A stretch of 64,000 nucleotides of DNA from an uncultured bacterium (GCA_964422745.1 CAYRCK010000001.1:100368-164367); one strand, 5' to 3'. Counted from the first letter of the stretch, positions 1 through 64,000 are shown. Program-made: numbers and translations. Notes: a model not told the origin generated them from the letters alone.

Positions 1-632
1 TTGTAATCGCCGAGTTCGTAAGCCAGGCAGCACATCAGCCTCCCGCATGCACCCGAGATCTTAGCCGGTGTAAGGGGAAGGTTCTGGTCCTTGGCCATCT
101 TCAGGGTAACCGGCTCGAAGTCCTTGAGGTAGGTCGCGCAGCAGAGCCTGCGCCCGCACATACCTACACCGTCCAGCCTCCTCGCCTCGTCCCTGACACC
201 GATCTGCCTCATATCGATCCTTGTCCTGAAGATGCTGGCGAGGTCCTTTACGAGCTCCCGGAAATCAACGCGGCCCTCGGAGGTGAAGTAGAACGTGATC
301 TTGTTCCCGTCGAACTGGCACTCCACGTCCACGAGCTTCATCGGCAGGTTGTGCTCCGTGACCTTTTCCTGACATATCTTGAGCGCTTCCTTCTCCTTTT
401 CCCTTATTCCCTCCAACTGCTCGAGGTCACCATCGGTCGAGTGCCTGAGCACCTCCTTCATGTCGGTATCGACATCCTTGGGATTAACCTGGCTGATGGA
501 TATTATCAGCCCCATGTCCTCTCCCCTGTCTGCCTGTACGATACAGTAATTGCCTGTCTTGAGGTATAACGCCCGGGAATTAAGGAAATAATCCTTGCGC
601 TGAGCCTTGAATTGTATCTCCACTATTTCCAT
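1..632 (-). CDS. PSP1 C-terminal domain protein (RicT/YaaT-like), 5'-complete and 3'-truncated by the window edge
   Basis: Reverse translation from the ATG at ~632 gives MEIVEIQFKAQRKDYFLNSRALYLKTGNYCIVQADRGEDMGLI...GMCGRRLCCATYLKDFEPV, the conserved PSP1 pattern. It sits directly downstream of holB, as in many bacteria. It is absent from the ORF track because it runs off the window. Confidence 0.8.
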   Translation of the reverse strand, partial: MEIVEIQFKAQRKDYFLNSRALYLKTGNYCIVQADRGEDMGLIISISQVNPKDVDTDMKEVLRHSTDGDLEQLEGIREKEKEALKICQEKVTEHNLPMKLVDVECQFDGNKITFYFTSEGRVDFRELVKDLASIFRTRIDMRQIGVRDEARRLDGVGMCGRRLCCATYLKDFEPVTLKMAKDQNLPLTPAKISGACGRLMCCLAYELGDY

Positions 633-750
633 TTTTATACACTACTCCAAACACTCGGCGGCCGGGAAATGGATCCCGGTGATCTTCCGGTCACGCAAAT
701 ACATCCGGCGCCGATCCATTCACGTTTATGCGATCTTTATCAGGAACAAT

Positions 751-1818
751 CTAATACCACTTGAGCGTTAAATCAAGGAAGAGTTGGGACATCGTAAGTT
801 CCAAGTCCGCGTTTCTCTTCAGGTTAGCAGTGGCCGCAAGGATCTTCCGCAGGTCCTCCGGTATCTTCCTCCTCCCCAACCCTTCCAGAGATTCCCCGCC
901 TAGTTCCACCTCAAGCTCCCTGCCCGTCCCAACTTCCGCGCAACCCGCGTTAAATCTCATGGCGGCCCTGAATATAACCGCAATCTCCCCGAACAGCTCT
1001 CCCACCTCTTCACGGGAATACCTGCGCGCCATGCCCTCGGATTCGACCAGCAGATCCCCGGACCTCCCTTCGGTGATGAGCCTCACCAGGTTAACGGCGC
1101 CGGTCCTTATCCGGGCGAATCCCTCATCGAGCAGCTTGACGGCCCGGCGGAGGTCCCCTTCGGCAAGCGACGCCAGCCTTTCGGCCTCGTCTGTGCCCAG
1201 GGACCGGTAACTTCTCAGAAACTTCACTATTACCCCATCTTCGAGATGGGCGAACCTTATCTCGCGGCACCTGGAGAGAATCGTCGGAAGAAGCTTATCG
1301 GGGAAATCCGTCACCAGGATGAAAACAGCCGAACCCGGCGGCTCCTCGAGCAGCTTTAAAAAGGCGTTTTGAGCCTCCACCGTGGCCAGATGGGCCTCTA
1401 TGAGTATTACGACCGTCCTCCGCCCCTCGTACGGCATCTTGGATACCCACTCGCCGATGCGCCGTATTAGCCCTATCCCTATGCTCCTGGCCTTTCCCGA
1501 GAACTCGCCGTAATTAAAAAAGTCCTCTCTCCTGCTGTCCATGATCGCCGAGACCGATTTATCCTCCGATCCGTAGGGAATAGGGTACACGAGGTGAATG
1601 TCGGGATGCTCGAGTTTGGCCGTCTTCGAGCAGGATTGGCACCTACTCTCACCGCACTTCGCGGGCGAAACGCAGTTGAGCCTGGACGCGAGCCAAACCG
1701 AGGCGAGCTCCTTCCCCGCGCCGCCGGGGCCAGAGAAAATTATAGAGGGTGGGAGCCCCTCCTTCCCGATCATGCCTTCCAGCAGGCCCGCCGCCTGTGC
1801 CTGTGCAGAGACGATCAT
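751..1818 (-). CDS. holB: DNA polymerase III delta-prime subunit
   Basis: 355 aa with the AAA+ Walker A motif FSGPGGAGKELASVWLA, an SRC motif (LPTILSRCREIRF) and a zinc-module-like CxxC segment. It lies upstream of the PSP1 gene, the typical holB-yaaT arrangement. Confidence 0.85.
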   Translation of the reverse strand: MIVSAQAQAAGLLEGMIGKEGLPPSIIFSGPGGAGKELASVWLASRLNCVSPAKCGESRCQSCSKTAKLEHPDIHLVYPIPYGSEDKSVSAIMDSRREDFFNYGEFSGKARSIGIGLIRRIGEWVSKMPYEGRRTVVILIEAHLATVEAQNAFLKLLEEPPGSAVFILVTDFPDKLLPTILSRCREIRFAHLEDGVIVKFLRSYRSLGTDEAERLASLAEGDLRRAVKLLDEGFARIRTGAVNLVRLITEGRSGDLLVESEGMARRYSREEVGELFGEIAVIFRAAMRFNAGCAEVGTGRELEVELGGESLEGLGRRKIPEDLRKILAATANLKRNADLELTMSQLFLDLTLKWY

Positions 1819-1859
1819 GCCAGCCGCTTCTAGTAAATCGATTTATAACCCCCTCTGAA

Positions 1860-3089
1860 TCATCTTCCCACCAGCCACTCGGCCGGATCCAACGCTTCTT
1901 TCGACTTCCTGATCTCGAAATGCAGTACACTGATCGATCCACCGCGCGGATCGCCGGTCTCCGCTATCACCGCTCCGCCCTCCACGGCCTCTCCCTCTCC
2001 CACGAATATATTCGCCGTATGCGCGTAGAGCGTATAGTACCCTCCGCCGTGGTTTATTATGATGCAGTTTCCGTAGCCCGCCAGGGCGTCGGCGTATTCC
2101 ACCCTTCCCCTCGCGACCGCCCGTACGGGTGATCCGACCACGGATTCTATATCTATCCCGGTATTCTGCGTTATGGTGCCGAACTCAGGATGCCTGAAGC
2201 GGCCGAATCCCCTGACGGTTCGGCCCTCGACCGGCCAAGCCATACGCCCCTTCAGCCCCCCGAAATCCCTCTCGCCATAGATCCCCTCCGCCCTGGCCCT
2301 CTCCAGCCTCTCCTTCTCGAGCCTCTGTATGAGTGCCTGAAGCTGCTCCTGGGCTTTCTCCAGTCCGGCGGCCCTTTCCCTGTATTCCCTCTCACGCTTA
2401 CTCAGCGACGATAGTGTCCTCTCCCGCTTGCCCTTGTTCTCCTCTAGCTTCTCCAGCTCCCCCTCCTTATCCTTCCTCGACACGACGACCTCATGGAGAA
2501 GCTCCGTTATCCTAGCCTCCTGGCCCTCTATCTCGATTCTCCTCTCCCTTACATCCTCCACCAGTTCCGCGTCCCTCTCCGCTATCAGCGACAGGAACTT
2601 GTACCTCTGGAGAAGATCGGCGAAATCGTTTGCATCAAGCAGCTCCTGCCATATCTCGTGCGGGCCGCTCTTGTATATCTCCCTCAACCGCTTCGTCAGA
2701 ATTCCAAGCCTATTTTCATATACCCTCTCGTTCGCAGCCAGCGCGTTCCTCAGCTCCTCCACCTTCTGCTCCAGCATGTCTTCCCTTTCCGTGAGCCCTC
2801 CAAGCAGCTTTCTCGTAAGCGCCTCCTCGTTCCTGAGCTTCCTCAGATAGCTCTCCACACCGATTTTTTCCTTCTCTATCTCCTCGATCTTCTTCCTCTG
2901 CTCTGCAATCTGCTCCCTAAGCCTTTTAAGCTCGCTCTCCTTGTTCTTTATCTTGCCGTCGAGATCGGTCTGCTGAGCGAACAACGCCGATGCCGATACG
3001 GCCAATGCCAGAAAAGCCGAGAGCACAAAACCCGCCGCGGTGCTCGTATGTATCGTTGGTGCCGTTTGGAACATCCGGCCGCCTTCCAA
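1860..3089 (-). CDS. envC: EnvC-like murein hydrolase activator (coiled coil plus degenerate LytM/M23 domain)
   Basis: Signal/TM N-terminus, then a long coiled coil rich in E/K/R/L heptads. The C-terminal M23 fold has NTGIDI in place of HxxxD and VLHFEI in place of HxH, so the Zn ligands are lost. It is the last gene of an ftsE-ftsX-envC operon. Confidence 0.8.
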   Translation of the reverse strand: MEGGRMFQTAPTIHTSTAAGFVLSAFLALAVSASALFAQQTDLDGKIKNKESELKRLREQIAEQRKKIEEIEKEKIGVESYLRKLRNEEALTRKLLGGLTEREDMLEQKVEELRNALAANERVYENRLGILTKRLREIYKSGPHEIWQELLDANDFADLLQRYKFLSLIAERDAELVEDVRERRIEIEGQEARITELLHEVVVSRKDKEGELEKLEENKGKRERTLSSLSKREREYRERAAGLEKAQEQLQALIQRLEKERLERARAEGIYGERDFGGLKGRMAWPVEGRTVRGFGRFRHPEFGTITQNTGIDIESVVGSPVRAVARGRVEYADALAGYGNCIIINHGGGYYTLYAHTANIFVGEGEAVEGGAVIAETGDPRGGSISVLHFEIRKSKEALDPAEWLVGR

Positions 3090-3152
3090 GTCGTCGAAAG
3101 CCGTGCGCTCGGGAAAATCTCGCAGCCTGATACGGGCGCGCTTGCCCCGGAC

Positions 3153-4022
3153 CTATATCTTGAGCAGCCGCCTGACCGCGACGTAGCTGCCCACGGCCCC
3201 CAGAACGGAGCACAGGCCGATAAAAATCCCGATTGCCCCGCCTTCGAGAAAAACGAGCTCGCTGAAATATCTCTTCCCGAACAGGAAGATGCAGTAAAGC
3301 AATCCCAATGCAAACAGAGATGACGCAGCACCCAGGAGCGCCCCCTCCACTATGAAAGGAGTGCGGATGTAACCATCCGTCGCCCCTATCAGCTTCATAA
3401 CCTCGATTGCCCTGCGCCTGTGGAGAACCGTAAGCCTAACCGTGTTCGATACCACGAATATCACGGAAAAGAGCACTATCAGACCCACTCCCAGATCGGT
3501 CATATAGAAACCGTTCACTATCTTCTCCCCCCTCTCGAACCACTTCTTGCCGTACCGGACCTCCTCGACCCCGTCCCATTCGGAAACCACCGCTCCCAAT
3601 CTCTGCAGGAAACCGCTTGTTATAAAACGCTGCTTGGGCTTGATCCTAATCGCATCCGGCAGAGGATTATCATCCAGGTCATCGATCAGGTCACTGGCCT
3701 CACCCAGTGTCTGCCGGAACTCATCCATCGCCTCCTCCCTGGGCACGTAAACGACCTCTTCGATACCCTCTATTCCGAGAAGCCTGAACTGAATATCCTG
3801 GACGGCATTCTCATCCGTACCGTCTGCGAGATAGACGTAGACCCTCAGCTCTTTCGCGGTTCTCTCTATCACCGCGGCTATGTTCAAGGTCCCCAGCACA
3901 AAAACGAGCAGTATCAGAAGCGATAATCCCATGATAATGATCGATACGGCGTTGCTGCCCTTCCTGCGTCCGAGCATCCGCATCGATTCATCGAGTATGT
4001 ACCTGAATTCGTTTAAACTCAC
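3153..4022 (-). CDS. ftsX: cell division ABC transporter permease FtsX
   Basis: 289 aa with an N-terminal cytoplasmic region, a large periplasmic loop and 4 TM segments. It sits immediately downstream of ftsE. Confidence 0.85.
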   Translation of the reverse strand: MSLNEFRYILDESMRMLGRRKGSNAVSIIIMGLSLLILLVFVLGTLNIAAVIERTAKELRVYVYLADGTDENAVQDIQFRLLGIEGIEEVVYVPREEAMDEFRQTLGEASDLIDDLDDNPLPDAIRIKPKQRFITSGFLQRLGAVVSEWDGVEEVRYGKKWFERGEKIVNGFYMTDLGVGLIVLFSVIFVVSNTVRLTVLHRRRAIEVMKLIGATDGYIRTPFIVEGALLGAASSLFALGLLYCIFLFGKRYFSELVFLEGGAIGIFIGLCSVLGAVGSYVAVRRLLKI

Positions 4023-4075
4023 TTCCGCAGCCTTCCGGCTTCATGTGCCGACGGCGCCATGCCGGCCGCCGGGGA

Positions 4076-4993
4076 TCAATCTGGCACGACGTCGCCCCCG
4101 GCGCTCCCGTCGCCGGTTATATCGAGCCCCTCGAGTCGCTCGGCCTCCTCCGTCACCTTGGAATCCGATATCCTCTCACGCAGCTCGCCCACATAAACCA
4201 TCTCCTTGTCCTTCACGATACTGCCGTCCTCGAGATAGATGATCCTCTGTCCGAAACTCCTGACAAGCTCTAGATCGTGTGTCGCCATCAAGACGGCCGT
4301 CCCCGCCGCGTTTATCTTGAACAGCAGGTTGAGAATATTCCTCGTAACCAGCGGGTCGAGATTGCCCGTCGGCTCGTCCGCGAGCAGTATCGCAGGCTGG
4401 TTGACGGCCGCCCTCGCGATCGCCACCCTCTGCTGCTCTCCGCCCGATAGGACTGCTGGATAGTCATAACGCTTGTGGTAAAGGCCGACACGTGTCAGGA
4501 TATCCGTCACCTGGCGCTTGGTCTCTCCCAGGCCTGCCCCAGAGATCTTCATCGCGAGGGCGATGTTCTCGAAAACGGTCCTGTTTTCCAGAAGGCGGAA
4601 ATCCTGAAATATTATCCCCACCCTTCTCCTGAGATGCGGAATCGTGTTGCGTTTCATCCTCGTTGACACGAACGGCCCTACCACCACCTGCCCCTCGGTC
4701 GGGTAATCGTCCATGTAGATCATCTTGAGCAGCGTGCTTTTACCAGCGCCGCTCCTCCCCACGAGAAAGACGAACTCCCCGTTGGCTATCTGCAGGTTGA
4801 TGTCCCTCAAGGCGAAGTGCTTGCCGTAGCTCTTGGAGAGATGGTAAACACCCGCTATGATCCTCTTCTCCTGGCTCAATCCCTTTTCCCGCCTTTCACC
4901 GTGCAGCAGTGAGATGCCAACTCGAGGGCGGCCTCGAGGCTCCCCGTGGAAAATTCTCCGCTCCCGACTATATCGTAGGCCGTACCGTGGCAC
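4076..4993 (-). CDS. ftsE: cell division ATP-binding protein FtsE (true start probably near 4878, TTG)
   Basis: ABC ATPase with Walker A GRSGAGKST, signature LSGGEQQRVAIARA and Walker B ILLADEPTGNLD, plus a ~50-aa acidic C-terminal tail. The longest ORF (GTG at 4993) overlaps pdxA by 118 nt. A TTG preceded by AAAGGGA near 4878 would give a more typical N-terminus (LSQEKRIIAGVYHLSKSYG). Confidence 0.85.
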   Translation of the reverse strand: MPRYGLRYSRERRIFHGEPRGRPRVGISLLHGERREKGLSQEKRIIAGVYHLSKSYGKHFALRDINLQIANGEFVFLVGRSGAGKSTLLKMIYMDDYPTEGQVVVGPFVSTRMKRNTIPHLRRRVGIIFQDFRLLENRTVFENIALAMKISGAGLGETKRQVTDILTRVGLYHKRYDYPAVLSGGEQQRVAIARAAVNQPAILLADEPTGNLDPLVTRNILNLLFKINAAGTAVLMATHDLELVRSFGQRIIYLEDGSIVKDKEMVYVGELRERISDSKVTEEAERLEGLDITGDGSAGGDVVPD

Positions 4994-5886
4994 ACGGACG
5001 TTCTGACGACCGGCAGCCCGATGGTCATGTTGACGCCTTTATCAAACCCTTCCATCTTGAAAGGGATCATCCCCTGGTCGTGATAGAGCGCTATAATGGC
5101 ATCCTGCCTCCTGCCCTCCCACTTGCGGTACAGCGTGTCCGCGGGTATCGGCCCCTCCACATCGAATCCCTCACCCCTAAGCGCCAGGATCGCCGGTGAG
5201 ATCACCTCTACCTCCTCCATGCCGATAACTCCTCCGTCACCAGCGTGAGGATTGAGGCCGGAAACTAGTATCCTCGGGCTATCGATCCCCCATAGCTCGC
5301 CGAGGGAGGCGGCGGTAACCCTTACACACCGTTCCAGACGATCCCGCGTGACTGCGGCCGGTACCTCGCTGATGGGAATATCCCTAGTGAGTATGACTAT
5401 TCTCAGATCCCCGGAAACCATCATCATCTGACAATCGGGGGAATCCAGCATGGCGGCCAGCATTTCGGTATGCCCCCTGTAGGTATAACCGGCCAATACC
5501 AGTGCTTCTTTGGAAATCGGGCCCGTCACTATCCCGTCTACGTCGCCCCTGCCGGCCATCTCCACGGCCGCCTCGACCGATCTTCCCGATACCGCACCAC
5601 CCTCCGCGCTCGGTTTCCCGGGCACGGCCTCTAGACCACCCGCCGTATCCACTATCACCGGAATCCCGGCTGTGCGCGCGCCCGAGAACGGCCTTCCCTC
5701 GCGGATTATCTCGAAATCCCCCCCAATGCGTTCCGGGAGCCTGGCCAACAGAGAGGAGGCTGATCCGATCAGGCGGAGATCGTATGGCTCTAACGCACCT
5801 CTTGTTATTAGCGAGGCCACGAGCTCCGGGCCGATCCCGGCGGGATCTCCGATGGTAAGGGCGAGCTTTGGCTTGCTGCCGGACAT
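4876..5886 (-). CDS. pdxA: 4-hydroxythreonine-4-phosphate dehydrogenase
   Basis: 336 aa. The N-terminus KPKLALTIGDPAGIGPE and the HGTAYDIVG-type C-terminal motifs are characteristic of the PdxA family. Confidence 0.85.
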   Translation of the reverse strand: MSGSKPKLALTIGDPAGIGPELVASLITRGALEPYDLRLIGSASSLLARLPERIGGDFEIIREGRPFSGARTAGIPVIVDTAGGLEAVPGKPSAEGGAVSGRSVEAAVEMAGRGDVDGIVTGPISKEALVLAGYTYRGHTEMLAAMLDSPDCQMMMVSGDLRIVILTRDIPISEVPAAVTRDRLERCVRVTAASLGELWGIDSPRILVSGLNPHAGDGGVIGMEEVEVISPAILALRGEGFDVEGPIPADTLYRKWEGRRQDAIIALYHDQGMIPFKMEGFDKGVNMTIGLPVVRTSVCHGTAYDIVGSGEFSTGSLEAALELASHCCTVKGGKRD

Positions 5887-5890
5887 CCTC

Positions 5891-6163
5891 TCACCAGATT
5901 TCCGCTTCCGTCTTCCTCTCTCTCAAAATCCTGACGTAGTCATCCCGATCCTTTCGGGCCACCTGCCCTCTAGGCACGTCGACGATCTCCGCCACGACCA
6001 CCCTCTTCGGATATTTTATCTCCAGGATATCCCCCGCCTTGACCTCACGGCCGGGCTTAACCGCTTTGCCGTTTATCTTCACGGCCCCCGCCTCACAGCC
6101 CTTCTTCCCCTGGCTTCTCGTCTTAACGAGACAGAGGGCCTTCAGTAGCAGATCCACCCTCAT
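5891..6163 (-). CDS. S4-domain RNA-binding protein (Hsp15/YbcJ-like)
   Basis: 90 aa, with the S4 fold signature LLLKAL.LVKTRSQGKKGCEAGAVKINGKAVKPGREVKAGDILEI. Confidence 0.6.
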   Translation of the reverse strand: MRVDLLLKALCLVKTRSQGKKGCEAGAVKINGKAVKPGREVKAGDILEIKYPKRVVVAEIVDVPRGQVARKDRDDYVRILRERKTEAEIW

Positions 6164-6166
6164 CTC

Positions 6167-7486
6167 CTACAGCTCCCCCTTCACCTCCACATGGTAGAGA
6201 TTCTTCAGGCTCTCTATGTAATCCTGGTAACGTTCCTTGAGCTTCTGCTGCTTTATCAGCTTCCTCAGCTCCTCCTTGACCTCGCCGAGGTTGTAGGGGC
6301 GGGAGGGTGAACGTCCGAGCACCTTCACGATCCTGAATCCCTTGTTCTCCTTGATTACGGGCGAGATCTCTCCGATATCTACATGCTCGACAACGTCGAG
6401 AAAGAAATCGGGAAGGTTCTCGACGGGGATTTCCCCCACAACGCCGTTGTTGTTCCTAGACCCCTCGTCGTCCGAATACTCGGCCGCTGTTTCCCCGAAA
6501 TCGGCTCCATCGAGAATCTGCCTTCGGATGCTCTCCGCCAGCTCGGCCGCCTTGCCCACATCATCCTCCGCCTTCTTCACCTTTACAAGTATGTGCCGTA
6601 CCGAATACCGGTCGCCTTCTATCCCTTCCAGCTTGATTATATGATATCCGAACGACGTCAGCACCGGCCCGCTGATCTCGCCCGGTTCCATACCGCGTAC
6701 GGCCTCGACAAATTCGGGATTGTTGAGTTCCTCCAGCTTGATAAAACCGAGACTCCCGCCACGTGAGGCACTCGGCCCCTCCGAGTACTGCTCGGCCAAA
6801 GCGGCGAAATCACCGCCATCTGTTATCCTCTCCTCCACCTCCATCACCTTCTCCATCGCCTCCAGCTTCCCCTGCTCGGATGCCTTGGGTACGATCAGGA
6901 TATGAGCCAGTGTCATCGTGGCCGGCCTGGGGGGCAGCTCTGAAGAGTGCTCCTCGAAATACCTGGCGATCTCCCCCTCGGACACCTCCACTTCATTCAT
7001 AACCTCTTTGTACATCAGCCTTTCGATCAACTCCCGGGCCCTCAGCTTTTCCATGTACAGAGAGCGCAGTTCTTCCAGGGTCAGGTCCTCTATCTCCAGC
7101 TGCTTCTTGAACGGCCCATCCCCTCCCATAGCGCGCTTGTTCTCCTCTATAGCGGCATCGACCGCCTCTTGCACATCGCTCTCCTTGACCTCGATCCCAA
7201 CCTTGCCGGCATGGACCCTCATGAGCAGGTCGGCCACCATGCCCTGCAGAATCTCCTTCCTCAGCTCATCTTTCTCCGATTCGGTCATACTCCGGTCCCC
7301 GGCCTGCATAAGGTAGCGCTTGTACTCGAGCTCTATGTCGCTGCTGAACAGGGCGTGGTCCTCTACGACGGCGATAACCTCATCGATCAACTCCCCCCGG
7401 CTCTCCTGAGCCGTTGCCGGTGTAACCACAGCCAAGACGGAGGCAGCTGCGGCACACATTCCCAATACCTTCGCTCTTCCTCTCAC
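6167..7486 (-). CDS. surA: periplasmic chaperone/peptidyl-prolyl isomerase, SurA-like
   Basis: Signal peptide (MRGRAKVLGMCAAAASVLAVVTPATAQE), a SurA N-terminal chaperone region and two parvulin-type PPIase segments (GGSLGFIKLEELN...GYHIIKLEG; ...NKGFRIVKVLG). Confidence 0.75.
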   Translation of the reverse strand: MRGRAKVLGMCAAAASVLAVVTPATAQESRGELIDEVIAVVEDHALFSSDIELEYKRYLMQAGDRSMTESEKDELRKEILQGMVADLLMRVHAGKVGIEVKESDVQEAVDAAIEENKRAMGGDGPFKKQLEIEDLTLEELRSLYMEKLRARELIERLMYKEVMNEVEVSEGEIARYFEEHSSELPPRPATMTLAHILIVPKASEQGKLEAMEKVMEVEERITDGGDFAALAEQYSEGPSASRGGSLGFIKLEELNNPEFVEAVRGMEPGEISGPVLTSFGYHIIKLEGIEGDRYSVRHILVKVKKAEDDVGKAAELAESIRRQILDGADFGETAAEYSDDEGSRNNNGVVGEIPVENLPDFFLDVVEHVDIGEISPVIKENKGFRIVKVLGRSPSRPYNLGEVKEELRKLIKQQKLKERYQDYIESLKNLYHVEVKGEL

Positions 7487-7488
7487 AT

Positions 7489-8385
7489 CTACTCCTCCGG
7501 TATTCCAACGAGGGAATCTTCCGCGCGCTCCACACGCACCGAGCTGTCCGGGTGCTCAATGCCGAATGCCAGTGCTCCCTTTAGATATCTAACGTCGGCC
7601 GACTCTCTCAGCGACTCCATAAACTCCCTGTAAGCCCTCTCCCTCTTCTCTATCATCAGCTTGTTCTCTATATGTTCGCGCACCTCGTCGATGTCCACCT
7701 TCACGAAGGCCTGCCTCGATCCGATCAGCTTGATTACATGATAACCGAAATCAGATTTAACGATATCGCTCACCTCTCCGGGTTTCATATCGAATATCAC
7801 CTTCTCGAAGGCGGGTATCATATTCCCCTTTGTCAGGTACCCGAGATCCCCTCCCCGTTTGGCGTCGGGATCCACCGAATACCGATTGGCCACCCATGCG
7901 AAACTATTTTTAGCGAGAAGTTCTTTGACCTCCCTGGCCTCTTCCAGCGAGTTGACGAGTATATGGCTGACCCTGTACTCGTTGACATACTCATTCTCGT
8001 GTTCTGCGAAGTAATCAGCCACCTCCTCGCCGCTCACCCTGGTTCTCTCCCTCAGTTCAAGGAAGACCAGGTGGTCGGCCAGAAATTCCTTCTCGAGATT
8101 AACCAGTCTCGATTGTATTCGCGGATCGTTGCTGAGCCCCCTCTTGAGAGCCTCCTGATAGAGCAGTTCCGTATTTATCCAGCGCTCTATGTGCAGCCTC
8201 TTCTCCGCATCGGTGCCACCGATCCCGCCGCTCTCCGGAATGAGGTTCTCGAGATCTTTCTCGGTCAGAACTTCGTTCTCCACCGCGACGATGCCATCGA
8301 CCTCTACTTCAGCCTCCTCCTGCCCACCTCCGCAGCCGTAAAGCATGAGCGCCGCGGCGACCATTACGAGGAAGGGATTATTCAT
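7489..8385 (-). CDS. PpiC/PrsA-type peptidyl-prolyl isomerase lipoprotein
   Basis: Lipoprotein signal (MNNPFLVMVAAALMLYGCGG) and a single parvulin domain (KRGGDLGYLTKGNMIPAFEKVIFDMKPGEVSDIVKSDFGYHVIKLIG). Confidence 0.7.
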   Translation of the reverse strand: MNNPFLVMVAAALMLYGCGGGQEEAEVEVDGIVAVENEVLTEKDLENLIPESGGIGGTDAEKRLHIERWINTELLYQEALKRGLSNDPRIQSRLVNLEKEFLADHLVFLELRERTRVSGEEVADYFAEHENEYVNEYRVSHILVNSLEEAREVKELLAKNSFAWVANRYSVDPDAKRGGDLGYLTKGNMIPAFEKVIFDMKPGEVSDIVKSDFGYHVIKLIGSRQAFVKVDIDEVREHIENKLMIEKRERAYREFMESLRESADVRYLKGALAFGIEHPDSSVRVERAEDSLVGIPEE

Positions 8386-8397
8386 TTCGACCCTCAG

Positions 8398-10110
8398 TTA
8401 CTTGCCCTCTGCTTCCGGTCTGTCCTTATTCCTCTTTATCTCGGCCTTCTCGAGGTTTTTATCGTGTATGCGGATATCAAACTCCTCGCTCCACTCGATC
8501 ATCTTCTCGTCGAGAATCTCGGCGGCCTTCTTTTCCTTGAGTATCTTTCGAATCTTCCGCGCCGCCTCGCTCAACGTGGGGATCCTGGGTTTGATTATCT
8601 CTTCTATCTTTATGACACTCCAACCCCTCGGCGAGTGGAACACATCGGATACATCCCCCACATTGGGGAGCGAGAACGCCACTCCGTCAAAACCGGGATA
8701 GCGTCCCTTTATCGTGAGACCGGTTTTCCCATCCTCTGTGATCTCGTCCTTGTTTTCCGTGTGCTTGCTGATAAGTTTCGTGAAATTTTCGCCCGCTTTC
8801 GCTTTTTGGGCAACGAGCTCGGCCGTCTCCTTGTCCGGTGACACGAATATGGAGAAGTTCCTCTTTTCGGCCGTTGACAGGTTGTCCTTGTTCTCGGCGT
8901 AGTATTCCTCGATTTCGAAATCCATTACCATTATATCTTTCCAGATCTGTTCCTCGTAGAAGTGCTGGACGAGAAGGCCTTCCTTCTTCTTCCTGAGCCC
9001 TTCCGCCACCTCCGGGATCTCCAGTATCTTCGATTTCTCCTCTGCGTAAGTCACGAGAACGTCGTTAAACACCTTCTTGTGCATGGCAAGAATAACACCC
9101 TCGTGGCCCTGCTCTCTCCGGGGACGCTCCGGAAGCCCGTATGCTTCGTACAGCGCCTCGAAATCCCTGAGTGTGAAGGAGCTGTCGGAATACTGGCAGA
9201 TTATCATATCCTTGTACTTTTCCGGAATCTCCGGTTTGGGGGCGTTTTCACGCGTCACCTTGTAGCTGATGACATCGTCGAACGGCACGTCCTCGGGCAG
9301 CGATTCGTAGGCTATCCTGACGGCCTCCGGGAAGAACTCGAGGCCTATCTCCTCCTCGATCCTGGTCTTGAGCTGCTCTATCCCCTTCTTCTCCTTGATC
9401 GCTCTTGTACGTTTCTCCGCGTAATCCCGTCCGCCGATCGGAGATGATTTCCTTATCCTGTGAACCTTGAGAATGGTATAACCCGTCGATGCCTTGAGAG
9501 GCTGGGTTATATCGCCTTCGCTCGCGCCGAAAAGAGCCTCCTCAACCCACCAGTGTATCCTGCCGATGTTGTTCGAGCCTATGTATCCCCCGTTCGACGC
9601 TTCCGCGCCCATGGAGTACTTCTTCGCCATCTCGGCGAAATCCGCGCCTTCGATGATCATCTGCCTGATCTCCAGCGCCTGCTCTTCACTCGTCACGAGA
9701 ATCTGGCTTACCGTATACTCGTAGTGCATCTTCTCGTAGTAGTCGTCTATTTCCTGCTCCGTCACGGTGACCTTTTTCCTGACCAGCTGATCCATCATCG
9801 AGGCGATCAGGTATGGATTCTTGAATCTATCCCAGATCCGGAGAAACCAATCCTCCTTTTCGTACCCCGCGGCAACCGCCTTGTAGGCCATCACTTCCTT
9901 GTTTATCATATGCTTGAGGACACCCTTCTTGGCCTCCAGCCCTCCTGTGTCCGGTATAAACCTGTCCTCCAGCAACCTCGAATCGTTCTCGAAATCCGCC
10001 ACCGTTATCTTCTTGCCCCCTACCTCGGCCACCACGAGGTCCTCCCTCTTTGTGCAGCCCAGCGATCCGATAAGGGACAGCGCCACGAGTAAAAAGACGA
10101 TTCTCCTCAA
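8398..10110 (-). CDS. SurA/PpiD-like peptidyl-prolyl isomerase lipoprotein
   Basis: Lipobox (LIGSLGCTK), a SurA_N-like region and a parvulin domain (GGYIGSNNIGRIHWWVEEALFGASEGDITQPLKASTGYTILKV). It is the third consecutive PPIase-chaperone gene. Confidence 0.7.
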   Translation of the reverse strand: MRRIVFLLVALSLIGSLGCTKREDLVVAEVGGKKITVADFENDSRLLEDRFIPDTGGLEAKKGVLKHMINKEVMAYKAVAAGYEKEDWFLRIWDRFKNPYLIASMMDQLVRKKVTVTEQEIDDYYEKMHYEYTVSQILVTSEEQALEIRQMIIEGADFAEMAKKYSMGAEASNGGYIGSNNIGRIHWWVEEALFGASEGDITQPLKASTGYTILKVHRIRKSSPIGGRDYAEKRTRAIKEKKGIEQLKTRIEEEIGLEFFPEAVRIAYESLPEDVPFDDVISYKVTRENAPKPEIPEKYKDMIICQYSDSSFTLRDFEALYEAYGLPERPRREQGHEGVILAMHKKVFNDVLVTYAEEKSKILEIPEVAEGLRKKKEGLLVQHFYEEQIWKDIMVMDFEIEEYYAENKDNLSTAEKRNFSIFVSPDKETAELVAQKAKAGENFTKLISKHTENKDEITEDGKTGLTIKGRYPGFDGVAFSLPNVGDVSDVFHSPRGWSVIKIEEIIKPRIPTLSEAARKIRKILKEKKAAEILDEKMIEWSEEFDIRIHDKNLEKAEIKRNKDRPEAEGK

Positions 10111-10232
10111 AACGTTCTCCTTTCAGAAACTATACCCACCTCACGTTCAACAGGCGATATTCATGCACTCGTCGGCCTCTCCCTGCCTGTTTCCAAGTGT
10201 AGGTAAAACACGGTCCTTATGGCTAAACTATA

Positions 10233-13200
10233 CTATTTATCATAAAGTTCCAATAAATTCAACAGACTTTCGAGGTCCGAGACCATCCATGCCGCGCCCC
10301 GTTGAGATATCCCGGCGCGTCCGCCTCTTTGATCCGGTGCAGAGATCGAAAGGACAAGCCCCTCCCCTGCATGAAATGTCAATCGTCCCGTGAAGGTCTC
10401 CGCGATGCCCGCGACAACCTTCTTCCCCGGTATCCGTTCCCTTTCGAATGCGATACGCAGCTCCCCGTTTCCCGACGCTTCCACGACCTCGACTCCGGTC
10501 TCCTGGGCACGGAGCTTTATCTCGACGATCTTAAGCATATTCATCGCGGGCTCGGGAACCTGTCCGAACCTGTCGACCAACTCATCAGCCATGTCGGTGA
10601 CGTCCCCTGCGCCCTCGATGTTCGACAGCCTGCGGTAGATATCCATCCTCTCCTCGGAATCCGAGATGTACCGGCCGGGTATATAGGCCGGCAGAGGCAG
10701 GGATACCTTTGTGCGCATGGGCTCTGCCACCGGTTCGCCTTTGAGTCTTGCAATCTCCTCTTTCAACATGCGCGTATAGAGATCGAGCCCGACCGCCTTT
10801 ATCTGACCCGACTGCTGATGACCCAGCAGGTTTCCGGCGCCCCTGATTTCGAGGTCCCTCATCGCTATCCTGTATCCGGCACCCAGATAATCGAACTCGC
10901 TTATCGCCTGAAGCCTCTGAACGGCCTCGTCGGTAGGCGCCCTGCCATCCGGGACGAGTAGAAAGGCATACGCCTTTCTGTCCGACCGCCCTACGCGCCC
11001 CCTAAGCTGGTACAGCTGGGCCAGCCCGAACTTGTCCGCCCTATCTATTATGATCGTATTCACATTGGGAAAATCCAATCCCGCCTCGATGATCATCGTG
11101 CACACCAGAACATCGAACCGCCTCTGTAGAAAATCCACCATCCTCCTCTCGAGCTCGCGCTCGTTCATCTGTCCGTGCGCGTGTGCTACCCTGACACTCT
11201 CCGGAAGCAGCCGCCGCAGGAAATCCTCCATCACGCCCACCGACCTGACCCGGTTATGGACGAAGAATACCTGCCCACCCCTTCCCACTTCACGCATTAT
11301 GGCTTCGCGGATCAGCTCATCGTCGAACGGCATGATCTCCGTGTGGATAGGGAGGCGGTTTCTCGGCGGAGTATCTATCACAGAGATCTCCCTGAGCCCC
11401 GACATGGCCATCGACAGGGTCCGCGGGATAGGAGTCGCCGTCATGCTCAGCACGTCCACGTTGCTCTTGATACGCTTGAACTCCTCTTTCTGCTTCACCC
11501 CGAACCTGTGTTCCTCGTCTATCACTACGAGTCCGAGGCTCTTGAAACTGACATCTTTCGAAAGCAGCCTGTGCGTTCCAACGACTATGTCCACCCCCCC
11601 GGCGGCGATCTGTTCGACAATCCTCTTCTGCCTGGAAGGAGGAACGAACCGGCTCAGCATGGCAACGTTCACGGGGAAGCCCTGGAGCCTCTCCCTGATC
11701 GTGTTGAAGTGCTGCATCGCCAGCACCGTGGTCGGAACCAGAAAAGCGCAGCATTTTCCGCACAAAACAACCTTGAAAGCCGCTCGGATGGCTACCTCCG
11801 TCTTGCCGAATCCGACATCGCCGCACAGCAGCCTGTCCATGGGGCGCGTGGACTCCAAATCTCTCTTGACCTCCTCGGTCGCCTGGAGCTGCTGGGATGT
11901 CTCCTCGTACTGGAACGATGCTTCCATCTCCAGCTGCCAGGGTTTATCCGCCTCGCACGCGCACCCGCTAGCGATCTGCCGCTTAGCGTATATCTCGACG
12001 AGATCCTTCGCCACCTTCCCCGCGCTCTTTCTCGCCTTCTCCCTGGCTCTCGTCCAAGCCCTGCTCCCCAGCCTGTCTATTGGAGGCTCCGTCCCGTCCG
12101 CGGCGAGGTACCTCTCCACCATCCTCAGCCTCGCAACCGGTATGAAAAGCCTGTCGTCCCCGGAGTACCTGATATCCAGGCATTCCGTCATCCCGCCCTC
12201 GACGTCCAGGATCCTCATTCCCATGTACCTTCCTATCCCGTGATCGACATGGACGATCAGATCACCCGGCTTGAAGTGGGAGGGATCGTATGTCAGGGAC
12301 CGGCTCCTCGTACGCGCCGCCCTGTAAGGCATGTGGTAACGGCCGAATATCTCCTCATCGCTGAGGAAGAATGCGCCCAGATCGGGCCACTTGAATCCCT
12401 TTGAAAGCCATCCAACGAGAAAATCGACATCGATCTCCACCTCCTCCAGCAGTTCCACGGCCCGTTCCCTCTGTATCTCGTTTATGCAGAAGATGAAGAT
12501 CCTGTTCCCCGCCCCCAGCTCCTTGCGAATATCCGACACCAGCCCATCGAGGTTGCGCCGGTAATCCCCCGTGCCCCCGCATCCGAATCTCAGTGAACCA
12601 CCCCACTCCACGCTGAAGAATCGAAGCAGCCTCCTCGCTGACATCCACCGCTGCATATCTATCCGGCAGACGTACATATCATCCGGAGGCGGATACAGGT
12701 TGCCTTCCTCTCTGGAGCGGTCGAACATGCGTTCGATCTCTCTTCGGAAATCGTCGGTATCCTTCTCGATCTCCTCCGCGTCAAGGAGCACAACCAGGGG
12801 ATCCTTCCCGAAGTAGCTCGTGACCGGCATCAATCCGTGCACATCCGGCGCGTAGTGCTCCATCCCGAAAAAGGCGATCCCCTCCTCGAGGCGCTTCACG
12901 GGCATCATGGCCTTTTCCAGCTCCTCTCCCTCAAGCCCCTTCGCCCTCTCCGCCAATCTGTCCCTCATCCCGTCAATCCCCTCTTCGTCGGGCGCCATGC
13001 GGTGAAGCGGCCTGACACGGATAGCGGACCTATCGATCAAAGACCTCTGTGTCTCTATGTCGAATTCCCTCATGGAGCAGATCATGTCCCCGTCAAATTC
13101 CATACGGACCGGCACGTCCTCGCAGACCTCGAAGATATCCAATATCCCCCCCCTGAGCGCGAACTGCCCCTTGGCCTCGACTATCTGGTGCCTTTCGTAG

Positions 13201-13682
13201 CCGAGGTGCGCTATCCGAGCCGCGAGCTCCTGAGGGTCGCGCTCCGATCCCGATTCAATGTGAATCAGCAGCGATCTGAAAAGGGACGGGGCGAACACCT
13301 TCTTCAGCGCCGATCTTATGGTGCATACGAGAATCCGGCACTCGTTCATGATGAGTTCATCGAGCGCCTTCATCTGGAGGCCCGTTATGCTCCTGTCCGG
13401 ATCCTGGTAATCGTAGGGCAGTATCTCGTCATCGGGGAAGGTGACGACTCCATCGAGACCGAAACTGGCGAGGTCGCTTCCGAAATCACGGGCCTTCACC
13501 TGTCCCGGTGCGATGACCAGCATGGGAAGGTCTATCTTCGCCGCCAGAGTGGCCAGAAGCAGGGCGCGCGCGCCGCCGCTTACCCCGCTTACGGAAACAT
13601 CCGCTCCTTCGGGGACCAGCTTTCTCTCCATCTCCCGGTATGCCCGAAGGGCTTCCACCTTATTCTTCAGTTCAGCCCACAT
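10233..13682 (-). CDS. mfd: transcription-repair coupling factor
   Basis: 1149 aa. UvrB-homology N-terminus, RNAP-interacting domain, then a superfamily-2 helicase with Walker A (GDVGFGKTEVAIRAA), DEEH box (VIDEEHRFGV), and a TRCF C-terminal domain. Confidence 0.95.
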   Translation of the reverse strand: MWAELKNKVEALRAYREMERKLVPEGADVSVSGVSGGARALLLATLAAKIDLPMLVIAPGQVKARDFGSDLASFGLDGVVTFPDDEILPYDYQDPDRSITGLQMKALDELIMNECRILVCTIRSALKKVFAPSLFRSLLIHIESGSERDPQELAARIAHLGYERHQIVEAKGQFALRGGILDIFEVCEDVPVRMEFDGDMICSMREFDIETQRSLIDRSAIRVRPLHRMAPDEEGIDGMRDRLAERAKGLEGEELEKAMMPVKRLEEGIAFFGMEHYAPDVHGLMPVTSYFGKDPLVVLLDAEEIEKDTDDFRREIERMFDRSREEGNLYPPPDDMYVCRIDMQRWMSARRLLRFFSVEWGGSLRFGCGGTGDYRRNLDGLVSDIRKELGAGNRIFIFCINEIQRERAVELLEEVEIDVDFLVGWLSKGFKWPDLGAFFLSDEEIFGRYHMPYRAARTRSRSLTYDPSHFKPGDLIVHVDHGIGRYMGMRILDVEGGMTECLDIRYSGDDRLFIPVARLRMVERYLAADGTEPPIDRLGSRAWTRAREKARKSAGKVAKDLVEIYAKRQIASGCACEADKPWQLEMEASFQYEETSQQLQATEEVKRDLESTRPMDRLLCGDVGFGKTEVAIRAAFKVVLCGKCCAFLVPTTVLAMQHFNTIRERLQGFPVNVAMLSRFVPPSRQKRIVEQIAAGGVDIVVGTHRLLSKDVSFKSLGLVVIDEEHRFGVKQKEEFKRIKSNVDVLSMTATPIPRTLSMAMSGLREISVIDTPPRNRLPIHTEIMPFDDELIREAIMREVGRGGQVFFVHNRVRSVGVMEDFLRRLLPESVRVAHAHGQMNERELERRMVDFLQRRFDVLVCTMIIEAGLDFPNVNTIIIDRADKFGLAQLYQLRGRVGRSDRKAYAFLLVPDGRAPTDEAVQRLQAISEFDYLGAGYRIAMRDLEIRGAGNLLGHQQSGQIKAVGLDLYTRMLKEEIARLKGEPVAEPMRTKVSLPLPAYIPGRYISDSEERMDIYRRLSNIEGAGDVTDMADELVDRFGQVPEPAMNMLKIVEIKLRAQETGVEVVEASGNGELRIAFERERIPGKKVVAGIAETFTGRLTFHAGEGLVLSISAPDQRGGRAGISQRGAAWMVSDLESLLNLLELYDK

Positions 13683-15795
13683 TCCCCTGCTCCGGGCTCC
13701 TTCCGCTCTGCGCCTGCGCCACCAGCAGCTCTACCACCAGAATCAATGCCGCCGCCAGGAACAGGGGCAGAGAGATCTCCCTACCCTCCCTGACCTGCCT
13801 GACCGCCGAGGCCAGCTCCACGCCGTCCGCGAAAACGGCATAGCTATCCAGGCCCAGCAGTCCCGCCGCTTCATCGCACTCAACTGGTTCTATTTCAGAT
13901 TCCAGCCTGCAGTCGGGATTCACGGCCATCCTCCCGAGCGTATCCGCCCCCGAATAGATCGTCACGAATCCCGGTTCCTCCACGCCGCGGATGATAACGT
14001 CCCCCGGCTCCATGCCGTGCCTCTCCTGCGCTTGGGGCCTCATCACGCTCCCTGAGGGGAGCATGCAAAGGACGCCGCCGCCGTCCCTCCCCCTCCAGGT
14101 GAGAGCGTCACCCACCAGCCTTCCCTCTCCCGCCTGACGCTCGTGCACCGCCGCAAGCAGCGACTGCTGAACGACCGGGAGAAAATAGGGCGATAGCAAT
14201 AGATCCCCGGCCTCCGGGACAGGGTCGACAGCCGCGAACACCACCATCCCCTCCCCGCGCCGCTCGCGCCATAAAAACGGGGTGCCGGTCCCGAACCCGA
14301 GCAATACCGCATCCGCAGGAACGCCGCGCACCACGGCGTAGCTTCTAAATCTGAGCTCCTTCAGGCCGACGATATCGTCTTCATCGAAAGGTGAAAACAC
14401 CCCGCTCCTGTCATTTATCGTCCTTACCGTCACGAACCCTTCCTGCATCTTCCTGAAGGATACATCCGGATCGAACGCGCTCAATCCGCCGATAGCCCCG
14501 ATGTGCTCCGGAAGGACCAGGACGAGAACCCTGCCTCCCGAGATAATGAAGCGCTCCACGAGCTCGATATCACTCCGCTGCAACGATCCTCCAGGCCCCA
14601 GAACAAGCGCATCCATCCCCGCCAGATCACTGGAGGTGAATTCGGCCCACCTCGTCCTCCAAAGCTCGATGTCCCCCTCGGAGCCTCGGGGACTCAACGC
14701 CTGCTCCAGGTAGAACCCGGAATCGTCCGTAACGAGGAGCGTTCTCGTTCTGCCCGTCACGTGCATCGTGAAGTACCTTCTGTCATCCGCGGCCAGCCTG
14801 TCCCCGCCCTTCCTTACCTCACCCACCGGCCAGCCGGAACGTTCCGCCGAAAATGTGATTTTCTCCGTGGAGGCAACACCGGGAGCAAGCTCCATCCCCT
14901 TCTCCACGATCCTTCGGCCATCCACGAACACGAGCAGGGGGAAGGACGCTCGCAGCTCGGTGGATGTGTTTCTGAGTCTCACTTCAATGGTGATTATCTC
15001 ACCCGTATGCAGGGCTACCCTAGGTGTAAGCACGGATTCGACGGCGACGTTGGAATTCTCCGCGGGGCTGACAGGCAGCAGAAAGGCCTTCACCGATGCC
15101 GGCTCGCCTACGGACTCCCCCCTCCCGCGCTCCGTAGGATCCGGCACCGCATCGTCTCCCGAAACCCCTCCCCGCCCTCCGATCGCCGTCCTCTGAAAGT
15201 CGGATATGATGAACAGCTCCTTTACCTCTCGCCTGCTCTCACCTAGCACCGCTATCCCCGTTTCCACCGCGGAACGCAGATCCGTTCCCCTCCAAGACGG
15301 CTCGAGCCCCATAACCGTGCCCTGCGCCACTCCCCGCTCCAGCCTCGATCCGCCGTAAACCGTCTCGCACCCTGTGTCGAAAAGCACTATGGTAACCTCA
15401 TCATCACCGTCGAGGTTGTCCATCACATCCGAGCACCTGGATTTGGCCCTTTCGAACAAGCTCCCATGGTCCCCCTCCATCCTCATACTGTAGCTTCGAT
15501 CGATGAGAACGCATGCCGCACGCGATCCGCCGGGAGGGAAAAGCGCCGCAAGCCCCCCCCTGACTACCGGCCTGGAGAAGGCCAGCGCCGCCATCGCGAT
15601 CGCCGCGCATCTGAGCGCGAGGAGCAGCAGCCTCTGCATGCTCACCCTTCTCATGCTTCTCTTCGTGGAGCGCTTCAGGAACCTGAGCGTGCTGAAATGC
15701 ACGTCGGGAACGCGCCGGCGGCTGAACAGGTGTATTATCAGCGGGACACCAACGGCTGCCAGAGATACGAGGAATGCCGGATTCAGAAAATCCAT
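13672..15795 (-). CDS. BatA-like membrane protein: N-terminal double-TM anchor, VWA domain, large C-terminal region
   Basis: The N-terminus MDFLNPAFLVSLAAVGVPLIIHLFSRRRV plus a second TM matches the aerotolerance-type double-transmembrane anchor. A VWA/MIDAS-like segment follows (ACVLIDRSYSMRMEGDHGSLFERAK...VTIVLFDTG). It overlaps the mfd start by 11 nt and follows a MoxR and a DUF58 gene. Confidence 0.65.
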   Translation of the reverse strand: MDFLNPAFLVSLAAVGVPLIIHLFSRRRVPDVHFSTLRFLKRSTKRSMRRVSMQRLLLLALRCAAIAMAALAFSRPVVRGGLAALFPPGGSRAACVLIDRSYSMRMEGDHGSLFERAKSRCSDVMDNLDGDDEVTIVLFDTGCETVYGGSRLERGVAQGTVMGLEPSWRGTDLRSAVETGIAVLGESRREVKELFIISDFQRTAIGGRGGVSGDDAVPDPTERGRGESVGEPASVKAFLLPVSPAENSNVAVESVLTPRVALHTGEIITIEVRLRNTSTELRASFPLLVFVDGRRIVEKGMELAPGVASTEKITFSAERSGWPVGEVRKGGDRLAADDRRYFTMHVTGRTRTLLVTDDSGFYLEQALSPRGSEGDIELWRTRWAEFTSSDLAGMDALVLGPGGSLQRSDIELVERFIISGGRVLVLVLPEHIGAIGGLSAFDPDVSFRKMQEGFVTVRTINDRSGVFSPFDEDDIVGLKELRFRSYAVVRGVPADAVLLGFGTGTPFLWRERRGEGMVVFAAVDPVPEAGDLLLSPYFLPVVQQSLLAAVHERQAGEGRLVGDALTWRGRDGGGVLCMLPSGSVMRPQAQERHGMEPGDVIIRGVEEPGFVTIYSGADTLGRMAVNPDCRLESEIEPVECDEAAGLLGLDSYAVFADGVELASAVRQVREGREISLPLFLAAALILVVELLVAQAQSGRSPEQGNVG

Positions 15796-15796
15796 G

Positions 15797-16705
15797 TCAT
15801 CTCAACCTGCTTCTCTTGCCGAGGTACGAAACAAGCGCCTGATCGAAGGGTGTATCGACCGTGACGATATTGTAGTTTATGGCGTTCTCCTTGCATTCTG
15901 TTTCCAGCTTGGCGATCCAGGATTTAACGTCCCTTCTGTACTCGTTTTTGAGAAACCACGGTTGCGTGCGCAGCCTTTCCCCCGTCTCCCGGTCGATGAA
16001 CCGGACCTCTCCGCTGTAATCCAGGTTCAGCTCCATCGGGTCCAGTATATGGAACAGCACGATCTCGTGCCCCCGGTGCCTGAAGTGCTTGAGTCCTCCC
16101 ATTACCCTATCCGGATCGTCGAACATATCGCTGAAAATGACCACGAGGCCGCGCCTCTTGAGCCTCTCGGCCATCTCGTGAAGCGTGCCGCTGATCTCCG
16201 TCCTATTCCCCGCTTGAATTCGTTCGAGGGTGCCCAGGAGATACAGAAGGTGACGCCTTGCCGATCTGTGCGGAATGAGCGTCCTCACCTTATCATCGAA
16301 CACGGCGAGCCCCACGGCGTCACGCTGCCTTATCATTAGGTAGCTCATGGCCGCGCACAGCAGAGATCCGTAACGCAGCTTTGTAACCCCCGTGGTCGTG
16401 AAGTCCATCGATGCGCTTTTATCGAGTAGAAGTGTGGCCCTGAGGTTCGTCTCGTCCTCGAACGTTTTAACGTAGTAGCGATCGGTCTTTGCGTATATCC
16501 TCCAATCGACGTTCCTGGTCGACTCGCCAGCGTTGTACTGACGGTATTCGGCGAACTCGACGGAAAACCCATGATACGGGCTCCTGTGAAGCCCCGCTAT
16601 GAATCCCTCGACTATAAGCCGGGCCCTGAGCTCCATATTGTCGAGGCGGCTCACGACTTCGGGACGAAGGAACTCGCTCAAACTGGAATTCGAACTTGCC
16701 TTCAT
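15797..16705 (-). CDS. DUF58 domain protein (MoxR-associated)
   Basis: 302 aa. The motif SPYHGFSVEFAEYRQYNAGESTRNVDWRIYAKTDRYYVKTFEDETNLRATLLLDKSASM is the DUF58 hallmark. It lies immediately downstream of a MoxR ATPase. Confidence 0.8.
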   Translation of the reverse strand: MKASSNSSLSEFLRPEVVSRLDNMELRARLIVEGFIAGLHRSPYHGFSVEFAEYRQYNAGESTRNVDWRIYAKTDRYYVKTFEDETNLRATLLLDKSASMDFTTTGVTKLRYGSLLCAAMSYLMIRQRDAVGLAVFDDKVRTLIPHRSARRHLLYLLGTLERIQAGNRTEISGTLHEMAERLKRRGLVVIFSDMFDDPDRVMGGLKHFRHRGHEIVLFHILDPMELNLDYSGEVRFIDRETGERLRTQPWFLKNEYRRDVKSWIAKLETECKENAINYNIVTVDTPFDQALVSYLGKRSRLR

Positions 16706-16785
16706 TCAAACCTGCTCCGCTAGAACAAAACGGCCTCCGGCGATTCTGATCCCAAGTAGAAATCCGGCCGGAAGCAGCCGCTCTA

Positions 16786-17769
16786 TCAATCCCCTACTTT
16801 ATCGAGTAACCTTGCGATGAGATCTTCCGTGGTGACTCCGTCGGCTTCCGCATGAAAATTCGTAACAAGGCGGTGCCTGAGTACGGGAAAAGCCACCGCC
16901 CGCACGTCGTCTATGTCCGGGGTCGGCCTTCCCATCATGACAGCCCTCGTCTTAGCTCCGAGAATAAGGTACTGTCCCGCTCTCGGTCCCGCCCCCCATG
17001 ACAGGTACTTGCCTACGTTCTCCACCCCGCCTTCCCTGCTGGCCCGTATCAGCTTCACCGCGAATCCGAGAACAACGTCGGAGACCGGGACTTTCTTTAT
17101 CATCTTCTGGATTCTGACTATATCGTGCCCCCCCAGGACGCTGTCCGGCTCGACCAGATCGGTCGAGGTCGTCGTGTCTATTATTTTGAACTCCTCCTCC
17201 AGAGACGGGTAATCGACGCTGATGTTGAACATGAACCTGTCTAGCTGAGCCTCCGGCAGCGGGTATGTGCCCTCCAGCTCTATCGGGTTCTGAGTCGCAA
17301 GCACGAAGAACGGGTGCTCCAGATCGAAGGTCTCTCCACCCACGGTCACACGGTACTCCTGCATCGCTTGAAGCAGGGCGGACTGCGTCTTCGGCGGCGT
17401 CCTGTTTATCTCGTCGGCGAGCACTACATTCGCGAATACAGGCCCCTTTATGAACCTGAATATCCTGCGTCTCGTTTCCGCATCCTCCTCCAGTATGTCG
17501 GTCCCGGTTATGTCGCTCGGCATCAGATCTGGAGTGAACTGTATGCGCGAGAACCGCAGATTGAGGCAGTGCGCTATCGTCGAGACGAGCAGGGTCTTGG
17601 CCAATCCAGGGACTCCCACCAGTAGGCAGTGCCCACCGGCAAAGAGCGCGATCAGCAGCTCCTCGATCACCCTTTCCTGTCCGATTATCACCCTTGCAAT
17701 CTGCCGCCTGAGCTGCGTGTGTACGTTCTCGAATTCATCGAGTACGCCTTGTCCTGCTGTCTCATCCAT
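16786..17769 (-). CDS. MoxR-family AAA+ ATPase
   Basis: 327 aa with Walker A GVPGLAKT, Walker B LLADEINRTPPKTQSALLQAMQE and the AAA_3 family architecture. Confidence 0.9.
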   Translation of the reverse strand: MDETAGQGVLDEFENVHTQLRRQIARVIIGQERVIEELLIALFAGGHCLLVGVPGLAKTLLVSTIAHCLNLRFSRIQFTPDLMPSDITGTDILEEDAETRRRIFRFIKGPVFANVVLADEINRTPPKTQSALLQAMQEYRVTVGGETFDLEHPFFVLATQNPIELEGTYPLPEAQLDRFMFNISVDYPSLEEEFKIIDTTTSTDLVEPDSVLGGHDIVRIQKMIKKVPVSDVVLGFAVKLIRASREGGVENVGKYLSWGAGPRAGQYLILGAKTRAVMMGRPTPDIDDVRAVAFPVLRHRLVTNFHAEADGVTTEDLIARLLDKVGD

Positions 17770-17957
17770 GAATCGCCCCTTCCCGTCTCAATAAAACCGA
17801 CTGAACGAACGTCCTCATATTTCTATATACGGGAATCGGTGCCGCTGTTCCATCCTTTTTATACCCCAAGCCCTCTCATGCAATCGATAGCCCCTGCCCG
17901 CACCGTCCGGGTACCGTGATACTCGCGCATGAGGCATTTTCCACCGGCCTCCCGAAC

Positions 17958-17981
17958 GGACGAACGAAAATTTAAATCGGG
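17958..17981 (-). terminator. candidate hairpin downstream of the S8 protease gene
   Basis: A perfect 8-bp inverted repeat AGAACGAG-TTTC-CTCGTTCT lies just 3' of the minus-strand stop at 17986. The trailing U-run is weak. Confidence 0.3.
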
Positions 17982-17985
17982 ATAC

Positions 17986-20900
17986 TCACCTGACAAGAAC
18001 GAGTTTCCTCGTTCTCACAGCAGAACCGGCCCGCATCACGCAGAAGTAGATGCCCGGCGAGACCCGCCACCCGGCCCCGTTTCTTCCGTCCCACCAAACA
18101 CCGTGCGGTCCTTCGCAGAGCGGTTCGTCGATCAACACCTTAACGAGACGCCCCGCAACATCGTACACGGCAATATTGACCGCCGCGCCTTCCGGCAGCA
18201 CGAAAGACACCTCGGTGCCGGGATTGAACGGATTAGGAAAGTTCTGGTGGAGTGTCAGGGGCGTCACGTCCCCCGCGTCGACCCGCGGTCCGAACGCCGC
18301 CAATCCATCCGCCTCGTTCCCCTCGAGCGCCACGAAGACTTCGTCTCCGAACGGAACGGGCAATCCTAACATCACAGGTCCCCTGCCCCAGTCGCCCATT
18401 CGCGTGCTTTCCGCTACAGCCCCCCCATTCTCGAATCTTACCACCGCCATCTCCCCGGCTCCCCCTCCAGCGATAACGGCCCCACCGGCATGCACGACAC
18501 CACCTATTCCCATGCTGGGGATCTCCGCCGAAGTGATCACATCCCCGTCATCGCCGTCGAGCGTCAGAACCGCATCGCCGGCCGGACCTCTGACCGTAAT
18601 GCAAACCGCCCGGCCTCCGGAGTTCGACGCAACGTTTTGCTCACGCTCCGTGCAGCAAGCATTCGCCCTTTCCCCGGCACCTGCGTCGAGACCTGGCGCC
18701 GGATACGTGAAGGCGCACATAGCCCCTCTGGGCTCCCCAGTTGTATCCGTGCTCCAGAGCTCATCCCCCCCCCGCGCGTCGAAGGCCCTCACGGTGCCGT
18801 TAGTGAGCGCCACCACGACCTTGCCGGCATCGAAGAGCACCGGCGCCCCCGGTATTCCGCTTATATTCCTTCTCCATACGCTATCGCCGGTCCTGGCATC
18901 ATGTGCGGCAAGCAGGCCGCCCCAGTCAGCCTTGAACACCATGCCGCACCCGGCGGCCGGGGCGTCCGCCGCACCGTAGCTCCCGTGATCCCCGCCGACC
19001 GCCCAGAGCAGCTTCCCGGTGAACGGATCCAGGGCGCACAGGCGATCCTCCCCGCCTGCCGAGAACTCCTGTATCTGCAGGAAGATGCTCCCCATGTATA
19101 CAGTGGGATTTCCCAGGCGGTACTCTCCGGCCCCGAAGCTGACCTCCGGAGAGAAGGTCCAGACCGTGCGTCCGTTCCCTCCGTTCAGTGCATGGCACCA
19201 TTCCCCTCCCCCGGCGTAGAAGATCCCACGGTACCAAGCGGCGGACATGGGGCCCTTCTCCGCACTCCCCGGCAGGGCGGTCACCCATTCGATGCCGCCC
19301 TCGTTTGCATCCATCGCATATACAACCCTCACGCCGTTTTCGACCCTCAACGTAAACACCGTTCCCTCCCGCACTATCGGTTGGCAGCGATGACTGCCCG
19401 CTCCATCGAAAACAGATACCCATTTCAATCCCAGCGCAGCCGGGCACGATGTGTCGTACTCCCCGGAGTGCCCGGCATTTCCCTGGAGCATGTCCGGCGC
19501 CTCAAGGCATCCATCCTCCCCCTCGTACGACACCCAGATCGATATCGTCTCCTCCAGGCTGTCACCCCTGCTGCTGAGCCATAGGGGCACGCGCACCTCA
19601 CCGCCTCCGTCCGCCCCGCCATTTACATCCAGCATATATTCAGCCCACACCGAGGCCCCCTCCTCCATATCCCCTATATGATCTACCCTTTCCCCCTCGA
19701 CCACCCCCACACCCGGGGGCACGTCCAGCCTCGCCGATACACCCTCGCAGAACACCCCACCGTTAACAACCTCCACGCGCAACCTTATCCGTTCGCCGTG
19801 ATCCATCCCTCCATCACCGTCCCCCTCGATCTCATCGGCAATGATCCTCCTCGCAAACAGGTCCACCCTCCTGTTCAGCATCAACGAAAAGCGGCAACTC
19901 GATTCAGGGCCGGTGCAGAAGACGCTCAATTCGAATTCGGCGGTCCGCTCATCATCAAACCAACCGGCGCATTCGATCTCGAACTGCATCTCGGCACACT
20001 CGCCCGCAGCAAGATGCCCGAGCGTTGCCGGTCCACCGTCCATTATCCGGACCGCTTCTTCCGCGCAGGAGAGCGTTGCATATCCTCCCGGGAACGGCCT
20101 CCAGGCATTTTCCATCTTGACCGATATGGATGCACGCTCCCCCGCATCCACCGCTCCGTCTCCGTCCCCTCCCCCGTCACACACGGAAACAGATGTAACT
20201 TCGAAAAGATATTCCGGCCGAATTGAAACCGCACGGTCCAGCCTCACCATGCCAGCCCTGAACGTTCCCGCTTCCGGATCCGGCGCGCCACCCGCCTCAT
20301 CACAGGTATAGATAACCTGTGCCTCGATCCTGCTCGGGCCCCAGGATGGATTGACGCTCTTGACAAGCGCCGCCGCCGCCGTCACGAACGGTGCTGCCAT
20401 CGATGTTCCGCTCTTGTACGCGTAATCGCCGGGTACCGCCGATAGTATCGAAACACCCGGAGCGCTGCATGCTATCCAGCCGCCAAAACCGCTGAACGCG
20501 GCCAGCCCGTCTCCCCGATCCGCCGCCGCCACCGCCAGCACCTGATCGTACGCCGCCGGGTAACGCGGTTCGCAGCCGCCCCCGTTTCCAGCCGAAGCCA
20601 CGAGGACCACTCCCGCATCCCGCGCCTCCTCCATCGCCCGCTGCATCAAAAACGAGCCCTCTCCGGCGAAGCTCATATTGATCACATCCGCCCCCATATC
20701 GATCGCGTAATATACAGCCTCGACGGCATCCCCCTCCCTCACCGCGCCCACGGCCCCATCTATGGCATAACCGGCCCTTAGTATCATAAGCCTGCATTCC
20801 GGCGCCGCCCCTTCCACACCAATCCCGTTGCCCGACTCGGCCGCCACTATCCCGGCAACGTGTGTGCCGTGCCCGAGAAAATCGTCGGGCCTGCAGTCCT

Positions 20901-21873
20901 GCGGCGCCGGGTCCTCGCCATCAGCCACATCCGACGGACCGGCAGTAACGAAGTCCCACCCGTGGACATCGTCCGTGTAACCGTTCCCGTCGTCATCTAT
21001 ACCGGCCTCACCAGCCGACTCCGCGGTGTTCGTCCACAACCTGTCGCGGATATCCGGATGATCCAGGTCGCACCCCGTGTCGATTATCGCAATCAAAACA
21101 TCCGAGCGCCCCCTGGTCACGCACCATGCCCCCTCCGCACCAACACGAATGTGCCCCCACTGGCTCGACCAGTAGGGATCATGCACTGTGTCGGTCACCG
21201 GCGGTTCTACGGGCTCACCCCACGAGCTCCCCTCACACGGCGTTTCGCCGCCCCTGCTCGCCCTCAACGGATCGATCCGAAGCAGGACCTCATCGTACAC
21301 CTCTCCTGAAAATGACAAACCGTATATCGCCCCGGCCATTTCCCCGGGATCCAGGCGGCGAACATCCCGCGGCCTTTGAACCTCTATTCTCATGAACTGC
21401 GGATAAGAACTCCCCCCCGTGTTCCCCCTTACATCGGGCCGCCCATAACAGGGATTCTCCTCGACCGATCCCGCTCCCCTGATAGTGTGCACCGTAACAG
21501 CCCAATATCCACCGAATGATTTCGATAACGCCTCTTCGAATCCTCTCGAAATTTCCATAACCAATCGTCCTACGCCGCATGCATCGGCTGTGTTATCTGA
21601 TTCGGTGACCGTATCTCCATCAAGCTGCTCCACGCGCTCCAGGTCGTTCGCATCCATCCTAAAAAGATACGTGTCCCTTGCTTCTCGATTCTCGCTTTCG
21701 CCCCCGGCAGGGTTCCTTCCGTTACGGTTTTCTCCCGGACCGCGCTCCGGTGCAGCGGCAAACGCAGAGCTCCTCATCCAAACTCCGGACATAACAATTA
21801 CTGCTGCGAGCGCAGATAAGAGGGCCATCACCGCACAAATAATCATCGATCGATGTTTCAGATCGCTCCTCAT
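17986..21873 (-). CDS. secreted subtilisin-like (S8) serine peptidase with PQQ-type beta-propeller repeats and a T9SS/Por C-terminal sorting domain
   Basis: 1295 aa. N-terminal signal/TM, S8 catalytic triad context (AIIDTGCDLDHPD; HGTHVAGIVAA; GTSMAAPFVTAAAAL), PQQ-like repeats (GKLLWAVGGDHGSYG...TGDSVWRR), and a C-terminal ~80 aa with QNFPNPFNPGTEVSF...YDVAGRLVKVL...GIYFCVMRAG...RKLVLVR matching the Por_Secre_tail/FlgD-Ig-like CTD. Confidence 0.85.
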   Translation of the reverse strand: MRSDLKHRSMIICAVMALLSALAAVIVMSGVWMRSSAFAAAPERGPGENRNGRNPAGGESENREARDTYLFRMDANDLERVEQLDGDTVTESDNTADACGVGRLVMEISRGFEEALSKSFGGYWAVTVHTIRGAGSVEENPCYGRPDVRGNTGGSSYPQFMRIEVQRPRDVRRLDPGEMAGAIYGLSFSGEVYDEVLLRIDPLRASRGGETPCEGSSWGEPVEPPVTDTVHDPYWSSQWGHIRVGAEGAWCVTRGRSDVLIAIIDTGCDLDHPDIRDRLWTNTAESAGEAGIDDDGNGYTDDVHGWDFVTAGPSDVADGEDPAPQDCRPDDFLGHGTHVAGIVAAESGNGIGVEGAAPECRLMILRAGYAIDGAVGAVREGDAVEAVYYAIDMGADVINMSFAGEGSFLMQRAMEEARDAGVVLVASAGNGGGCEPRYPAAYDQVLAVAAADRGDGLAAFSGFGGWIACSAPGVSILSAVPGDYAYKSGTSMAAPFVTAAAALVKSVNPSWGPSRIEAQVIYTCDEAGGAPDPEAGTFRAGMVRLDRAVSIRPEYLFEVTSVSVCDGGGDGDGAVDAGERASISVKMENAWRPFPGGYATLSCAEEAVRIMDGGPATLGHLAAGECAEMQFEIECAGWFDDERTAEFELSVFCTGPESSCRFSLMLNRRVDLFARRIIADEIEGDGDGGMDHGERIRLRVEVVNGGVFCEGVSARLDVPPGVGVVEGERVDHIGDMEEGASVWAEYMLDVNGGADGGGEVRVPLWLSSRGDSLEETISIWVSYEGEDGCLEAPDMLQGNAGHSGEYDTSCPAALGLKWVSVFDGAGSHRCQPIVREGTVFTLRVENGVRVVYAMDANEGGIEWVTALPGSAEKGPMSAAWYRGIFYAGGGEWCHALNGGNGRTVWTFSPEVSFGAGEYRLGNPTVYMGSIFLQIQEFSAGGEDRLCALDPFTGKLLWAVGGDHGSYGAADAPAAGCGMVFKADWGGLLAAHDARTGDSVWRRNISGIPGAPVLFDAGKVVVALTNGTVRAFDARGGDELWSTDTTGEPRGAMCAFTYPAPGLDAGAGERANACCTEREQNVASNSGGRAVCITVRGPAGDAVLTLDGDDGDVITSAEIPSMGIGGVVHAGGAVIAGGGAGEMAVVRFENGGAVAESTRMGDWGRGPVMLGLPVPFGDEVFVALEGNEADGLAAFGPRVDAGDVTPLTLHQNFPNPFNPGTEVSFVLPEGAAVNIAVYDVAGRLVKVLIDEPLCEGPHGVWWDGRNGAGWRVSPGIYFCVMRAGSAVRTRKLVLVR

Positions 21874-22160
21874 CGCCGTTGTTATACATCTCCTTCTAAT
21901 GCCAGTATGGAAAAATCCCTGCCCTCCCGGTACAGACGCATCCCCCCGAATAATGATTTCGGTCGATCGAACCTCGACATTTAGACGTAATATTCCTCAC
22001 TGTCCCCGCTCACTACCTATCTTAAGCCCCCTCCTATTTCCATAACGCCTTCCGCGCCCTACGAGGTCCCCCAGCAGTGACCCACGCCTCTTTCGTATTG
22101 ACTTAATAAATCCATGCTGCTAGGGATTAACCGGTCGGAAAAGTAGAGGGTGGTGGCCCT

Positions 22161-23906
22161 TTGAAGAACAGGGAAATAGCCAATCTCTTCGAGGAGATAG
22201 CCGATATACTCGAGCTTCGCGGTGAGAACCGCTTCCGCATCAACGCTTACAGAAGGTCGGCTCAGGCCGTCTCAGGTATAAGCCGTGATATAGAGGAGAT
22301 GGCCGCCGAAGGATCTATAGAATCGATCCCCGGAATCGGAAAGGATCTCAGGGAGAAGATAGAGGAGTACCTGCGGAGCGGTGAGATCTCCCTTCTCGAG
22401 AGGCTTAAGAACGAAACACCCCCTATTCTTCTCGATATGCTCAGGATACCCGGTATCGGCCCCAAGACGGCCTTGCTCATACATGCTGAGCTCGGTGTCG
22501 GCTCACTGGAAGATCTTAAGCGTATGGCTCTCGAACACCGTCTTCAGGAACTTCCTAAGATAAAGGAAAAGACGGAAAAGAACATCATACGGGGAATCGA
22601 ATTTCTCGAGAGCTTCAAGGGAAGGACTCCAATAGGCATCGCTCTGCCGCTTGCCGAAGATATCATAGAGTCTCTAGAGGGCTGCGAAGAGGTCTCGAGG
22701 TTGGAATACGCGGGAAGCCTTCGCAGGCACTGCGAGACTGTAGGTGATATCGATATACTTGCTGCATCCAGCTCCCCCGAGGATACAATAAAATATTTCG
22801 CAGGTCTTTCTCTCGTTGAAAGTGTGATCGTATCGGGCCCGACAAAGTGCAGCGTGTTTACGTCCGACGGTATCCAGGTCGACCTGCGCGTTGTTGAAGA
22901 GAAGAGCTACGGAGCTGCCCTCAACTACTTCACAGGATCGAAGGCCCACAACATCCGTCTGAGGGAGATCGCCATAGAGAGGAATCTCAAGCTCAACGAA
23001 TACGGAGTCTTCGAGAAGAAGGACGGCGGGAGCGGAAAGAGGATCGCCGGCGCCACGGAAGATGAAGTCTATTCGGCGCTCGGTCTGCCTTACATACCTC
23101 CGGAGATACGCGAGGACACGGGAGAGATAGAGGCGGCCCTTAAGGGCGGACTCCCGGAGCTCGTTTCCCGTTCCGATATCAGAGGCGACCTGCACACCCA
23201 CTCCGATTGGAGCGATGGCAACGCGAGCCTCGATGATCTTGCTTCCGCCGGAAAGCGTGCAGGATTGAAGTATATCTTGGTCTCAGACCATTCGATGAGC
23301 CTGCGAATCGCCCATGGCCTGACCGCCAAGAGGCTCATCTCGCAGATAGCTGAAATAGACAGGATAAACGAGAAAATACGTGGATTCCGCCTACTAAAGG
23401 GTAGCGAGGTCGATATTCTCCCAGACGGCTCCCTGGATCTCGAAGACGGCGTGCTGAAGAAGCTGGACGTCGTTATAGCCGCGGTCCATTCAAGCTTCAA
23501 GATGAAACGCGACCGTATGACGGAAAGAATCATCAGCGCCATGAAAAACCCGTTCGTTTCCGTACTCGCACACCCTACGGGCAGGCTTCTGGGAACGCGC
23601 GAGCCTTACGATGTGGACATGGATGCCGTCATCGCCGCCGCCGCTGAAACCGAAACAGCGCTCGAGATCAACTCTCATCCCCTTCGCCTTGACCTTGATC
23701 CTGTCCATGCCCGAAAGGCAGCTGCGGCCGGGGTTCTTCTCTCGCTCGGTACAGACTCCCACGATCCCTCCCTTGAGCTTGATCATCTGCGCTACGGCAT
23801 CGGGACGGCACGCAGGGGCTGGCTTTGCAAGGAACACATCCTAAACTCCAGAACCGCCGCAGCCCTCAAGAAGCTTATAGAGAGAAAAAGGAAGAGAAAC
23901 CCCTAA
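22161..23906 (+). CDS. polX: family X DNA polymerase with PHP phosphoesterase domain (PolX)
   Basis: 581 aa with a TTG start preceded by GAGGGTGG. The N-terminal HhH/Pol-beta-like region runs from NREIANLFEEIADILELRGENRFRINAYRRSAQAV to GDIDIL. The C-terminal PHP domain has HTHSDWSDG and an LVSDHS motif. Confidence 0.9.
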   Translation: MKNREIANLFEEIADILELRGENRFRINAYRRSAQAVSGISRDIEEMAAEGSIESIPGIGKDLREKIEEYLRSGEISLLERLKNETPPILLDMLRIPGIGPKTALLIHAELGVGSLEDLKRMALEHRLQELPKIKEKTEKNIIRGIEFLESFKGRTPIGIALPLAEDIIESLEGCEEVSRLEYAGSLRRHCETVGDIDILAASSSPEDTIKYFAGLSLVESVIVSGPTKCSVFTSDGIQVDLRVVEEKSYGAALNYFTGSKAHNIRLREIAIERNLKLNEYGVFEKKDGGSGKRIAGATEDEVYSALGLPYIPPEIREDTGEIEAALKGGLPELVSRSDIRGDLHTHSDWSDGNASLDDLASAGKRAGLKYILVSDHSMSLRIAHGLTAKRLISQIAEIDRINEKIRGFRLLKGSEVDILPDGSLDLEDGVLKKLDVVIAAVHSSFKMKRDRMTERIISAMKNPFVSVLAHPTGRLLGTREPYDVDMDAVIAAAAETETALEINSHPLRLDLDPVHARKAAAAGVLLSLGTDSHDPSLELDHLRYGIGTARRGWLCKEHILNSRTAAALKKLIERKRKRNP

Positions 23907-23918
23907 AACCAAACCGTA

Positions 23919-23945
23919 TGCCATAATGGCAATGCCAATATGGCA
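23919..23945. promoter_or_regulatory. two tandem palindromes of the form TGCCA-N3-TGGCA, a candidate upstream activator site
   Basis: aTGCCAtaaTGGCAaTGCCAataTGGCAg, about 150 bp upstream of the sigma54-like promoter at 24085. A third half-site TGCCATAAT lies at ~23993. Confidence 0.35.
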
Positions 23946-24084
23946 GCCCATTTGCCTATTCTCGTGCCTGCATGACATAGATCTGCCATAATCTCGAGGC
24001 CTTGATAGTGAAAGAGGAGTTCAGGTCTGTGCATATATTCTCTTATTGTTTGTAATACAATAAGTTATGGCTCTAATTCATTTT

Positions 24085-24100
24085 TGGCATGCATTGTGCG
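24085..24100 (+). promoter_or_regulatory. candidate sigma54 (-24/-12) promoter for hsp20
   Basis: TGGCATgcattGTGC against the consensus TGGCACG-N4-TTGC. The GG-N10-GC spacing is correct. It lies 53 nt upstream of the hsp20 ATG. Confidence 0.4.
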
Positions 24101-24152
24101 AATATGAACTGTGAAAGGTCAAGGAAATGGAATCAAAACGGAGGTGACCAAG

Positions 24153-24596
24153 ATGAAACTAGTAAGATGGAATCCGGACAGGGTGATGGCGAATCCGATG
24201 GATCTTTTCGACCGCTTCTTCGACAACATGCTGTTCCCCAGGACGATCGATGGCGAGGGCAAGATGAATTGGGTTCCCCGTGTGGAAATAACGGAGGAAG
24301 ATGAAAAATTCGAGATCACAGCCGAACTGCCCGGAATGGGCAAGGACAATATCAACATCCTGATCGACAACGGGACATTGACTATCCGCGGCGAGAAGAA
24401 ATTGGAAGACGAGAAGAAGGAGAAGAACTACCATCTTCTGGAGAGGCGATACGGAGAGTTCGTGCGCAGGTTCAAGCTGCCCGAGAACGTAGACGCCGAC
24501 AAGATCAACGCAGAATACAAAGACGGCATTCTCAAGCTGACGGTTCCCAAGACCGAAGCCGCCAAGCCCAAGGAGATAAAGGTCAAGGTGGATTGA
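24153..24596 (+). CDS. Hsp20/alpha-crystallin family small heat shock protein
   Basis: The alpha-crystallin domain runs from WVPRVEITEEDEKFEITAELPGMGKDNINILIDNGTLTIRGEK to YGEFVRRFKLPENVDADKINAEYKDGILKLTVPK. I chose the ATG at 24153 (RBS GGAGGTGA, 7 nt upstream) over the track's 24111. Confidence 0.9.
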   Translation: MKLVRWNPDRVMANPMDLFDRFFDNMLFPRTIDGEGKMNWVPRVEITEEDEKFEITAELPGMGKDNINILIDNGTLTIRGEKKLEDEKKEKNYHLLERRYGEFVRRFKLPENVDADKINAEYKDGILKLTVPKTEAAKPKEIKVKVD

Positions 24597-24618
24597 TCAG
24601 CAGCCGCAGCCGACAGGC

Positions 24619-24660
24619 AAAGAGGGCGGGAGCGTGAGGATCGGCGCTTCCGCCCTCTTT
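24619..24660. terminator. bidirectional hairpin between convergent hsp20 and bactofilin genes
   Basis: AAAGAGGGCGG-N20-CCGCCCTCTTT, an 11-bp perfect stem, followed by a T-rich stretch on the plus strand. Confidence 0.55.
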
Positions 24661-24689
24661 ATCTTTCATGTCTCTATATTATGGATCTA

Positions 24690-25115
24690 TCATACCTTCG
24701 CGGTCTCTCGCACCTTCTCCGCCTGCACGCCCTGGCTGACCGGCTGCTCAATTCTGTTGTTCGGACTCATCTTGCATGATCCCTCGAAGAAAACTCCCTC
24801 GTCGATCACAAGCCTAGTGGTCTTTATATCCCCCTCTACCCTGGATCCGGCCTGCAGCTCAACCTTGTCCTTTGCGTCTATATTACCCACAACCGTTCCG
24901 CCTATGACGGCGCTTTTCACCTTGATGTCGGCCTTGACCTTTCCTCCCTTGCCGACCACAAGCGTGCCCGGGCATGTGACATTCCCGTCGAACTCTCCAT
25001 CGATCCGGAGTGTCCCCTCCTGCACATCTATGTTCCCGTCGATCTTGCACCCTTTGCCGATTATTGAGTTCATCTTTCCCTCCCCGGTGATACCTTCGTT
25101 CTCCTTGTTGAACAT
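24690..25115 (-). CDS. bactofilin (DUF583 polymer-forming cytoskeletal protein)
   Basis: Beta-helical bactofilin repeats run from SIIGKGCKIDGNIDVQEGTLRIDGEFDGNVTCPGTLVVGKGGKVKADIKVKSAVIGGTVVGNIDAKDKVELQAGSRVEGDIKTTRLVIDEG onward. I chose the ATG at 25115 (RBS AAGGAGGGG) over the track's upstream start. Confidence 0.85.
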   Translation of the reverse strand: MFNKENEGITGEGKMNSIIGKGCKIDGNIDVQEGTLRIDGEFDGNVTCPGTLVVGKGGKVKADIKVKSAVIGGTVVGNIDAKDKVELQAGSRVEGDIKTTRLVIDEGVFFEGSCKMSPNNRIEQPVSQGVQAEKVRETAKV

Positions 25116-25164
25116 GAACCCCTCCTTTTCCTTCGTTCTCTTACCTCTTTTCAACCCGGGCACC

Positions 25165-25935
25165 TCACTTTAAAAGGTATTTCAAAGGGTCTACTGCGAT
25201 GTTATTCCTCGATACCTCGAAATGCAAGTGCGGCGCGGTGCTTCTTCCCGTATTCCCAGAAAAGGCGATAGTCTGGCCGCGCCCGACTCTTTCTCCTTTC
25301 ATTACTACCAGCCTTTCGTTGTGTCCGTAAAGGGTTTTTATTCCATATCCGTGATCCAGCACCACGTAGTAACCGTATGTATCATCCCAGCCCGCGTCCG
25401 AAACCTCGCCATTCGCCGAGGCTTTTACCGGTGTTCCTCTTTCAACAGCTATATCGATCCCTCTGTGATACTGACGGCTGCCCTCTCCTCCCTTAACGCT
25501 GTATCCCTTTGTGATATAACCCTTAACAGGCCAGAATGTCGGTGTCGCCATGAGCACCTGCTCCCTCTCCTCATCGAACCCCCTATCATCGCTCAGCGCT
25601 ACACCGGCTGAAGCTACCGTGTCTCCATCCTTCGTATCCATCCCGAGCATACCCCTGATCCGCCCGTCCATTTCATGCAGCCTCGCGAGGTTTCTCGTCA
25701 ACTCCCCAATACGCTCGTTTCTCCTCGAGAGCTCGTCGACCTGTCTTTCCAGCATAACCGTTTCCCTCGTCTTGATCAGCAGCCTTCCGTAAGTGGCTAC
25801 GAAGACGATCAGCACGACGGCCGTTATCCCCAAAAGCGTCACCAGAACGTAGAACAGCCTGTAGGGCACCCTGTACGTCCTGGTTTTCTTAAGGTCGTGC
25901 GGTACGACTATTACGGAAAATGTTCCCCTCTTCAT
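25165..25935 (-). CDS. M23 family metallopeptidase, predicted active, with N-terminal TM anchor
   Basis: TM segment (YVLVTLLGITAVVLIVFVATY), a coiled coil, then a LytM domain with intact Zn ligands: HRGIDIA (HxxxD) and PHLHFEV (HxH). Confidence 0.85.
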   Translation of the reverse strand: MKRGTFSVIVVPHDLKKTRTYRVPYRLFYVLVTLLGITAVVLIVFVATYGRLLIKTRETVMLERQVDELSRRNERIGELTRNLARLHEMDGRIRGMLGMDTKDGDTVASAGVALSDDRGFDEEREQVLMATPTFWPVKGYITKGYSVKGGEGSRQYHRGIDIAVERGTPVKASANGEVSDAGWDDTYGYYVVLDHGYGIKTLYGHNERLVVMKGERVGRGQTIAFSGNTGRSTAPHLHFEVSRNNIAVDPLKYLLK

Positions 25936-25942
25936 ATCTGAA

Positions 25943-26800
25943 TCAGAAAGTGGTGTCCACTCCCATCTTGTCGAGTATGGTCTCTAGCTCCTCCTCCGAG
26001 TAGTACTCTATAGAGAGCACCCCTCCCCTTTTTCTCTGCGAAATACTCGCCCTTGTCCCCAGGTATCTCTCCAGCCTGTCCTCTATGGCCTCCAGCCTCG
26101 GGTCCCTTCTCGTCTTCCCTCTCTGCCTCTTCGTCCCCCTGCTTCCCGGCGTAACGTTCTCGACATCCCTGACCGAAAGGCCGTCCCGTGCCGCTTTCAA
26201 AGCCCATTCTATCTGCGACCTCTCCCCCTCTATGGCCAGAATCGCCCTCGCGTGCCCCTCCTTGAGCTTACCCTGTTCGATAAGCGATATGACCTTATCC
26301 GGCAGCTTTAGAAGCCTCATGGTGTTATTTATAGCGCTTCTGCTCTTTCCTATGATCCCGGAGAGCTCCTGTACCGACAGACCGAACTCGGCGCAGATAT
26401 TACTGTACCCTCTGGCCTCCTCGATCGGATTAAGATCCTCCCTGAGAAGGTTCTCGATCAGTGCATATCTGAGCGAGTCACAGTCGCCCACCTCCCTGAC
26501 TATCGCAGGAATCGTTCTTTTCCCGGCAATCTTCGAGGCCCTCAGACGTCTCTCCCCAACGATCAGCTCATACCTGTCCCCGTCCCTTCTTACAACCACG
26601 GGCTGTATCAATCCGTGCCTTTTAATCGACGTTGCCAGCTCTTCGAGCTGTTGCTCATCGAACCTATCTCTCGGCTGATTCCTGTTCGGATCTATCCTGT
26701 CTATCTCTAGCTCCTTGACCCTTTCGGTTTCCGCAACGCTCTCCCTGAGATCCGTCGATAGCAGCGCATCGAGCCCTCTTCCCAGCGCCTTTTTTCTCAT
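25943..26800 (-). CDS. parB: chromosome partitioning protein ParB
   Basis: N-terminal ParB box (KALGRGLDALL; GERRLRAS arginine patch) and an HTH. Confidence 0.9.
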   Translation of the reverse strand: MRKKALGRGLDALLSTDLRESVAETERVKELEIDRIDPNRNQPRDRFDEQQLEELATSIKRHGLIQPVVVRRDGDRYELIVGERRLRASKIAGKRTIPAIVREVGDCDSLRYALIENLLREDLNPIEEARGYSNICAEFGLSVQELSGIIGKSRSAINNTMRLLKLPDKVISLIEQGKLKEGHARAILAIEGERSQIEWALKAARDGLSVRDVENVTPGSRGTKRQRGKTRRDPRLEAIEDRLERYLGTRASISQRKRGGVLSIEYYSEEELETILDKMGVDTTF

Positions 26801-26801
26801 A

Positions 26802-27614
26802 TCAACCGGTCCTTACCGTCTTTCTGGTCCCACGATCCGAGCCGGCCTGGTGCTCCTTTTTCTGCTTCTCTATAAACTCTTTAGCCAGATTTAGGTAGCT
26901 CCTCGATCCGGCGCTCTGAACATCGTAGAGAAGCACAGGACGGCCGTAGCTCGGGCATTCGCTTAGCCTCACGTTCCTGGGGATTATCGTATCGTAAACC
27001 TTCTCGCCGAAGTACGATATAGCCTCATCGGCGACCTGGCTGGATAGATTCAGCCTCCTGTCGAACATCGTCATCAGGACTCCCTCGATCCTCAGGTCCG
27101 GATTGAGGTGACGCTGCACCATCCTTATAGTATTCAAAAGCTGACTCAGCCCCTCGAGAGCGTAGTACTCGCACTGAATCGGTATCAAAACAGAATTCGC
27201 CGCGGTTAATGTGTTCAGTGTCAACAGGCCCAAGCTGGGAGGGCAGTCTATTATCACGTAGTCGTAGCTGTCATCGATCCCGCGAAGAGCTTCCTTCAGC
27301 TTCCTCTCCCTTGCTATCTGCGAAACGAATTCTATCTCGGCTCCGATCAGCCTCGGGTGCGATGGCACTATATCCACCAGATTCGTTTTCCTAATGGCGT
27401 CGCTCAGCGACACTTCTCCTATAAGCACCTCGTATATAGTGCTTTCGCCGTCCTTCGCCCTAACCCCAAGACCGCTGCTGGCGTTCGCCTGAGGATCTAT
27501 ATCGACGAGCAGCACCCTAACCTCGGCGGCCCCGAGGCTCGCGCTCAGGTTGACGGCTGTGGTCGTCTTGCCCACACCCCCCTTTTGATTGGCTATAGCA
27601 ACTATCTTTGCCAC
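26802..27614 (-). CDS. parA: chromosome partitioning ATPase ParA/Soj
   Basis: Deviant Walker A ([17 protein letters not shown]), Walker A' and Walker B (VDIDPQ) motifs. Confidence 0.9.
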
Positions 27615-27626
27615 ATTGGCACCCCT

Positions 27627-28862
27627 TTACTCTACGGCTCCTCGCATAACAGGAGAACTCGAAAGATAGTTATCGAATTTCACCGTTCCCATTAATATCG
27701 GATTGTCGTTGTGGTCGTAAATCAATTCGGCGATCTCCTCCTCATCGGTGGTTCCCCAGTAGTTATATTCCGCATCGATAACTGTTTCGATCTTGTAGTA
27801 GAGAAGCCTTATCGCATAGCCGGCCGGCGGCATTCCGTTCATGTATATTGCGCACTGACGTATAACCGGCTCTGCGGCGCTGATCACCCGTATGCCATCA
27901 TACTCGTTACCCGATATAGAACATTCAGTTATCTCGACATTATGCTCTTCAACGGCCCCGCTGTCCTGATCCACCGCTATCCCCGCATATAAGTTATTCC
28001 TCAATATGCAGGCTGTCACCGATACATTGGAGTTCGAAACATTGATCCCCGTACCGTTATCGTGTATATCACAATCCGTAATCTCGGCTTTTGATGTGTA
28101 ATTGGCATTTATGCCGTATTTCGTGTTGTCGAAGATATTGCTGTTAGATATGAACAACTCGGCGTCGTCCAGCGATATGCCTTCCTTTGCGGAGTACAAG
28201 TTCATGTGCGTGATCTCAGCGACCGAACTGTTCCCCAAAGATATCCCGTTCCATCTTCCCTCAGCCGAGCACTCACTGGGCCCGATCGTCACCTTGGCAC
28301 CTGATTCTCCCTCTATTATAAGCGCCCCTCCCTCTACATCCAGACCGCTGCTCGAGCCCGAAACGTAAATCTTGATACCCGCCCCTATCCTCAATTCGCT
28401 GTGGATTGGCACTTCGGCCATTCCCCCCTTTATAACATAAGTTACCGTCGGATCATCTAGTGTCAAGGTCTCGTATTCAGCTATATCTGGAAACAGCGAC
28501 ATCACCTGGACATAGATATATGACGACTTCCTGTCTATGCCGTCTGTCACCGTCAACTTGACCTTGTAGTATCCAGCTTCAGCGGGGGCCGTCCATAGCA
28601 CAGACTGTCCCTTGCCGTCAGCCGGATCCAGCGTCCCACCCGATACCGCCCATTCGTATGAGATCTGATCCCCGTCAGGATCCTCTGCTTCCCCGCTCAG
28701 CGATACCCAATCACCGCCGCAGATATCGCAGATATCCCCGTTGATCACTATCGAACCCGGCGGCGTGTTGACGAAAGACAACTCATCATCACAACCGGAC
28801 ATGATCGCCACCGCGGTTGATAAAATCGCTATTTTCATGCAATAAAACAGCTTGCACTGCAT
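27627..28862 (-). CDS. lipoprotein with PKD-like domain and right-handed parallel beta-helix repeats
   Basis: I chose the ATG at 28862 (RBS AGGAGG), giving the lipoprotein signal MQCKLFYCMKIAILSTAVAIMSGCDD. A PKD-like segment (ISYEWAVSGG...GYYKVKLTVTDG) is followed by repeated NxxxG/IxxN beta-helix turns (NSNIFDNTKYGINANYTSKAEITDCDIHDNGTGINVSNSNV...). The stop is 12 nt before the parA start. Confidence 0.6.
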   Translation of the reverse strand: MQCKLFYCMKIAILSTAVAIMSGCDDELSFVNTPPGSIVINGDICDICGGDWVSLSGEAEDPDGDQISYEWAVSGGTLDPADGKGQSVLWTAPAEAGYYKVKLTVTDGIDRKSSYIYVQVMSLFPDIAEYETLTLDDPTVTYVIKGGMAEVPIHSELRIGAGIKIYVSGSSSGLDVEGGALIIEGESGAKVTIGPSECSAEGRWNGISLGNSSVAEITHMNLYSAKEGISLDDAELFISNSNIFDNTKYGINANYTSKAEITDCDIHDNGTGINVSNSNVSVTACILRNNLYAGIAVDQDSGAVEEHNVEITECSISGNEYDGIRVISAAEPVIRQCAIYMNGMPPAGYAIRLLYYKIETVIDAEYNYWGTTDEEEIAELIYDHNDNPILMGTVKFDNYLSSSPVMRGAVE

Positions 28863-29051
28863 GGCCGCCTCCTGGATCAATGCGGGGCCATGGGAAGTAT
28901 AGTGACGGTCCGAAAAGAAATCAACGAAAATAATGCCGCATAAGGAGAGGTGTTGATAACGGCTTCTATGCCAAGCCATTACTGAAAAAACTGAAAAGGC
29001 GGCGGCCGCAAGCCCGTTCAAAGCTGTTGGCGCCCGAGGCGCCTATCCGAG

Positions 29052-29067
29052 TGTTTCACGTGAAACA
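29052..29067. promoter_or_regulatory. parS site, perfect consensus
   Basis: TGTTTCACGTGAAACA is identical to the canonical 16-bp ParB-binding palindrome. Confidence 0.85.
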
Positions 29068-29085
29068 TGCCATTCAGGCTGGCGA

Positions 29086-29101
29086 TGTTTCACGTGAAAC
29101 C
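29086..29101. promoter_or_regulatory. parS site, 15/16 match
   Basis: TGTTTCACGTGAAACc, 34 bp from the first site, in the rsmG-lipoprotein spacer. Confidence 0.75.
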
Positions 29102-29152
29102 TGCCATCGTGCCTTCACGTCCCTATATCTCTCTTTCTAATTTTCTATACTC

Positions 29153-29905
29153 TCAGCGATTCTCGTTTTCCTGCTGCCCTCCTCCCTTCTTGTCCCCTCT
29201 TCCCCCAATAATCTTTCTATATACAAGTGCGGTCCCCCTTCCCCCCGGCAGCTCCCTCTTTCCCTCCAGCCTCATCGCCTCCCCCTCCTCTTCTGTCTCC
29301 TCCTCGAACCCCTTACCCTTTACCGTAACGTATATTCCGTTTACCTCGAGCAATCCCTCGGCGATCGGAAGCATCTCCTCCAGCTTCCCCGCTGCCTTCG
29401 ACGATACTATCTCGTATCTTCTCCCCCTGTAGTCGGCTGCATCTTTCATGACCGCCTCGACAAACCTCATGCCCGTAAGCCTTATGACCCTGCAGAGAAA
29501 CAGATAAGGCCTCTCCCTTCGCTCGAAGAGTGTGAGCCCCATCCCGGGCCTCGCGATCTTCCAGATCATTCCCGGGAAACCGGATCCGGACCCGATGTCC
29601 GCCGCCCATACCATCCCCATCTCCTCTTCCCTCCGGCGTCCCTCTGCCCCGGCGCTCCCTCCGCATCGCTCCTCTGTCCTCAGCGCCCTCTCCGCTTCAA
29701 CCAGAAGCAGGGCGGAATCCAGAACGAGCCTGCATACATTCCCCTCTATGTCCCCCCTCCCGACAAGGTGCATCCTGCTGCTCCACCCTGCCACCTCGTC
29801 GATGTACATGCCGAGAAGCTCACCTCTGTCATCCGAAAACAGGCTGCTCAGACCTGCATCGCGCAACTCCCCGAGAATCCTATCCATCAGTTTGCCCGCC
29901 TCCAT
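29153..29905 (-). CDS. rsmG: 16S rRNA (guanine527-N7)-methyltransferase
   Basis: SAM-binding motif DIGSGSGFPGMIWKIARP, in the conserved position after mnmG. It has a ~50-aa Gly/Glu-rich C-terminal extension. Confidence 0.8.
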   Translation of the reverse strand: MEAGKLMDRILGELRDAGLSSLFSDDRGELLGMYIDEVAGWSSRMHLVGRGDIEGNVCRLVLDSALLLVEAERALRTEERCGGSAGAEGRRREEEMGMVWAADIGSGSGFPGMIWKIARPGMGLTLFERRERPYLFLCRVIRLTGMRFVEAVMKDAADYRGRRYEIVSSKAAGKLEEMLPIAEGLLEVNGIYVTVKGKGFEEETEEEGEAMRLEGKRELPGGRGTALVYRKIIGGRGDKKGGGQQENENR

Positions 29906-29924
29906 TGCCCTCCTCCACAGATCA

Positions 29925-31808
29925 TCAAGCTCTCGCCTTCTTTCCCGAAGATCTCCTGGCGCGCTCGAGCATAACCATGAGTATCGACAGGTCGGAGTTG
30001 CGTACGCCCGATATCCTCGATGCCTGGCCCATCGTGCCGGGCCTGAATAGCTCGAGCTTTTCCCTCGCCTCCCTGCTTAGCGACTCTATATCGAACGAGA
30101 AGTCCTCCGGTATGCGTTCCTTTTCCATCCTGCCGAGTCTTTCGGCGATTCTCCTCTGCCTTTGTATATATCCCTCGTACTTCACCCTGATCTCCAGCGC
30201 CTCTTTCTCCACCTCGCTGAGCTGGAGCCCTCCTCCGGGAAGCGAGGATTCAACCTCCGCTATCCCGATCCCCGGCCTGTGCAGGAGCTGGGCCGCATTC
30301 TGAGGCTCCTTCACCCCACCCACCCCCGCCCCACCCAGCAGGAGATTGCATCGATCTCTGCCGATCGTTTCACGCCGTAGCCTCCTCTGCGCTCTTGCCA
30401 CCCTTCTTCTTCTATCAACGACCTTCTCCCATAATCCCCTATCTATGAGCCCGAACCTCGCTCCGTATTTCATGAGCCTCTCGTCCGCGTTGTCCTGTCT
30501 TAGAAGTAGTCTGTGCTCCGCACGCGACGTGAACATCCTGTACGGTTCGTCGATCTCCTTTGTGACGAGGTCGTCTATGAGTACACCTATATACGCCTGA
30601 TGCCTGCCGAGAACCAGCTGGCGCATTCCCCGCAGCCCAAGAGAGGCGTTCATGCCCGCCATAAGCCCTTGAGCCGCCGCCTCCTCGTATCCAGATGTAC
30701 CGTTGACCTGCCCCGCAAAGTACAGCCCGGAAATAATTCTCGACTCCAGAGTGGGAAATATCTGGTATGGCGGGAAAAAGTCATATTCAATGGCATATCC
30801 GAACCTCACTATCTCCGCACTCTCCAGACCCCGGACGGTCCTGATCATCTTCGCCTGGACGTCACGAGGCAGGCTCGTGGAAAGGCCGTTCACGTATATC
30901 TCATCCGTATCAGCACCCTCGGGCTCCAGGAATAGCTGGTGCCTCCCCCTGTCGGGGAACCGAACCACCTTGTCCTCTATGGACGGGCAGTACCTCGGTC
31001 CAGTGCCCTTGATCCTTCCGGTGTACAGGGGCGACCTGTCCAGGCCCCGCCTTATCACATCGTGCGTTCTTCCGTTGGTGTACGTTATATAGCACGGAAC
31101 CTGCTCTACATCCAGCCTCCCGGTCCTGAAGGAGAACGGCGCCGGAGAGCTGTCCCCCGGCTGTTCCTCGCAACGATCGAAATCTATGCTCCCCCTTAGA
31201 AGCCTGGCCGGAGTTCCGGTCTTTAGCCTTCTTCTCTCTATCCCCAATCCCGCAATCTGGTCGGATAGCTCGCATGATGGAGGCTCGCCCTCCCTCCCCC
31301 CCGGAAAGCTTTCCTCACCTATATGCATCAATCCGTTGGGGAAGGTGCCCAACGCCAGTATCACCCTCTTCCCGTAAATCGTTTCACCTCCGGCGAGGGT
31401 CACCCCCCGGGCCACCCCTTCCGAGACCTCGACCGCAGTGACCTCTCCTTCCCGGATCTCCAGACCCTCCTGCGCCCTCAGGGCCTCGAGCATCCTCTCA
31501 TGGTAGGCCTTCTTGTCAGCCTGCGCCCTTGGCGACCAGACTGCCGGCCCCTTCGCCCTGTTCAGCATCCTGAACTGTATCCCCGCCTCGTCAATACATA
31601 GCCCCATCTCCCCACCCATTGCATCTATCTCCCTCACCAGCTGCCCCTTCGCCAGGCCTCCGATAGCAGGATTGCACGGCATTCTAGCTATGTCATTCAC
31701 GTTTATGGTAACAAGAAGGGTCGAAAAACCCATCCTGGCCGATACCAGGGCCGCCTCGCATCCTGCATGCCCGCCACCGGTTACAATTATATCATAATTG
31801 CTCATCAT
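29925..31808 (-). CDS. mnmG: tRNA uridine 5-carboxymethylaminomethyl modification enzyme
   Basis: FAD-binding N-terminus ([16 protein letters not shown]) and the [17 protein letters not shown] motif. Confidence 0.95.
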
Positions 31809-31856
31809 TAAACGATCAATGGTTGTTTATAGCATAAATAATGCGTTATAGTTATT

Positions 31857-33263
31857 TTACTTTCCTATACAGAACTCGCTGAAGATCCTGTCCAGAAGCT
31901 CACCTTCGATCGACCTGCCCGTCACCTTGCCCAGCCCCCCTGCGGCCGACTTTATCTCCATGCTCAGTATCTCGGGCGGCGCTCCGGCATCCAGCTCCTC
32001 GATCAACCTCTCGAGCCCTTCCGCCGCCTCCCGCAGCGCCGCCGCCTGTCTCGCGTTGACCGCGATCCTCTCCCTGTTGATCTCCCCCAATCCACCACCG
32101 GCCGTTCTCTCGTATATCATAGACCGGAGATCCTCCAATCCCTGCAACGTGAGAGCCGATACGGCAATTATCCCCCCTTTGCCCACTGCCGCCTCCGCCT
32201 CGTCGAGGCCGACCCTCAAGCCCAGATCCATCTTGTTCAGCACGAATATCGTTCTTTTTCCGTCTGCCGACGATAACTCTTCGGCCAGTTTCTCTCTCCA
32301 GTCCTCGTGTCCGTCAATTACGAATAGAACCATGTCGGCGATGCTCGCCGCCCTTCTGCCTATCGATATCCCCATTGTTTCAATCTCACAATCGGTCTCG
32401 GCTATGCCGGCTGTATCCTCAAGGTAGTACGAAAAGCCCCCTATGTGTATCTTTTCCCTGAGAATGTCCCGTGTCGTCCCCGGCGCCTTCGATACGATCG
32501 CCCTCTCCTCTCCGAGCAGCGCGTTGTAAAGGCTGCTCTTGCCCGCGTTTCTCGCCCCAACGATCGTTATCCTGATCCCCTCCCTCAGCTTGTTCCCCGC
32601 AGCCTCCGAGCTCAACAGCTCCCTCAATCTCCCCTCCAGCCTCCTTGCGCTCTCCCCAAGCTCCTCCCTCGAAAAAGTTTCTACGTCCTCATCTGTGAAA
32701 TCTATGGAAACCTCTACGTTGGCCAGCTGATCGAGAAGCGTATCCTCCAATTCACCGATCCTTCTCGACAGGCCGCCTTCGAGATGCTCCAGCGCCACCC
32801 TCCGCTGGAGCTTGGTCTCAGAAGCGATCAGATCGGCCACGGCCTCTGCCTGTGCAAGATCTATCTTCCCGTTGAGAAACGCCCTTTTAGTGAATTCCCC
32901 CGCATCCGCCACCCTAGCCCCCCTTACCACGGCGGCCTCGATGATATCCGATGCCACCCTCATGCTCCCGTGGCATGATATCTCGACCACATCCTCGCCG
33001 GTGTAACTTTCCGGCGAAACCATGACCGTCACGACTGTCTCGTCCAGCAGCTCCCCGTCAAGGCTCCTGATCTGTTTCCTATATGTTCTCTTGGGATGAT
33101 AGCGCGGCGATTCCGGCGCCATGCCGGTTATGATCTCGATCGCTTCCGGTCCGCTCAGGCGTATTACCGCTATACCCGATTCGCCCGGCGGTGTGCTGAG
33201 TGCGATGATGGTGTCCCCGTCCCTGGTGTATCGCATCGCCTCGCCCTTGTCTCTCTCATTCAT
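31857..33263 (-). CDS. mnmE: tRNA modification GTPase
   Basis: N-terminal THF-binding domain (TIIALSTPPGESGIAVIRLSG), G-domain (GARNAGKSSLYNALLG; DTAG) and C-terminal CIGK. Confidence 0.95.
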   Translation of the reverse strand: MNERDKGEAMRYTRDGDTIIALSTPPGESGIAVIRLSGPEAIEIITGMAPESPRYHPKRTYRKQIRSLDGELLDETVVTVMVSPESYTGEDVVEISCHGSMRVASDIIEAAVVRGARVADAGEFTKRAFLNGKIDLAQAEAVADLIASETKLQRRVALEHLEGGLSRRIGELEDTLLDQLANVEVSIDFTDEDVETFSREELGESARRLEGRLRELLSSEAAGNKLREGIRITIVGARNAGKSSLYNALLGEERAIVSKAPGTTRDILREKIHIGGFSYYLEDTAGIAETDCEIETMGISIGRRAASIADMVLFVIDGHEDWREKLAEELSSADGKRTIFVLNKMDLGLRVGLDEAEAAVGKGGIIAVSALTLQGLEDLRSMIYERTAGGGLGEINRERIAVNARQAAALREAAEGLERLIEELDAGAPPEILSMEIKSAAGGLGKVTGRSIEGELLDRIFSEFCIGK

Positions 33264-33350
33264 GCCCCCACCAAGGCCGCCGGCCCCCGTCCTGCTTCCC
33301 GCACCAATACCACACCAAAGCCCTGCGGCCCTCTCAGCTCTCCTTAAATC

Positions 33351-34076
33351 CTATTTTCCGCTGTTGTAACGGCCCCTTCCGCCCCCATGCCCCCTGACGG
33401 GGGATACAAATACCTTCCTCATCTCACCGTTACCTACCGTATATGTCGACACGCTGTCGCTGTCGGCAAGCGTAATGTGAATTATTCTCCTCTCCGAGGC
33501 CTTCATAGGCTCCAACCCCACCTCTTTCTTCGTCTTTACCGCACGTTCCGCCGCTTTTAACGCTTTCTGCCTGAGTATCTCGTGCCTGCTCTTCAGGTAC
33601 CCCCCCACATCTATCGTAAGCCTTTGATAGCCTCCCATCTTCCGCGAGACGATCCTTCCTATCAGGTGTTGCAGCGAGGTCAGCGTATCTCCCTTGCGCC
33701 CTATCAGCAACCCGTCAACGCCCGCGGTTTCAATATTGACATAGACCGAATCCTCCTGCATCTCGGAGAAAATCCTGTAGTTCACGTCCAGGCAGTTCAT
33801 TATAACCCTTGCAACCTCGTCTGTGACGTCCTCGATCCCCCTAGAGCTCTTCTTCCTCGCCACCCTTATCTTCGCATCTCGTGATCCGAATACGCTCAGG
33901 ATTCCCTTCTGCCCGCCGTCGATAATCTCGATCTCCAGCTCATCCACGGGCACCTTCAGTATATCCAGCGCCTTTTCCAGCGCCTTCTCCACGGTTCTTC
34001 CGGTTATCTCGAGCTTTTCCTGCTGTCTGCCATCCCTCTCCGGACTATTCATCTTGCATCTCTCCCGTAATTTCAA
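33351..34076 (-). CDS. jag: Jag/KhpB RNA-binding protein (Jag_N, KH and R3H domains)
   Basis: KH (GLLIGRKGDTLTSLQHLI) and R3H (HEILRQKALKAAERAV...ERRIIHITL) motifs. The position downstream of yidC is conserved. Confidence 0.85.
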   Translation of the reverse strand: MKLRERCKMNSPERDGRQQEKLEITGRTVEKALEKALDILKVPVDELEIEIIDGGQKGILSVFGSRDAKIRVARKKSSRGIEDVTDEVARVIMNCLDVNYRIFSEMQEDSVYVNIETAGVDGLLIGRKGDTLTSLQHLIGRIVSRKMGGYQRLTIDVGGYLKSRHEILRQKALKAAERAVKTKKEVGLEPMKASERRIIHITLADSDSVSTYTVGNGEMRKVFVSPVRGHGGGRGRYNSGK

Positions 34077-35968
34077 TTATATGGTCGACGCTTGCTCTTC
34101 TTAGACTGTGCCTTCCCCTTCTTCCTAGAGCGCCCACGCACCTTATCAGCTTTAATATCCGCTCCGTCATCTACAGATCTGTTCTTATCCCGCTCCATCG
34201 GGTCTGCGCCCCCCCCTTCCCCCTCCCTCTCTTCTGCTTCTATCTGTTTATGCGCATAGTACTGTTGGATTATCGTGAGAACGTTGTTTACGAGCCAATA
34301 GAGCACCAGCCCGGACGGCATCGAGTAGAAGATAACCGTGAATACTATGGGCATCATCGTCGACATCATCTTCGTCTGCGCCGCCGGTCCGGTTTGGCCC
34401 GTCGGTGATCCCCCGAGCTTCGACTGCAGCACCATCGCCCCCCCCATCAGCACCGGAAGCAGATGAAAATTGCTCCCCAGAAAAGGCAGTTTCACGCCGA
34501 AGCCGAAAAGAACATCGGGCGATGAGAGGTCGTTGATCCACAGCATGAAGGGCGCGTGCCTTAGCTCGATCGTGTTTCTCAGAACACCGAAAAGCGCAAT
34601 GAAAACCGGCATCTGAAAGAGAAGCGGCAGGCAGCCTCCGAGGGGATTCACCCCCGCCTCTTTGTACAGCTTCATCGTCTCCTTGTTTAGCCGCTCCCTA
34701 TCGTTCTTGTACTTCTCCTGCAGCTCCTTCATCTTCGGCTGTATCCTCTGCATATCCTTCATAGACTTGAAGCTCTTGTGGGTCAGGCGGTAGAAGAGCA
34801 CCTTCGTCAAAACCGAGAGGATGATAATTATCAGACCGTAGTTCGGTATGAAGCTCTTCATCATCTTCATGAGCCTGAGGATCCAGATGCTGAAAAATCT
34901 CAACCACCCCAGCTCGATCGCCTTCTCGAGACCGTTCCCGTAGCCCTTGAGCCTGTGAATATCCAGCGGTCCCAGGTAGCACGAGAACGAATCCTCAACA
35001 AGCCTCGGATCGCCCCTGAAGGGGTAACCGATCGAGTAGCCTATCAGGCTCTCCTGCTTGCTTCCTATCAGCTTCACCGATCCGGGGCGGTTCACCTCGG
35101 GTATGATCGCGCTCAGGAAGTATCGTGATCTGGCGCACGCCCAGATCACCATGCCGCCCTCGAATGATTTCTCCCTACTGTCTCCGAACTTGCCTACCGA
35201 CTCCTTGTAGAGCTCCTCGCCCACCTTCCCAAGAGCCGCGAGAAGACGCTTCTCGGCCTTCTCGTCCACCTCGTTCAGGCCCATACCGCACTTCCACGCC
35301 ACCGAATACGCCCCCGTTCCTTGAAGCTCGCCGTCACGCCTCATCTTAACGTTCATTCCCACTTCGTATCCGTCTCCCGTGAACGTATACCGCTTCTCTA
35401 TCCTTCCCCCTCCCGCACCCTCGACCTCGAATGCCACCTCAACCTGTTCTTGGCCGGTTACGGTGACCTGCCTGCCGTTCCCGGCGGGCAAGCCGTCTAC
35501 TGACACATCGAATACCACATCGGATAGATCCCTCCACTCCCCGCCTCTCTCAACGGACAGGGCCATTCCGCCTTTCGCGCCCTCGGGCACCAGCTCGACA
35601 CTCTCCTCCTCGTTCCTGGAATAATCCAGCAGCTTCACGCTTCTTATCTCTCCACCCGCGCTGCTGAGCAGAACCCTCATCCTGTCGGTCGCAACAACGA
35701 CCTCGATGCCCTCACCGTCCTCTCTGAAAAGCACGGGTGCATGAGCATCCTCGATTGCGGTCTCCACCGTGCTATCTTCATGGGACGTCGTGTCTGCGAT
35801 CTCCGCATCCGCCACCGGCGCTTCAACCGTATCGACCTGCGCAATCTCCAGCGCGCGCTCCCTCATCATCTTCGCCCTCTGCTTCTGCTTCGGAGCTATA
35901 TAGAAGAATTGCCAAGCGAGCAGTATGAGGAACGTCAACAAAATCGCCAGCACAGATCGCCTGTCCAT
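34073..35968 (-). CDS. yidC: membrane protein insertase YidC
   Basis: 631 aa with an N-terminal TM, a large periplasmic domain, a conserved 60-kDa inner-membrane core (LLPLLFQMPVFIALF; YWLVNNVLTI), and a lysine/arginine-rich C-terminal tail. Confidence 0.95.
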   Translation of the reverse strand: MDRRSVLAILLTFLILLAWQFFYIAPKQKQRAKMMRERALEIAQVDTVEAPVADAEIADTTSHEDSTVETAIEDAHAPVLFREDGEGIEVVVATDRMRVLLSSAGGEIRSVKLLDYSRNEEESVELVPEGAKGGMALSVERGGEWRDLSDVVFDVSVDGLPAGNGRQVTVTGQEQVEVAFEVEGAGGGRIEKRYTFTGDGYEVGMNVKMRRDGELQGTGAYSVAWKCGMGLNEVDEKAEKRLLAALGKVGEELYKESVGKFGDSREKSFEGGMVIWACARSRYFLSAIIPEVNRPGSVKLIGSKQESLIGYSIGYPFRGDPRLVEDSFSCYLGPLDIHRLKGYGNGLEKAIELGWLRFFSIWILRLMKMMKSFIPNYGLIIIILSVLTKVLFYRLTHKSFKSMKDMQRIQPKMKELQEKYKNDRERLNKETMKLYKEAGVNPLGGCLPLLFQMPVFIALFGVLRNTIELRHAPFMLWINDLSSPDVLFGFGVKLPFLGSNFHLLPVLMGGAMVLQSKLGGSPTGQTGPAAQTKMMSTMMPIVFTVIFYSMPSGLVLYWLVNNVLTIIQQYYAHKQIEAEEREGEGGGADPMERDKNRSVDDGADIKADKVRGRSRKKGKAQSKKSKRRPYN

Positions 35969-36015
35969 ACAATCTTTCCCTTCAGTAAGCCCTTTATCTT
36001 CGGAAGCCCCCTGCC

Positions 36016-36240
36016 TCAGCGCACCGGGTCATATCCGCTGCCCGAAAACGGGTGGCATCTGAGTATGCGACGCAGCGCAAGCCAGGATCCCCTATAGGGC
36101 CCGTAGCGTCTAATTGCAATTTCCGCATACTCAGAACAGGAAGGATAATACCTGCATGTCATTGGATGATATGGGGATATTGCTTTTCTATATATCCTAA
36201 GGGCCGCAAGGCCCAATGCTGTCAGTATTCTCGATATCAT
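36016..36240 (-). CDS. yidD: membrane protein insertion efficiency factor YidD
   Basis: 74 aa with the motif [23 protein letters not shown]. Confidence 0.9.
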
Positions 36241-36581
36241 CCGAACTTTGATATTAGTCCAACCTTCACCAAGGAACTCTCAACATCTTCGGTCAATTCT
36301 CGAAGCGTCGTATTCACCGGGCAGAACGCCGCTATAAATACTATCCACAGCCCCTTCGTCTCGAATCGCCCCTCCAGCTTCCTGAAGACCTCCCGCATCA
36401 ACCTCTTGGCACGGTTCCTGAGATAAGCCTTTCCTACCCTTCTGCCGCTCGCCACGAATCCGGGTACTATCCCCTCCTCATCTCTCTCCAGGTAACAAAT
36501 CGAGACCTTTTCGCCGGTTATTCTCCTGCCCCTCTCGTAGACCAAACGGAATTGCCCGTCCTTCTTCAATCCTATAAGCAT
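36237..36581 (-). CDS. rnpA: ribonuclease P protein component
   Basis: 114 aa with the RNR motif ([14 protein letters not shown]). Confidence 0.9.
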
Positions 36582-36605
36582 CTTCCGTAACGGTCTGTTA
36601 CACGC

Positions 36606-36740
36606 CTACACGGCTAGGCGCTTTCTTCCCTTAGCCCTCCTTCTCTTCATGACAAGCCGGCCGTTCTTTGTACTCATTCTCTTTCTGAATCCGTGTTTTC
36701 TCTTCTTCTTCAGGTTGTGAGGTTGATATGTCCTTTTCAC
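36606..36740 (-). CDS. rpmH: 50S ribosomal protein L34
   Basis: Hand translation of the minus strand gives [46 protein letters not shown] (44 aa), with RBS AAGGAG 7 nt upstream. It is absent from the ORF track because it is under 60 aa. Confidence 0.9.
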
Positions 36741-37246
36741 CCTTTATCTCCTTGATACTCTCCCCTGCCAAGGTATTCCCCATCAGTAAGATATAAGTCT
36801 AAACCAATCAACGATAGACAAGCGTTTTCACATTGTCAAGGTTTTTGTGCCTTCTTTTTCTATCCCTTTTGTTGATTTTGCCTTTCAACCCCCTTCGTCC
36901 AGTGCCCCCTCCCCCAAAACCGGCACATCCTCTCAAACCGCCCCCCCTGTTTTTTTATCCTATAGTTATATAACCAATTATGTACTTTTTCCCCCTTTTT
37001 TCAAATTTTGTCTTGATCATTTAAATCCCGTATGCTAGATTCCCGACCGCGTGATGGTGATCATCTTAGTCACACTAGATCAATCATTGATAACTTGTTC
37101 ATATCGTCACCACTTACAACGCGAATTGTGGAAAACGTTCCTAACTAGTTTTTAGTGGCGCCGTTAATGTGCTGCGAGGCCGCCACTTGCGGAGTTGTCC
37201 ACAGGTGTGGATAACTTGATCCTGCCTCCGCCCGCTGCGGAAAGGT
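36741..37246. other. origin region part 1 (rpmH-dnaA spacer): AT-rich tract and cluster of DnaA boxes
   Basis: The AT-rich tract is at ~36960-37050. DnaA boxes are TGTGGAAAA (37127-37135), TTGTCCACA (37195-37203), TGTGGATAA, a perfect match (37206-37214), and TGTGGATGA (37258-37266). Gene-strand polarity switches here. Confidence 0.7.
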
Positions 37247-38656
37247 TTGGTTGTATCTGTGGATGAAAACAAAGATACGCATATCGGCCTCACGGTCGAA
37301 GACAAGGCGGAAGGCGTGAGGCTCGATCATGTTTGGTCCAATATATTGGACAGGATAAGCGGCCTGGTAACGCCGCAGAGCTTTCAAACGTGGTTCAAGC
37401 CCACCCGTCTCGTGTCCTACGAGGACTCGCAGCTCGTCGTGGAGGGCCCAAACCCCTTTTTCATCGACTGGCTGTCAGAGCACCATGTGAAGAAGATCAA
37501 GTCCGCGGCCAGAGACATACTCGGAGAGGACGTCTCCATCGAGTTCATCTCATCCCCCCTGCTTCCACGTGTTTCTGCGCCCGCGGAGAATTCAAAGAGG
37601 TCCATCCTCGTCAAGGAACCCGTCACCCTTCCCAACAGGGTCCAGCTCAACTCGCGATACACCTTCGACGAGTTTGTCGTCGGGGGCGGCAACAGGCTCG
37701 CTACCGCGGCGGCTATGGCTGTCGCGGAAAAGCCCGCCCAGGTCTACAATCCCCTGTTCATATACGGAGGGGTCGGCCTGGGAAAAACCCACCTTCTCCA
37801 GGCGATCGGCCATGCGGTCCTTCGGGCCCATCCATCAATGCACATTTCCTACGTATCCACCGAGAGCTTCATGAACGAGCTCATACAGGCGATACGCACC
37901 GGCATCACCCTCGAATTCAAGGAGCGCTACCGAAACACTGACATTCTGCTGATCGACGATATCCAGTTCCTCGCCGGCAAGGAGAGCACCCAGGAGGAAT
38001 TCTTCTTCACGTTCAACTCTCTTCACGATGCAAACAAACAGATAGTCGTCACCAGCGATTGTCCGCCCAAGCAGATCCCTACGCTTCAGGAACGCCTTAC
38101 ATCCCGCTTCGAATGGGGTTTGATCACGGACATACAGGCACCGGACATCGAGACCCGCATCGCCATCCTCAGAAAGAAAGTGGAGAAGGAGCATATACAG
38201 ATCCCTGATAGCGTGATCCAGGTCATCGCCGAGAACGTCAAGAACAATATACGTGAGCTGGAGGGTTCATTGGTCAGGATCCTCGCATGCTCCAGCCTCA
38301 CGTGTCAGGATATAAACGTAGACATGGCTCTGGACGTTCTCAAGGATCTGATAAAGGAACCCGGCAAGAAGAGTCTCAACGTTCGTTCAATCCAGAAGTC
38401 CGTTTCTCAGCACTTTGATATACCCCTCGACAGCCTCAAGGCTAAAACGCGCATCAAGACCGTCGTTGTCGCCAGGCAGGCGGCTATTTACCTGTGCAGA
38501 GAGCTTACCGACCTTTCATTGGTCCAGATCGGAAAACGTTTCGGCGGAAGGGATCACAGCACCGTTCTTCATGCCATAAAGAAGATAGAATCGTTGCTGG
38601 ACAGCGATCCATCGATAAGACAAAAGATCGACTCCATAAGGGAAAGTGTTTCCTGA
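37247..38656 (+). CDS. dnaA: chromosomal replication initiator protein DnaA (true start probably GTG ~37316)
   Basis: AAA+ Walker A (GGVGLGKTHLLQAIG), Walker B (LLIDDIQFL), sensor motifs, and the C-terminal DNA-binding domain (LSLVQIGKRFGGRDHSTVLHA). The longest ORF includes DnaA boxes, so the start is probably downstream (~446 aa from 37316). Confidence 0.95.
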   Translation: MVVSVDENKDTHIGLTVEDKAEGVRLDHVWSNILDRISGLVTPQSFQTWFKPTRLVSYEDSQLVVEGPNPFFIDWLSEHHVKKIKSAARDILGEDVSIEFISSPLLPRVSAPAENSKRSILVKEPVTLPNRVQLNSRYTFDEFVVGGGNRLATAAAMAVAEKPAQVYNPLFIYGGVGLGKTHLLQAIGHAVLRAHPSMHISYVSTESFMNELIQAIRTGITLEFKERYRNTDILLIDDIQFLAGKESTQEEFFFTFNSLHDANKQIVVTSDCPPKQIPTLQERLTSRFEWGLITDIQAPDIETRIAILRKKVEKEHIQIPDSVIQVIAENVKNNIRELEGSLVRILACSSLTCQDINVDMALDVLKDLIKEPGKKSLNVRSIQKSVSQHFDIPLDSLKAKTRIKTVVVARQAAIYLCRELTDLSLVQIGKRFGGRDHSTVLHAIKKIESLLDSDPSIRQKIDSIRESVS

Positions 38657-39069
38657 AATCCCCCTCTATCCTTTCCCACAACGCCGCCGAGAATAATCCG
38701 CAATCCCTGTGCGCAGCGTCGGTTGTTATCCACAGTATTCACATCGAAGCTCTCAGTTTACTGTTCATACATGTTCTTAACCGCTCTCTTCGTGGAAAAA
38801 TCAAAATGTTCAACATTGCAATCCACATGCCTTCAAATTCGATCATCCACGGCAGATCGAAAGAGATCCTCTATTTCAACAATTCAACACTTCCAACTAC
38901 TACTACTAATAATTCCATACAATATTTGAATTAGTATATTACCCCTTTTAAATCTTTTAACATTCTTATTTTTCTTGTACACTTGACGTGCTTGTTTTAT
39001 CATTTTCGTTCTTTGCGAATATATCAGGATTGTGGCTGAAACAGCGGTCTGAAATCAGGAGGTGGCGGT
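38657..39069. other. origin region part 2 (dnaA-dnaN spacer): DnaA boxes plus strong AT-rich DNA unwinding element
   Basis: Perfect TTATCCACA at 38726-38734, and 2-mismatch boxes CAATCCACA, TCATCCACG and TGTGGCTGA. The AT-rich block at ~38895-39000 (ACTACTACTAATAATTCCATACAATATTTGAATTAGTATATT...) is the lowest-GC stretch of the window. Confidence 0.65.
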
Positions 39070-40176
39070 ATGAAAATCAATATAGATTTGGATGTGCTGA
39101 CAAAGAAGACAAATGCAATTGCTTCCGTGGTTCCCGTGAAAACAACAATGCCGATTCTTTCGAATCTACTTATTACCGCCGAGAAGAACGGGATTAATTT
39201 TTCAGCAACCGACCTGGATATATCCGTCACATCAAAGATCGAAGCTGATGTGAGCGAGGAGGGAAGGGTGGCGATCCCGGCAAAGAAGTTCACGGAGATA
39301 GTGAAGTCGCTTTCGGGTAAGAGCGTGACACTTTCATCGGAAGGGGAGAAGCTGAACATTGCTTGCGGGAAGAGCGAGTTTGTCGTGAACGGACGGAATC
39401 CAGATGATTTCCCAAAGCTGCCCAAGCAGGAAAGCAAGACATCTTTTTCGATAGAGACCGAACTTCTAGAAAAAATAGTACAGAAGACGGTCTACGCCGT
39501 ATCGACGGACCTGACGAGGGCTTCGCTATGCGGTGTTCTTTGGGAGGTTGATAGAAGGGGTATTACATTGGTCTCTACGGATGGGCACAGGCTGTCGAAG
39601 GTCGAAGTGGAAATGGATCTCAAGGATGTTGCGAAGGTTGAGGCGATAGTACCTCCAAAGGCGCTTTCGACGATAGGGCACTACACGGAGGGTCATGAAA
39701 AGGTGGATGTGGGTATAGGCGACAACAGCATCAGCTTCGATGTGGGGGAAAGCTCTATATATTCAAGGCTTCTCGAGGGACCCTTTCCCAGCTACAAAAA
39801 GGTTATCCCATCATCGAACGAGAAAGAACTCGTTGTGTCCGCCAAATCACTTGCCGATGCAACGAAGAGGGTTTCCATACTCTCGGATGCGCTCACACAT
39901 CAGGTTATATTCTCACTGGACAAAAATAAACTAACGCTGCACATAGCGACTCAGGAGCTTGGGGAGGCGAGGGAGGAGCTGGAGGCATCGTACTCCGAGG
40001 ATAAGATGGATATAGGATACAACGCTTCTTATGTAATGGATATTCTTAGAACCATGGATTCAGAGGATATATCTTTTATGCTCGATAGGCCCGACAACGC
40101 GGGCATAGTGCTTCCCGTCGAACAGAGCGGTGCCATAAAACATATGTGCATCATAATGCCTCTGCGCATCAGTTGA
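39070..40176 (+). CDS. dnaN: DNA polymerase III beta sliding clamp
   Basis: 368 aa with a three-domain clamp architecture. The N-terminus MKINIDLDVL...ILSNLLITAEKNGINFSATDLDISV is typical, with RBS AGGAGG. Confidence 0.95.
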   Translation: MKINIDLDVLTKKTNAIASVVPVKTTMPILSNLLITAEKNGINFSATDLDISVTSKIEADVSEEGRVAIPAKKFTEIVKSLSGKSVTLSSEGEKLNIACGKSEFVVNGRNPDDFPKLPKQESKTSFSIETELLEKIVQKTVYAVSTDLTRASLCGVLWEVDRRGITLVSTDGHRLSKVEVEMDLKDVAKVEAIVPPKALSTIGHYTEGHEKVDVGIGDNSISFDVGESSIYSRLLEGPFPSYKKVIPSSNEKELVVSAKSLADATKRVSILSDALTHQVIFSLDKNKLTLHIATQELGEAREELEASYSEDKMDIGYNASYVMDILRTMDSEDISFMLDRPDNAGIVLPVEQSGAIKHMCIIMPLRIS

Positions 40177-40208
40177 CGGAGCGGGGCGGAATGACGCGGT
40201 GATGTGGA

Positions 40209-41339
40209 TTGATAGTATCAAGAATCGAGCTGGAGAATTTCAGGAATATCGAAAGAGCATCGCTTTCCTTCTCCAACACCTTCAATCTTTTCACCGGAAA
40301 GAACTCTCAGGGAAAAACAAACATGCTGGAGGCAATACATTTATTTTCCCTGGGAAGATCATTCAGAACGAGGCGGCAGGACGAGCTCATAATGTTCGAC
40401 AGGGAGTATTTCTTTCTCAGCCTCGGTGGCGAGAGCGATACGGGCGTAAAATTCAATCTGGACATGGGCAGAGAGAAGGGTGGAAGGTTCAAGGTCTCTG
40501 TGAACGGGAAGAAACTTTCAAGCATATCAGAGATTATCGGAGTGATACCTACGGTGATATTCACGGCAGAAGACATCTACCTGACATCCGGACCGCCGGC
40601 CGCACGCAGGACCTTTCTGGACTACACGAATGCGCAGATATCTCCGCTCTTTCTTGAAGAGCTGAAGGACTACAGGAGGATAATAAAGCACAGGAACGCT
40701 CTTTTGAGAAGAGTGGGGGAAGGGGAGATCGACGCCGAAGAGCTCGGGGCTTGGGATGAGATACTGTCCGAGAAGGGGGCGGCCGTCGTGGAGGGCAGGA
40801 TGGCGATAGCCGGGGAAGTGGAGAGGAGAGCGGGCGAGCTCCTGGCCGAGATACTTGCCGGGGATGAACCGATAAGGCTTGATTACAGGAGATCGTTCGG
40901 TTCAGAAGGATCGAACAACAGGGAGTCTCTGCTCGAAGCTTTGCGAGAGTCGAGGTGGAACGAGTTGAGGAGGGGGTACACCCTCGCCGGGCCGCATTAC
41001 GATGATGTGGGCATCTACATCGGGGACATCGATATCCGTAAGTACGGATCTCAGGGAAGAAGAAGGCTCGTGGCAATTGTTCTTAAGCTCGCACAGGCCG
41101 CAACGATTATGGAGATGAGGGACGAGAGGCCTGTCGTGCTGCTCGATGATATATTCTCCGAGCTGGACGATGAAATAACTTCAAGGCTGGGCGGACTTCT
41201 ATCGGACAGGTACCAGAGCTTCATTACATCGCCAGGAAGGGGCGGGATACCGAGGGAGGCTGAGGGAGCGTCCGTGTTTCACGTGGAGATGGGCAGGATA
41301 AGCGGAGCAGAATGCGAGTCGGATACACCCGAAGTTTAG
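40209..41339 (+). CDS. recF: DNA replication and repair protein RecF
   Basis: TTG start. SMC-like ATPase with Walker A (FTGKNSQGKTNMLEAI), signature and Walker B (VLLDDIFSELD). Confidence 0.9.
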   Translation: MIVSRIELENFRNIERASLSFSNTFNLFTGKNSQGKTNMLEAIHLFSLGRSFRTRRQDELIMFDREYFFLSLGGESDTGVKFNLDMGREKGGRFKVSVNGKKLSSISEIIGVIPTVIFTAEDIYLTSGPPAARRTFLDYTNAQISPLFLEELKDYRRIIKHRNALLRRVGEGEIDAEELGAWDEILSEKGAAVVEGRMAIAGEVERRAGELLAEILAGDEPIRLDYRRSFGSEGSNNRESLLEALRESRWNELRRGYTLAGPHYDDVGIYIGDIDIRKYGSQGRRRLVAIVLKLAQAATIMEMRDERPVVLLDDIFSELDDEITSRLGGLLSDRYQSFITSPGRGGIPREAEGASVFHVEMGRISGAECESDTPEV

Positions 41340-41474
41340 TTCAGGTCATTCGAATGTGAATGCTCGAGTGACGAAGAAAGCATCGTGAGCCGGAGCGCAT
41401 TTTTTTGTTCCATTTTGACGATCTTTTGCATAGCATTAACGGTTTGAGGGAGAGAAGAACGGAGGTCGCAACGG

Positions 41475-43696
<2,222 letters not shown>

Positions 43697-43754
43697 TAGA
43701 ACGGGCTGTAAGGCTCCCGGATCATGTCCGGGCGCTCAAGGAGGAAGGGGCTAA

Positions 43755-46223
43755 ATGGATATCAACAGGCAACGGGTTATCCCGGTATGCATTGAAGACG
43801 AGATGAAAAGCAGCTACCTCGACTACTCGATGAGCGTGATCGTATCTCGCGCACTGCCGGACGTGCGTGACGGCCTCAAGCCTGTTCACCGCAGGATCCT
43901 GCTTGCGATGAACGATCTGAGTCTAGCTCATAACAAGCCGTACAGGAAGTCGGCCAAGCTGACCGGTGATGTTACGGGAAACTACCATCCGCACGGAACT
44001 GCAGCCGTATATGACGCTGTGGTGAGAATGGCCCAGGACTTCTCGCTGAGGTACCCGCTTGTCGAGGGGCAGGGCAACTTCGGATCGATAGACGGAGATC
44101 CGGCCGCGGCGGAGCGGTACACGGAAGTCAGGATGAAGGAGATCGCCGAGTACCTGCTCGAGGACATCGGCAAGGAAACGGTCGAGTTCGGGCCCAACTA
44201 CGACGACACGAGGCAAATGGCCCTTGTGCTGCCTGCGAAGGTGCCGAACCTGCTGATCAACGGCGCATCGGGGATAGCGGTCGGGATGGCGACGAATATA
44301 CCGCCGCATAACCTGGTGGAGATCGTGGACGGCCTAGAGGCCCTTCTAGACAATCCGGATATAGGCATCGAGGAGCTTTGCGGCATGGTAAAGGGTCCGG
44401 ACTTTCCCACGGGCGGGATAGTATATGGAAGGAGCGGGATCGGCGAGGCTTACACGACGGGCAAGGGCAAGATAACGCTGAGGGCCGTGGCCAACATAGA
44501 GACCCAGAAGAGCGGCAAGGCGAGCATCGTTGTAAGCGAGATCCCGTACCAGACGAATAAGTCTCAGATCATCGAGAAGGTGGCAGACCTCGTGAGGAAC
44601 GGGAAGATTTCCGGGATCTCCGACATACGTGACGAGTCGGACAGGGATGGTATGCGCATCGTTATAGAGCTGAAGAAGGATTCCTATCCCAAGGTGGTCC
44701 TGAACCAACTCTTCGCCCACACGCAGCTTCAGGTGACTTACGGGATAATCATGCTCGCGCTCGACAAGATGAGACCGGTTGTCATGAACCTCAAGCAGAT
44801 GATGGGTGCATTCCTCGAACACAGGGAAGAGGTCGTAACGCGCAGAACGAAGTACGATCTCGCAAGGGCAGAGGAGAGGGCCCACATACTCGAGGGTTAC
44901 AAGATAGCGCTGGACAACATCGACGAGGTGGTCCAGCTGATAAAGAAGAGCAAGTCCCCCGCGGACGCGAAGGTTGGGCTCGTGAAGAGGTTCGAGCTCA
45001 CTGAAATCCAGGCCCAGGCGATACTGGACCTGAGGCTCCAGAGACTCACGGGCTTGGAGAGGGAGAAGATAGAGGAGGAGTATCTGGAACTGATCAAGAA
45101 GATCGAATTTTTGAGGTCGATTCTCGAAAGCAGGACGAGGCTGCTCGGCATCATCCGCGAGGAGCTCGAGGATGTAAAGGGGCAATTCGGGGATGAGAGG
45201 AGGACGAGCATAGTGGACGAGGAGGGGGAGTTCCAGATCGAGGACCTGATCGCCGAAGAGGACATGATCATAACGGTAACACACAGCGGTTACATCAAGC
45301 GCATTCCGATCGGAACATATAGGCGCCAGAGAAGGGGAGGGAAGGGAGTGAGCGGGCTGGGAATGAAGGAGGAGGACTTCGTAGAGCATCTCTTCATCGC
45401 TTCGACCCATAGCTACATCCTGTTTTTCACCGACAAGGGCAAATGCTACTGGCTGAAGGTCCACGAGATTCCGCAGGGCGGCAGGCTCGCGAAGGGCAAG
45501 GCGATCGTGAACCTTCTGGAGATGTCGAGAGACGAAAGCTTGGCCGCCTTAATACCGGTTGACGATTTCAGCAAGGATGCCTACCTAATGATGGCGACGA
45601 GGAACGGCTACGTGAAGAAGACGCACCTGTCTGCATATTCGAATCCAAGGCGCGGAGGTATAATCGCGATACTCACGAGGGAGGGCGACAGGCTGATACG
45701 GACGAAACTGACCTCCGGCAACGATGATATTATCCTCGCAAAGAGAAAGGGCAAGGCGATCAGGTTCAGCGAGGAGAACGTCAGGGAAATGGGCAGGGGG
45801 ACGCGGGGAGTGAAAGGGGTCACTCTGGACAAGGACGATTGTGTTGTGGGCATGGTTGTCGTTAAGCGGGGATCGGAGCTTCTTGCCATAACCGAGAACG
45901 GTTACGGAAAGCGGACGAGAATAAGCGAATTCAGGAATATAAAAAGAGGCGGCAAGGGGGTAATCTGCATATCGACCGGTCCGAGGAACGGCGATCTTGT
46001 TACCGTGAAAGAGGTGGTGGAATCTGACGAGGTCATGGTCATCACCAAGAACGGGATGGTAATTCGCTGCCCGGTCAAGCAGATATCCATGGTCGGTCGC
46101 CAGGCCAAGGGCGTGAGAATGATCAACCTGAACGAAGGCGATGCGGTTGTGGACTTAGCGCTTCTTGCCGGCGAAGGGGGAGCGGAAGAAGGGAAGGCTG
46201 AAGGAAAGGAACTGGAAGAGTGA
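43755..46223 (+). CDS. gyrA: DNA gyrase subunit A
   Basis: The active-site region runs from KSAKLTGDVTGNYHPHGTAAVYDAVVRMAQDFS through the catalytic Tyr context (AAERYTEVRM). It has a GyrA-box-containing C-terminal beta-pinwheel (QRRGGKGV). Confidence 0.97.
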   Translation: MDINRQRVIPVCIEDEMKSSYLDYSMSVIVSRALPDVRDGLKPVHRRILLAMNDLSLAHNKPYRKSAKLTGDVTGNYHPHGTAAVYDAVVRMAQDFSLRYPLVEGQGNFGSIDGDPAAAERYTEVRMKEIAEYLLEDIGKETVEFGPNYDDTRQMALVLPAKVPNLLINGASGIAVGMATNIPPHNLVEIVDGLEALLDNPDIGIEELCGMVKGPDFPTGGIVYGRSGIGEAYTTGKGKITLRAVANIETQKSGKASIVVSEIPYQTNKSQIIEKVADLVRNGKISGISDIRDESDRDGMRIVIELKKDSYPKVVLNQLFAHTQLQVTYGIIMLALDKMRPVVMNLKQMMGAFLEHREEVVTRRTKYDLARAEERAHILEGYKIALDNIDEVVQLIKKSKSPADAKVGLVKRFELTEIQAQAILDLRLQRLTGLEREKIEEEYLELIKKIEFLRSILESRTRLLGIIREELEDVKGQFGDERRTSIVDEEGEFQIEDLIAEEDMIITVTHSGYIKRIPIGTYRRQRRGGKGVSGLGMKEEDFVEHLFIASTHSYILFFTDKGKCYWLKVHEIPQGGRLAKGKAIVNLLEMSRDESLAALIPVDDFSKDAYLMMATRNGYVKKTHLSAYSNPRRGGIIAILTREGDRLIRTKLTSGNDDIILAKRKGKAIRFSEENVREMGRGTRGVKGVTLDKDDCVVGMVVVKRGSELLAITENGYGKRTRISEFRNIKRGGKGVICISTGPRNGDLVTVKEVVESDEVMVITKNGMVIRCPVKQISMVGRQAKGVRMINLNEGDAVVDLALLAGEGGAEEGKAEGKELEE

Positions 46224-48103
46224 TTTTTCGGTGCGTGAGAAGGGTGGGGTTTTTTCTGTTGCTGGCTGCGCTTGCAGTGCCGGCGAGCTCACCGGGACAG
46301 TGGCCTGCGATTTCCGAGGACGAGGATGCAGCGGGATTCAGGGGTGCAGGCAGGGCGGTGATGAACATAGCGGAGCAGGGGCTGCTCTGTTCCTGGCCCG
46401 AGGCTGAGGGGGGGCTCAGGTGGCCTGGAGAGGGCGGCAGGGAGTTCCTCGGCGCAGGCGGGCTTCTGGTCAGGTATTCGGTCGGAACTGGTGATTCGCT
46501 TCGCCTGTCCGATCCCACGTGCTTCGATGTGATCGAGGGCGGATTTTCCGGTAGAGGATTGCTCGAGGGGTGTGAGGGAGGTAAGCGCTATCCCAACAGG
46601 GATTGTGATGATGATGGTGACGGGGTGTCCGATGAGGATGAGTACGACGGTCTGGACAACGACGGGGATGGCCTTGTGGATGAGGACTTCGCCGCCGTCG
46701 GCAGCCAGATGACCGTCATAAGGGCGGAGGAAAGGAATACGGGTCTTGTACTGACCCAGAACAGCTACACGTGGTCTTATCCGCACGTGCGTGATTTTAT
46801 CGGTTTCACCACAAAGATAGAGTACGGACGGGGAGGAGGGGCTGACATACCCGAACTGCGGATATTCGAGATATTCATGTATATGGATTTCAGTATCGGC
46901 GATCCGGATGATCGGGAGAGGGGAATTGACGATATTTACTCGTTTGTCCGGTACGACTGTGACGGGGGGGCTGGACAGGCTGCAAAGCGCCCTGGTGTCA
47001 TTATGGCTGCCTCGGATGGGTGTATGCAGCCGTTTGTCGGCATGCTCGTCCTCCGGACGGAGGGGCCGTCCGGGATCGAGATGGAGGCGGATGGATCGGT
47101 GATCGAGGCGGCGGGGAACGGCCGGCAGATGAACGATCGTATAACGGGATACGAGAGAAAGGTGAAGCGGATGGGCACCCCAGTGCTCCAAACTGGACTC
47201 GCCGGGGCGGAGGCGTACAGGTACGCGCGGTTGGTGGAAGGGGCAGCGGCGCCGGAGATCGAGCGCGGGGGAGATCGGGCATTCATGTGCAGGCTTGAAG
47301 CTGTGCCCTGCATGAAGCCGGGCGACGGGATATCCGTCGAATGGGCGCTCGTGTTCGGAGAGACGAAGGAGGACCTGATTCGTAACGCGCAGCTGGCCCG
47401 TGAGACATTCGATGGCGTAGTGGACGAGAGTGGACGCACGCACAGCTGGGTGGTGCCCGCCAGGCGTATAGTGCGCATGGAACTCGAAGCCGAGCTTGCC
47501 TCGGTCTGGGCCGGCGGGAAGGGGCATCCGGCCGCCGCCGTGGCCCTGCCGCACAGGTTGGCGGCGGAGGAGCTCGAATGGCTTAGGGTGGAAGGCAAGA
47601 GGACGGATGAGTATGAGCGTGCGGGGGCCAAGATAATCGTATGCCTGGAAGAGAACCTGGTCGGTCGTGGAGGCTCCATAGAGGTGGAGGGACAGCTTTC
47701 GGACGGAACGATATTCACGGCAACGCTCGACCGCGAGGCGCTTGTATCCTATGATCCGGCCGCCGTCCTTCCTCCGGGCAGGCTCCCCGATGATATGATG
47801 CGCATCTTCCCAAATCCGTTTTTGGACAAGGTGAAGATAGATCTGCACTACTGCAGTGCGGATGTAGCGGAAGCCGGCGACCGGCAGGCCGGCGGGAGCG
47901 GCTTGAGCTCCATAAAGATCTACGATGTGCGCGGACGCCTGGTCCGCACGATCCTTGAGGACGAATTCCTTCACCCCGGCGATTATTCGATGGGTTGGGA
48001 TGGGATGGATGATCAGGGTGTCGAGTTGGCGCCGGGCGCGTATTACTGCAAGCTCCAGGTAGGCTCGAGGTCCCTGACGAAGAGGGTGATTCTTCTAAGG
48101 TGA
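46220..48103 (+). CDS. secreted hypothetical protein with Asp-rich calcium-binding-like repeats and a T9SS/Por C-terminal sorting domain
   Basis: Signal peptide (FFLLLAALAVPASSPGQ), a D-rich block (NRDCDDDGDGVSDEDEYDGLDNDGDGLVDEDF, thrombospondin-type-3-like), and a CTD (MMRIFPNPFLDKVKIDL...IKIYDVRGRLVRTIL...GAYYCKLQVG...KRVILLR). The GTG start overlaps the gyrA stop. Confidence 0.7.
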   Translation: MIFRCVRRVGFFLLLAALAVPASSPGQWPAISEDEDAAGFRGAGRAVMNIAEQGLLCSWPEAEGGLRWPGEGGREFLGAGGLLVRYSVGTGDSLRLSDPTCFDVIEGGFSGRGLLEGCEGGKRYPNRDCDDDGDGVSDEDEYDGLDNDGDGLVDEDFAAVGSQMTVIRAEERNTGLVLTQNSYTWSYPHVRDFIGFTTKIEYGRGGGADIPELRIFEIFMYMDFSIGDPDDRERGIDDIYSFVRYDCDGGAGQAAKRPGVIMAASDGCMQPFVGMLVLRTEGPSGIEMEADGSVIEAAGNGRQMNDRITGYERKVKRMGTPVLQTGLAGAEAYRYARLVEGAAAPEIERGGDRAFMCRLEAVPCMKPGDGISVEWALVFGETKEDLIRNAQLARETFDGVVDESGRTHSWVVPARRIVRMELEAELASVWAGGKGHPAAAVALPHRLAAEELEWLRVEGKRTDEYERAGAKIIVCLEENLVGRGGSIEVEGQLSDGTIFTATLDREALVSYDPAAVLPPGRLPDDMMRIFPNPFLDKVKIDLHYCSADVAEAGDRQAGGSGLSSIKIYDVRGRLVRTILEDEFLHPGDYSMGWDGMDDQGVELAPGAYYCKLQVGSRSLTKRVILLR

Positions 48104-49428
48104 CGGATAAAAACCGTTCTTCTTCTTCCAAGCAGCCCTCGGAGCGCGCGATTCTTGTCGGAGTGACACTCCCCCGTTCGAATATCGAAATCGAATCGAG
48201 CAACCTCGACGAGCTCGAGCTTCTGGCGAAGACCGCGGGCGCGGACGTGGCCGGCAGGACCGTGCAGAGGAGAACGAGGATAGACGGGTCGACCTACATA
48301 GGAGAGGGAAAGCTGGGGGAGCTCGAGGGCAGGATAGCGGACTGGGGGGCCAACCTGATCATATTCGACGACGACCTCTCCCCGGCACAGGCGAGGAACA
48401 TTGAAAACAGGCTTGATGTCAACGTAATCGACCGCACGGAGCTTATTCTAGATATATTCTCCCGGCGTGCGCGAACGCGCCAGGCCAAGATCCAAGTGGA
48501 GATTGCGCAGCTGACATACGCGCTGCCGAGGCTTCGGAGGCTATGGAAGCATCTCTCGCGTCAGGCGGGGGGAATAGGCACTAGGGGGCCGGGGGAGACA
48601 CAGCTGGAGGCCGACAGGCGCAGGGTCAGGGAGAAGATCGCGAGACTCAAGAGGGAGCTGCGAAGGATCCGGAGGGGAACGGGGGAGAGGCGGAAGAGGA
48701 GGAGGGATATCTTCAAGGTCACCATCGTCGGGTATACGAACGCGGGCAAATCGACGCTGCTCAACAGGCTCGCCGGGAGCAATGTCGAGGAGAGCCGCCG
48801 TCTTTTCTCAACCTTGGATTCAACTACCCGCCGTATAAGCAGGATCGAGGGGCGGGACTTCCTCTTGACCGATACGATCGGATTCATACGCAAACTTCCG
48901 CCTTACCTCATAGAGAGCTTCAGGGCGACGCTCCTGGATGTGCGGAAGGCCGACCTGCTCTTTCATATAGTTGATGCGGCGGCGCCGGGATTCGAGGGGA
49001 GGATCGATGTCGTCAACGCAGTGCTCGAGGACGTGCTCGCTGCGCGAAAGGGCGATCGGGGGGGCGAAAACGATATACCGACGCTCCTGCTCCTGAACAA
49101 GGTGGATGTTCTTGAAGATCCGGAATCGAGAAGGAGCCTGGAACGCGGGTATCCCGGGGCTGTCTTGATAAGCGCCTCGAAGGGGGAAGGGATGGGGGAG
49201 CTGCTCTCGCGAACGAGGGAATACAGCGAAAGGGATATGATGAGGGCCGAGATCGAAGTCCCCGTGGAGGACGGCAGGGCGATAGCGGAGGTCGAGAGGC
49301 TGTCGAGGGTATACGGTCGCAAAGCCGGGAGGGAACGGATCACCTACGATGTAATGGTCAAGAAGAGAAACCTTTCTCTGCTCGAGAGGGTTGGCAGGGT
49401 GAAGCTCAAGCCCCTGAAAAGCCCATGA
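48100..49428 (+). CDS. hflX: GTPase HflX
   Basis: HflX N-terminal domain, then a G-domain with GYTNAGKSTLLNRLAG, DTIGF, and NKVD. Confidence 0.9.
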   Translation: MTDKNRSSSSKQPSERAILVGVTLPRSNIEIESSNLDELELLAKTAGADVAGRTVQRRTRIDGSTYIGEGKLGELEGRIADWGANLIIFDDDLSPAQARNIENRLDVNVIDRTELILDIFSRRARTRQAKIQVEIAQLTYALPRLRRLWKHLSRQAGGIGTRGPGETQLEADRRRVREKIARLKRELRRIRRGTGERRKRRRDIFKVTIVGYTNAGKSTLLNRLAGSNVEESRRLFSTLDSTTRRISRIEGRDFLLTDTIGFIRKLPPYLIESFRATLLDVRKADLLFHIVDAAAPGFEGRIDVVNAVLEDVLAARKGDRGGENDIPTLLLLNKVDVLEDPESRRSLERGYPGAVLISASKGEGMGELLSRTREYSERDMMRAEIEVPVEDGRAIAEVERLSRVYGRKAGRERITYDVMVKKRNLSLLERVGRVKLKPLKSP

Positions 49429-49447
49429 TGGCACTTTCTTGTACCTT

Positions 49448-50734
49448 CTATTCGATATAGAGGAGCTCGCCCCCCTCGTAGCGGACCCGGTCCGGGTACC
49501 TTTGCGAGAATGCCTTCTTCATTTCGGTTGAGTTCGGGCTTGCCGCCTTGGACTCGTAGCTCCTGTCAAGTTGAACGACGATGAATCGGGACACGAGCAC
49601 GAAGAAAATCGGGACGAGCATCGGAACCATCCTCTGCCACATCTTTCCCGATATCAGACGCGAACAGAACACCGCGCCCGAGGAGATGACCATCACGAAA
49701 CCAACCGAGACCAGGTAGAGATGACGTATGTTCAGCCAGTCACTGGGAAACTGGAAGAATGCGAACGGTATGACCATGATGTAAGTCCAGGCGATGAAGA
49801 ACCTAATGGCCCTGTTGCCGAATATGAAGCCGAACAGCGAGTAGGAGATGACGGTCAGTGCTATCATGAGGCGGATTTCAGTCGCGAATCGGTAGATGAA
49901 CCTGACCGCCGCTCCGCTTTCCGTTACGAGATGTGATGTATGTATGGGGAAGATCATTCTCACCAGGTAGCTGAATACGTTCTTAACCGCCAGGACCGCG
50001 AAACGCGCCGTTCCCGGGTGGTGCGTATAGAGGGGGGGCGTGTAGCGGAACACGACGGCCTTGACTATGAGGGCGGCAACGGCCAACAGGATGAGTATGA
50101 CGAAGTTTGCATTCAGGATGCGCCTTCCCGTCCCCTCCCGGAAGAAGAAGTTGAATGCGAGGAATGCTCCCAGGATCGAGAAGCTCGTCGTTCGGGTGAG
50201 CATGGAGGCCAGGAAGAAGAGCAGCGCGAGCATGTACCACCGGCCGAAGAGCTTGCTTTCCTGTGAAAGCTCGTGCTTGAAGTAGAATATCATCGTGAGA
50301 AGCGTCATCGTGGTTATGAAGAGATCCTCCAGCCCCGACATGATCATGACGGATTTCCCGAAGCTCCCGACGGTGAAGACGAAAAGGACCCCGGAGAGCA
50401 GAGCGATCGTCCTGTCGTCGAGAAGCGTATATACAAGAATGTAAACGAGGAACGAATTGAAGCCATGCAGCATTATGTTGAATATGAAATATCCCAGGGC
50501 GTTGAAGAGGAACCTGCTGAACAGAAAGTAGTAGATGAGATAAACGATCGGCTGGAACTTGAACGGCGGATCGCTGACGAATATGGTGGAGATGTCCTCT
50601 TTTATCCTCAGGCTCTGCTCCAGCGAGTGAAAATCATCGTTGTGCCAGAATCCGTTATCGGTTGCGAGGTTGAAAAAGAGATAGCTGAGCGCCAGAAACG
50701 CGGCCAGTATTGCAAGGTTCTTAAGACGGGGCAT
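49448..50734 (-). CDS. polytopic membrane protein, possibly a GT-C-fold glycosyltransferase (ArnT/PMT-like)
   Basis: 428 aa with about 11 predicted hydrophobic helices, aromatic-rich. An early periplasmic-loop acidic motif (WHNDDFH) is reminiscent of GT-C transferases. I see no decisive motif. Confidence 0.35.
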   Translation of the reverse strand: MPRLKNLAILAAFLALSYLFFNLATDNGFWHNDDFHSLEQSLRIKEDISTIFVSDPPFKFQPIVYLIYYFLFSRFLFNALGYFIFNIMLHGFNSFLVYILVYTLLDDRTIALLSGVLFVFTVGSFGKSVMIMSGLEDLFITTMTLLTMIFYFKHELSQESKLFGRWYMLALLFFLASMLTRTTSFSILGAFLAFNFFFREGTGRRILNANFVILILLAVAALIVKAVVFRYTPPLYTHHPGTARFAVLAVKNVFSYLVRMIFPIHTSHLVTESGAAVRFIYRFATEIRLMIALTVISYSLFGFIFGNRAIRFFIAWTYIMVIPFAFFQFPSDWLNIRHLYLVSVGFVMVISSGAVFCSRLISGKMWQRMVPMLVPIFFVLVSRFIVVQLDRSYESKAASPNSTEMKKAFSQRYPDRVRYEGGELLYIE

Positions 50735-50921
50735 AGATATCCTCCCAGTCGCGGTAGGCGTTGTAAGAGTGGGATTATAACATTTATCGCGGGTTTTAGT
50801 AAATCATTATCGGGGAGCAAGGAGCCCGGGGACGGCCTCAGCCGGCGGCTGCGGTACCCGGGCCGTGTTGCTCGAGGCATGCGGGAACGCACCCTGATAG
50901 GCTCAGCGGAGCCTTCGTGAT

Positions 50922-52160
50922 TCAGTCCTGCAGGAAGAGGTGCGCGAACACCTTCGCATCCCCCAGCATGTTGTCGATATGCGTGAACTCGTTAGGCTGA
51001 TGACATACGTCATCGATCTTCGACCAGACGACGGATTTGAATCCCGCGCGGCGGAAGAATGCTGCGCACGTGCCTCCACCTATGCCTACCGGCCTCGCCT
51101 CTATGCCGTAAACGTCCTTGATGGCGGCGGCTAGGGATTTGACTGCCGGTGCGTCCGGTGGAGTGGCGGGAGCCGCCGCCTCCCGCTGCGGGGAGGTCAC
51201 GGAGATCTGCACCGAGAAGTCCTTCTCCACACCGCTGCAGATCTCCTCGATCTTGCCCATTACATCGTCCAGGTCTATTCCCGGGAGTATACGCATGTCC
51301 ATATAGAAGACATCCAATCCCGGGAGGGTGTTTATGTTGGGGACGTTGCCATCCTTCTTGGTGGGCTCGAATGTGCTCATCGGTGGATCGAACACCTCAT
51401 CGCGCGCATCGTAGATCTCTTGGAGCTTGTCGAGGCGGGTGATGAGGTGAGCCGCAGCCCTGTGCGCGTTGATGCCCTGATCGGGCGAGGAGGCATGGCA
51501 GGATTTACCCTCGGTTTCGAACTTCAGCCACAGGATCGATTTCTCGGCCACCTCTATATCGCCTCCGTCGGGCACGCCCGAATCCGGCACTACTATTATG
51601 TCGTCTTCCTTGAATATGTCGTGCTCTGAGAGCAGGTACTGTATTCCGTGGTTGCTGCCCGTCTCCTCGTCAGCCACCAGCGCCAGACCGATATCGTGGG
51701 GGGGGGTTATGCCTAGTTCCTTTATGGCCTTGGCGGCGAAGAGCGCGGTCACCATGCCGTGTTGGTTATCCTCGACGCCCCTGCCGAAGATCATTCCATC
51801 CTTCTCGACTACCTCGTATGGATCGGTCTCCCAGAGGCTCTCGTCACCCGGGGGGACGACATCCATATGGGCCATGATCCATCTTCTGCCGGTGCTCGAC
51901 GCTCCCTTCATCACGGCCACGAGGTTGGGTCTGTATCCGGAAGGCACCCTCCCGTCCGGCGAGTTGTAATGCTCTAGGGTGTCGAATCCGATCTCGCCCT
52001 GCATCCACTCCTCTATGACTTTTGCCTTCTCCGCCTCTCCCTCGCCGCCGTTCTCGGGGCCCAGGGCCGGCACGGCCGTCAGCCTTCTCTGCAGTTCGAC
52101 GAACGAGGCACGATAGCTTTCGATCTTATCGTACACCTTTTTAATCATTTCTGGATCCAT
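50922..52160 (-). CDS. M20 family metallopeptidase (ArgE/DapE-like)
   Basis: Metal-binding motifs of the M20 family: AHMDVVPPGD, GRGVEDNQHG, and ADEETGS. Confidence 0.8.
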   Translation of the reverse strand: MDPEMIKKVYDKIESYRASFVELQRRLTAVPALGPENGGEGEAEKAKVIEEWMQGEIGFDTLEHYNSPDGRVPSGYRPNLVAVMKGASSTGRRWIMAHMDVVPPGDESLWETDPYEVVEKDGMIFGRGVEDNQHGMVTALFAAKAIKELGITPPHDIGLALVADEETGSNHGIQYLLSEHDIFKEDDIIVVPDSGVPDGGDIEVAEKSILWLKFETEGKSCHASSPDQGINAHRAAAHLITRLDKLQEIYDARDEVFDPPMSTFEPTKKDGNVPNINTLPGLDVFYMDMRILPGIDLDDVMGKIEEICSGVEKDFSVQISVTSPQREAAAPATPPDAPAVKSLAAAIKDVYGIEARPVGIGGGTCAAFFRRAGFKSVVWSKIDDVCHQPNEFTHIDNMLGDAKVFAHLFLQD

Positions 52161-52511
52161 GTCTCCTCCAGTCTCGGATATTGCAGGCTCTTTCTTGCCT
52201 GAGAGGGATTGTTATTTGTTAAACGCGGCGGGTCCGCGAAAGGGGAAGCTATCACCGGGCGAGGCTTACGTCAAGCTGTTTATCGGCGGATAGCCTTCAT
52301 GGTTTTGCGCGTCTATTGTGCCGCACATTCCGTCCCGATTCTAGAATATCGAACTATCGCGCCGGTTTCATACGGTCGGCTCGGAGAGAAATCTGAAAAA
52401 CGGCATTGACTGTGCAGATCGTTTCTGCTTCAATCATCGGTAAGTTCATAATTGAAAATAGGTACTAGGGGAAGGACGGGGGTGTAGATGTAGCCCTGGC
52501 GAGGTCCGAAC

Positions 52512-54674
52512 TTGAGGGGGAAAGGAAAGACTCAAACGAGAGAAGAGGACAAAAAGGGAAGGCCTCCACCGGGAGAGAAGCTCGGTGCACAAAGCACCAG
52601 GCATATCCTTCGAAGAGTCCTCGGTAGCGGGAGTTTGGACGAAGGGCTGGAAGAAGCATCAAAATACCTCCTCGAGCTTTTCGATCTGAGATTGGTCAGC
52701 ATTTTAGTGGCCGGTAGCGGGGACATAGGCTACACGGTCAGATCTTTTATCACGCCGGACGACAAACTACACTACCTTCAAGGGGCGTCCTACAGGTATG
52801 GCAACTCGGGAGACGTGGACGGTTTCCTGGGGAAGGTTTTCTCTTCGTCTGATCCGACGACTGTTTCCAAGCGCAGGATTAGATCTCTCCTCATTTCTCT
52901 TGCCGGCGACGGCGTGGTGTCCGAGGAGACATTCGACGAACTGACTCGCAGGCTTATAACCTCAGACGATCTCAACGTCGTGTTCTTCTCGGAGAGGGAC
53001 AGTAGGGCCGAGCCTTTTCTCCTGCTGGCGGTTTCGAGCCCGAGGGAGTTGCTCGACGACGAGATAGGCCTGCTGGCGGAAATCACAGGCTCGCTGGCCC
53101 TATCCGTGGAGTGCAGGATCAGGATGATGGACCAGGACCGCTTGGTAAGCAAGTATGAGGCGCTCCTTGAAAGCAGGGAGAAGGCTCATTTCCTTTTGGT
53201 GGGGGGGAAGCTGGAAGTATATACAGAAAGGTTACCGGAGATGCTCGGAGTTTCGGGCGAGGATTTGCGGGGCATGAGGCTCGAGGATTACCTGGAGAGG
53301 TCGGACGGCAGGGATCTTCACAGGATGATAGAGTCGTTCATAGAAGAAGGCGAGAGCCATTCAAGCAGCTATTATCACGTTTACCGCCTTGCGCGCGGCG
53401 CAAGGGAGGTAGAGGTGAGCCTGAATTCGGTTCGGGTAAGGGACGGGTGGGGGATAAAGGGCTCTATAGCAGCTCTTGATGATAAGAACTTGCTGGAAAA
53501 GAGCGCGCTCGACAGCAAGAGCATGGAGAACATCTCGGCCCTTGCAGGCGGCGTCGCCCACGATTTCAATAATCTGATCGGCGCCATGGTAGGATATGCA
53601 TCGCTCGTCAGAAACTCCATGGAGGAGAATGACGAGAGGGTTGGGCAGCTAAGGAGGATTGAGGAGGCGGGAGAAAGGGCTCATAAGCTTACTAGACAGC
53701 TGCTTTCGATATCACGCAAGGGGAAATACAGGCAGGAGGTCGTCGATATGGGGGATATCCTCGACCGCGTATGCAAGAGCTGCATAGTCCCCATGGACCA
53801 CATATCCTGTATAAAGGAGTACAACACAGAGCTGATGAATGTGGAGGGTGATCCGACCCAGCTGTATGAAGCGCTTCTCAATATAGCGAAGAATGCCAGG
53901 GAGTCGATGCCGGATGGGGGGGTGGTCAACCTACGGGTCGACGGCGTTGAGCTGGATCGTGACAGCTCCCTGTTCACGGAAGGGATGAAAGCGGGGGGGT
54001 ACTTGAGGATAAGCGTGAAGGACGGCGGGTGCGGAATGGGAAGCGATGTCCTGAGAAAGAGCACGGAGCTGTTCTTCACGACGAAGCAAGAGGCCGGCAA
54101 GAAGGGGTTGGGGCTGCCCGCGGCGATCGGGATTATTGAAAGCCACAGGGGGGTGCTGGAGGTCAAGAGCCGCCGGGGAACAGGATCGGAGGTTTTGATA
54201 TACCTGCCGGTCACTCGGAGGGAGCCCGAATCTACAGCAACATTCACGCCGCGTGGTGACACGAAGGTGAATAAGGTGCTCGTGGTCGACGATGAGCAGA
54301 TCGTATGTGAACTCGCCTCGGATATGCTGGGCCGGCTGGGGTACGACGCGGTGACCGCGCTATCGGGCAACGAGGCGCTGGAAGCGATGAGGAACTCGCG
54401 GTTCGACCTGGTATTGCTTGATCTCCTGATGCCCGAGATGAACGGTCAGGAGACTTTCCACCGACTGAAAGAAATCGATCCTGATATTCCGGTAATACTT
54501 TCCAGCGGGTACAGCGAAGATTCCGTCGTCCAGAGGCTTCTCGAAGAGGGCGCCATCTCGATGCTCAAGAAGCCCTACCGACTCGCTGACCTGAAAGTAG
54601 CTCTGGATGAGTCTGCAAGAACCATAGGCCGTTTGACAGGAGGGGATAGTGGCCATGGAAACAAAAGGCTCTAA
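52512..54674 (+). CDS. cytoplasmic hybrid sensor histidine kinase (GAF/PAS-like N-terminal domains, HisKA, HATPase_c, REC)
   Basis: H-box (LAGGVAHDFNNLIGAMVGYASL), ATPase N/G boxes (NIAKNARESM; GGCGMG; GLGLPAAIGII) and a C-terminal receiver (KVLVVDDEQIV...LLDLLMPEMNG...ISMLKKP). The start is uncertain. Confidence 0.8.
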   Translation: MRGKGKTQTREEDKKGRPPPGEKLGAQSTRHILRRVLGSGSLDEGLEEASKYLLELFDLRLVSILVAGSGDIGYTVRSFITPDDKLHYLQGASYRYGNSGDVDGFLGKVFSSSDPTTVSKRRIRSLLISLAGDGVVSEETFDELTRRLITSDDLNVVFFSERDSRAEPFLLLAVSSPRELLDDEIGLLAEITGSLALSVECRIRMMDQDRLVSKYEALLESREKAHFLLVGGKLEVYTERLPEMLGVSGEDLRGMRLEDYLERSDGRDLHRMIESFIEEGESHSSSYYHVYRLARGAREVEVSLNSVRVRDGWGIKGSIAALDDKNLLEKSALDSKSMENISALAGGVAHDFNNLIGAMVGYASLVRNSMEENDERVGQLRRIEEAGERAHKLTRQLLSISRKGKYRQEVVDMGDILDRVCKSCIVPMDHISCIKEYNTELMNVEGDPTQLYEALLNIAKNARESMPDGGVVNLRVDGVELDRDSSLFTEGMKAGGYLRISVKDGGCGMGSDVLRKSTELFFTTKQEAGKKGLGLPAAIGIIESHRGVLEVKSRRGTGSEVLIYLPVTRREPESTATFTPRGDTKVNKVLVVDDEQIVCELASDMLGRLGYDAVTALSGNEALEAMRNSRFDLVLLDLLMPEMNGQETFHRLKEIDPDIPVILSSGYSEDSVVQRLLEEGAISMLKKPYRLADLKVALDESARTIGRLTGGDSGHGNKRL

Positions 54675-56223
54675 TGATCACCCCGATCCTCACCTCCAAG
54701 AGGTGGGTGAGTACGGGAACGGCGAGGATCTACAAAAAACAATCAACTGCATCATGGAGAATAATGTAGTAGGCATAGCCGTTTCGGACGTGGGCGGAGT
54801 GTACAAATCGTTCAACCTCGGAGCGGAGCAGCTTACCGGCTACAGCAGAGGAGAGATTGTGGGAAAGGATCCGCCACCGGCCATCTTCCTGGAAGAGGAC
54901 ACATCGGCCATAAACAAGGCGCTGGCTCTTCAGGGACATGTCGAGAATATGGAGGTGCGTCTGAAGAGGAGGGACGGCGGTCTCAGGGAGGTAAGCCTGA
55001 GCGTGTCCTCGTGCGCCAACGGATGCGAGTATATACAGTTCATCATAGACAACACCGAGAAGAAGCACCTGCAGAGTCTTCTGCTGCATTCACAGAAGAT
55101 GGAGGTCGTCGGCGAAATGGCCGGCGGCATAGCACACGATTTCAACAATCTGCTGGAGGGTATCCTCGGATACACGACATTCATGATGGATATGATCGAG
55201 AGTGGCAACGAGCTCAGGTCCTATCTCGAGATCGTTGAGAGATCGGCCAAGAAGGCCTCCGACCTGACAGAGAGGCTTCTCACGTTTTCACGTGACGAGG
55301 GCAAGGTCAGTAGTCTCGTCAATTGCAATACGCTGCTTCGGGAAGTCGTCAAGCTTCTCGAGAGAACCATAGACAGGAGGATCGTGATAGAGGTGAAGCT
55401 GGAGAAAAACCTTAATGCGATCCGCGGGGCGGCCGGTCAGATCGAACAGGCGTTTTTGAATGCTTGCCTGAACGCGCGTGATGCGATGTCGGAAGGCGGG
55501 AAGCTGTATATATCGAGCGAGAACGTCGTCCTTGATAAGAGCTATCCTCCCTTGAGCCTTAACATGGGCAGCGGGAAATACGTTCGCGTGTCGGTAACCG
55601 ATACGGGCGTGGGCATGGACAAGGAAACGCAGAACAGGATGTTCGAGCCATTCTTCACGACGAAGAAACGCGGTGAGGGAACGGGACTGGGGCTGAATAT
55701 GGTATACGGGATAGTGCACAACCACGGTGGATTCATAAACGTGTACAGCGAAATCGGCAAGGGGACCGTTTTCAACATCTATATACCCGCACATGACGAC
55801 CGGGCGCCGGAGGATGTCGTGGAGAGGGAGTGGCAGGAAGTTCCAGCCGGCAAAGGAGAGAAGATCCTTGTTATAGACGACGAGCCGATTGTAAGGGACC
55901 TCAGCATGGAAATGCTCGAAAAGCTTGGTTACAAGGCTATAGTGGCCGGGGACGCGGATGATGGGATGCGTAAGTTCAAGGAGCAGAAAGACGATATCGA
56001 GCTCGTGGTCCTGGATATTATCCTTCCGGGCGCCAGCGGGCATGAGGTGTTCAAACGGATGAGGGAGATTAAGAGCGACACACTTGTTCTTCTGTCGAGC
56101 GGCTACAACAGGGCGTTCGTGGGAGAGGAGTTCATAAACGGCTCACAGATCGATTTCATACAGAAGCCCTATTCGATGGAGGACCTCGCCAGGGAAGTCA
56201 GACGCATTCTGGACCGCAAATGA
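54649..56223 (+). CDS. hybrid sensor histidine kinase (PAS, HisKA, HATPase_c, REC)
   Basis: PAS-like N-terminus, H-box (MAGGIAHDFNNLLEGILGYTTF), N/G boxes (NACLNARDAM; DTGVGMD; GLGLNMVYGIV) and a receiver (KILVIDDEPIV...VLDIILPGASG). It overlaps the previous gene's end by 26 nt. Confidence 0.85.
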   Translation: MAMETKGSNDHPDPHLQEVGEYGNGEDLQKTINCIMENNVVGIAVSDVGGVYKSFNLGAEQLTGYSRGEIVGKDPPPAIFLEEDTSAINKALALQGHVENMEVRLKRRDGGLREVSLSVSSCANGCEYIQFIIDNTEKKHLQSLLLHSQKMEVVGEMAGGIAHDFNNLLEGILGYTTFMMDMIESGNELRSYLEIVERSAKKASDLTERLLTFSRDEGKVSSLVNCNTLLREVVKLLERTIDRRIVIEVKLEKNLNAIRGAAGQIEQAFLNACLNARDAMSEGGKLYISSENVVLDKSYPPLSLNMGSGKYVRVSVTDTGVGMDKETQNRMFEPFFTTKKRGEGTGLGLNMVYGIVHNHGGFINVYSEIGKGTVFNIYIPAHDDRAPEDVVEREWQEVPAGKGEKILVIDDEPIVRDLSMEMLEKLGYKAIVAGDADDGMRKFKEQKDDIELVVLDIILPGASGHEVFKRMREIKSDTLVLLSSGYNRAFVGEEFINGSQIDFIQKPYSMEDLAREVRRILDRK

Positions 56224-56278
56224 GGGCGGGCCGGACCTGCGAAGATTCTTACCGAGAGTGAAAGGCAGGGAAGAGGAT

Positions 56279-57958
56279 ATGTTTAGATTGCAATTGCTGT
56301 GTATATTTTTTTGTCTTGCCGCAGCGTGCAGCGGAAGGTGCGGGGAGGGAAAGAAGGAGCGGAGTGATATTGATTTGGGGGACCGCCTGGAGGTTTTCGT
56401 GCCGGTGCAGATAACGGTACCCTGGGACCTGCTCGATGAGCGCGATGAGGCGGCGCTGGAGAAATTGTATCTCGCCGCCAGGGTAATTGACCGGATTTTC
56501 CTGGAGCAGGTGTCGGCGGAGAACATCGATCTGAAGATGAAGCTGGAGAGGCAGGGCGATCCCGACGCCATGAGGTTCTTCCGGATTAACTTCGGACCCT
56601 GGGACAGGCTGGAGGGCAACGAGCCGGTTATAGGGGATGCGGAGAAACCCGCAGGGGCGAATTTCTATCCCGCCGATATGACTGCGGCCGAGTTCGAAGA
56701 TTGGGTAGAGAGCCACCCGGACGATAAAGCTTCTTTCGAGAGCTGGTTCACGGTAATAAGAAGAAGGGACGACGGCGGGCTCTATTCGGTTCCCTATTCA
56801 CGTCAGTACCGGGAACTGCTCGGTAAGGCCGCCGGATATCTCAGGGAAGCAGCCGATCTCGTGTCGAGCGTAACTTTGGCCGGTTTCCTGCGGGAGAGGG
56901 CTGATGCGTTTTCGTCCAACGACTACTTCGAGAGCGATATGGCGTGGATGGATGTCAAGGACAACGTTCTGGATGTGACAATAGGGCCGTACGAGGTTTA
57001 CGAGGATGAGCTGTTTAATTACAAGGCGGCTTTCGAGGCCTTTATCTGTGTGCGGGATCCCGCTGAGAGCCGGAGGCTTGACGACCTGAAAGGCCGCCTG
57101 ATGGATATGGAGGGGAACCTGCCGATAGATGATAAGCACAAGAACCTGAACAGGGGGTTCGAATCCCCGATATCCGTAGTGGACGAGGTGTTCGCCGGTG
57201 GTGACACGAAAGCGGGTGTGCAGACACTGGCTTTCAACCTTCCGAACGATGAGCGGGTGCGCGAGGCCAAGGGAAGCAAAAAGGTGATGTTGAGAAACAT
57301 CTGCAGGGCGAAGTTCGACAAGATCCTGGAGCCGATATCGGACCGCCTCATCTCACCCGGGCAGCGGCGGCATGTGACATTCGAGGCCTACTTCAACCAC
57401 ATACTGCTGCACGAGTTCTCACACGGGCTTGGTCCGGGCAGGATCGTGCTCGAGGATGGAACGGAAACGCTGGTGAACAGAGCACTCCGTGAAACGTACT
57501 CCGCCATCGAGGAGGCGAAAGCAGATGTTGTCGGGCAGCACAATTTTTATTATCTTATAGATGAGGAGTTTTATCCCCACCTGCTGGAAAAGGAGACGGC
57601 AGTGACGTTTTTGGCAGGTTTCTTCCGCTCCGTCAGATTCGGCATCGGGGAGGCCCACGGCCTGGCCAATATGATTGCCTTCAATTACTTCAGGGAAAAG
57701 CGAGCTTATGTCCAGGATGCATCCGACGGGAGGTGGGCGGTTGACTTCGACCGGATCAGGGGCGCCGTGGAGGATCTGTCACACGAGCTGCTCATGCTCC
57801 AGGCCCTCGGTGATTACGATGGATCGAAGAGGTTTATCGAGCGGTATGGGAAGATGGACGACGTTGTGAGGGAGTCCATATCCCGCATCGAGGATGTTCC
57901 GATCGATATAGAACCGAGATACGAGCTTGACGAGAGATACGCGGGGGTGAGGCAGTAG
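56279..57958 (+). CDS. secreted/lipoprotein Zn-metallopeptidase-like protein (HExxH plus downstream EExxAD; M49/DPP-III-like)
   Basis: I chose the ATG at 56279, giving the lipoprotein signal MFRLQLLCIFFCLAAACSG. The motifs are HEFSHGLG, and about 32 aa later EEAKADVVG. The family assignment is tentative. Confidence 0.4.
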   Translation: MFRLQLLCIFFCLAAACSGRCGEGKKERSDIDLGDRLEVFVPVQITVPWDLLDERDEAALEKLYLAARVIDRIFLEQVSAENIDLKMKLERQGDPDAMRFFRINFGPWDRLEGNEPVIGDAEKPAGANFYPADMTAAEFEDWVESHPDDKASFESWFTVIRRRDDGGLYSVPYSRQYRELLGKAAGYLREAADLVSSVTLAGFLRERADAFSSNDYFESDMAWMDVKDNVLDVTIGPYEVYEDELFNYKAAFEAFICVRDPAESRRLDDLKGRLMDMEGNLPIDDKHKNLNRGFESPISVVDEVFAGGDTKAGVQTLAFNLPNDERVREAKGSKKVMLRNICRAKFDKILEPISDRLISPGQRRHVTFEAYFNHILLHEFSHGLGPGRIVLEDGTETLVNRALRETYSAIEEAKADVVGQHNFYYLIDEEFYPHLLEKETAVTFLAGFFRSVRFGIGEAHGLANMIAFNYFREKRAYVQDASDGRWAVDFDRIRGAVEDLSHELLMLQALGDYDGSKRFIERYGKMDDVVRESISRIEDVPIDIEPRYELDERYAGVRQ

Positions 57959-57959
57959 A

Positions 57960-57985
57960 GGCCTGCCGGAGCAGGCTTTTATGAT
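57960..57985 (+). terminator. rho-independent terminator candidate
   Basis: GCCTGC-CGGAG-CAGGC hairpin followed by TTTTATGAT, immediately after the stop at 57958. Confidence 0.55.
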
Positions 57986-58229
57986 AAAGGAGATCCGGCC
58001 TGATTGATATTGCCGGGCGCAGCCTCCTAAAGAGGTCGGCCTTCAGGGGGTTAGGTACTGTAATGTTGGGATACCGAAGCGCCCGGCTTCCCCTGTATAT
58101 ATGGTACCGACCGTAGTGCGCACGCCGCCCCGGCGTGCGCGTGGGTTGGATGGATCCCGGGAGGATCGGTGCACGGTATTATTGCGTATGTTGTCCAGGA
58201 AGATAGGGGGCGCGTGGCTGTGGTGGTTA

Positions 58230-59243
58230 TCAGCCCCGCGGGATCTCGAGAACCCCTGCACCCGAAATTCCGCTCTCCCTTATGATCAGCAGCGCCTCGT
58301 TGACTTCCCCGAGAGGGAAGAGTGTGGTCTCTGTTCGTATGGGTATATCAGCGGCGAGATTCACAAGCTCCCGCCCGTCCCGCCTTGTCGCTGCGGTCAC
58401 GCTTCTCAGATTCTTCTCGTAGTACAGGTGCGTTTCATAGTCGAGCCCGGGGATGGGTGTCATCGTTATACCCGCGAGGGCCAATGTTCCTCCCTTCGCG
58501 AGTGAGGCCAGCGCATCGGGAACTATCCCTCCGGCGGGGGCGAAGACGATCGAGCTGGATGGCATTTCCGGCGGTGTGTCCTTCGATGTGCCGGTCCAGT
58601 ACGCGCCGAGCTTCTCTGCGTGTGCCATGTGGTTTTTGCTCCTGGTGAAAACGAGCACCCGGCACCCCCAGTGAACGGCGATCTGGATTGCCACGTGCGC
58701 GCTCGCGCCGAATCCATAGAGACCAAGCGTCCCCCCGGGTTCTATGCCGCTGATCTTCAGGGCCCTGTAACCTATGATACCCGCGCACAACAGAGGTGCG
58801 GCCTCCCTGTCCGCGAAGCCTTCCGGCAGTGGGTAGACGAATGATGCGGGGAGGACGGCGAACTGAGCGTAACCCCCATGCTCGTGGTACCCGGTGAATC
58901 GGGCCTTCTCGCATAAATTCTCGCTGCCGGATACACAGTGAGCGCATTCTCCGCAGGTCGAGTACAACCAGGCGGCCCCAACCCTGTCGCCCGGTGCCGG
59001 TTCGGTGACTCCGGGACCGGTCCTCTCGACCCGGCCGACTATCTGGTGACCGGGTATCACCGGGAGCACCGGGAGGGCGAGGTCGCCCTCCACCGTATGG
59101 ATGTCGGTGTGGCAGAGGCCGCACATGGATACGCGAACCAATATTTCACCGCTTTTCGGCTCCGGCACGGGAAGGTCCACAGGTTCGAGAGGTTTATGCT
59201 CCAGGGGTCGTGGAGCGTTCAGAATCATCGCCTTCATAACCAT
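58230..59243 (-). CDS. zinc-dependent alcohol dehydrogenase (MDR superfamily, AdhP-like)
   Basis: Catalytic Zn ligands (GLCHTDIH), structural Zn cysteines (CGECAHCVSGSENLC) and Rossmann motif GLYGFGASAH. Confidence 0.85.
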   Translation of the reverse strand: MVMKAMILNAPRPLEHKPLEPVDLPVPEPKSGEILVRVSMCGLCHTDIHTVEGDLALPVLPVIPGHQIVGRVERTGPGVTEPAPGDRVGAAWLYSTCGECAHCVSGSENLCEKARFTGYHEHGGYAQFAVLPASFVYPLPEGFADREAAPLLCAGIIGYRALKISGIEPGGTLGLYGFGASAHVAIQIAVHWGCRVLVFTRSKNHMAHAEKLGAYWTGTSKDTPPEMPSSSIVFAPAGGIVPDALASLAKGGTLALAGITMTPIPGLDYETHLYYEKNLRSVTAATRRDGRELVNLAADIPIRTETTLFPLGEVNEALLIIRESGISGAGVLEIPRG

Positions 59244-59426
59244 CGATCCCCGTTTTTATTGCCACCGCCCCACGCCATGATGCGGGAGCGGCGATCCGGC
59301 CCTATGGGAACCGGAATGTGCCGTATATGGGCAGTCCGATTCTCGAGCCCCCGGGAAAAGGACTTTTCTTATTTGAAACTCTACTATAAACTGCTCTATT
59401 TGAATAGGCAAGAATCAAGGATGTAA

Positions 59427-60086
59427 TTGGAGGGAGAGATAATGGAGCAATTCCTGAAGGACTGTGCGCAGTCGGTGATAGAAGGAGATGGAGAGAGATC
59501 GAAGGAGCTGGCCAGTGAAGCACTGGATAGGAAGCTTCCTCTGCTCGACGTTATCGAGAATGGCTTTGCCGATGGAATAAGGGAGGTCGGGCGCTTGTGG
59601 GAGGAGGGGACGATGTTTCTTCCGGAGCTTGTCATGGGCGCTGAATCGATGAAAGCCGCCATGGATGTGCTCGAGCCCGCGCTCAAGGGGAGCGGAGTAA
59701 ATCAGGGAGTGGCCGGGCGTATCGTCATAGGGACGATCGAGGGGGACATACACGATATAGGCAAGACGCTGGTGGCGACGTTGCTCGCGGCCAACGGATT
59801 CGAGGTGACCGACCTGGGGGCGGATGTTCCCGTGACGAGGTTCGTCGATGAGGCGAGCGAAAGGGAAGCTGGCTGTGTCGCCGTATCCGCGCTTCTCACC
59901 ACCACGATGGTCGGGCAAAAGAAGGTGGTAGAAGAGATAAAGAAGCGGTCACTCACGGGCAAGTTGAAGGTTATGATCGGCGGGGCTCCGTGCAGCGACG
60001 AATGGGCCAGCCAGATCGGCGCCGACGGGTATGCCGGAGACGCCGTGGCAGCCGTTGCGCTCGCCAGGAAGCTGTCCGAGTCCTAG
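59427..60086 (+). CDS. corrinoid (cobalamin-binding) protein of a methyltransferase system
   Basis: B12-binding_2 cap plus a Rossmann B12 domain with DxHxxG (GDIHDIGKT), SxL (VSALLTT) and GG (MIGGAP) motifs. Confidence 0.85.
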   Translation: MEGEIMEQFLKDCAQSVIEGDGERSKELASEALDRKLPLLDVIENGFADGIREVGRLWEEGTMFLPELVMGAESMKAAMDVLEPALKGSGVNQGVAGRIVIGTIEGDIHDIGKTLVATLLAANGFEVTDLGADVPVTRFVDEASEREAGCVAVSALLTTTMVGQKKVVEEIKKRSLTGKLKVMIGGAPCSDEWASQIGADGYAGDAVAAVALARKLSES

Positions 60087-60113
60087 CTGGTGCGGACTGA
60101 CGGAGAATGACAT

Positions 60114-61016
60114 ATGGGAAATAATTTGATGGACGCCGTCGGCCGGAGGGTAATCCTGTTCGATGGAGGAATGGGGAGCATGCTGATATCCAGAGGGCTC
60201 AGGGAGGGAGACGTCCCCGAATCCTGGAATTTCTCCCGGGGCGACGACCTCATCGAGATACACAGGGCCTACCTCGAGTCCGGGGCCGAGGTGATACAGG
60301 CGAATACATTCGGCGCGAACCGGATAAAGCTCTCCTCCTCGAGGCAGGGGAGCGGGATCGACGTGGGTGAAGCGAACGAGCGGGCCGTAGGCCTGGCGAG
60401 AAGGGCGCTGGAGGAACACGGCGAGCCTGATCGGTTTCTTGCCGGTGACATCGGACCGACGGGGATGTTCTTCGAGCCCGTGGGGAAATTGGAGGCGAAA
60501 GACGCCAGGGACGCATTCAGGGAGCAGGCCTCGGCTCTTGAAAGGGCCGGAGTCGATCTCTTTCTCATCGAGACGATGTACGATCTTCGAGAGGCGGTCG
60601 AGGCTCTGGGGGCCGTAAGGGATGTTTCCGATAAACCCGTGGTGGTTGAGCTCACTTTCGAGAAAAAACCGCGGGGCTACTATACGATGTTCGGGGATAC
60701 GCCACGCAAGGGCGCAGAGGTGCTCCTGGAGAACGGAGCGGATATGATAGGGGCGAACTGCACGGTCTCGAGCGCCGATATGATCGGTCTTGCCGTGGAG
60801 TTCAGAGGCTTTACGGAAGCTCCGTTGATATTCCAGCCGAACGCCGGGCGCCCGGAGATGGAGGGAGGCTCCGCGGTTTACAGGCAGACACCCGAGGAAT
60901 TCGTTGCAGATATGGCCGGGATAGTGAATGCCGGTGCGGACGCCGTGGGCGGGTGCTGCGGCACGACACCGGAGTTTATCAGCGAGCTCCACGGGTATCT
61001 GGCCGGCGACCGGTGA
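60114..61016 (+). CDS. homocysteine S-methyltransferase-domain protein (MetH Hcy-binding module homolog, stand-alone)
   Basis: PF02574-type TIM barrel: ILFDGGMGSML; EVIQANTFGAN; Zn-thiolate ligands C in IGANCT and CC in GGCCGTTPEF. Confidence 0.8.
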   Translation: MGNNLMDAVGRRVILFDGGMGSMLISRGLREGDVPESWNFSRGDDLIEIHRAYLESGAEVIQANTFGANRIKLSSSRQGSGIDVGEANERAVGLARRALEEHGEPDRFLAGDIGPTGMFFEPVGKLEAKDARDAFREQASALERAGVDLFLIETMYDLREAVEALGAVRDVSDKPVVVELTFEKKPRGYYTMFGDTPRKGAEVLLENGADMIGANCTVSSADMIGLAVEFRGFTEAPLIFQPNAGRPEMEGGSAVYRQTPEEFVADMAGIVNAGADAVGGCCGTTPEFISELHGYLAGDR

Positions 61017-61029
61017 TGGAGGAAAGCGC

Positions 61030-61677
61030 GTGACCGAGATAGTTGTAAGCGAAGGGTTCGAGGTCGGTATAAGCCGCTCCGAGGTGTTGAGGATGCTCGG
61101 GATCAAACTCGGCTCCGGCAAAGAAGAGGGCGAAAGGCTCAGGAGAGTGGTCGACTCGTCGCTGCAAATCGCGCGGGGGCTCATGCGGACAGCGGGCTTG
61201 TACCGTTTCGTGCCAGGCGTCGATTACCCGGTCAGAGGCATGTTCGACGAGCTGGAAAGGATGGCGTTTTGCATATGCACCATCGGGCCCGACCTGGAAA
61301 ACGAAGTTACGGCGCTCGCAAACAGCGGCAAGCTTCTAGAGTCCGTCGTATTGGATTCGGTAGGGTCTGTGGCTGCGGATTCGGCGGCGGACTATATGGA
61401 AGGTGAGATAAGCGGTGAAGCGGCGGAGGCGGGCCTCAGGATCTCCTGCCGGGCCAGCCCGGGATACGGGGACTGGGACATCAAGGGGCAGGCGGGCATA
61501 TTCGAGGTCCTTCCGGGAAAGAGGATAGGTGTAGAGCTTAAGGCGAGTTTCATGATGATTCCAAGGAAGTCGGTATCCTTCGCCGTCGACGTGTCGAAGA
61601 ATCCGGCCAGGATGCGAAGTGAGAACTCGTGCCGTAACTGCGGCAGGCTGGACTGCATATATAAAAAGGACACTTGA
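61030..61677 (+). CDS. MetH reactivation-domain-like protein (AdoMet-binding activation module) with C-terminal Cys motif
   Basis: GTG start with RBS GGAGG. RASPGYGDWDIKGQ aligns with the E. coli MetH activation-domain motif RPAPGYPACPEHTEK. The C-terminus carries CRNCGRLDC. Confidence 0.55.
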   Translation: MTEIVVSEGFEVGISRSEVLRMLGIKLGSGKEEGERLRRVVDSSLQIARGLMRTAGLYRFVPGVDYPVRGMFDELERMAFCICTIGPDLENEVTALANSGKLLESVVLDSVGSVAADSAADYMEGEISGEAAEAGLRISCRASPGYGDWDIKGQAGIFEVLPGKRIGVELKASFMMIPRKSVSFAVDVSKNPARMRSENSCRNCGRLDCIYKKDT

Positions 61678-61809
61678 CGGGGAGAGTGATCTACAACCCC
61701 CTCGGGGCCGGTGGTTACTCGAAGTGTTTCGGGGGCTGCGGGCGGCCGCGCCCATGTCGTGCGCGGGGCGAGCGAAACGGATACTTCTCAAGGAAAGGTG
61801 GAGCGGCAG

Positions 61810-63285
61810 ATGAGCATCAATCCAAGAGTCGGCTGGTTCGGTGAGAAGGACAGGGAGAGGATCGTGGACGAGGCGGTCAAGATCCTCGAGGATGTGGGAG
61901 TGTTTGTCGAGAACGACGAGGCGCTTTCTCTTCTAGACGGTGCGGGTGCTCGTGTGGACGCGAAAAAGGGGAGGGTTATGATCGACGGGTCCTTGGTGAG
62001 GAAGGCGCTCGAAACCGCACCACGGAGGATCATCGTATACGACAGGCATGGCGAGCCGGCCATGGACCTGGGGGAGGACCGTATTCATTTCAATCCGGGA
62101 TCGGCGGCGCTGAGGATATTCGACAGGGCCGGCGGGAGGGCTCGGACTCCCCGGACGGAAGACCTCGTCAAGTTCTCCACGCTGATCGATGCCCTTCCGA
62201 ACTACGCGGCCCAGAGCACCGGCGTGATCCCTGCAGATGTGCACGAGGATATCGCAGACCGTTACAGGTTGTATATAGCGCTGCAGTATTCGGTGAAGCC
62301 CATCGTCACCGGGACGTTCAAGGTGGATGCATTCCGGGTGATGCACGAGATGCTCTCCGCCGTGGCCGGTGACCAGGACATGCTGCGGGAGAAACCCATG
62401 GCTATATTCGACTGCTGCCCATCGCCGCCCCTCAAATGGAGCGATCTTACGGCGCAGGCGCTCATAGACTGCGCAAGGACGGGGATTCCGGCGGAATTGG
62501 TTTCGATGCCTCTCACGGGGGCGACTTCACCGGTTACTCTCGCCGGGGCGGTAACACAGCACTGCGCGGAGAACCTCAGCGGGATAGTGATCCACCAGCT
62601 GGCATCGGCCGGGGCGCCGATCATCTACGGAGGCTCTCCGGCGTGTTTCGACATGAGGAAGGGAACTACGCCGATGGGAGCCGTGGAAACGCAGATGATA
62701 GACGGGGCATACGCGGAGATCGGGAAGCATCTAGGGATGCCGACTCACGCGTACATGGGGCTCAGTGATTCGAAGACCGTTGATTATCAGGCGGGGATGG
62801 AGAGCGCCATGGGGGCCGCGATCGCCGCGCTCAGCGGTGTCAACAACGTCTCCGGCCCCGGCATGCTCGATTTCGAATCCTGCCAGAGCCTCGAGAAGCT
62901 GGTGCTGGACCACGAAGTGTGCGGGATGGCCCTGCGCCTGGCATCCGGGATAGAGCTCAGGGATGATCCGATAGCCCTGCCGTTGATAAGCGAGGCGCTC
63001 GAGAAGAAGGAGTTCCTGTCGCTCCCGCATACGGCCAGGTGGTTCCGCAAGGAGGCATATTTCCCCGATGCTGTTATTGACCGTGACACCCTGGAGGAAT
63101 GGGAGAGTAAGGGGGGGCGTGATGCTGCCGAAAGAGCGTCGCGGCGTGTCGAGAGCATACTGGACGGGCATACGCCCGAGCCGCTGGACGAGGATGTAAG
63201 GGCCTTCATAGAGGGATTGATGGAGAAGGAAGCCGCCCGGGTAGGAATGGCCGGACTGCCGGCCGTCGAAGGGTCGTCCGGGTGA
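61810..63285 (+). CDS. MttB-superfamily methyltransferase, non-pyrrolysine type (candidate quaternary-amine:corrinoid methyltransferase)
   Basis: I chose the ATG at 61810 (RBS AAAGGTGGAG). The 491-aa ORF is uninterrupted, with no in-frame TAG, and shows MttB-family conservation across its length (VGWFGEKDRERIVDEAVKILEDVG...FDCCPSPPLKW...IYGGSPACFDM...). Confidence 0.8.
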   Translation: MSINPRVGWFGEKDRERIVDEAVKILEDVGVFVENDEALSLLDGAGARVDAKKGRVMIDGSLVRKALETAPRRIIVYDRHGEPAMDLGEDRIHFNPGSAALRIFDRAGGRARTPRTEDLVKFSTLIDALPNYAAQSTGVIPADVHEDIADRYRLYIALQYSVKPIVTGTFKVDAFRVMHEMLSAVAGDQDMLREKPMAIFDCCPSPPLKWSDLTAQALIDCARTGIPAELVSMPLTGATSPVTLAGAVTQHCAENLSGIVIHQLASAGAPIIYGGSPACFDMRKGTTPMGAVETQMIDGAYAEIGKHLGMPTHAYMGLSDSKTVDYQAGMESAMGAAIAALSGVNNVSGPGMLDFESCQSLEKLVLDHEVCGMALRLASGIELRDDPIALPLISEALEKKEFLSLPHTARWFRKEAYFPDAVIDRDTLEEWESKGGRDAAERASRRVESILDGHTPEPLDEDVRAFIEGLMEKEAARVGMAGLPAVEGSSG

Positions 63286-63295
63286 GAGGGCGTGT

Positions 63296-63991
63296 TTGAT
63301 CTTGGGACGCGGGGATCCCGCCGGCGTGACGGAGATGAAGGAAAGATATTTTACACCCGGCAGCATCCGTGAAAAGGCGATGCGCATGATCGGGGAGCTG
63401 CCAGCCAGCTGCCGAGGCCGGTCCCCGTACTTCGATCCGGCCAGATCCGCTCTGCTCGTTCTGGATATGCAAAGGTATTTCTTGGACGAGGGCTCCCACG
63501 CCTATGTGCCGAGCGCGAGGACGGTCGTCCCGGGGATCAGGAGGCTGTCGGAGGCTTTCATCGGCATCGGAAGGCCGGTGATAACCACACGCCATCTCAA
63601 CACGGAGTCCGACGCCGGGATGATGGCGGTATGGTGGAAGGATCTCATTGCCGAGGGGCAGGAGCGGAGTGAGATCATCGATGAGCTCGCCATCGAGGGA
63701 GCACATGTTATCGTCAAATCCCAGTACGATGCCTTCCACGGCGGAGCGTTGGAAGGGATCCTGGCGGACAGCGGTACGGAGCAGGTCGTGATAACGGGTG
63801 TGTTGACGCATCTCTGTTGCGAGACTACGGCCAGGAGCGGATTTGTCATGGGGTATTCCATATTTCTGGCGGTTGACGGGACCGCGACGTATAATGAGGC
63901 CTTTCACCGTGCATCCCTTCTGAACCTCTCTCATGGATTCGCCGTTCCTATGCTCGTGGGGGATCTTATCGGGCGTATCGGGGGGCGTTAG
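63296..63991 (+). CDS. isochorismatase-family cysteine hydrolase
   Basis: ALLVLDMQRYF (catalytic Asp), K in VIVKSQYDAF, and the Cys nucleophile context VVITGVLTHLCCETTARSG. Confidence 0.8.
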   Translation: MILGRGDPAGVTEMKERYFTPGSIREKAMRMIGELPASCRGRSPYFDPARSALLVLDMQRYFLDEGSHAYVPSARTVVPGIRRLSEAFIGIGRPVITTRHLNTESDAGMMAVWWKDLIAEGQERSEIIDELAIEGAHVIVKSQYDAFHGGALEGILADSGTEQVVITGVLTHLCCETTARSGFVMGYSIFLAVDGTATYNEAFHRASLLNLSHGFAVPMLVGDLIGRIGGR

Positions 63992-64000
63992 ATGTGGAAA

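Follow-up and report, generated by a model that had tools for sequence, protein, structure and literature searches.

A Krumholzibacteriota parABS partition operon that carries a predicted LmdC/BacA-type wall module at its 3' end

Bactofilin genes are known to adjoin parAB and are known as well to adjoin genes for M23 peptidases. The first of these adjacencies is seen in the origin-proximal par operon of Myxococcus xanthus (Iniesta 2014, PMC3899335; Koch 2011; Lin 2017, PMC5703909). There parA-parB-bacM-MXAN_7474 are co-transcribed (PMC3899335), with bacM encoding a bactofilin that has a cell-shape role and MXAN_7474 encoding a lipoprotein. Both BacM and MXAN_7474 are dispensable for segregation, and loss of BacM leaves the positioning of ParA and ParB unaffected (PMC3899335, PMC5703909). 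In Bdellovibrio bacteriovorus, parA3-parB-bd3904, the last of these being a bactofilin gene, are co-transcribed as seen by RT-PCR. The order there is rsmG(bd3908)-bd3907-parA-parB-bd3904, in which bd3907 is of unknown function, and two parS sites are found upstream (Kaljevic 2023, PMC10547168; Milner 2020, PMC7186360).

The second adjacency, that of M23 and bactofilin genes, has been catalogued in 226 species, a list in which no Gemmatimonad names are found (Pöhl 2024, PMC10945521). The LmdC-BacA pairs of Hyphomonas neptunium and Rhodospirillum rubrum are encoded by adjacent, tightly spaced genes, with LmdC being a bitopic protein that combines a cytoplasmic beta-hairpin, a transmembrane (TM) helix, a coiled coil in three segments, and an active M23 domain (PMC10945521). 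Enzymes of this type are characterised by binding of the hairpin to the bactofilin and by DD-endopeptidase activity on peptidoglycan. With the Csd1/Csd2-CcmA system of Helicobacter pylori, csd1 similarly adjoins the gene for the bactofilin CcmA, and these genes are unlinked to parAB. Bactofilins can also serve partition itself, as the M. xanthus bactofilins BacNOP scaffold ParABS, that is, a polymer can position both ParA and ParB-parS (Lin 2017, PMC5703909). That scaffold depends on a ParB-like adaptor, PadC, together with the long tail of BacP, and bacNOP-padC lies outside of the par operon.

The locus considered here merges the two adjacencies into one four-gene block, which is what is new about it. 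It occupies positions 24,690-29,101 of a 64,000-nt stretch from an uncultured bacterium (GCA_964422745.1 CAYRCK010000001.1:100368-164367), the whole of which is referred to as the window. The host belongs to Krumholzibacteriota, and the locus is its origin-proximal parABS operon. On the minus strand the order is two parS sites, then genes for a PKD/β-helix lipoprotein, ParA, ParB, an M23 peptidase, and a bactofilin. An initial, sequence-only reading had placed these five genes and both parS sites, all of which Pfam and motif searches find at those positions. Its description of the arrangement as unusual is overstated, however, given the comparable par operons of M. xanthus and B. bacteriovorus along with the 226-species M23-bactofilin adjacency. 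The features are as follows, counted from the first letter of the window:

29086..29101, unstranded: parS site 2, TGTTTCACGTGAAACC, a single mismatch to the palindromic consensus, located between rsmG and the lipoprotein gene
29052..29067, unstranded: parS site 1, TGTTTCACGTGAAACA, 0 mismatches to the consensus palindrome
28896..28924, minus strand: weak sigma-70-like promoter match, TTGATT-17-TATACT, 9/12 matches, between parS and the lipoprotein start
27627..28862, minus strand: lipoprotein, 411 aa, with signal peptide and lipobox (IMSG|C), PKD domain, and right-handed beta-helix (NosD/CASH-like)
26802..27614, minus strand: parA, Soj-type ATPase, 270 aa, GTG start, KGGVGKTT deviant Walker A, Pfam AAA_31
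25943..26800, minus strand: parB, 285 aa, CTPase N-domain with GERRLRA, HTH, and C-terminal dimerisation domain
25165..25935, minus strand: predicted LmdC-like bitopic M23 metallo-endopeptidase, 256 aa, Pfam Peptidase_M23 5.5e-34, intact active site
24690..25115, minus strand: bactofilin, 141 aa, Pfam PF04519 4.6e-30 over the full profile (1-98), N-terminal MFNKENEG
24619..24660, unstranded: hairpin terminator, 17-bp stem with 10 GC pairs, separating the bactofilin gene from hsp20, which is convergent

Gene starts were corrected from the sequence, and independent gene calls on identical contigs agree with them. A lipoprotein start at the ORF limit, 29021, was rejected in favor of the ATG at 28862, which has GGAGG upstream and is also that of the independent call. 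The bactofilin start, likewise agreed upon, is the ATG at 25115 with AAGGAGG ahead of it. The resulting intergenic gaps are 12, 1, 7, and 49 nt; that is, the first of the originally read values (12, 2, 8, and about 50 nt) stands and the remaining three require correction. Inside the cluster no terminator-like site was found on the minus strand, with the hairpin at 24619-24660 representing the sole strong terminator-like structure within 24400-30000. With its short gaps, shared orientation, and lack of internal terminators, the cluster is compatible with the single transcription unit that had been proposed, and internal promoters within parB or the M23 gene are possible. Sigma-70-like sites across the region do not exceed the shuffled expectation in number, which makes the match at 28896..28924 a candidate only; the promoter type of the host phylum may differ.

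Both parS sites are 16-bp palindromes of the form TGTTNCACGTGAAACA found near oriC. They are the only matches with at most 3 mismatches in the 64 kb, and 0 of 100 shuffles yielded at least two matches. Sites of no more than 1 mismatch in related loci lie upstream of parA without exception. The dnaA gene lies about 8 kb from the cluster, and GC skew reaches its minimum at about 38 kb. Upstream neighbours are yidC-jag-mnmE-mnmG-rsmG, with dnaA-dnaN-recF-gyrB on the opposite strand. ParA (AAA_31 3.5e-69, CbiA 5e-28; deviant Walker A, KGGxGK[ST], at residues 9-18) is 52-82% identical to its neighbours in related loci. ParB matches ParB_N, HTH_ParB, and ParB_C, and scores 190.8 against TIGR00180 (cutoff 58), with the score of the Noc model falling under its cutoff. 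Both proteins are canonical in appearance.

The M23 protein was taken in the sequence-only reading to be an active peptidase, and its zinc ligands and catalytic histidines indeed are all present, i.e., H157xxxD161 (YHRGID), H205 (YGHN), and H236xH238 (PHLHF). These five residues are invariant in 80/80 M23 sequences. Among PDB entries it matches H. pylori Csd1 best (5j1l_A, E 3.5e-21), and Csd1 is the closest solved relative of the M23 domain. No Csd2-like inactive paralogue is found beside the gene here. In the AF2 model a beta-hairpin (5-10/19-24) is followed by one continuous helix (25-96), a disordered linker, and the M23 domain (133-256), the helix being predicted to comprise a TM segment (hydrophobic stretch 27-49) and then a coiled coil. 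The hairpin is of moderate pLDDT (72-80), with sequence conservation that extends across phyla. As modelled, the protein has the LmdC architecture, a likeness by model rather than by alignment; it differs from LmdC in being shorter and in possessing one continuous helix versus three coiled-coil segments.

The bactofilin domain spans residues 17-115 and is followed by a C-terminal tail of about 26 residues, so an extended tail such as that of BacP is absent. The consensus for bactofilin membrane targeting reads MFSKKKK, F2 and K4/K7 being the critical residues, and acidic variants are known in Bacteroidota (PMC12448750). The protein here begins with a motif resembling such a sequence: M1, F2, and K4 of MFNKENEG are present, E5 and E7 replace consensus lysines, and N-termini of the form MF[GN]K[ED] are conserved in relatives. 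As acidic residues stand at consensus lysine positions, membrane binding is not assured. By analogy, the M23 protein and bactofilin are predicted to be a morphogenetic pair of LmdC-BacA type, but one whose genes sit inside of a parABS operon.

Whether M23 and bactofilin genes are found downstream of parAB in related genomes was addressed with 80 species-level genomes, those with the most similar M23, of which 78 loci were informative for parB. The linkage, whose absence from close relatives would have told against the sequence-only reading, proved to be conserved, with parB directly upstream of M23 in 76/78 informative loci and a bactofilin gene, in one case frameshifted, directly downstream of M23 in 80/80. 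Labels of these loci are Krumholzibacteriota, Latescibacterota, Gemmatimonadota, Eisenbacteria, FCPU426, and Raymondbacteria, i.e., approximately six at the phylum level. Median gaps are 6.5 nt for parB-M23 and 47 nt for M23-bactofilin; parB and M23 often are at most 4 nt apart or overlap, with stop/start overlaps of -4 or -1 nt recurring. Among the next more distant loci (n=8), by contrast, parAB is kept in 0/8 and the bactofilin gene in 6/8. In these neighbouring lineages (Firestonebacteria, Elusimicrobia, Spirochaetia, and unlabelled bins) the M23-bactofilin pair is found without parAB, either by itself or as part of a different operon, which shows it to be autonomous. In the 60 loci with 5 kb or more of sequence available upstream, parA and parB were present in 58, versus mnmG in 39 and rsmG in 22. 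Linkage of M23-bactofilin to parAB consequently is more stable than the mnmG/rsmG-parA linkage, and this greater stability than that of classical neighbours may be a sign of selection for more than co-expression alone.

The lipoprotein, by comparison, is an addition that is limited to Krumholzibacteria-like loci and lies outside of the conserved core. Its Pfam matches are Beta_helix (7e-21), NosD (9e-12), and PKD (3.8e-6), and no PDB relative was found. Orthologues that share 23-34% identity with it and have the lipobox Cys adjoin parA upstream in 24 Krumholzibacteria-like loci. Two related loci, L009 and L014, lack the gene, and none was detected in L031-L080. Other par operons are compared here by gene position: MXAN_7474 is encoded downstream rather than upstream, and bd3907 takes the place of the lipoprotein gene. 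Neither in M. xanthus nor in B. bacteriovorus has an M23 gene been reported between parB and the bactofilin gene.

The reading we favor, at a probability of roughly two in three, is that of a partition operon fused at its 3' end to an LmdC/BacA-type wall module, with the tight junction enforcing co-expression. An ancestor of the large related clade would have gained the autonomous module at the 3' end of its parABS operon, and in Krumholzibacteria the gene for an exported lipoprotein would then have been inserted between parS, plus a presumed promoter, and parA. ParB, going by family membership, would load on the two parS sites, with ParA moving the resulting ParB-origin complex. By analogy, the bactofilin would polymerise without nucleotide on the inner membrane face, via its N-terminal MF-x-K peptide, and the polymer would recruit the bitopic M23 enzyme through the conserved cytoplasmic hairpin. 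The periplasmic M23 domain would then cut peptidoglycan cross-links locally, shaping growth as do LmdC-BacA of H. neptunium/R. rubrum and Csd1-CcmA of H. pylori. Through the tight and often overlapping parB-M23 junction, the wall module is most likely held to the expression of the origin-side partition genes. The M23 protein could instead be a divisome LytM factor, that is, an amidase activator like EnvC, NlpD, or DipM rather than a bactofilin-guided endopeptidase, and EnvC and DipM do appear among the PDB and NCBIfam matches to the domain. Such activators, however, combine a degenerate site with either a signal peptide or a lipobox and with an FtsEX or divisome context, whereas this protein has an intact site and an N-terminal TM helix with cytoplasmic hairpin, and it reaches no NCBIfam equivalog cutoff. 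As the window holds a separate ftsE-ftsX-EnvC-like coiled-coil set (1860-4993) with its own, degenerate M23 (NTGID, VLH), the par-linked enzyme cannot be taken for the divisome LytM factor, a role that we regard as barely credible for it.

More consequential is what keeps the module beside parB. The order rnpA-yidC-jag-mnmE-mnmG-rsmG-parAB near the origin is famously stable among functionally unrelated genes, and the lipoprotein insertion shows that this operon tolerates passengers. The pair could in this manner have landed beside parB once and never been separated, with co-expression lacking selective value. We consider this improbable, as mnmG and rsmG were lost or moved far more often over the same divergence and as the recurrent overlaps suggest that translational coupling has been maintained. 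The sequence-only reading had proposed spatial coupling of origin segregation to local wall remodelling or pole identity. In such a model of physical coupling, a bactofilin scaffold at the membrane or near the pole would anchor ParA and/or ParB-parS and also recruit the M23 hydrolase, such that a single machine in this clade captures the origin and remodels the wall locally, be it in pole maturation, in budding, or at a growth zone. The persistence of the four-gene order across the phylum-level labels, with its overlapping or near-zero parB-M23 gaps, speaks for this proposal, as does a linkage outlasting that of mnmG/rsmG with parA. The BacNOP scaffold is a precedent (PMC5703909), and a similar role was speculated upon for the Bdellovibrio bactofilin that is co-transcribed with parAB (PMC7186360). 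The closer parallel nonetheless is BacM, which is encoded in a par operon and is without effect on ParA/ParB localisation or segregation (PMC5703909, PMC3899335); as its loss leaves their positioning intact, coupling should not be inferred from gene order. Nor does the window hold a PadC-like second ParB-fold adaptor, with tblastn using ParB finding only parB in the 64 kb. The bactofilin tail is short, ParA and ParB are of ordinary form, and no sequence evidence was seen for bactofilin or M23 contact with ParA, ParB, or parS. Moreover, M23-bactofilin pairs work apart from parAB in neighbouring lineages, in alphaproteobacteria, and in Helicobacter. Physical coupling thus strikes us as doubtful, and fusion with enforced co-expression as the better account.

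The four-gene block is intact across several mostly uncultured phyla, and it raises a question of anchoring: might a bactofilin patch serve as origin anchor in lineages lacking PopZ-, HubP-, or DivIVA-type anchors, with wall hydrolysis tied to it? That the bactofilin/LmdC-like pair is dedicated to the partition machinery in the Gemmatimonadota-Krumholzibacteriota-Latescibacterota-Eisenbacteria-FCPU426-Raymondbacteria clade, joining origin docking to wall remodelling, we view as unlikely. If true, however, then a patch of bactofilin at the membrane would take hold of ParB-parS or sequester ParA, in the manner of PopZ/TipN, HubP, and DivIVA elsewhere, and would direct an active peptidoglycan endopeptidase as well, making origin docking and pole or bud-site remodelling a single event. 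Gemmatimonas has been reported to grow by budding, a mode of growth upon which such a dedicated pair could bear. If there is co-expression only, then the locus still annotates LmdC/BacA-type morphogenetic modules in candidate phyla of unknown cell shape.

The window spans the chromosomal replication origin region, as seen from gene content (Pfam) and from GC skew, with the cumulative skew reaching its minimum at ~38 kb. A candidate oriC, at 35969-39069, combines that minimum with a dip in GC (0.475) around dnaA and the dnaA-dnaN spacer. Downstream of rsmG, and on the minus strand, lies the par cluster, i.e., two parS sites followed by five genes. The features of this region are as follows.

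37247-38656, plus strand: dnaA (Pfam), with dnaN, recF and gyrB likewise on the plus strand
Minus strand: yidC, jag, mnmE, mnmG and rsmG (Pfam)
29086-29101: parS, consensus match with one mismatch
29052-29067: parS, perfect consensus match
28862-27627, minus strand: lipoprotein gene, 411 aa, with PKD and right-handed beta-helix/NosD-like domains
27614-26802, minus strand: parA
26800-25943, minus strand: parB
25935-25165, minus strand: M23 peptidase gene
25115-24690, minus strand: bactofilin gene

These two are the only parS matches within the 64 kb, and at least two matches were seen in 0 of 100 shuffles. The cluster and its parS sites, as first described by a sequence-only reading, are thus confirmed, with the same starts and lengths found in independent gene calls on identical contigs of three public assemblies. 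Small corrections apply to two start codons and to the gaps given by that reading as 2 and 8 nt, which become 1 and 7 nt; successive gaps, from lipoprotein gene through bactofilin gene, are 12, 1, 7 and 49 nt. No minus-strand terminator-like sites were found inside the cluster, and a hairpin with a 17-bp stem (24619-24660) stands between the bactofilin gene and a convergent hsp20 gene. A promoter scan gave a lone weak candidate ahead of the lipoprotein gene, with a count not above that of shuffles, and an Rfam scan of the whole window at the gathering cut-off returned no RNA families. Convergent to the operon, on the plus strand at 22161-24596, are genes for a family X DNA polymerase with PHP domain (PolX, 581 aa) and Hsp20; hsp20, and often PolX too, is kept as a neighbour in the closest Krumholzibacteria loci. 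At 17986-21873 (minus) is found a predicted large secreted protease of 1295 aa, that is, a subtilase (Peptidase_S8), a PQQ-like beta-propeller and a C-terminal FlgD_ig-like domain in one fused protein.

Conservation was assessed using one genome per GTDB species, with an M23 protein alignment as query and the best 80 of 589 relatives kept. These loci are best matches to the query rather than a random sample, and their taxon labels, used as deposited, include Krumholzibacteriota, Latescibacterota, UBP1, Gemmatimonadota (Gemmatimonadales and Longimicrobiales), Eisenbacteria, FCPU426 and Raymondbacteria; two of them, L019 and L028, are truncated. The sequence-only reading had proposed looking among relatives for M23 and bactofilin genes downstream of parAB, and such conservation is indeed what is seen. 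Particularly, tblastn with the proteins of the window places parB next to the M23 gene, on its upstream side and co-oriented with it, in 76 of 78 informative loci, and a bactofilin gene directly follows the M23 gene in all 80. The sole exceptions to the parB-M23 linkage are L040 and L056 (7001-8300), from an unlabelled bacterium and an Eisenbacteria MAG, respectively, in which the M23 and bactofilin genes are kept with no parAB within 7 kb upstream. One bactofilin copy, at ~5160-5400 of L069 (a Gemmatimonadetes MAG), starts normally (MAMFTEKGQ...) and loses its frame after ~70 codons, the cause being an assembly error or pseudogenization. Junctions among related loci are tight as well, with median gaps of -4 nt for parA-parB, 6.5 nt for parB-M23 (with many overlaps of -4 and -1) and 47 nt for M23-bactofilin. 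Upstream sequence extends for at least 5 kb in 60 loci; of these, 58 have parA and parB, 39 have mnmG and 22 have rsmG, and the low identity of rsmG may have caused some copies to be missed. No other part of this neighbourhood is therefore as stable as the parAB-M23-bactofilin block.

Clustering of ORFs across the 80 loci revealed no fifth conserved gene downstream of bactofilin. Neighbours there instead are lineage-specific: Krumholzibacteria have convergent hsp20 and PolX, and Gemmatimonadota have NIF3/DUF34, the latter gene being 7-340 nt after the bactofilin gene in L032, L033, L045 and 24 further Gemmatimonadota loci. Four genes make up the conserved core. As to parS (at most one mismatch), sites in related loci are always upstream of parA, with none inside the block or after it; in the Krumholzibacteria-like loci their distance from parA is ~1.4-1.6 kb, which places them upstream of the lipoprotein gene. 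In some relatives 3 to 7 sites are packed closely into an array, which is either upstream of parA or still farther upstream:

L061, 1190-1605: parS array, seven perfect copies within ~420 bp
L059, 4617-4875: parS array
L053, 2421-2493: parS array

The lipoprotein is found in 24 loci, all Krumholzibacteria-like, and is fast-evolving (23-34% identity versus 60-82% for ParA), with its lipobox cysteine and short gap to parA kept among orthologues. A PDB sequence search with this protein gave no match, and NCBIfam gave solely sub-threshold NosD and beta-helix repeat matches. One locus, L004 (DATKWS010000156.1), is labelled 'Patescibacteria group bacterium', probably wrongly, as the locus is Krumholzibacteria-like (M23 63%, ParA 82% and PolX 63% identical to the window).

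The linkage has an outer limit. With the FCPU426 orthologue as query, neighbourhoods were taken from eight relatives at 37-43% identity (Firestonebacteria, Elusimicrobia, Spirochaetia and unlabelled bins). One step outside of the clade, parAB adjoins the M23 gene in 0 of 8 loci, and the idea that parAB linkage is universal for LmdC-like genes is accordingly rejected. As bactofilin still directly follows M23 in 6 of these 8 (five identified by Pfam and the sixth by its size and position), the M23-bactofilin pair is the unit that is autonomous and mobile. Only one clade shows its fusion to parAB, which is old and stable therein. In a Firestonebacteria MAG (L085, 630-6386) the same pair directly follows atpH-atpA-atpG-atpD-atpC on the same strand, which is a different operon fusion.

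The bactofilin itself matches PF04519 (E 4.6e-30), with no family in NCBIfam. Its N-terminus, MFNKENEG, resembles the experimentally defined membrane-targeting peptide, which has the consensus MFSKKKK with F2 and K4/K7 critical (PMC12448750), but is acidic at positions 5 and 7.

A literature search found no paper on the parA-parB-M23-bactofilin block of four genes or on how it is conserved, and nothing relevant on bactofilins in Gemmatimonadota. Among Firmicutes, soj-spo0J usually is near the end of the genome record. The M23-bactofilin pair of Halothermothrix orenii would lie ~11 kb from the end of its record, and possibly is near soj-spo0J; a parB-M23-bactofilin block may therefore also be present in Halanaerobiales. 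That pair is at 2,565,508-2,566,934, minus (Pöhl 2024, Figure 7-source data 1; PMC10945521), and M23-bactofilin adjacency has been catalogued in 226 species, a list holding no gemmatimonad names (PMC10945521). Bdellovibrio bacteriovorus has rsmG, bd3907 (unknown function), parA, parB and bd3904 (bactofilin) in that order, with two parS upstream (PMC10547168), and parA3, parB and bd3904 are co-transcribed by RT-PCR (PMC7186360). In Myxococcus xanthus an unlinked BacNOP-PadC scaffold is involved with ParABS (PMC5703909). The par cluster combines two arrangements already known, and is conserved across several candidate phyla.

The catalytic residues of the par-linked M23 protein are all present (H157xxxD161, H205 and H236xH238), with these five kept in 80 of 80 M23 sequences, i.e., the window's plus 79 from loci, which also share an N-tail motif, [FLV][ST][VI][IV][IV]VP[HD][DG]...[TS]Rx[YF]R[VI][PS]. 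An AlphaFold2 model from 65 homologues (mean pLDDT 75) predicts an N-terminal beta-hairpin (strands 5-10 and 19-24), a helix at 25-96 consisting of a hydrophobic membrane span (27-49) and then a coiled coil, and a disordered linker preceding the M23 domain (133-256). NCBIfam has no equivalog above cutoff. The nearest solved sequence relative is Csd1 of Helicobacter pylori (5j1l_A, E 3.5e-21), likewise an M23 enzyme associated with bactofilin. Elsewhere in the window, all on the minus strand, are ftsE (4076-4993), ftsX (3153-4022) and a gene for a 409-aa coiled-coil M23 protein (1860-3089), the site of which is degenerate, with NTGID for HxxxD and VLH for HxH. That protein is an activator of the divisome, of the EnvC/PcsB-like kind, and is separate from the active par-linked M23 enzyme. 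As it is the ftsEX-linked protein which has the degenerate site, and the par-linked one an intact site, the latter is not a divisome LytM activator; that it is EnvC-like is rejected as extremely improbable.

We therefore favor, with a probability of roughly two in three, a parABS operon fused to a wall-remodelling module of the LmdC/BacA type, i.e., a bitopic M23 endopeptidase with its bactofilin, the tight junctions of which would enforce co-expression next to the origin. That the arrangement reflects neutral synteny alone is quite unlikely. The sequence-only reading, partly supported in its interpretation, went further, suggesting a physical coupling of origin segregation to local wall remodelling. 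Its linkage of parB, M23 and bactofilin proved stable, and the exceptional stability of that junction keeps the coupling idea alive, but as a doubtful one: the nearest experimental precedent, BacM, the bactofilin of the M. xanthus par operon, contradicts it, and the PadC-type adaptor and long bactofilin tail of the sole proven bactofilin-ParABS scaffold, BacNOP-PadC, are not found in the window. Were bactofilin shown to be linked directly to ParA or ParB in a cultured organism from this clade, e.g., Gemmatimonas, the cluster would be of greater interest.

Follow-up and report, generated by a model that had tools for sequence, protein, structure and literature searches.

A four-gene cluster of corrinoid protein, homocysteine domain, reactivation-domain homolog and MttB-family methyltransferase as a candidate methionine synthase lacking the folate module

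Introduction

Four adjacent genes in a 64 kb window (the whole stretch of DNA analyzed here, from an uncultured bacterium that is Krumholzibacteriota-like by synteny and best matches) raise the question of whether they form a single methyl-transfer system, and which donor and acceptor such a system would use. An earlier note on this DNA had treated the cluster as novel on the grounds that MttB systems pair with MtrH-type acceptors and RamA. That view is outdated. A four-gene 'methionine synthase' cluster of this kind is described in Ca. Electryoneota and diverse bacteria by Williams et al. (2022, Environ Microbiol, PMC9324843), who put forward that it makes methionine through a corrinoid, with an unknown compound as methyl donor. 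Furthermore, genetic work by Mausz et al. (2025, PNAS, PMC12478193) established that one corrinoid protein serves both the MttB-family enzyme MtgB and a PF02574 homocysteine module; the hosts of this MtgBCDE system are Ruegeria pomeroyi, Phaeobacter inhibens, and Sinorhizobium meliloti, and the split MetH of Price et al. is cited in the same paper. The cluster and the idea of a methionine relay are already known (Williams et al., 2022). New here are a separate MttB clade, the replacement of its betaine pocket, a dedicated family of activation proteins, and the invariant C-terminal CxxCxxxxC motif of that family.

Results

Organization and conservation of the cluster

Gene calling placed four co-directional genes on the + strand between 59442 and 63285, separated by 27, 13, and 132 bp. 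The features of the region are as follows.

59244-59441, +, intergenic region 5' of the cluster, presumed promoter and ribosome-binding-site region
59442-60086, +, gene 1 (214 aa), corrinoid (B12-binding) protein, MttC/MtgC-like, of the type cognate to methylamine methyltransferases
60114-61016, +, gene 2 (300 aa), stand-alone MetH-type homocysteine-binding Zn methyltransferase domain, putative methylcorrinoid:homocysteine methyltransferase
61030-61677, +, gene 3 (215 aa), stand-alone homolog of the MetH reactivation (AdoMet-binding) domain, TM0269-like, with a C-terminal CxxCxxxxC tail
61810-63285, +, gene 4 (491 aa), non-pyrrolysine MttB-superfamily methyltransferase, putative substrate:corrinoid methyltransferase
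63296-63991, +, isochorismatase-family hydrolase (231 aa; PF00857, 118.8 bits)

The start at 59427 given in the earlier note corresponds to an upstream TTG; the ATG at 59442 is preceded by a GGAGGG ribosome-binding site. A divergent ADH gene upstream of the cluster ends at 59243. Only weak consensus promoter-like matches were found between this gene and the cluster, and the RNA fold z-score of the same intergenic region was not significant (-1.14). Rfam gave no match upstream of the cluster, even when the cut-off was relaxed from the gathering threshold to E<=1, and thus revealed no SAM/B12 riboswitch or other methionine-linked regulatory signal there. The isochorismatase-family gene lies co-directionally 10 bp downstream of the MttB gene. 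This arrangement was confined to Krumholzibacteriota-type loci and was absent from locus L007 and from other phyla; the gene extends the operon in one lineage only, and may or may not take part in the relay.

Among 80 related loci, 45 had the full order of corrinoid protein, homocysteine domain, activation protein, and MttB-family enzyme, and a further nine, several of them at contig ends, had the last three genes in this order. The MttB gene adjoined the activation gene in 72 of the 80 loci, and overlaps between start and stop codons were frequent. These loci were distributed over Krumholzibacteriota, Zixibacteria, Eisenbacteria, Ignavibacteria, Gemmatimonadota, WOR-3, Glassbacteria, Acidobacteriota, and Heimdall/Promethearchaeati (Asgard) archaea. 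Since the same four-gene order recurs in 45 loci across phyla, the cluster is not a product of chance, and its retention in so many phyla strengthens the relay reading. A subclade from Eubacteriales and Aminicenantes encoded the corrinoid protein, the activation protein, and the MttB-family enzyme without the homocysteine gene, which indicates that this trio does not always feed homocysteine.

Corrinoid protein and homocysteine domain

The earlier note had described gene 1 as a corrinoid protein with DxHxxG/SxL/GG motifs and gene 2 as a stand-alone PF02574 domain with intact Zn ligands (C...CC), and both descriptions held. Gene 1 matched PF02607 (77.7 bits) and PF02310 (89.6 bits), and its motifs (D102-x-H104-x-x-G107, S149-x-L151, and G180-G181) were kept in 62-63 of 63 orthologs. 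The NCBIfam models for MtgC (211.9 bits) and pyl_corrinoid (208.9 bits) scored below their own cut-offs. The top PDB match was Methanosarcina barkeri MttC (7XCN_M; 160.9 bits), compared with 106 bits for the B12 domain of MetH. By sequence, gene 1 carries the MetH-type B12 cap and Rossmann motifs, yet is nearer to MttC/MtgC.

Gene 2 matched PF02574 with 206.5 bits. Its residues D17 and E153, together with the Zn-binding C216, C281, and C282, correspond to those of Escherichia coli MetH and were invariant in all 56 orthologs, as were the MetH motifs DGGMG(S/T), NTFGA, and ET. A grouping of gene 2 with BHMT, named in the earlier note as a contrary outcome, was not observed: the top PDB match, the homocysteine domain of Thermotoga maritima MetH, scored 155 bits, versus 49-52 bits for BHMT and 46 bits for the SMM-type HMT. 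On these scores we rejected a direct betaine:homocysteine methyltransferase of the BHMT type. A corrinoid-free enzyme of that type was also rejected, as corrinoid and reactivation genes flank the homocysteine gene in at least 45 loci.

Reactivation-domain protein

The third gene had been likened to the AdoMet-dependent reactivation domain of MetH on the basis of its RASPGYGDW segment, with an additional CxxCxxxxC motif. A Pfam search gave part of the answer: PF02965 reached 20.3 bits, below the 25-bit cut-off, and the assignment came instead from fold and profile comparisons. In the AlphaFold2 model of gene 3 (pLDDT 91.4), the best 19 PDB matches found by Foldseek were all MetH reactivation domains, led by T. 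maritima TM0269 (1J6R; TM 0.72/0.78), to which gene 3 was also related by sequence (E=5e-4). Alignment with residues 897-1227 of E. coli MetH by hhalign gave a probability of 86% and aligned the RxxxGY motif, and orthologs of gene 3 had precomputed PF02965 matches. Because the fold matches, the hhalign result, and the ortholog matches agree, we assigned gene 3 to the MetH reactivation domains despite its sub-threshold PF02965 score. By homology and predicted structure, it is a homolog of the AdoMet-binding reactivation domain of MetH and is predicted to bind AdoMet.

The motifs of gene 3 are R141-A-S-P-G145-Y146-G-D-W and C201-x-x-C204-x-x-x-x-C209. Among its orthologs, R141, G145, Y146, C201, C204, and C209 were invariant, and C83 was nearly so. 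TM0269 is likewise a separate reactivation protein (about 214 aa) with the same fold and an (R)xSPGYGD motif, and T. maritima MetH is reported to need it in order to be reactivated (Huang et al., 2007, cited in PMC7857596). However, TM0269 is without the C-terminal CxxCxxxxC tail and serves a MetH (TM0268) equipped with a folate module, whereas the gene 3 family adjoins MttB-clade genes in the 72 loci mentioned above. As a family, these activation proteins are dedicated partners of the MttB clade to which gene 4 belongs.

MttB-superfamily methyltransferase and its donor

Gene 4 is an uninterrupted, non-pyrrolysine member of the MttB superfamily, as had been proposed. It matched PF06253 with 308.9 bits (cut-off 25) over profile positions 3-496 of 500, and carries Leu at the pyrrolysine position. 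Its identity to Desulfitobacterium hafniense MtgB (2QNE/9YCE; 209 bits, 29.8%) and M. barkeri MttB (7XCL; 208 bits) was about 30%. The MttBs linked to activation genes formed a clade of their own, separate from MtgB and MttB, with members 47-82% identical to gene 4. Trimethylamine methyltransferase MttB proper was rejected as an identity for gene 4 on account of the missing in-frame UAG, the Leu at the pyrrolysine position, and a TIGR02369 score of 398.5 bits, below the equivalog cut-off of 525.

The candidate donors in the earlier note included glycine betaine, carnitine, and proline betaine. Glycine betaine is bound in MtgB by the experimentally validated residues Y97, R312, H348, and F356, and the Arg is conserved in all characterized enzymes acting on acidic quaternary amines (PMC13080624). 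In the alignment, these four positions are occupied by S, H, S, and E in gene 4; across 65 clade members they were S, H or Q, S (64 of 65, with one X), and E (62 of 65). With all four residues replaced and an identity of only 29.8%, MtgB was rejected as an identity for gene 4. The replacement of the whole tetrad, including the Arg, suggests that the donor of this clade is probably neither glycine betaine nor another acidic quaternary amine, which makes the three betaines named above improbable.

Comparison with known systems

The cluster of Williams et al. (2022, PMC9324843), as described there, resembles the present one in consisting of a non-Pyl MttB/MtgB homolog, a homocysteine S-methyltransferase, a corrinoid protein, and an AdoMet-binding activation protein; its MttB homolog likewise falls in an uncharacterized clade apart from MtgB and MttB, so that the two clusters match by description. 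The hosts differ, the present window being Krumholzibacteriota-like. The cluster description in that paper is at the level of annotation and does not include the replaced betaine pocket, the C-terminal cysteines of the activation protein, variants without the homocysteine gene, or archaeal members.

Around one shared corrinoid, MtgBCDE brings together a PF06253 methyltransferase and separately encoded corrinoid and PF02574 proteins, as does the present cluster, and ties amine demethylation to methionine synthesis. It differs in its pterin-binding MtgD, which is essential to both functions, in reactivation by RamA and DUF1638, in the action of MtgB on glycine betaine, in its aerobic hosts, and in an mtgE that is usually unlinked. 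In contrast, the present cluster has no pterin module, a MetH-type AdoMet reactivation protein, a linked homocysteine gene, and a non-betaine pocket. The glycine betaine:THF system of D. hafniense (MtgB/MtgC/MtgA) and the Eubacterium limosum enzymes MtcB, MtpB, MtyB, and MthB also combine a non-Pyl MttB-superfamily MT1 with an MttC/MtgC-type corrinoid protein. However, these systems use THF as acceptor through a methylcorrinoid:THF methyltransferase and are reactivated by RamA, whereas the present acceptor is a homocysteine domain and the MT1, about 30% identical to MtgB, lacks Y97/R312/H348/F356.

Discussion

The earlier note had proposed a corrinoid relay from a methyl donor to homocysteine with AdoMet-type repair, and this is the best-supported reading, on which the modules, the motifs, and the order conserved in 45 of 80 loci agree. 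Judging from sequence, the four genes would constitute a disassembled cobalamin-dependent methyl relay, and we consider it reasonably probable that this relay is a methionine synthase free of the folate module. A chimeric origin, seen in the combination of an MttC/MtgC-like corrinoid protein with a MetH-like homocysteine domain, fits such a relay. Gene 4 would methylate the corrinoid of gene 1, in its Co(I) state, at the expense of a small methylated donor; this is probably an N-methyl compound, and glycine betaine and other acidic quaternary amines are improbable. The Zn/homocysteine domain of gene 2 would then pass the methyl group from CH3-Co(III) to homocysteine, yielding methionine and Co(I). 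Corrinoid oxidized to Co(II) would be repaired by gene 3 through AdoMet-dependent reductive methylation with an external low-potential electron donor, and the conserved Cys tail of gene 3 may bind a metal and serve in docking or in the entry of electrons. We infer all three steps from homology together with the conservation of catalytic motifs and of gene order.

Methionine formation without methyl-THF, as proposed in the earlier note, is not established; an ordinary MetH accompanies the cluster in MAGs reported in Williams et al. (2022, PMC9324843). Within the 64 kb window, seeds from E. coli MetH (residues 354-649) and from the PF00809 gene of L084, a related locus from Clostridia, matched no homolog of the pterin-binding module. 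PF00809, RamA, and MetE were absent from the Pfam-annotated called genes of the window, and PF00809, RamA, and DUF1638 from the window together with 7 kb of downstream flank. An MtgD-like pterin-binding partner or RamA may be encoded outside the window. Such a partner is the core of an MtgBCDE-type dual system, in which the corrinoid protein of gene 1 would be common to the MttB enzyme and an MtgD-like protein encoded elsewhere, methionine would derive from methyl-THF, and the MttB enzyme would mainly feed the folate pool. Genetics in Ruegeria, where neither methionine synthesis nor glycine betaine use can do without MtgC and MtgD and where the genes are scattered with mtgE often unlinked (Mausz et al., 2025, PMC12478193), favors this arrangement, as does L084 with its PF00809 gene inside the cluster. 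However, L084 is the only one of the 80 related loci with a pterin module within 8 kb; the other 79 have none, and the homocysteine module is tightly linked, the reverse of Ruegeria, where mtgBC is accompanied by mtgD but not by mtgE. The present reactivation protein is moreover of the AdoMet type rather than RamA/DUF1638, and with PF00809 missing from the window annotations we regard a dual system as unlikely.

The acceptor and the role of gene 4 could also be read differently. The thiols or selenols used differ among Zn thiol methyltransferases, PF02574 members included, and the same relay might therefore methylate another thiol (a cofactor thiol, sulfide, or methanethiol) in a demethylation or detoxification route, consistent with the lack of methionine-linked regulatory elements upstream in the Rfam search. 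The best matches of gene 2 are nevertheless MetH homocysteine domains, its MetH motifs and Zn triad are invariant in 56 orthologs, and its partner reactivation domain is of a kind specific to methionine synthase, leaving only a small chance for another thiol. It is very improbable that the MttB-clade protein, instead of demethylating amines, replaces the pterin module as a TIM barrel with a methylated pterin (methyl-THF or a methanopterin-like carrier) as its ligand, making the cluster an ordinary split MetH: all characterized PF06253 members use N-methyl amines, and gene 4 matches PF06253 and TIGR02369 end to end and has no sequence similarity to PF00809.

The lack of a methionine-linked regulatory element upstream in the Rfam search, the Pfam score of gene 3 below threshold, and the subclade without the homocysteine gene count against the relay.

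A more far-reaching form of the folate-module-free relay is a tentative possibility. The cluster might represent a folate-independent B12 methionine synthase, widespread among uncultured bacterial phyla and Asgard archaea, that uses a donor on which no characterized MttB-family enzyme acts (a non-acidic methylated amine or another class) through the invariant Glu/His/Ser pocket, together with a reactivation subunit whose Cys-ligated metal or Fe-S site takes electrons directly. If true, direct electron entry through a Cys-ligated site would amount to a form of repair that is known neither from MttB systems nor from MetH.

Composition of the cluster

Four co-directional genes were found at positions 59442-63285 of the window, spanning 3.8 kb with gaps of 27, 13, and 132 bp:

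59442-60086, + strand: gene 1, corrinoid protein, 214 aa; PF02607 and PF02310 (B12-binding cap and Rossmann domains)
60114-61016, + strand: gene 2, stand-alone homocysteine S-methyltransferase domain, 300 aa; PF02574, 206.5 bits
61030-61677, + strand: gene 3, MetH activation-domain homolog, 215 aa; PF02965, weak (20.3 bits against a cut-off of 25), over the RxxxGY region
61810-63285, + strand: gene 4, full-length uninterrupted MttB-superfamily protein, 491 aa; PF06253, 308.9 bits

The earlier note on this DNA had placed the cluster at 59427-63285. Its end was retained, whereas 59427 corresponds to an upstream TTG, and the called start of gene 1 was the ATG at 59442, which is preceded by a GGAGGG ribosome-binding site. 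The four products had been read as a corrinoid protein with the DxHxxG/SxL/GG B12 motifs, a stand-alone PF02574 domain with intact Zn ligands, a protein resembling the MetH reactivation domain with a CxxCxxxxC ending, and an uninterrupted non-pyrrolysine MttB-superfamily member, and the domain, motif, and structural data agreed with each of these identities.

The gene 1 motifs D102-x-H104-x-x-G107, S149-x-L151, and G180-G181 were kept in 62-63 of 63 collected orthologs, and the closest solved relative of this protein was the trimethylamine corrinoid protein MttC (160.9 bits; MetH B12 domain, 106 bits). In gene 2, the Zn ligands C216, C281, and C282, together with D17 and E153, were invariant in 56 orthologs, and the MetH motifs DGGMG(S/T), NTFGA, and ET were present. 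Its score was 155 bits against the homocysteine domain of Thermotoga maritima MetH, 52 bits against BHMT, and 46 bits against an S-methylmethionine-type enzyme; therefore, gene 2 is of the MetH type, and its assignment as a BHMT-type direct transferase, which the earlier note had raised as a counter-reading, was rejected. Gene 4 shared approximately 30% identity with D. hafniense MtgB and likewise with M. barkeri MttB, and Leu occupied the pyrrolysine position of MttB. In a JGI contig of the same species (L002:4315-5789), the MttB gene was called as two pieces of 124 and 353 aa, owing to the deletion of a single base compared with the window sequence. Pyrrolysine or recoding was rejected as the cause of this split because there was no in-frame stop, and the deletion reflects either faulty assembly or an uncommon variant.

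Gene 3 fell below the threshold of Pfam alone, but structural and profile comparisons supported the assignment. The 19 best PDB matches of its AlphaFold2 model (mean pLDDT 91.4; family alignment of 69 sequences) were all MetH reactivation domains, with TM0269, a stand-alone MetH reactivation protein of T. maritima (PDB ID: 1J6R), at the top (TM 0.72/0.78). Profile comparison with residues 897-1227 of E. coli MetH gave a probability of 86% and aligned R-A-S-P-G-Y to R-P-A-P-G-Y. Gene 3 therefore does match the MetH activation domain, and its product would be expected to bind AdoMet.

The C-terminus of gene 3 (61630-61677) carried an additional motif, S-C-x-x-C-x-x-x-x-C-x-Y-R, which was absent from TM0269 and MetH. 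C201, C204, and C209 were invariant, and C83, elsewhere in the protein, was nearly so. This tail may form a Zn or Fe-S site, the model being only moderately confident in this region (pLDDT 60-73).

Conservation and variation among related loci

With window sequences and E. coli MetH as seeds, we annotated 80 related loci. These loci were derived from Krumholzibacteriota, Zixibacteria, Eisenbacteria, Ignavibacteria, Gemmatimonadota, WOR-3, Glassbacteria, Acidobacteriota, Aminicenantes, Clostridia, Dehalococcoidia, and Heimdall/Promethearchaeati archaea. The gene 3 family comprised 313 database proteins, and its relatives were distributed over at least 215 species genomes. The order corrinoid protein, homocysteine domain, activation protein, and MttB was observed in 45 of the 80 loci, and the last three genes of this series in a further 9, several of them at contig ends; an MttB gene adjoined the activation gene in 72/80. 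The MttB proteins linked to activation genes formed a single clade, whose members shared 47-82% identity with the window protein, compared with approximately 30% with MtgB and MttB. The recurrent gene order and the single MttB clade mark the cluster as a conserved functional module rather than a chance adjacency. Members of the gene 3 family are dedicated to this MttB clade rather than to MetH.

Two variants of the cluster were found. A subclade from Eubacteriales and Aminicenantes (loci L058, L059, L061, L064, L070-L073, L077, L085, and L087) lacked a homocysteine gene and carried those for the corrinoid protein, the activation protein, and MttB; in L073, they formed a three-gene unit bordered by opposite-strand genes. 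A pterin module was present in 1 of the 80 loci, the clostridial L084, where a PF00809 gene lay within the cluster in place of the homocysteine gene. On the basis of these variants, the same MttB clade seems to feed different acceptors. The Cys tail of gene 3 occurred in 56 of the 60 loci that also held the homocysteine gene and was missing from the subclade lacking it, which is weak evidence that the two are tied, because about one evolutionary event would account for the pattern.

A pterin-binding homolog was not detected anywhere in the 64 kb window with either E. coli MetH residues 354-649 or a related-locus PF00809 protein as a seed, in line with the absence of this module from the cluster noted earlier. 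Likewise, when the genes of the window and of a 7 kb downstream flank were annotated one by one with Pfam, no PF00809, RamA, DUF1638, or MetE appeared.

Donor pocket of the MttB-clade enzyme

The residues of MtgB that hold glycine betaine (Y97, R312, H348, and F356) have been defined by mutagenesis and a substrate-bound structure, and R312 has been reported to be conserved in all characterized members, all of which use acidic quaternary amines (PMC13080624). At these four sites, gene 4 had Ser, His, Ser, and Glu, and nearly all of 65 clade members had Ser, His or Gln, Ser, and Glu, in an alignment at approximately 30% identity in which flanking motifs anchored every site. Because the tetrad is replaced and R312 is otherwise conserved, the donor is probably not glycine betaine, carnitine, proline betaine, or gamma-butyrobetaine. 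Glycine betaine was accordingly rejected as unlikely, and the first three of these compounds, which had been named as candidates from relatives of gene 4, are disfavored. The replaced pocket narrows the search for the methyl donor.

All-against-all clustering of flanking ORFs in the 80 loci yielded no conserved transporter or regulator hinting at the substrate; beyond the four core genes, only lineage-specific synteny was obtained.

Comparison with published systems

The central idea of the earlier note has a published precedent. Williams et al. (2022; PMC9324843) reported a non-pyrrolysine MttB/MtgB homolog from Ca. Electryoneota that is clustered with homologs of three MetH modules (homocysteine-binding, cobalamin-binding, and AdoMet-activation), found the cluster in diverse bacteria, placed the MttB homolog in an uncharacterized clade, and hypothesized a novel corrinoid-dependent methionine synthesis with an unknown methyl donor; their MAGs also encode ordinary MetH. 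Our literature search found no paper testing the four-gene cluster experimentally. The window cluster is a new, Krumholzibacteriota-like example of a cluster type described earlier and never characterized, and the concept itself is not new.

In Ruegeria pomeroyi, proteomics and knock-outs showed that the MttB-family MtgB, corrinoid MtgC, pterin-binding MtgD, and PF02574 protein MtgE are connected via a shared corrinoid, with reactivation by RamA and DUF1638 (Mausz et al., 2025; PMC12478193). The window cluster differs from this system in that it has no pterin module, carries a MetH-type repair protein instead of RamA and DUF1638, has a tightly linked homocysteine gene and a donor pocket that is not betaine-type, and encodes a corrinoid protein of the anaerobe MttC/MtgC type.

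Proposed reaction and alternatives

Judged from sequence relationships, the system is a chimera, in which the donor enzyme and corrinoid protein are of methylamine-methyltransferase origin and the acceptor and repair modules of MetH origin. The best-supported reading is a plausible three-step relay. The MttB-clade enzyme would methylate the Co(I) corrinoid protein with a methyl group from a small methylated donor, the Zn/homocysteine domain would pass this group to homocysteine to yield methionine, and corrinoid oxidized to Co(II) would be repaired by the TM0269-like protein through AdoMet-dependent reductive methylation. The relay to homocysteine proposed in the earlier note is retained as plausible, with its module identities, whereas the betaine-type donor is not.

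Other arrangements are less likely. In one, a pterin-binding partner encoded elsewhere would give a dual system of the MtgBCDE type; against this stand the consistent lack of PF00809 around the cluster and the close linkage of the homocysteine gene. In another, the Zn domain would methylate a thiol other than homocysteine, but the MetH-type motifs of gene 2 argue otherwise. The MttB-clade protein could also bind methyl-pterin, a reading whose one point in favor is the shared TIM-barrel fold.

With homocysteine as the acceptor, flux would be confined to the methionine/AdoMet cycle, which would fit an anabolic enzyme with MetH-style repair better than a catabolic one with ATP-driven RamA. If the relay works in this way, an environmental methylated compound could be the direct source of the methyl group of methionine, and hence of AdoMet, in many uncultured anaerobes and some Asgard archaea; methyl-THF would be bypassed, a B12-dependent route would join the folate-independent methionine synthases, and the genome-based reading of methionine prototrophy and B12 demand would change. 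The compact layout of the cluster, with every catalytic motif intact, would allow the relay to be tested directly, either by reconstitution or through complementation of E. coli metE metH.

Regulatory signals and genomic surroundings

A riboswitch or leader RNA was rejected for the region upstream of the cluster and for the 132-bp gap before the MttB gene, where Rfam searches were empty at the gathering threshold and at E<=1 and the fold z-scores were +1.45 and -1.14 (the latter upstream of the cluster). Promoter and terminator scans gave weak consensus matches only, and terminator-like sites were fewer than in shuffles.

The closest relatives of the window have flanking genes in common with Krumholzibacteriota MAGs, namely those for an M49 peptidase, an alcohol dehydrogenase, and an isochorismatase-family hydrolase, so that the source probably belongs to this lineage. 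In Krumholzibacteriota-type loci, the operon runs on by three genes (window 63296-63991, continued in the related locus L001 at 13881-15760) for an isochorismatase-family hydrolase, a thioredoxin-reductase-like flavoprotein without CxxC, and a distant RlmN/Cfr-like radical SAM protein with CPVECRIC; this trio, which might supply electrons or process the substrate, was kept in approximately 15 related loci and absent in other phyla. Upstream, positions 52512-57958 encode two hybrid histidine kinase/response regulators (52512-54674 and 54649-56223) and an M49-family peptidase (56258-57958), all syntenic with the cluster in the related loci L004 and L005. Farther away, positions 25100-46300 constitute the chromosomal replication origin region, with rnpA, yidC, jag, mnmE, mnmG, rsmG, parA, and parB on the minus strand and dnaA (37247-38656), dnaN, recF, gyrB, and gyrA on the plus strand; the GC skew changes sign at 38-40 kb, where the GC content falls to 0.475.
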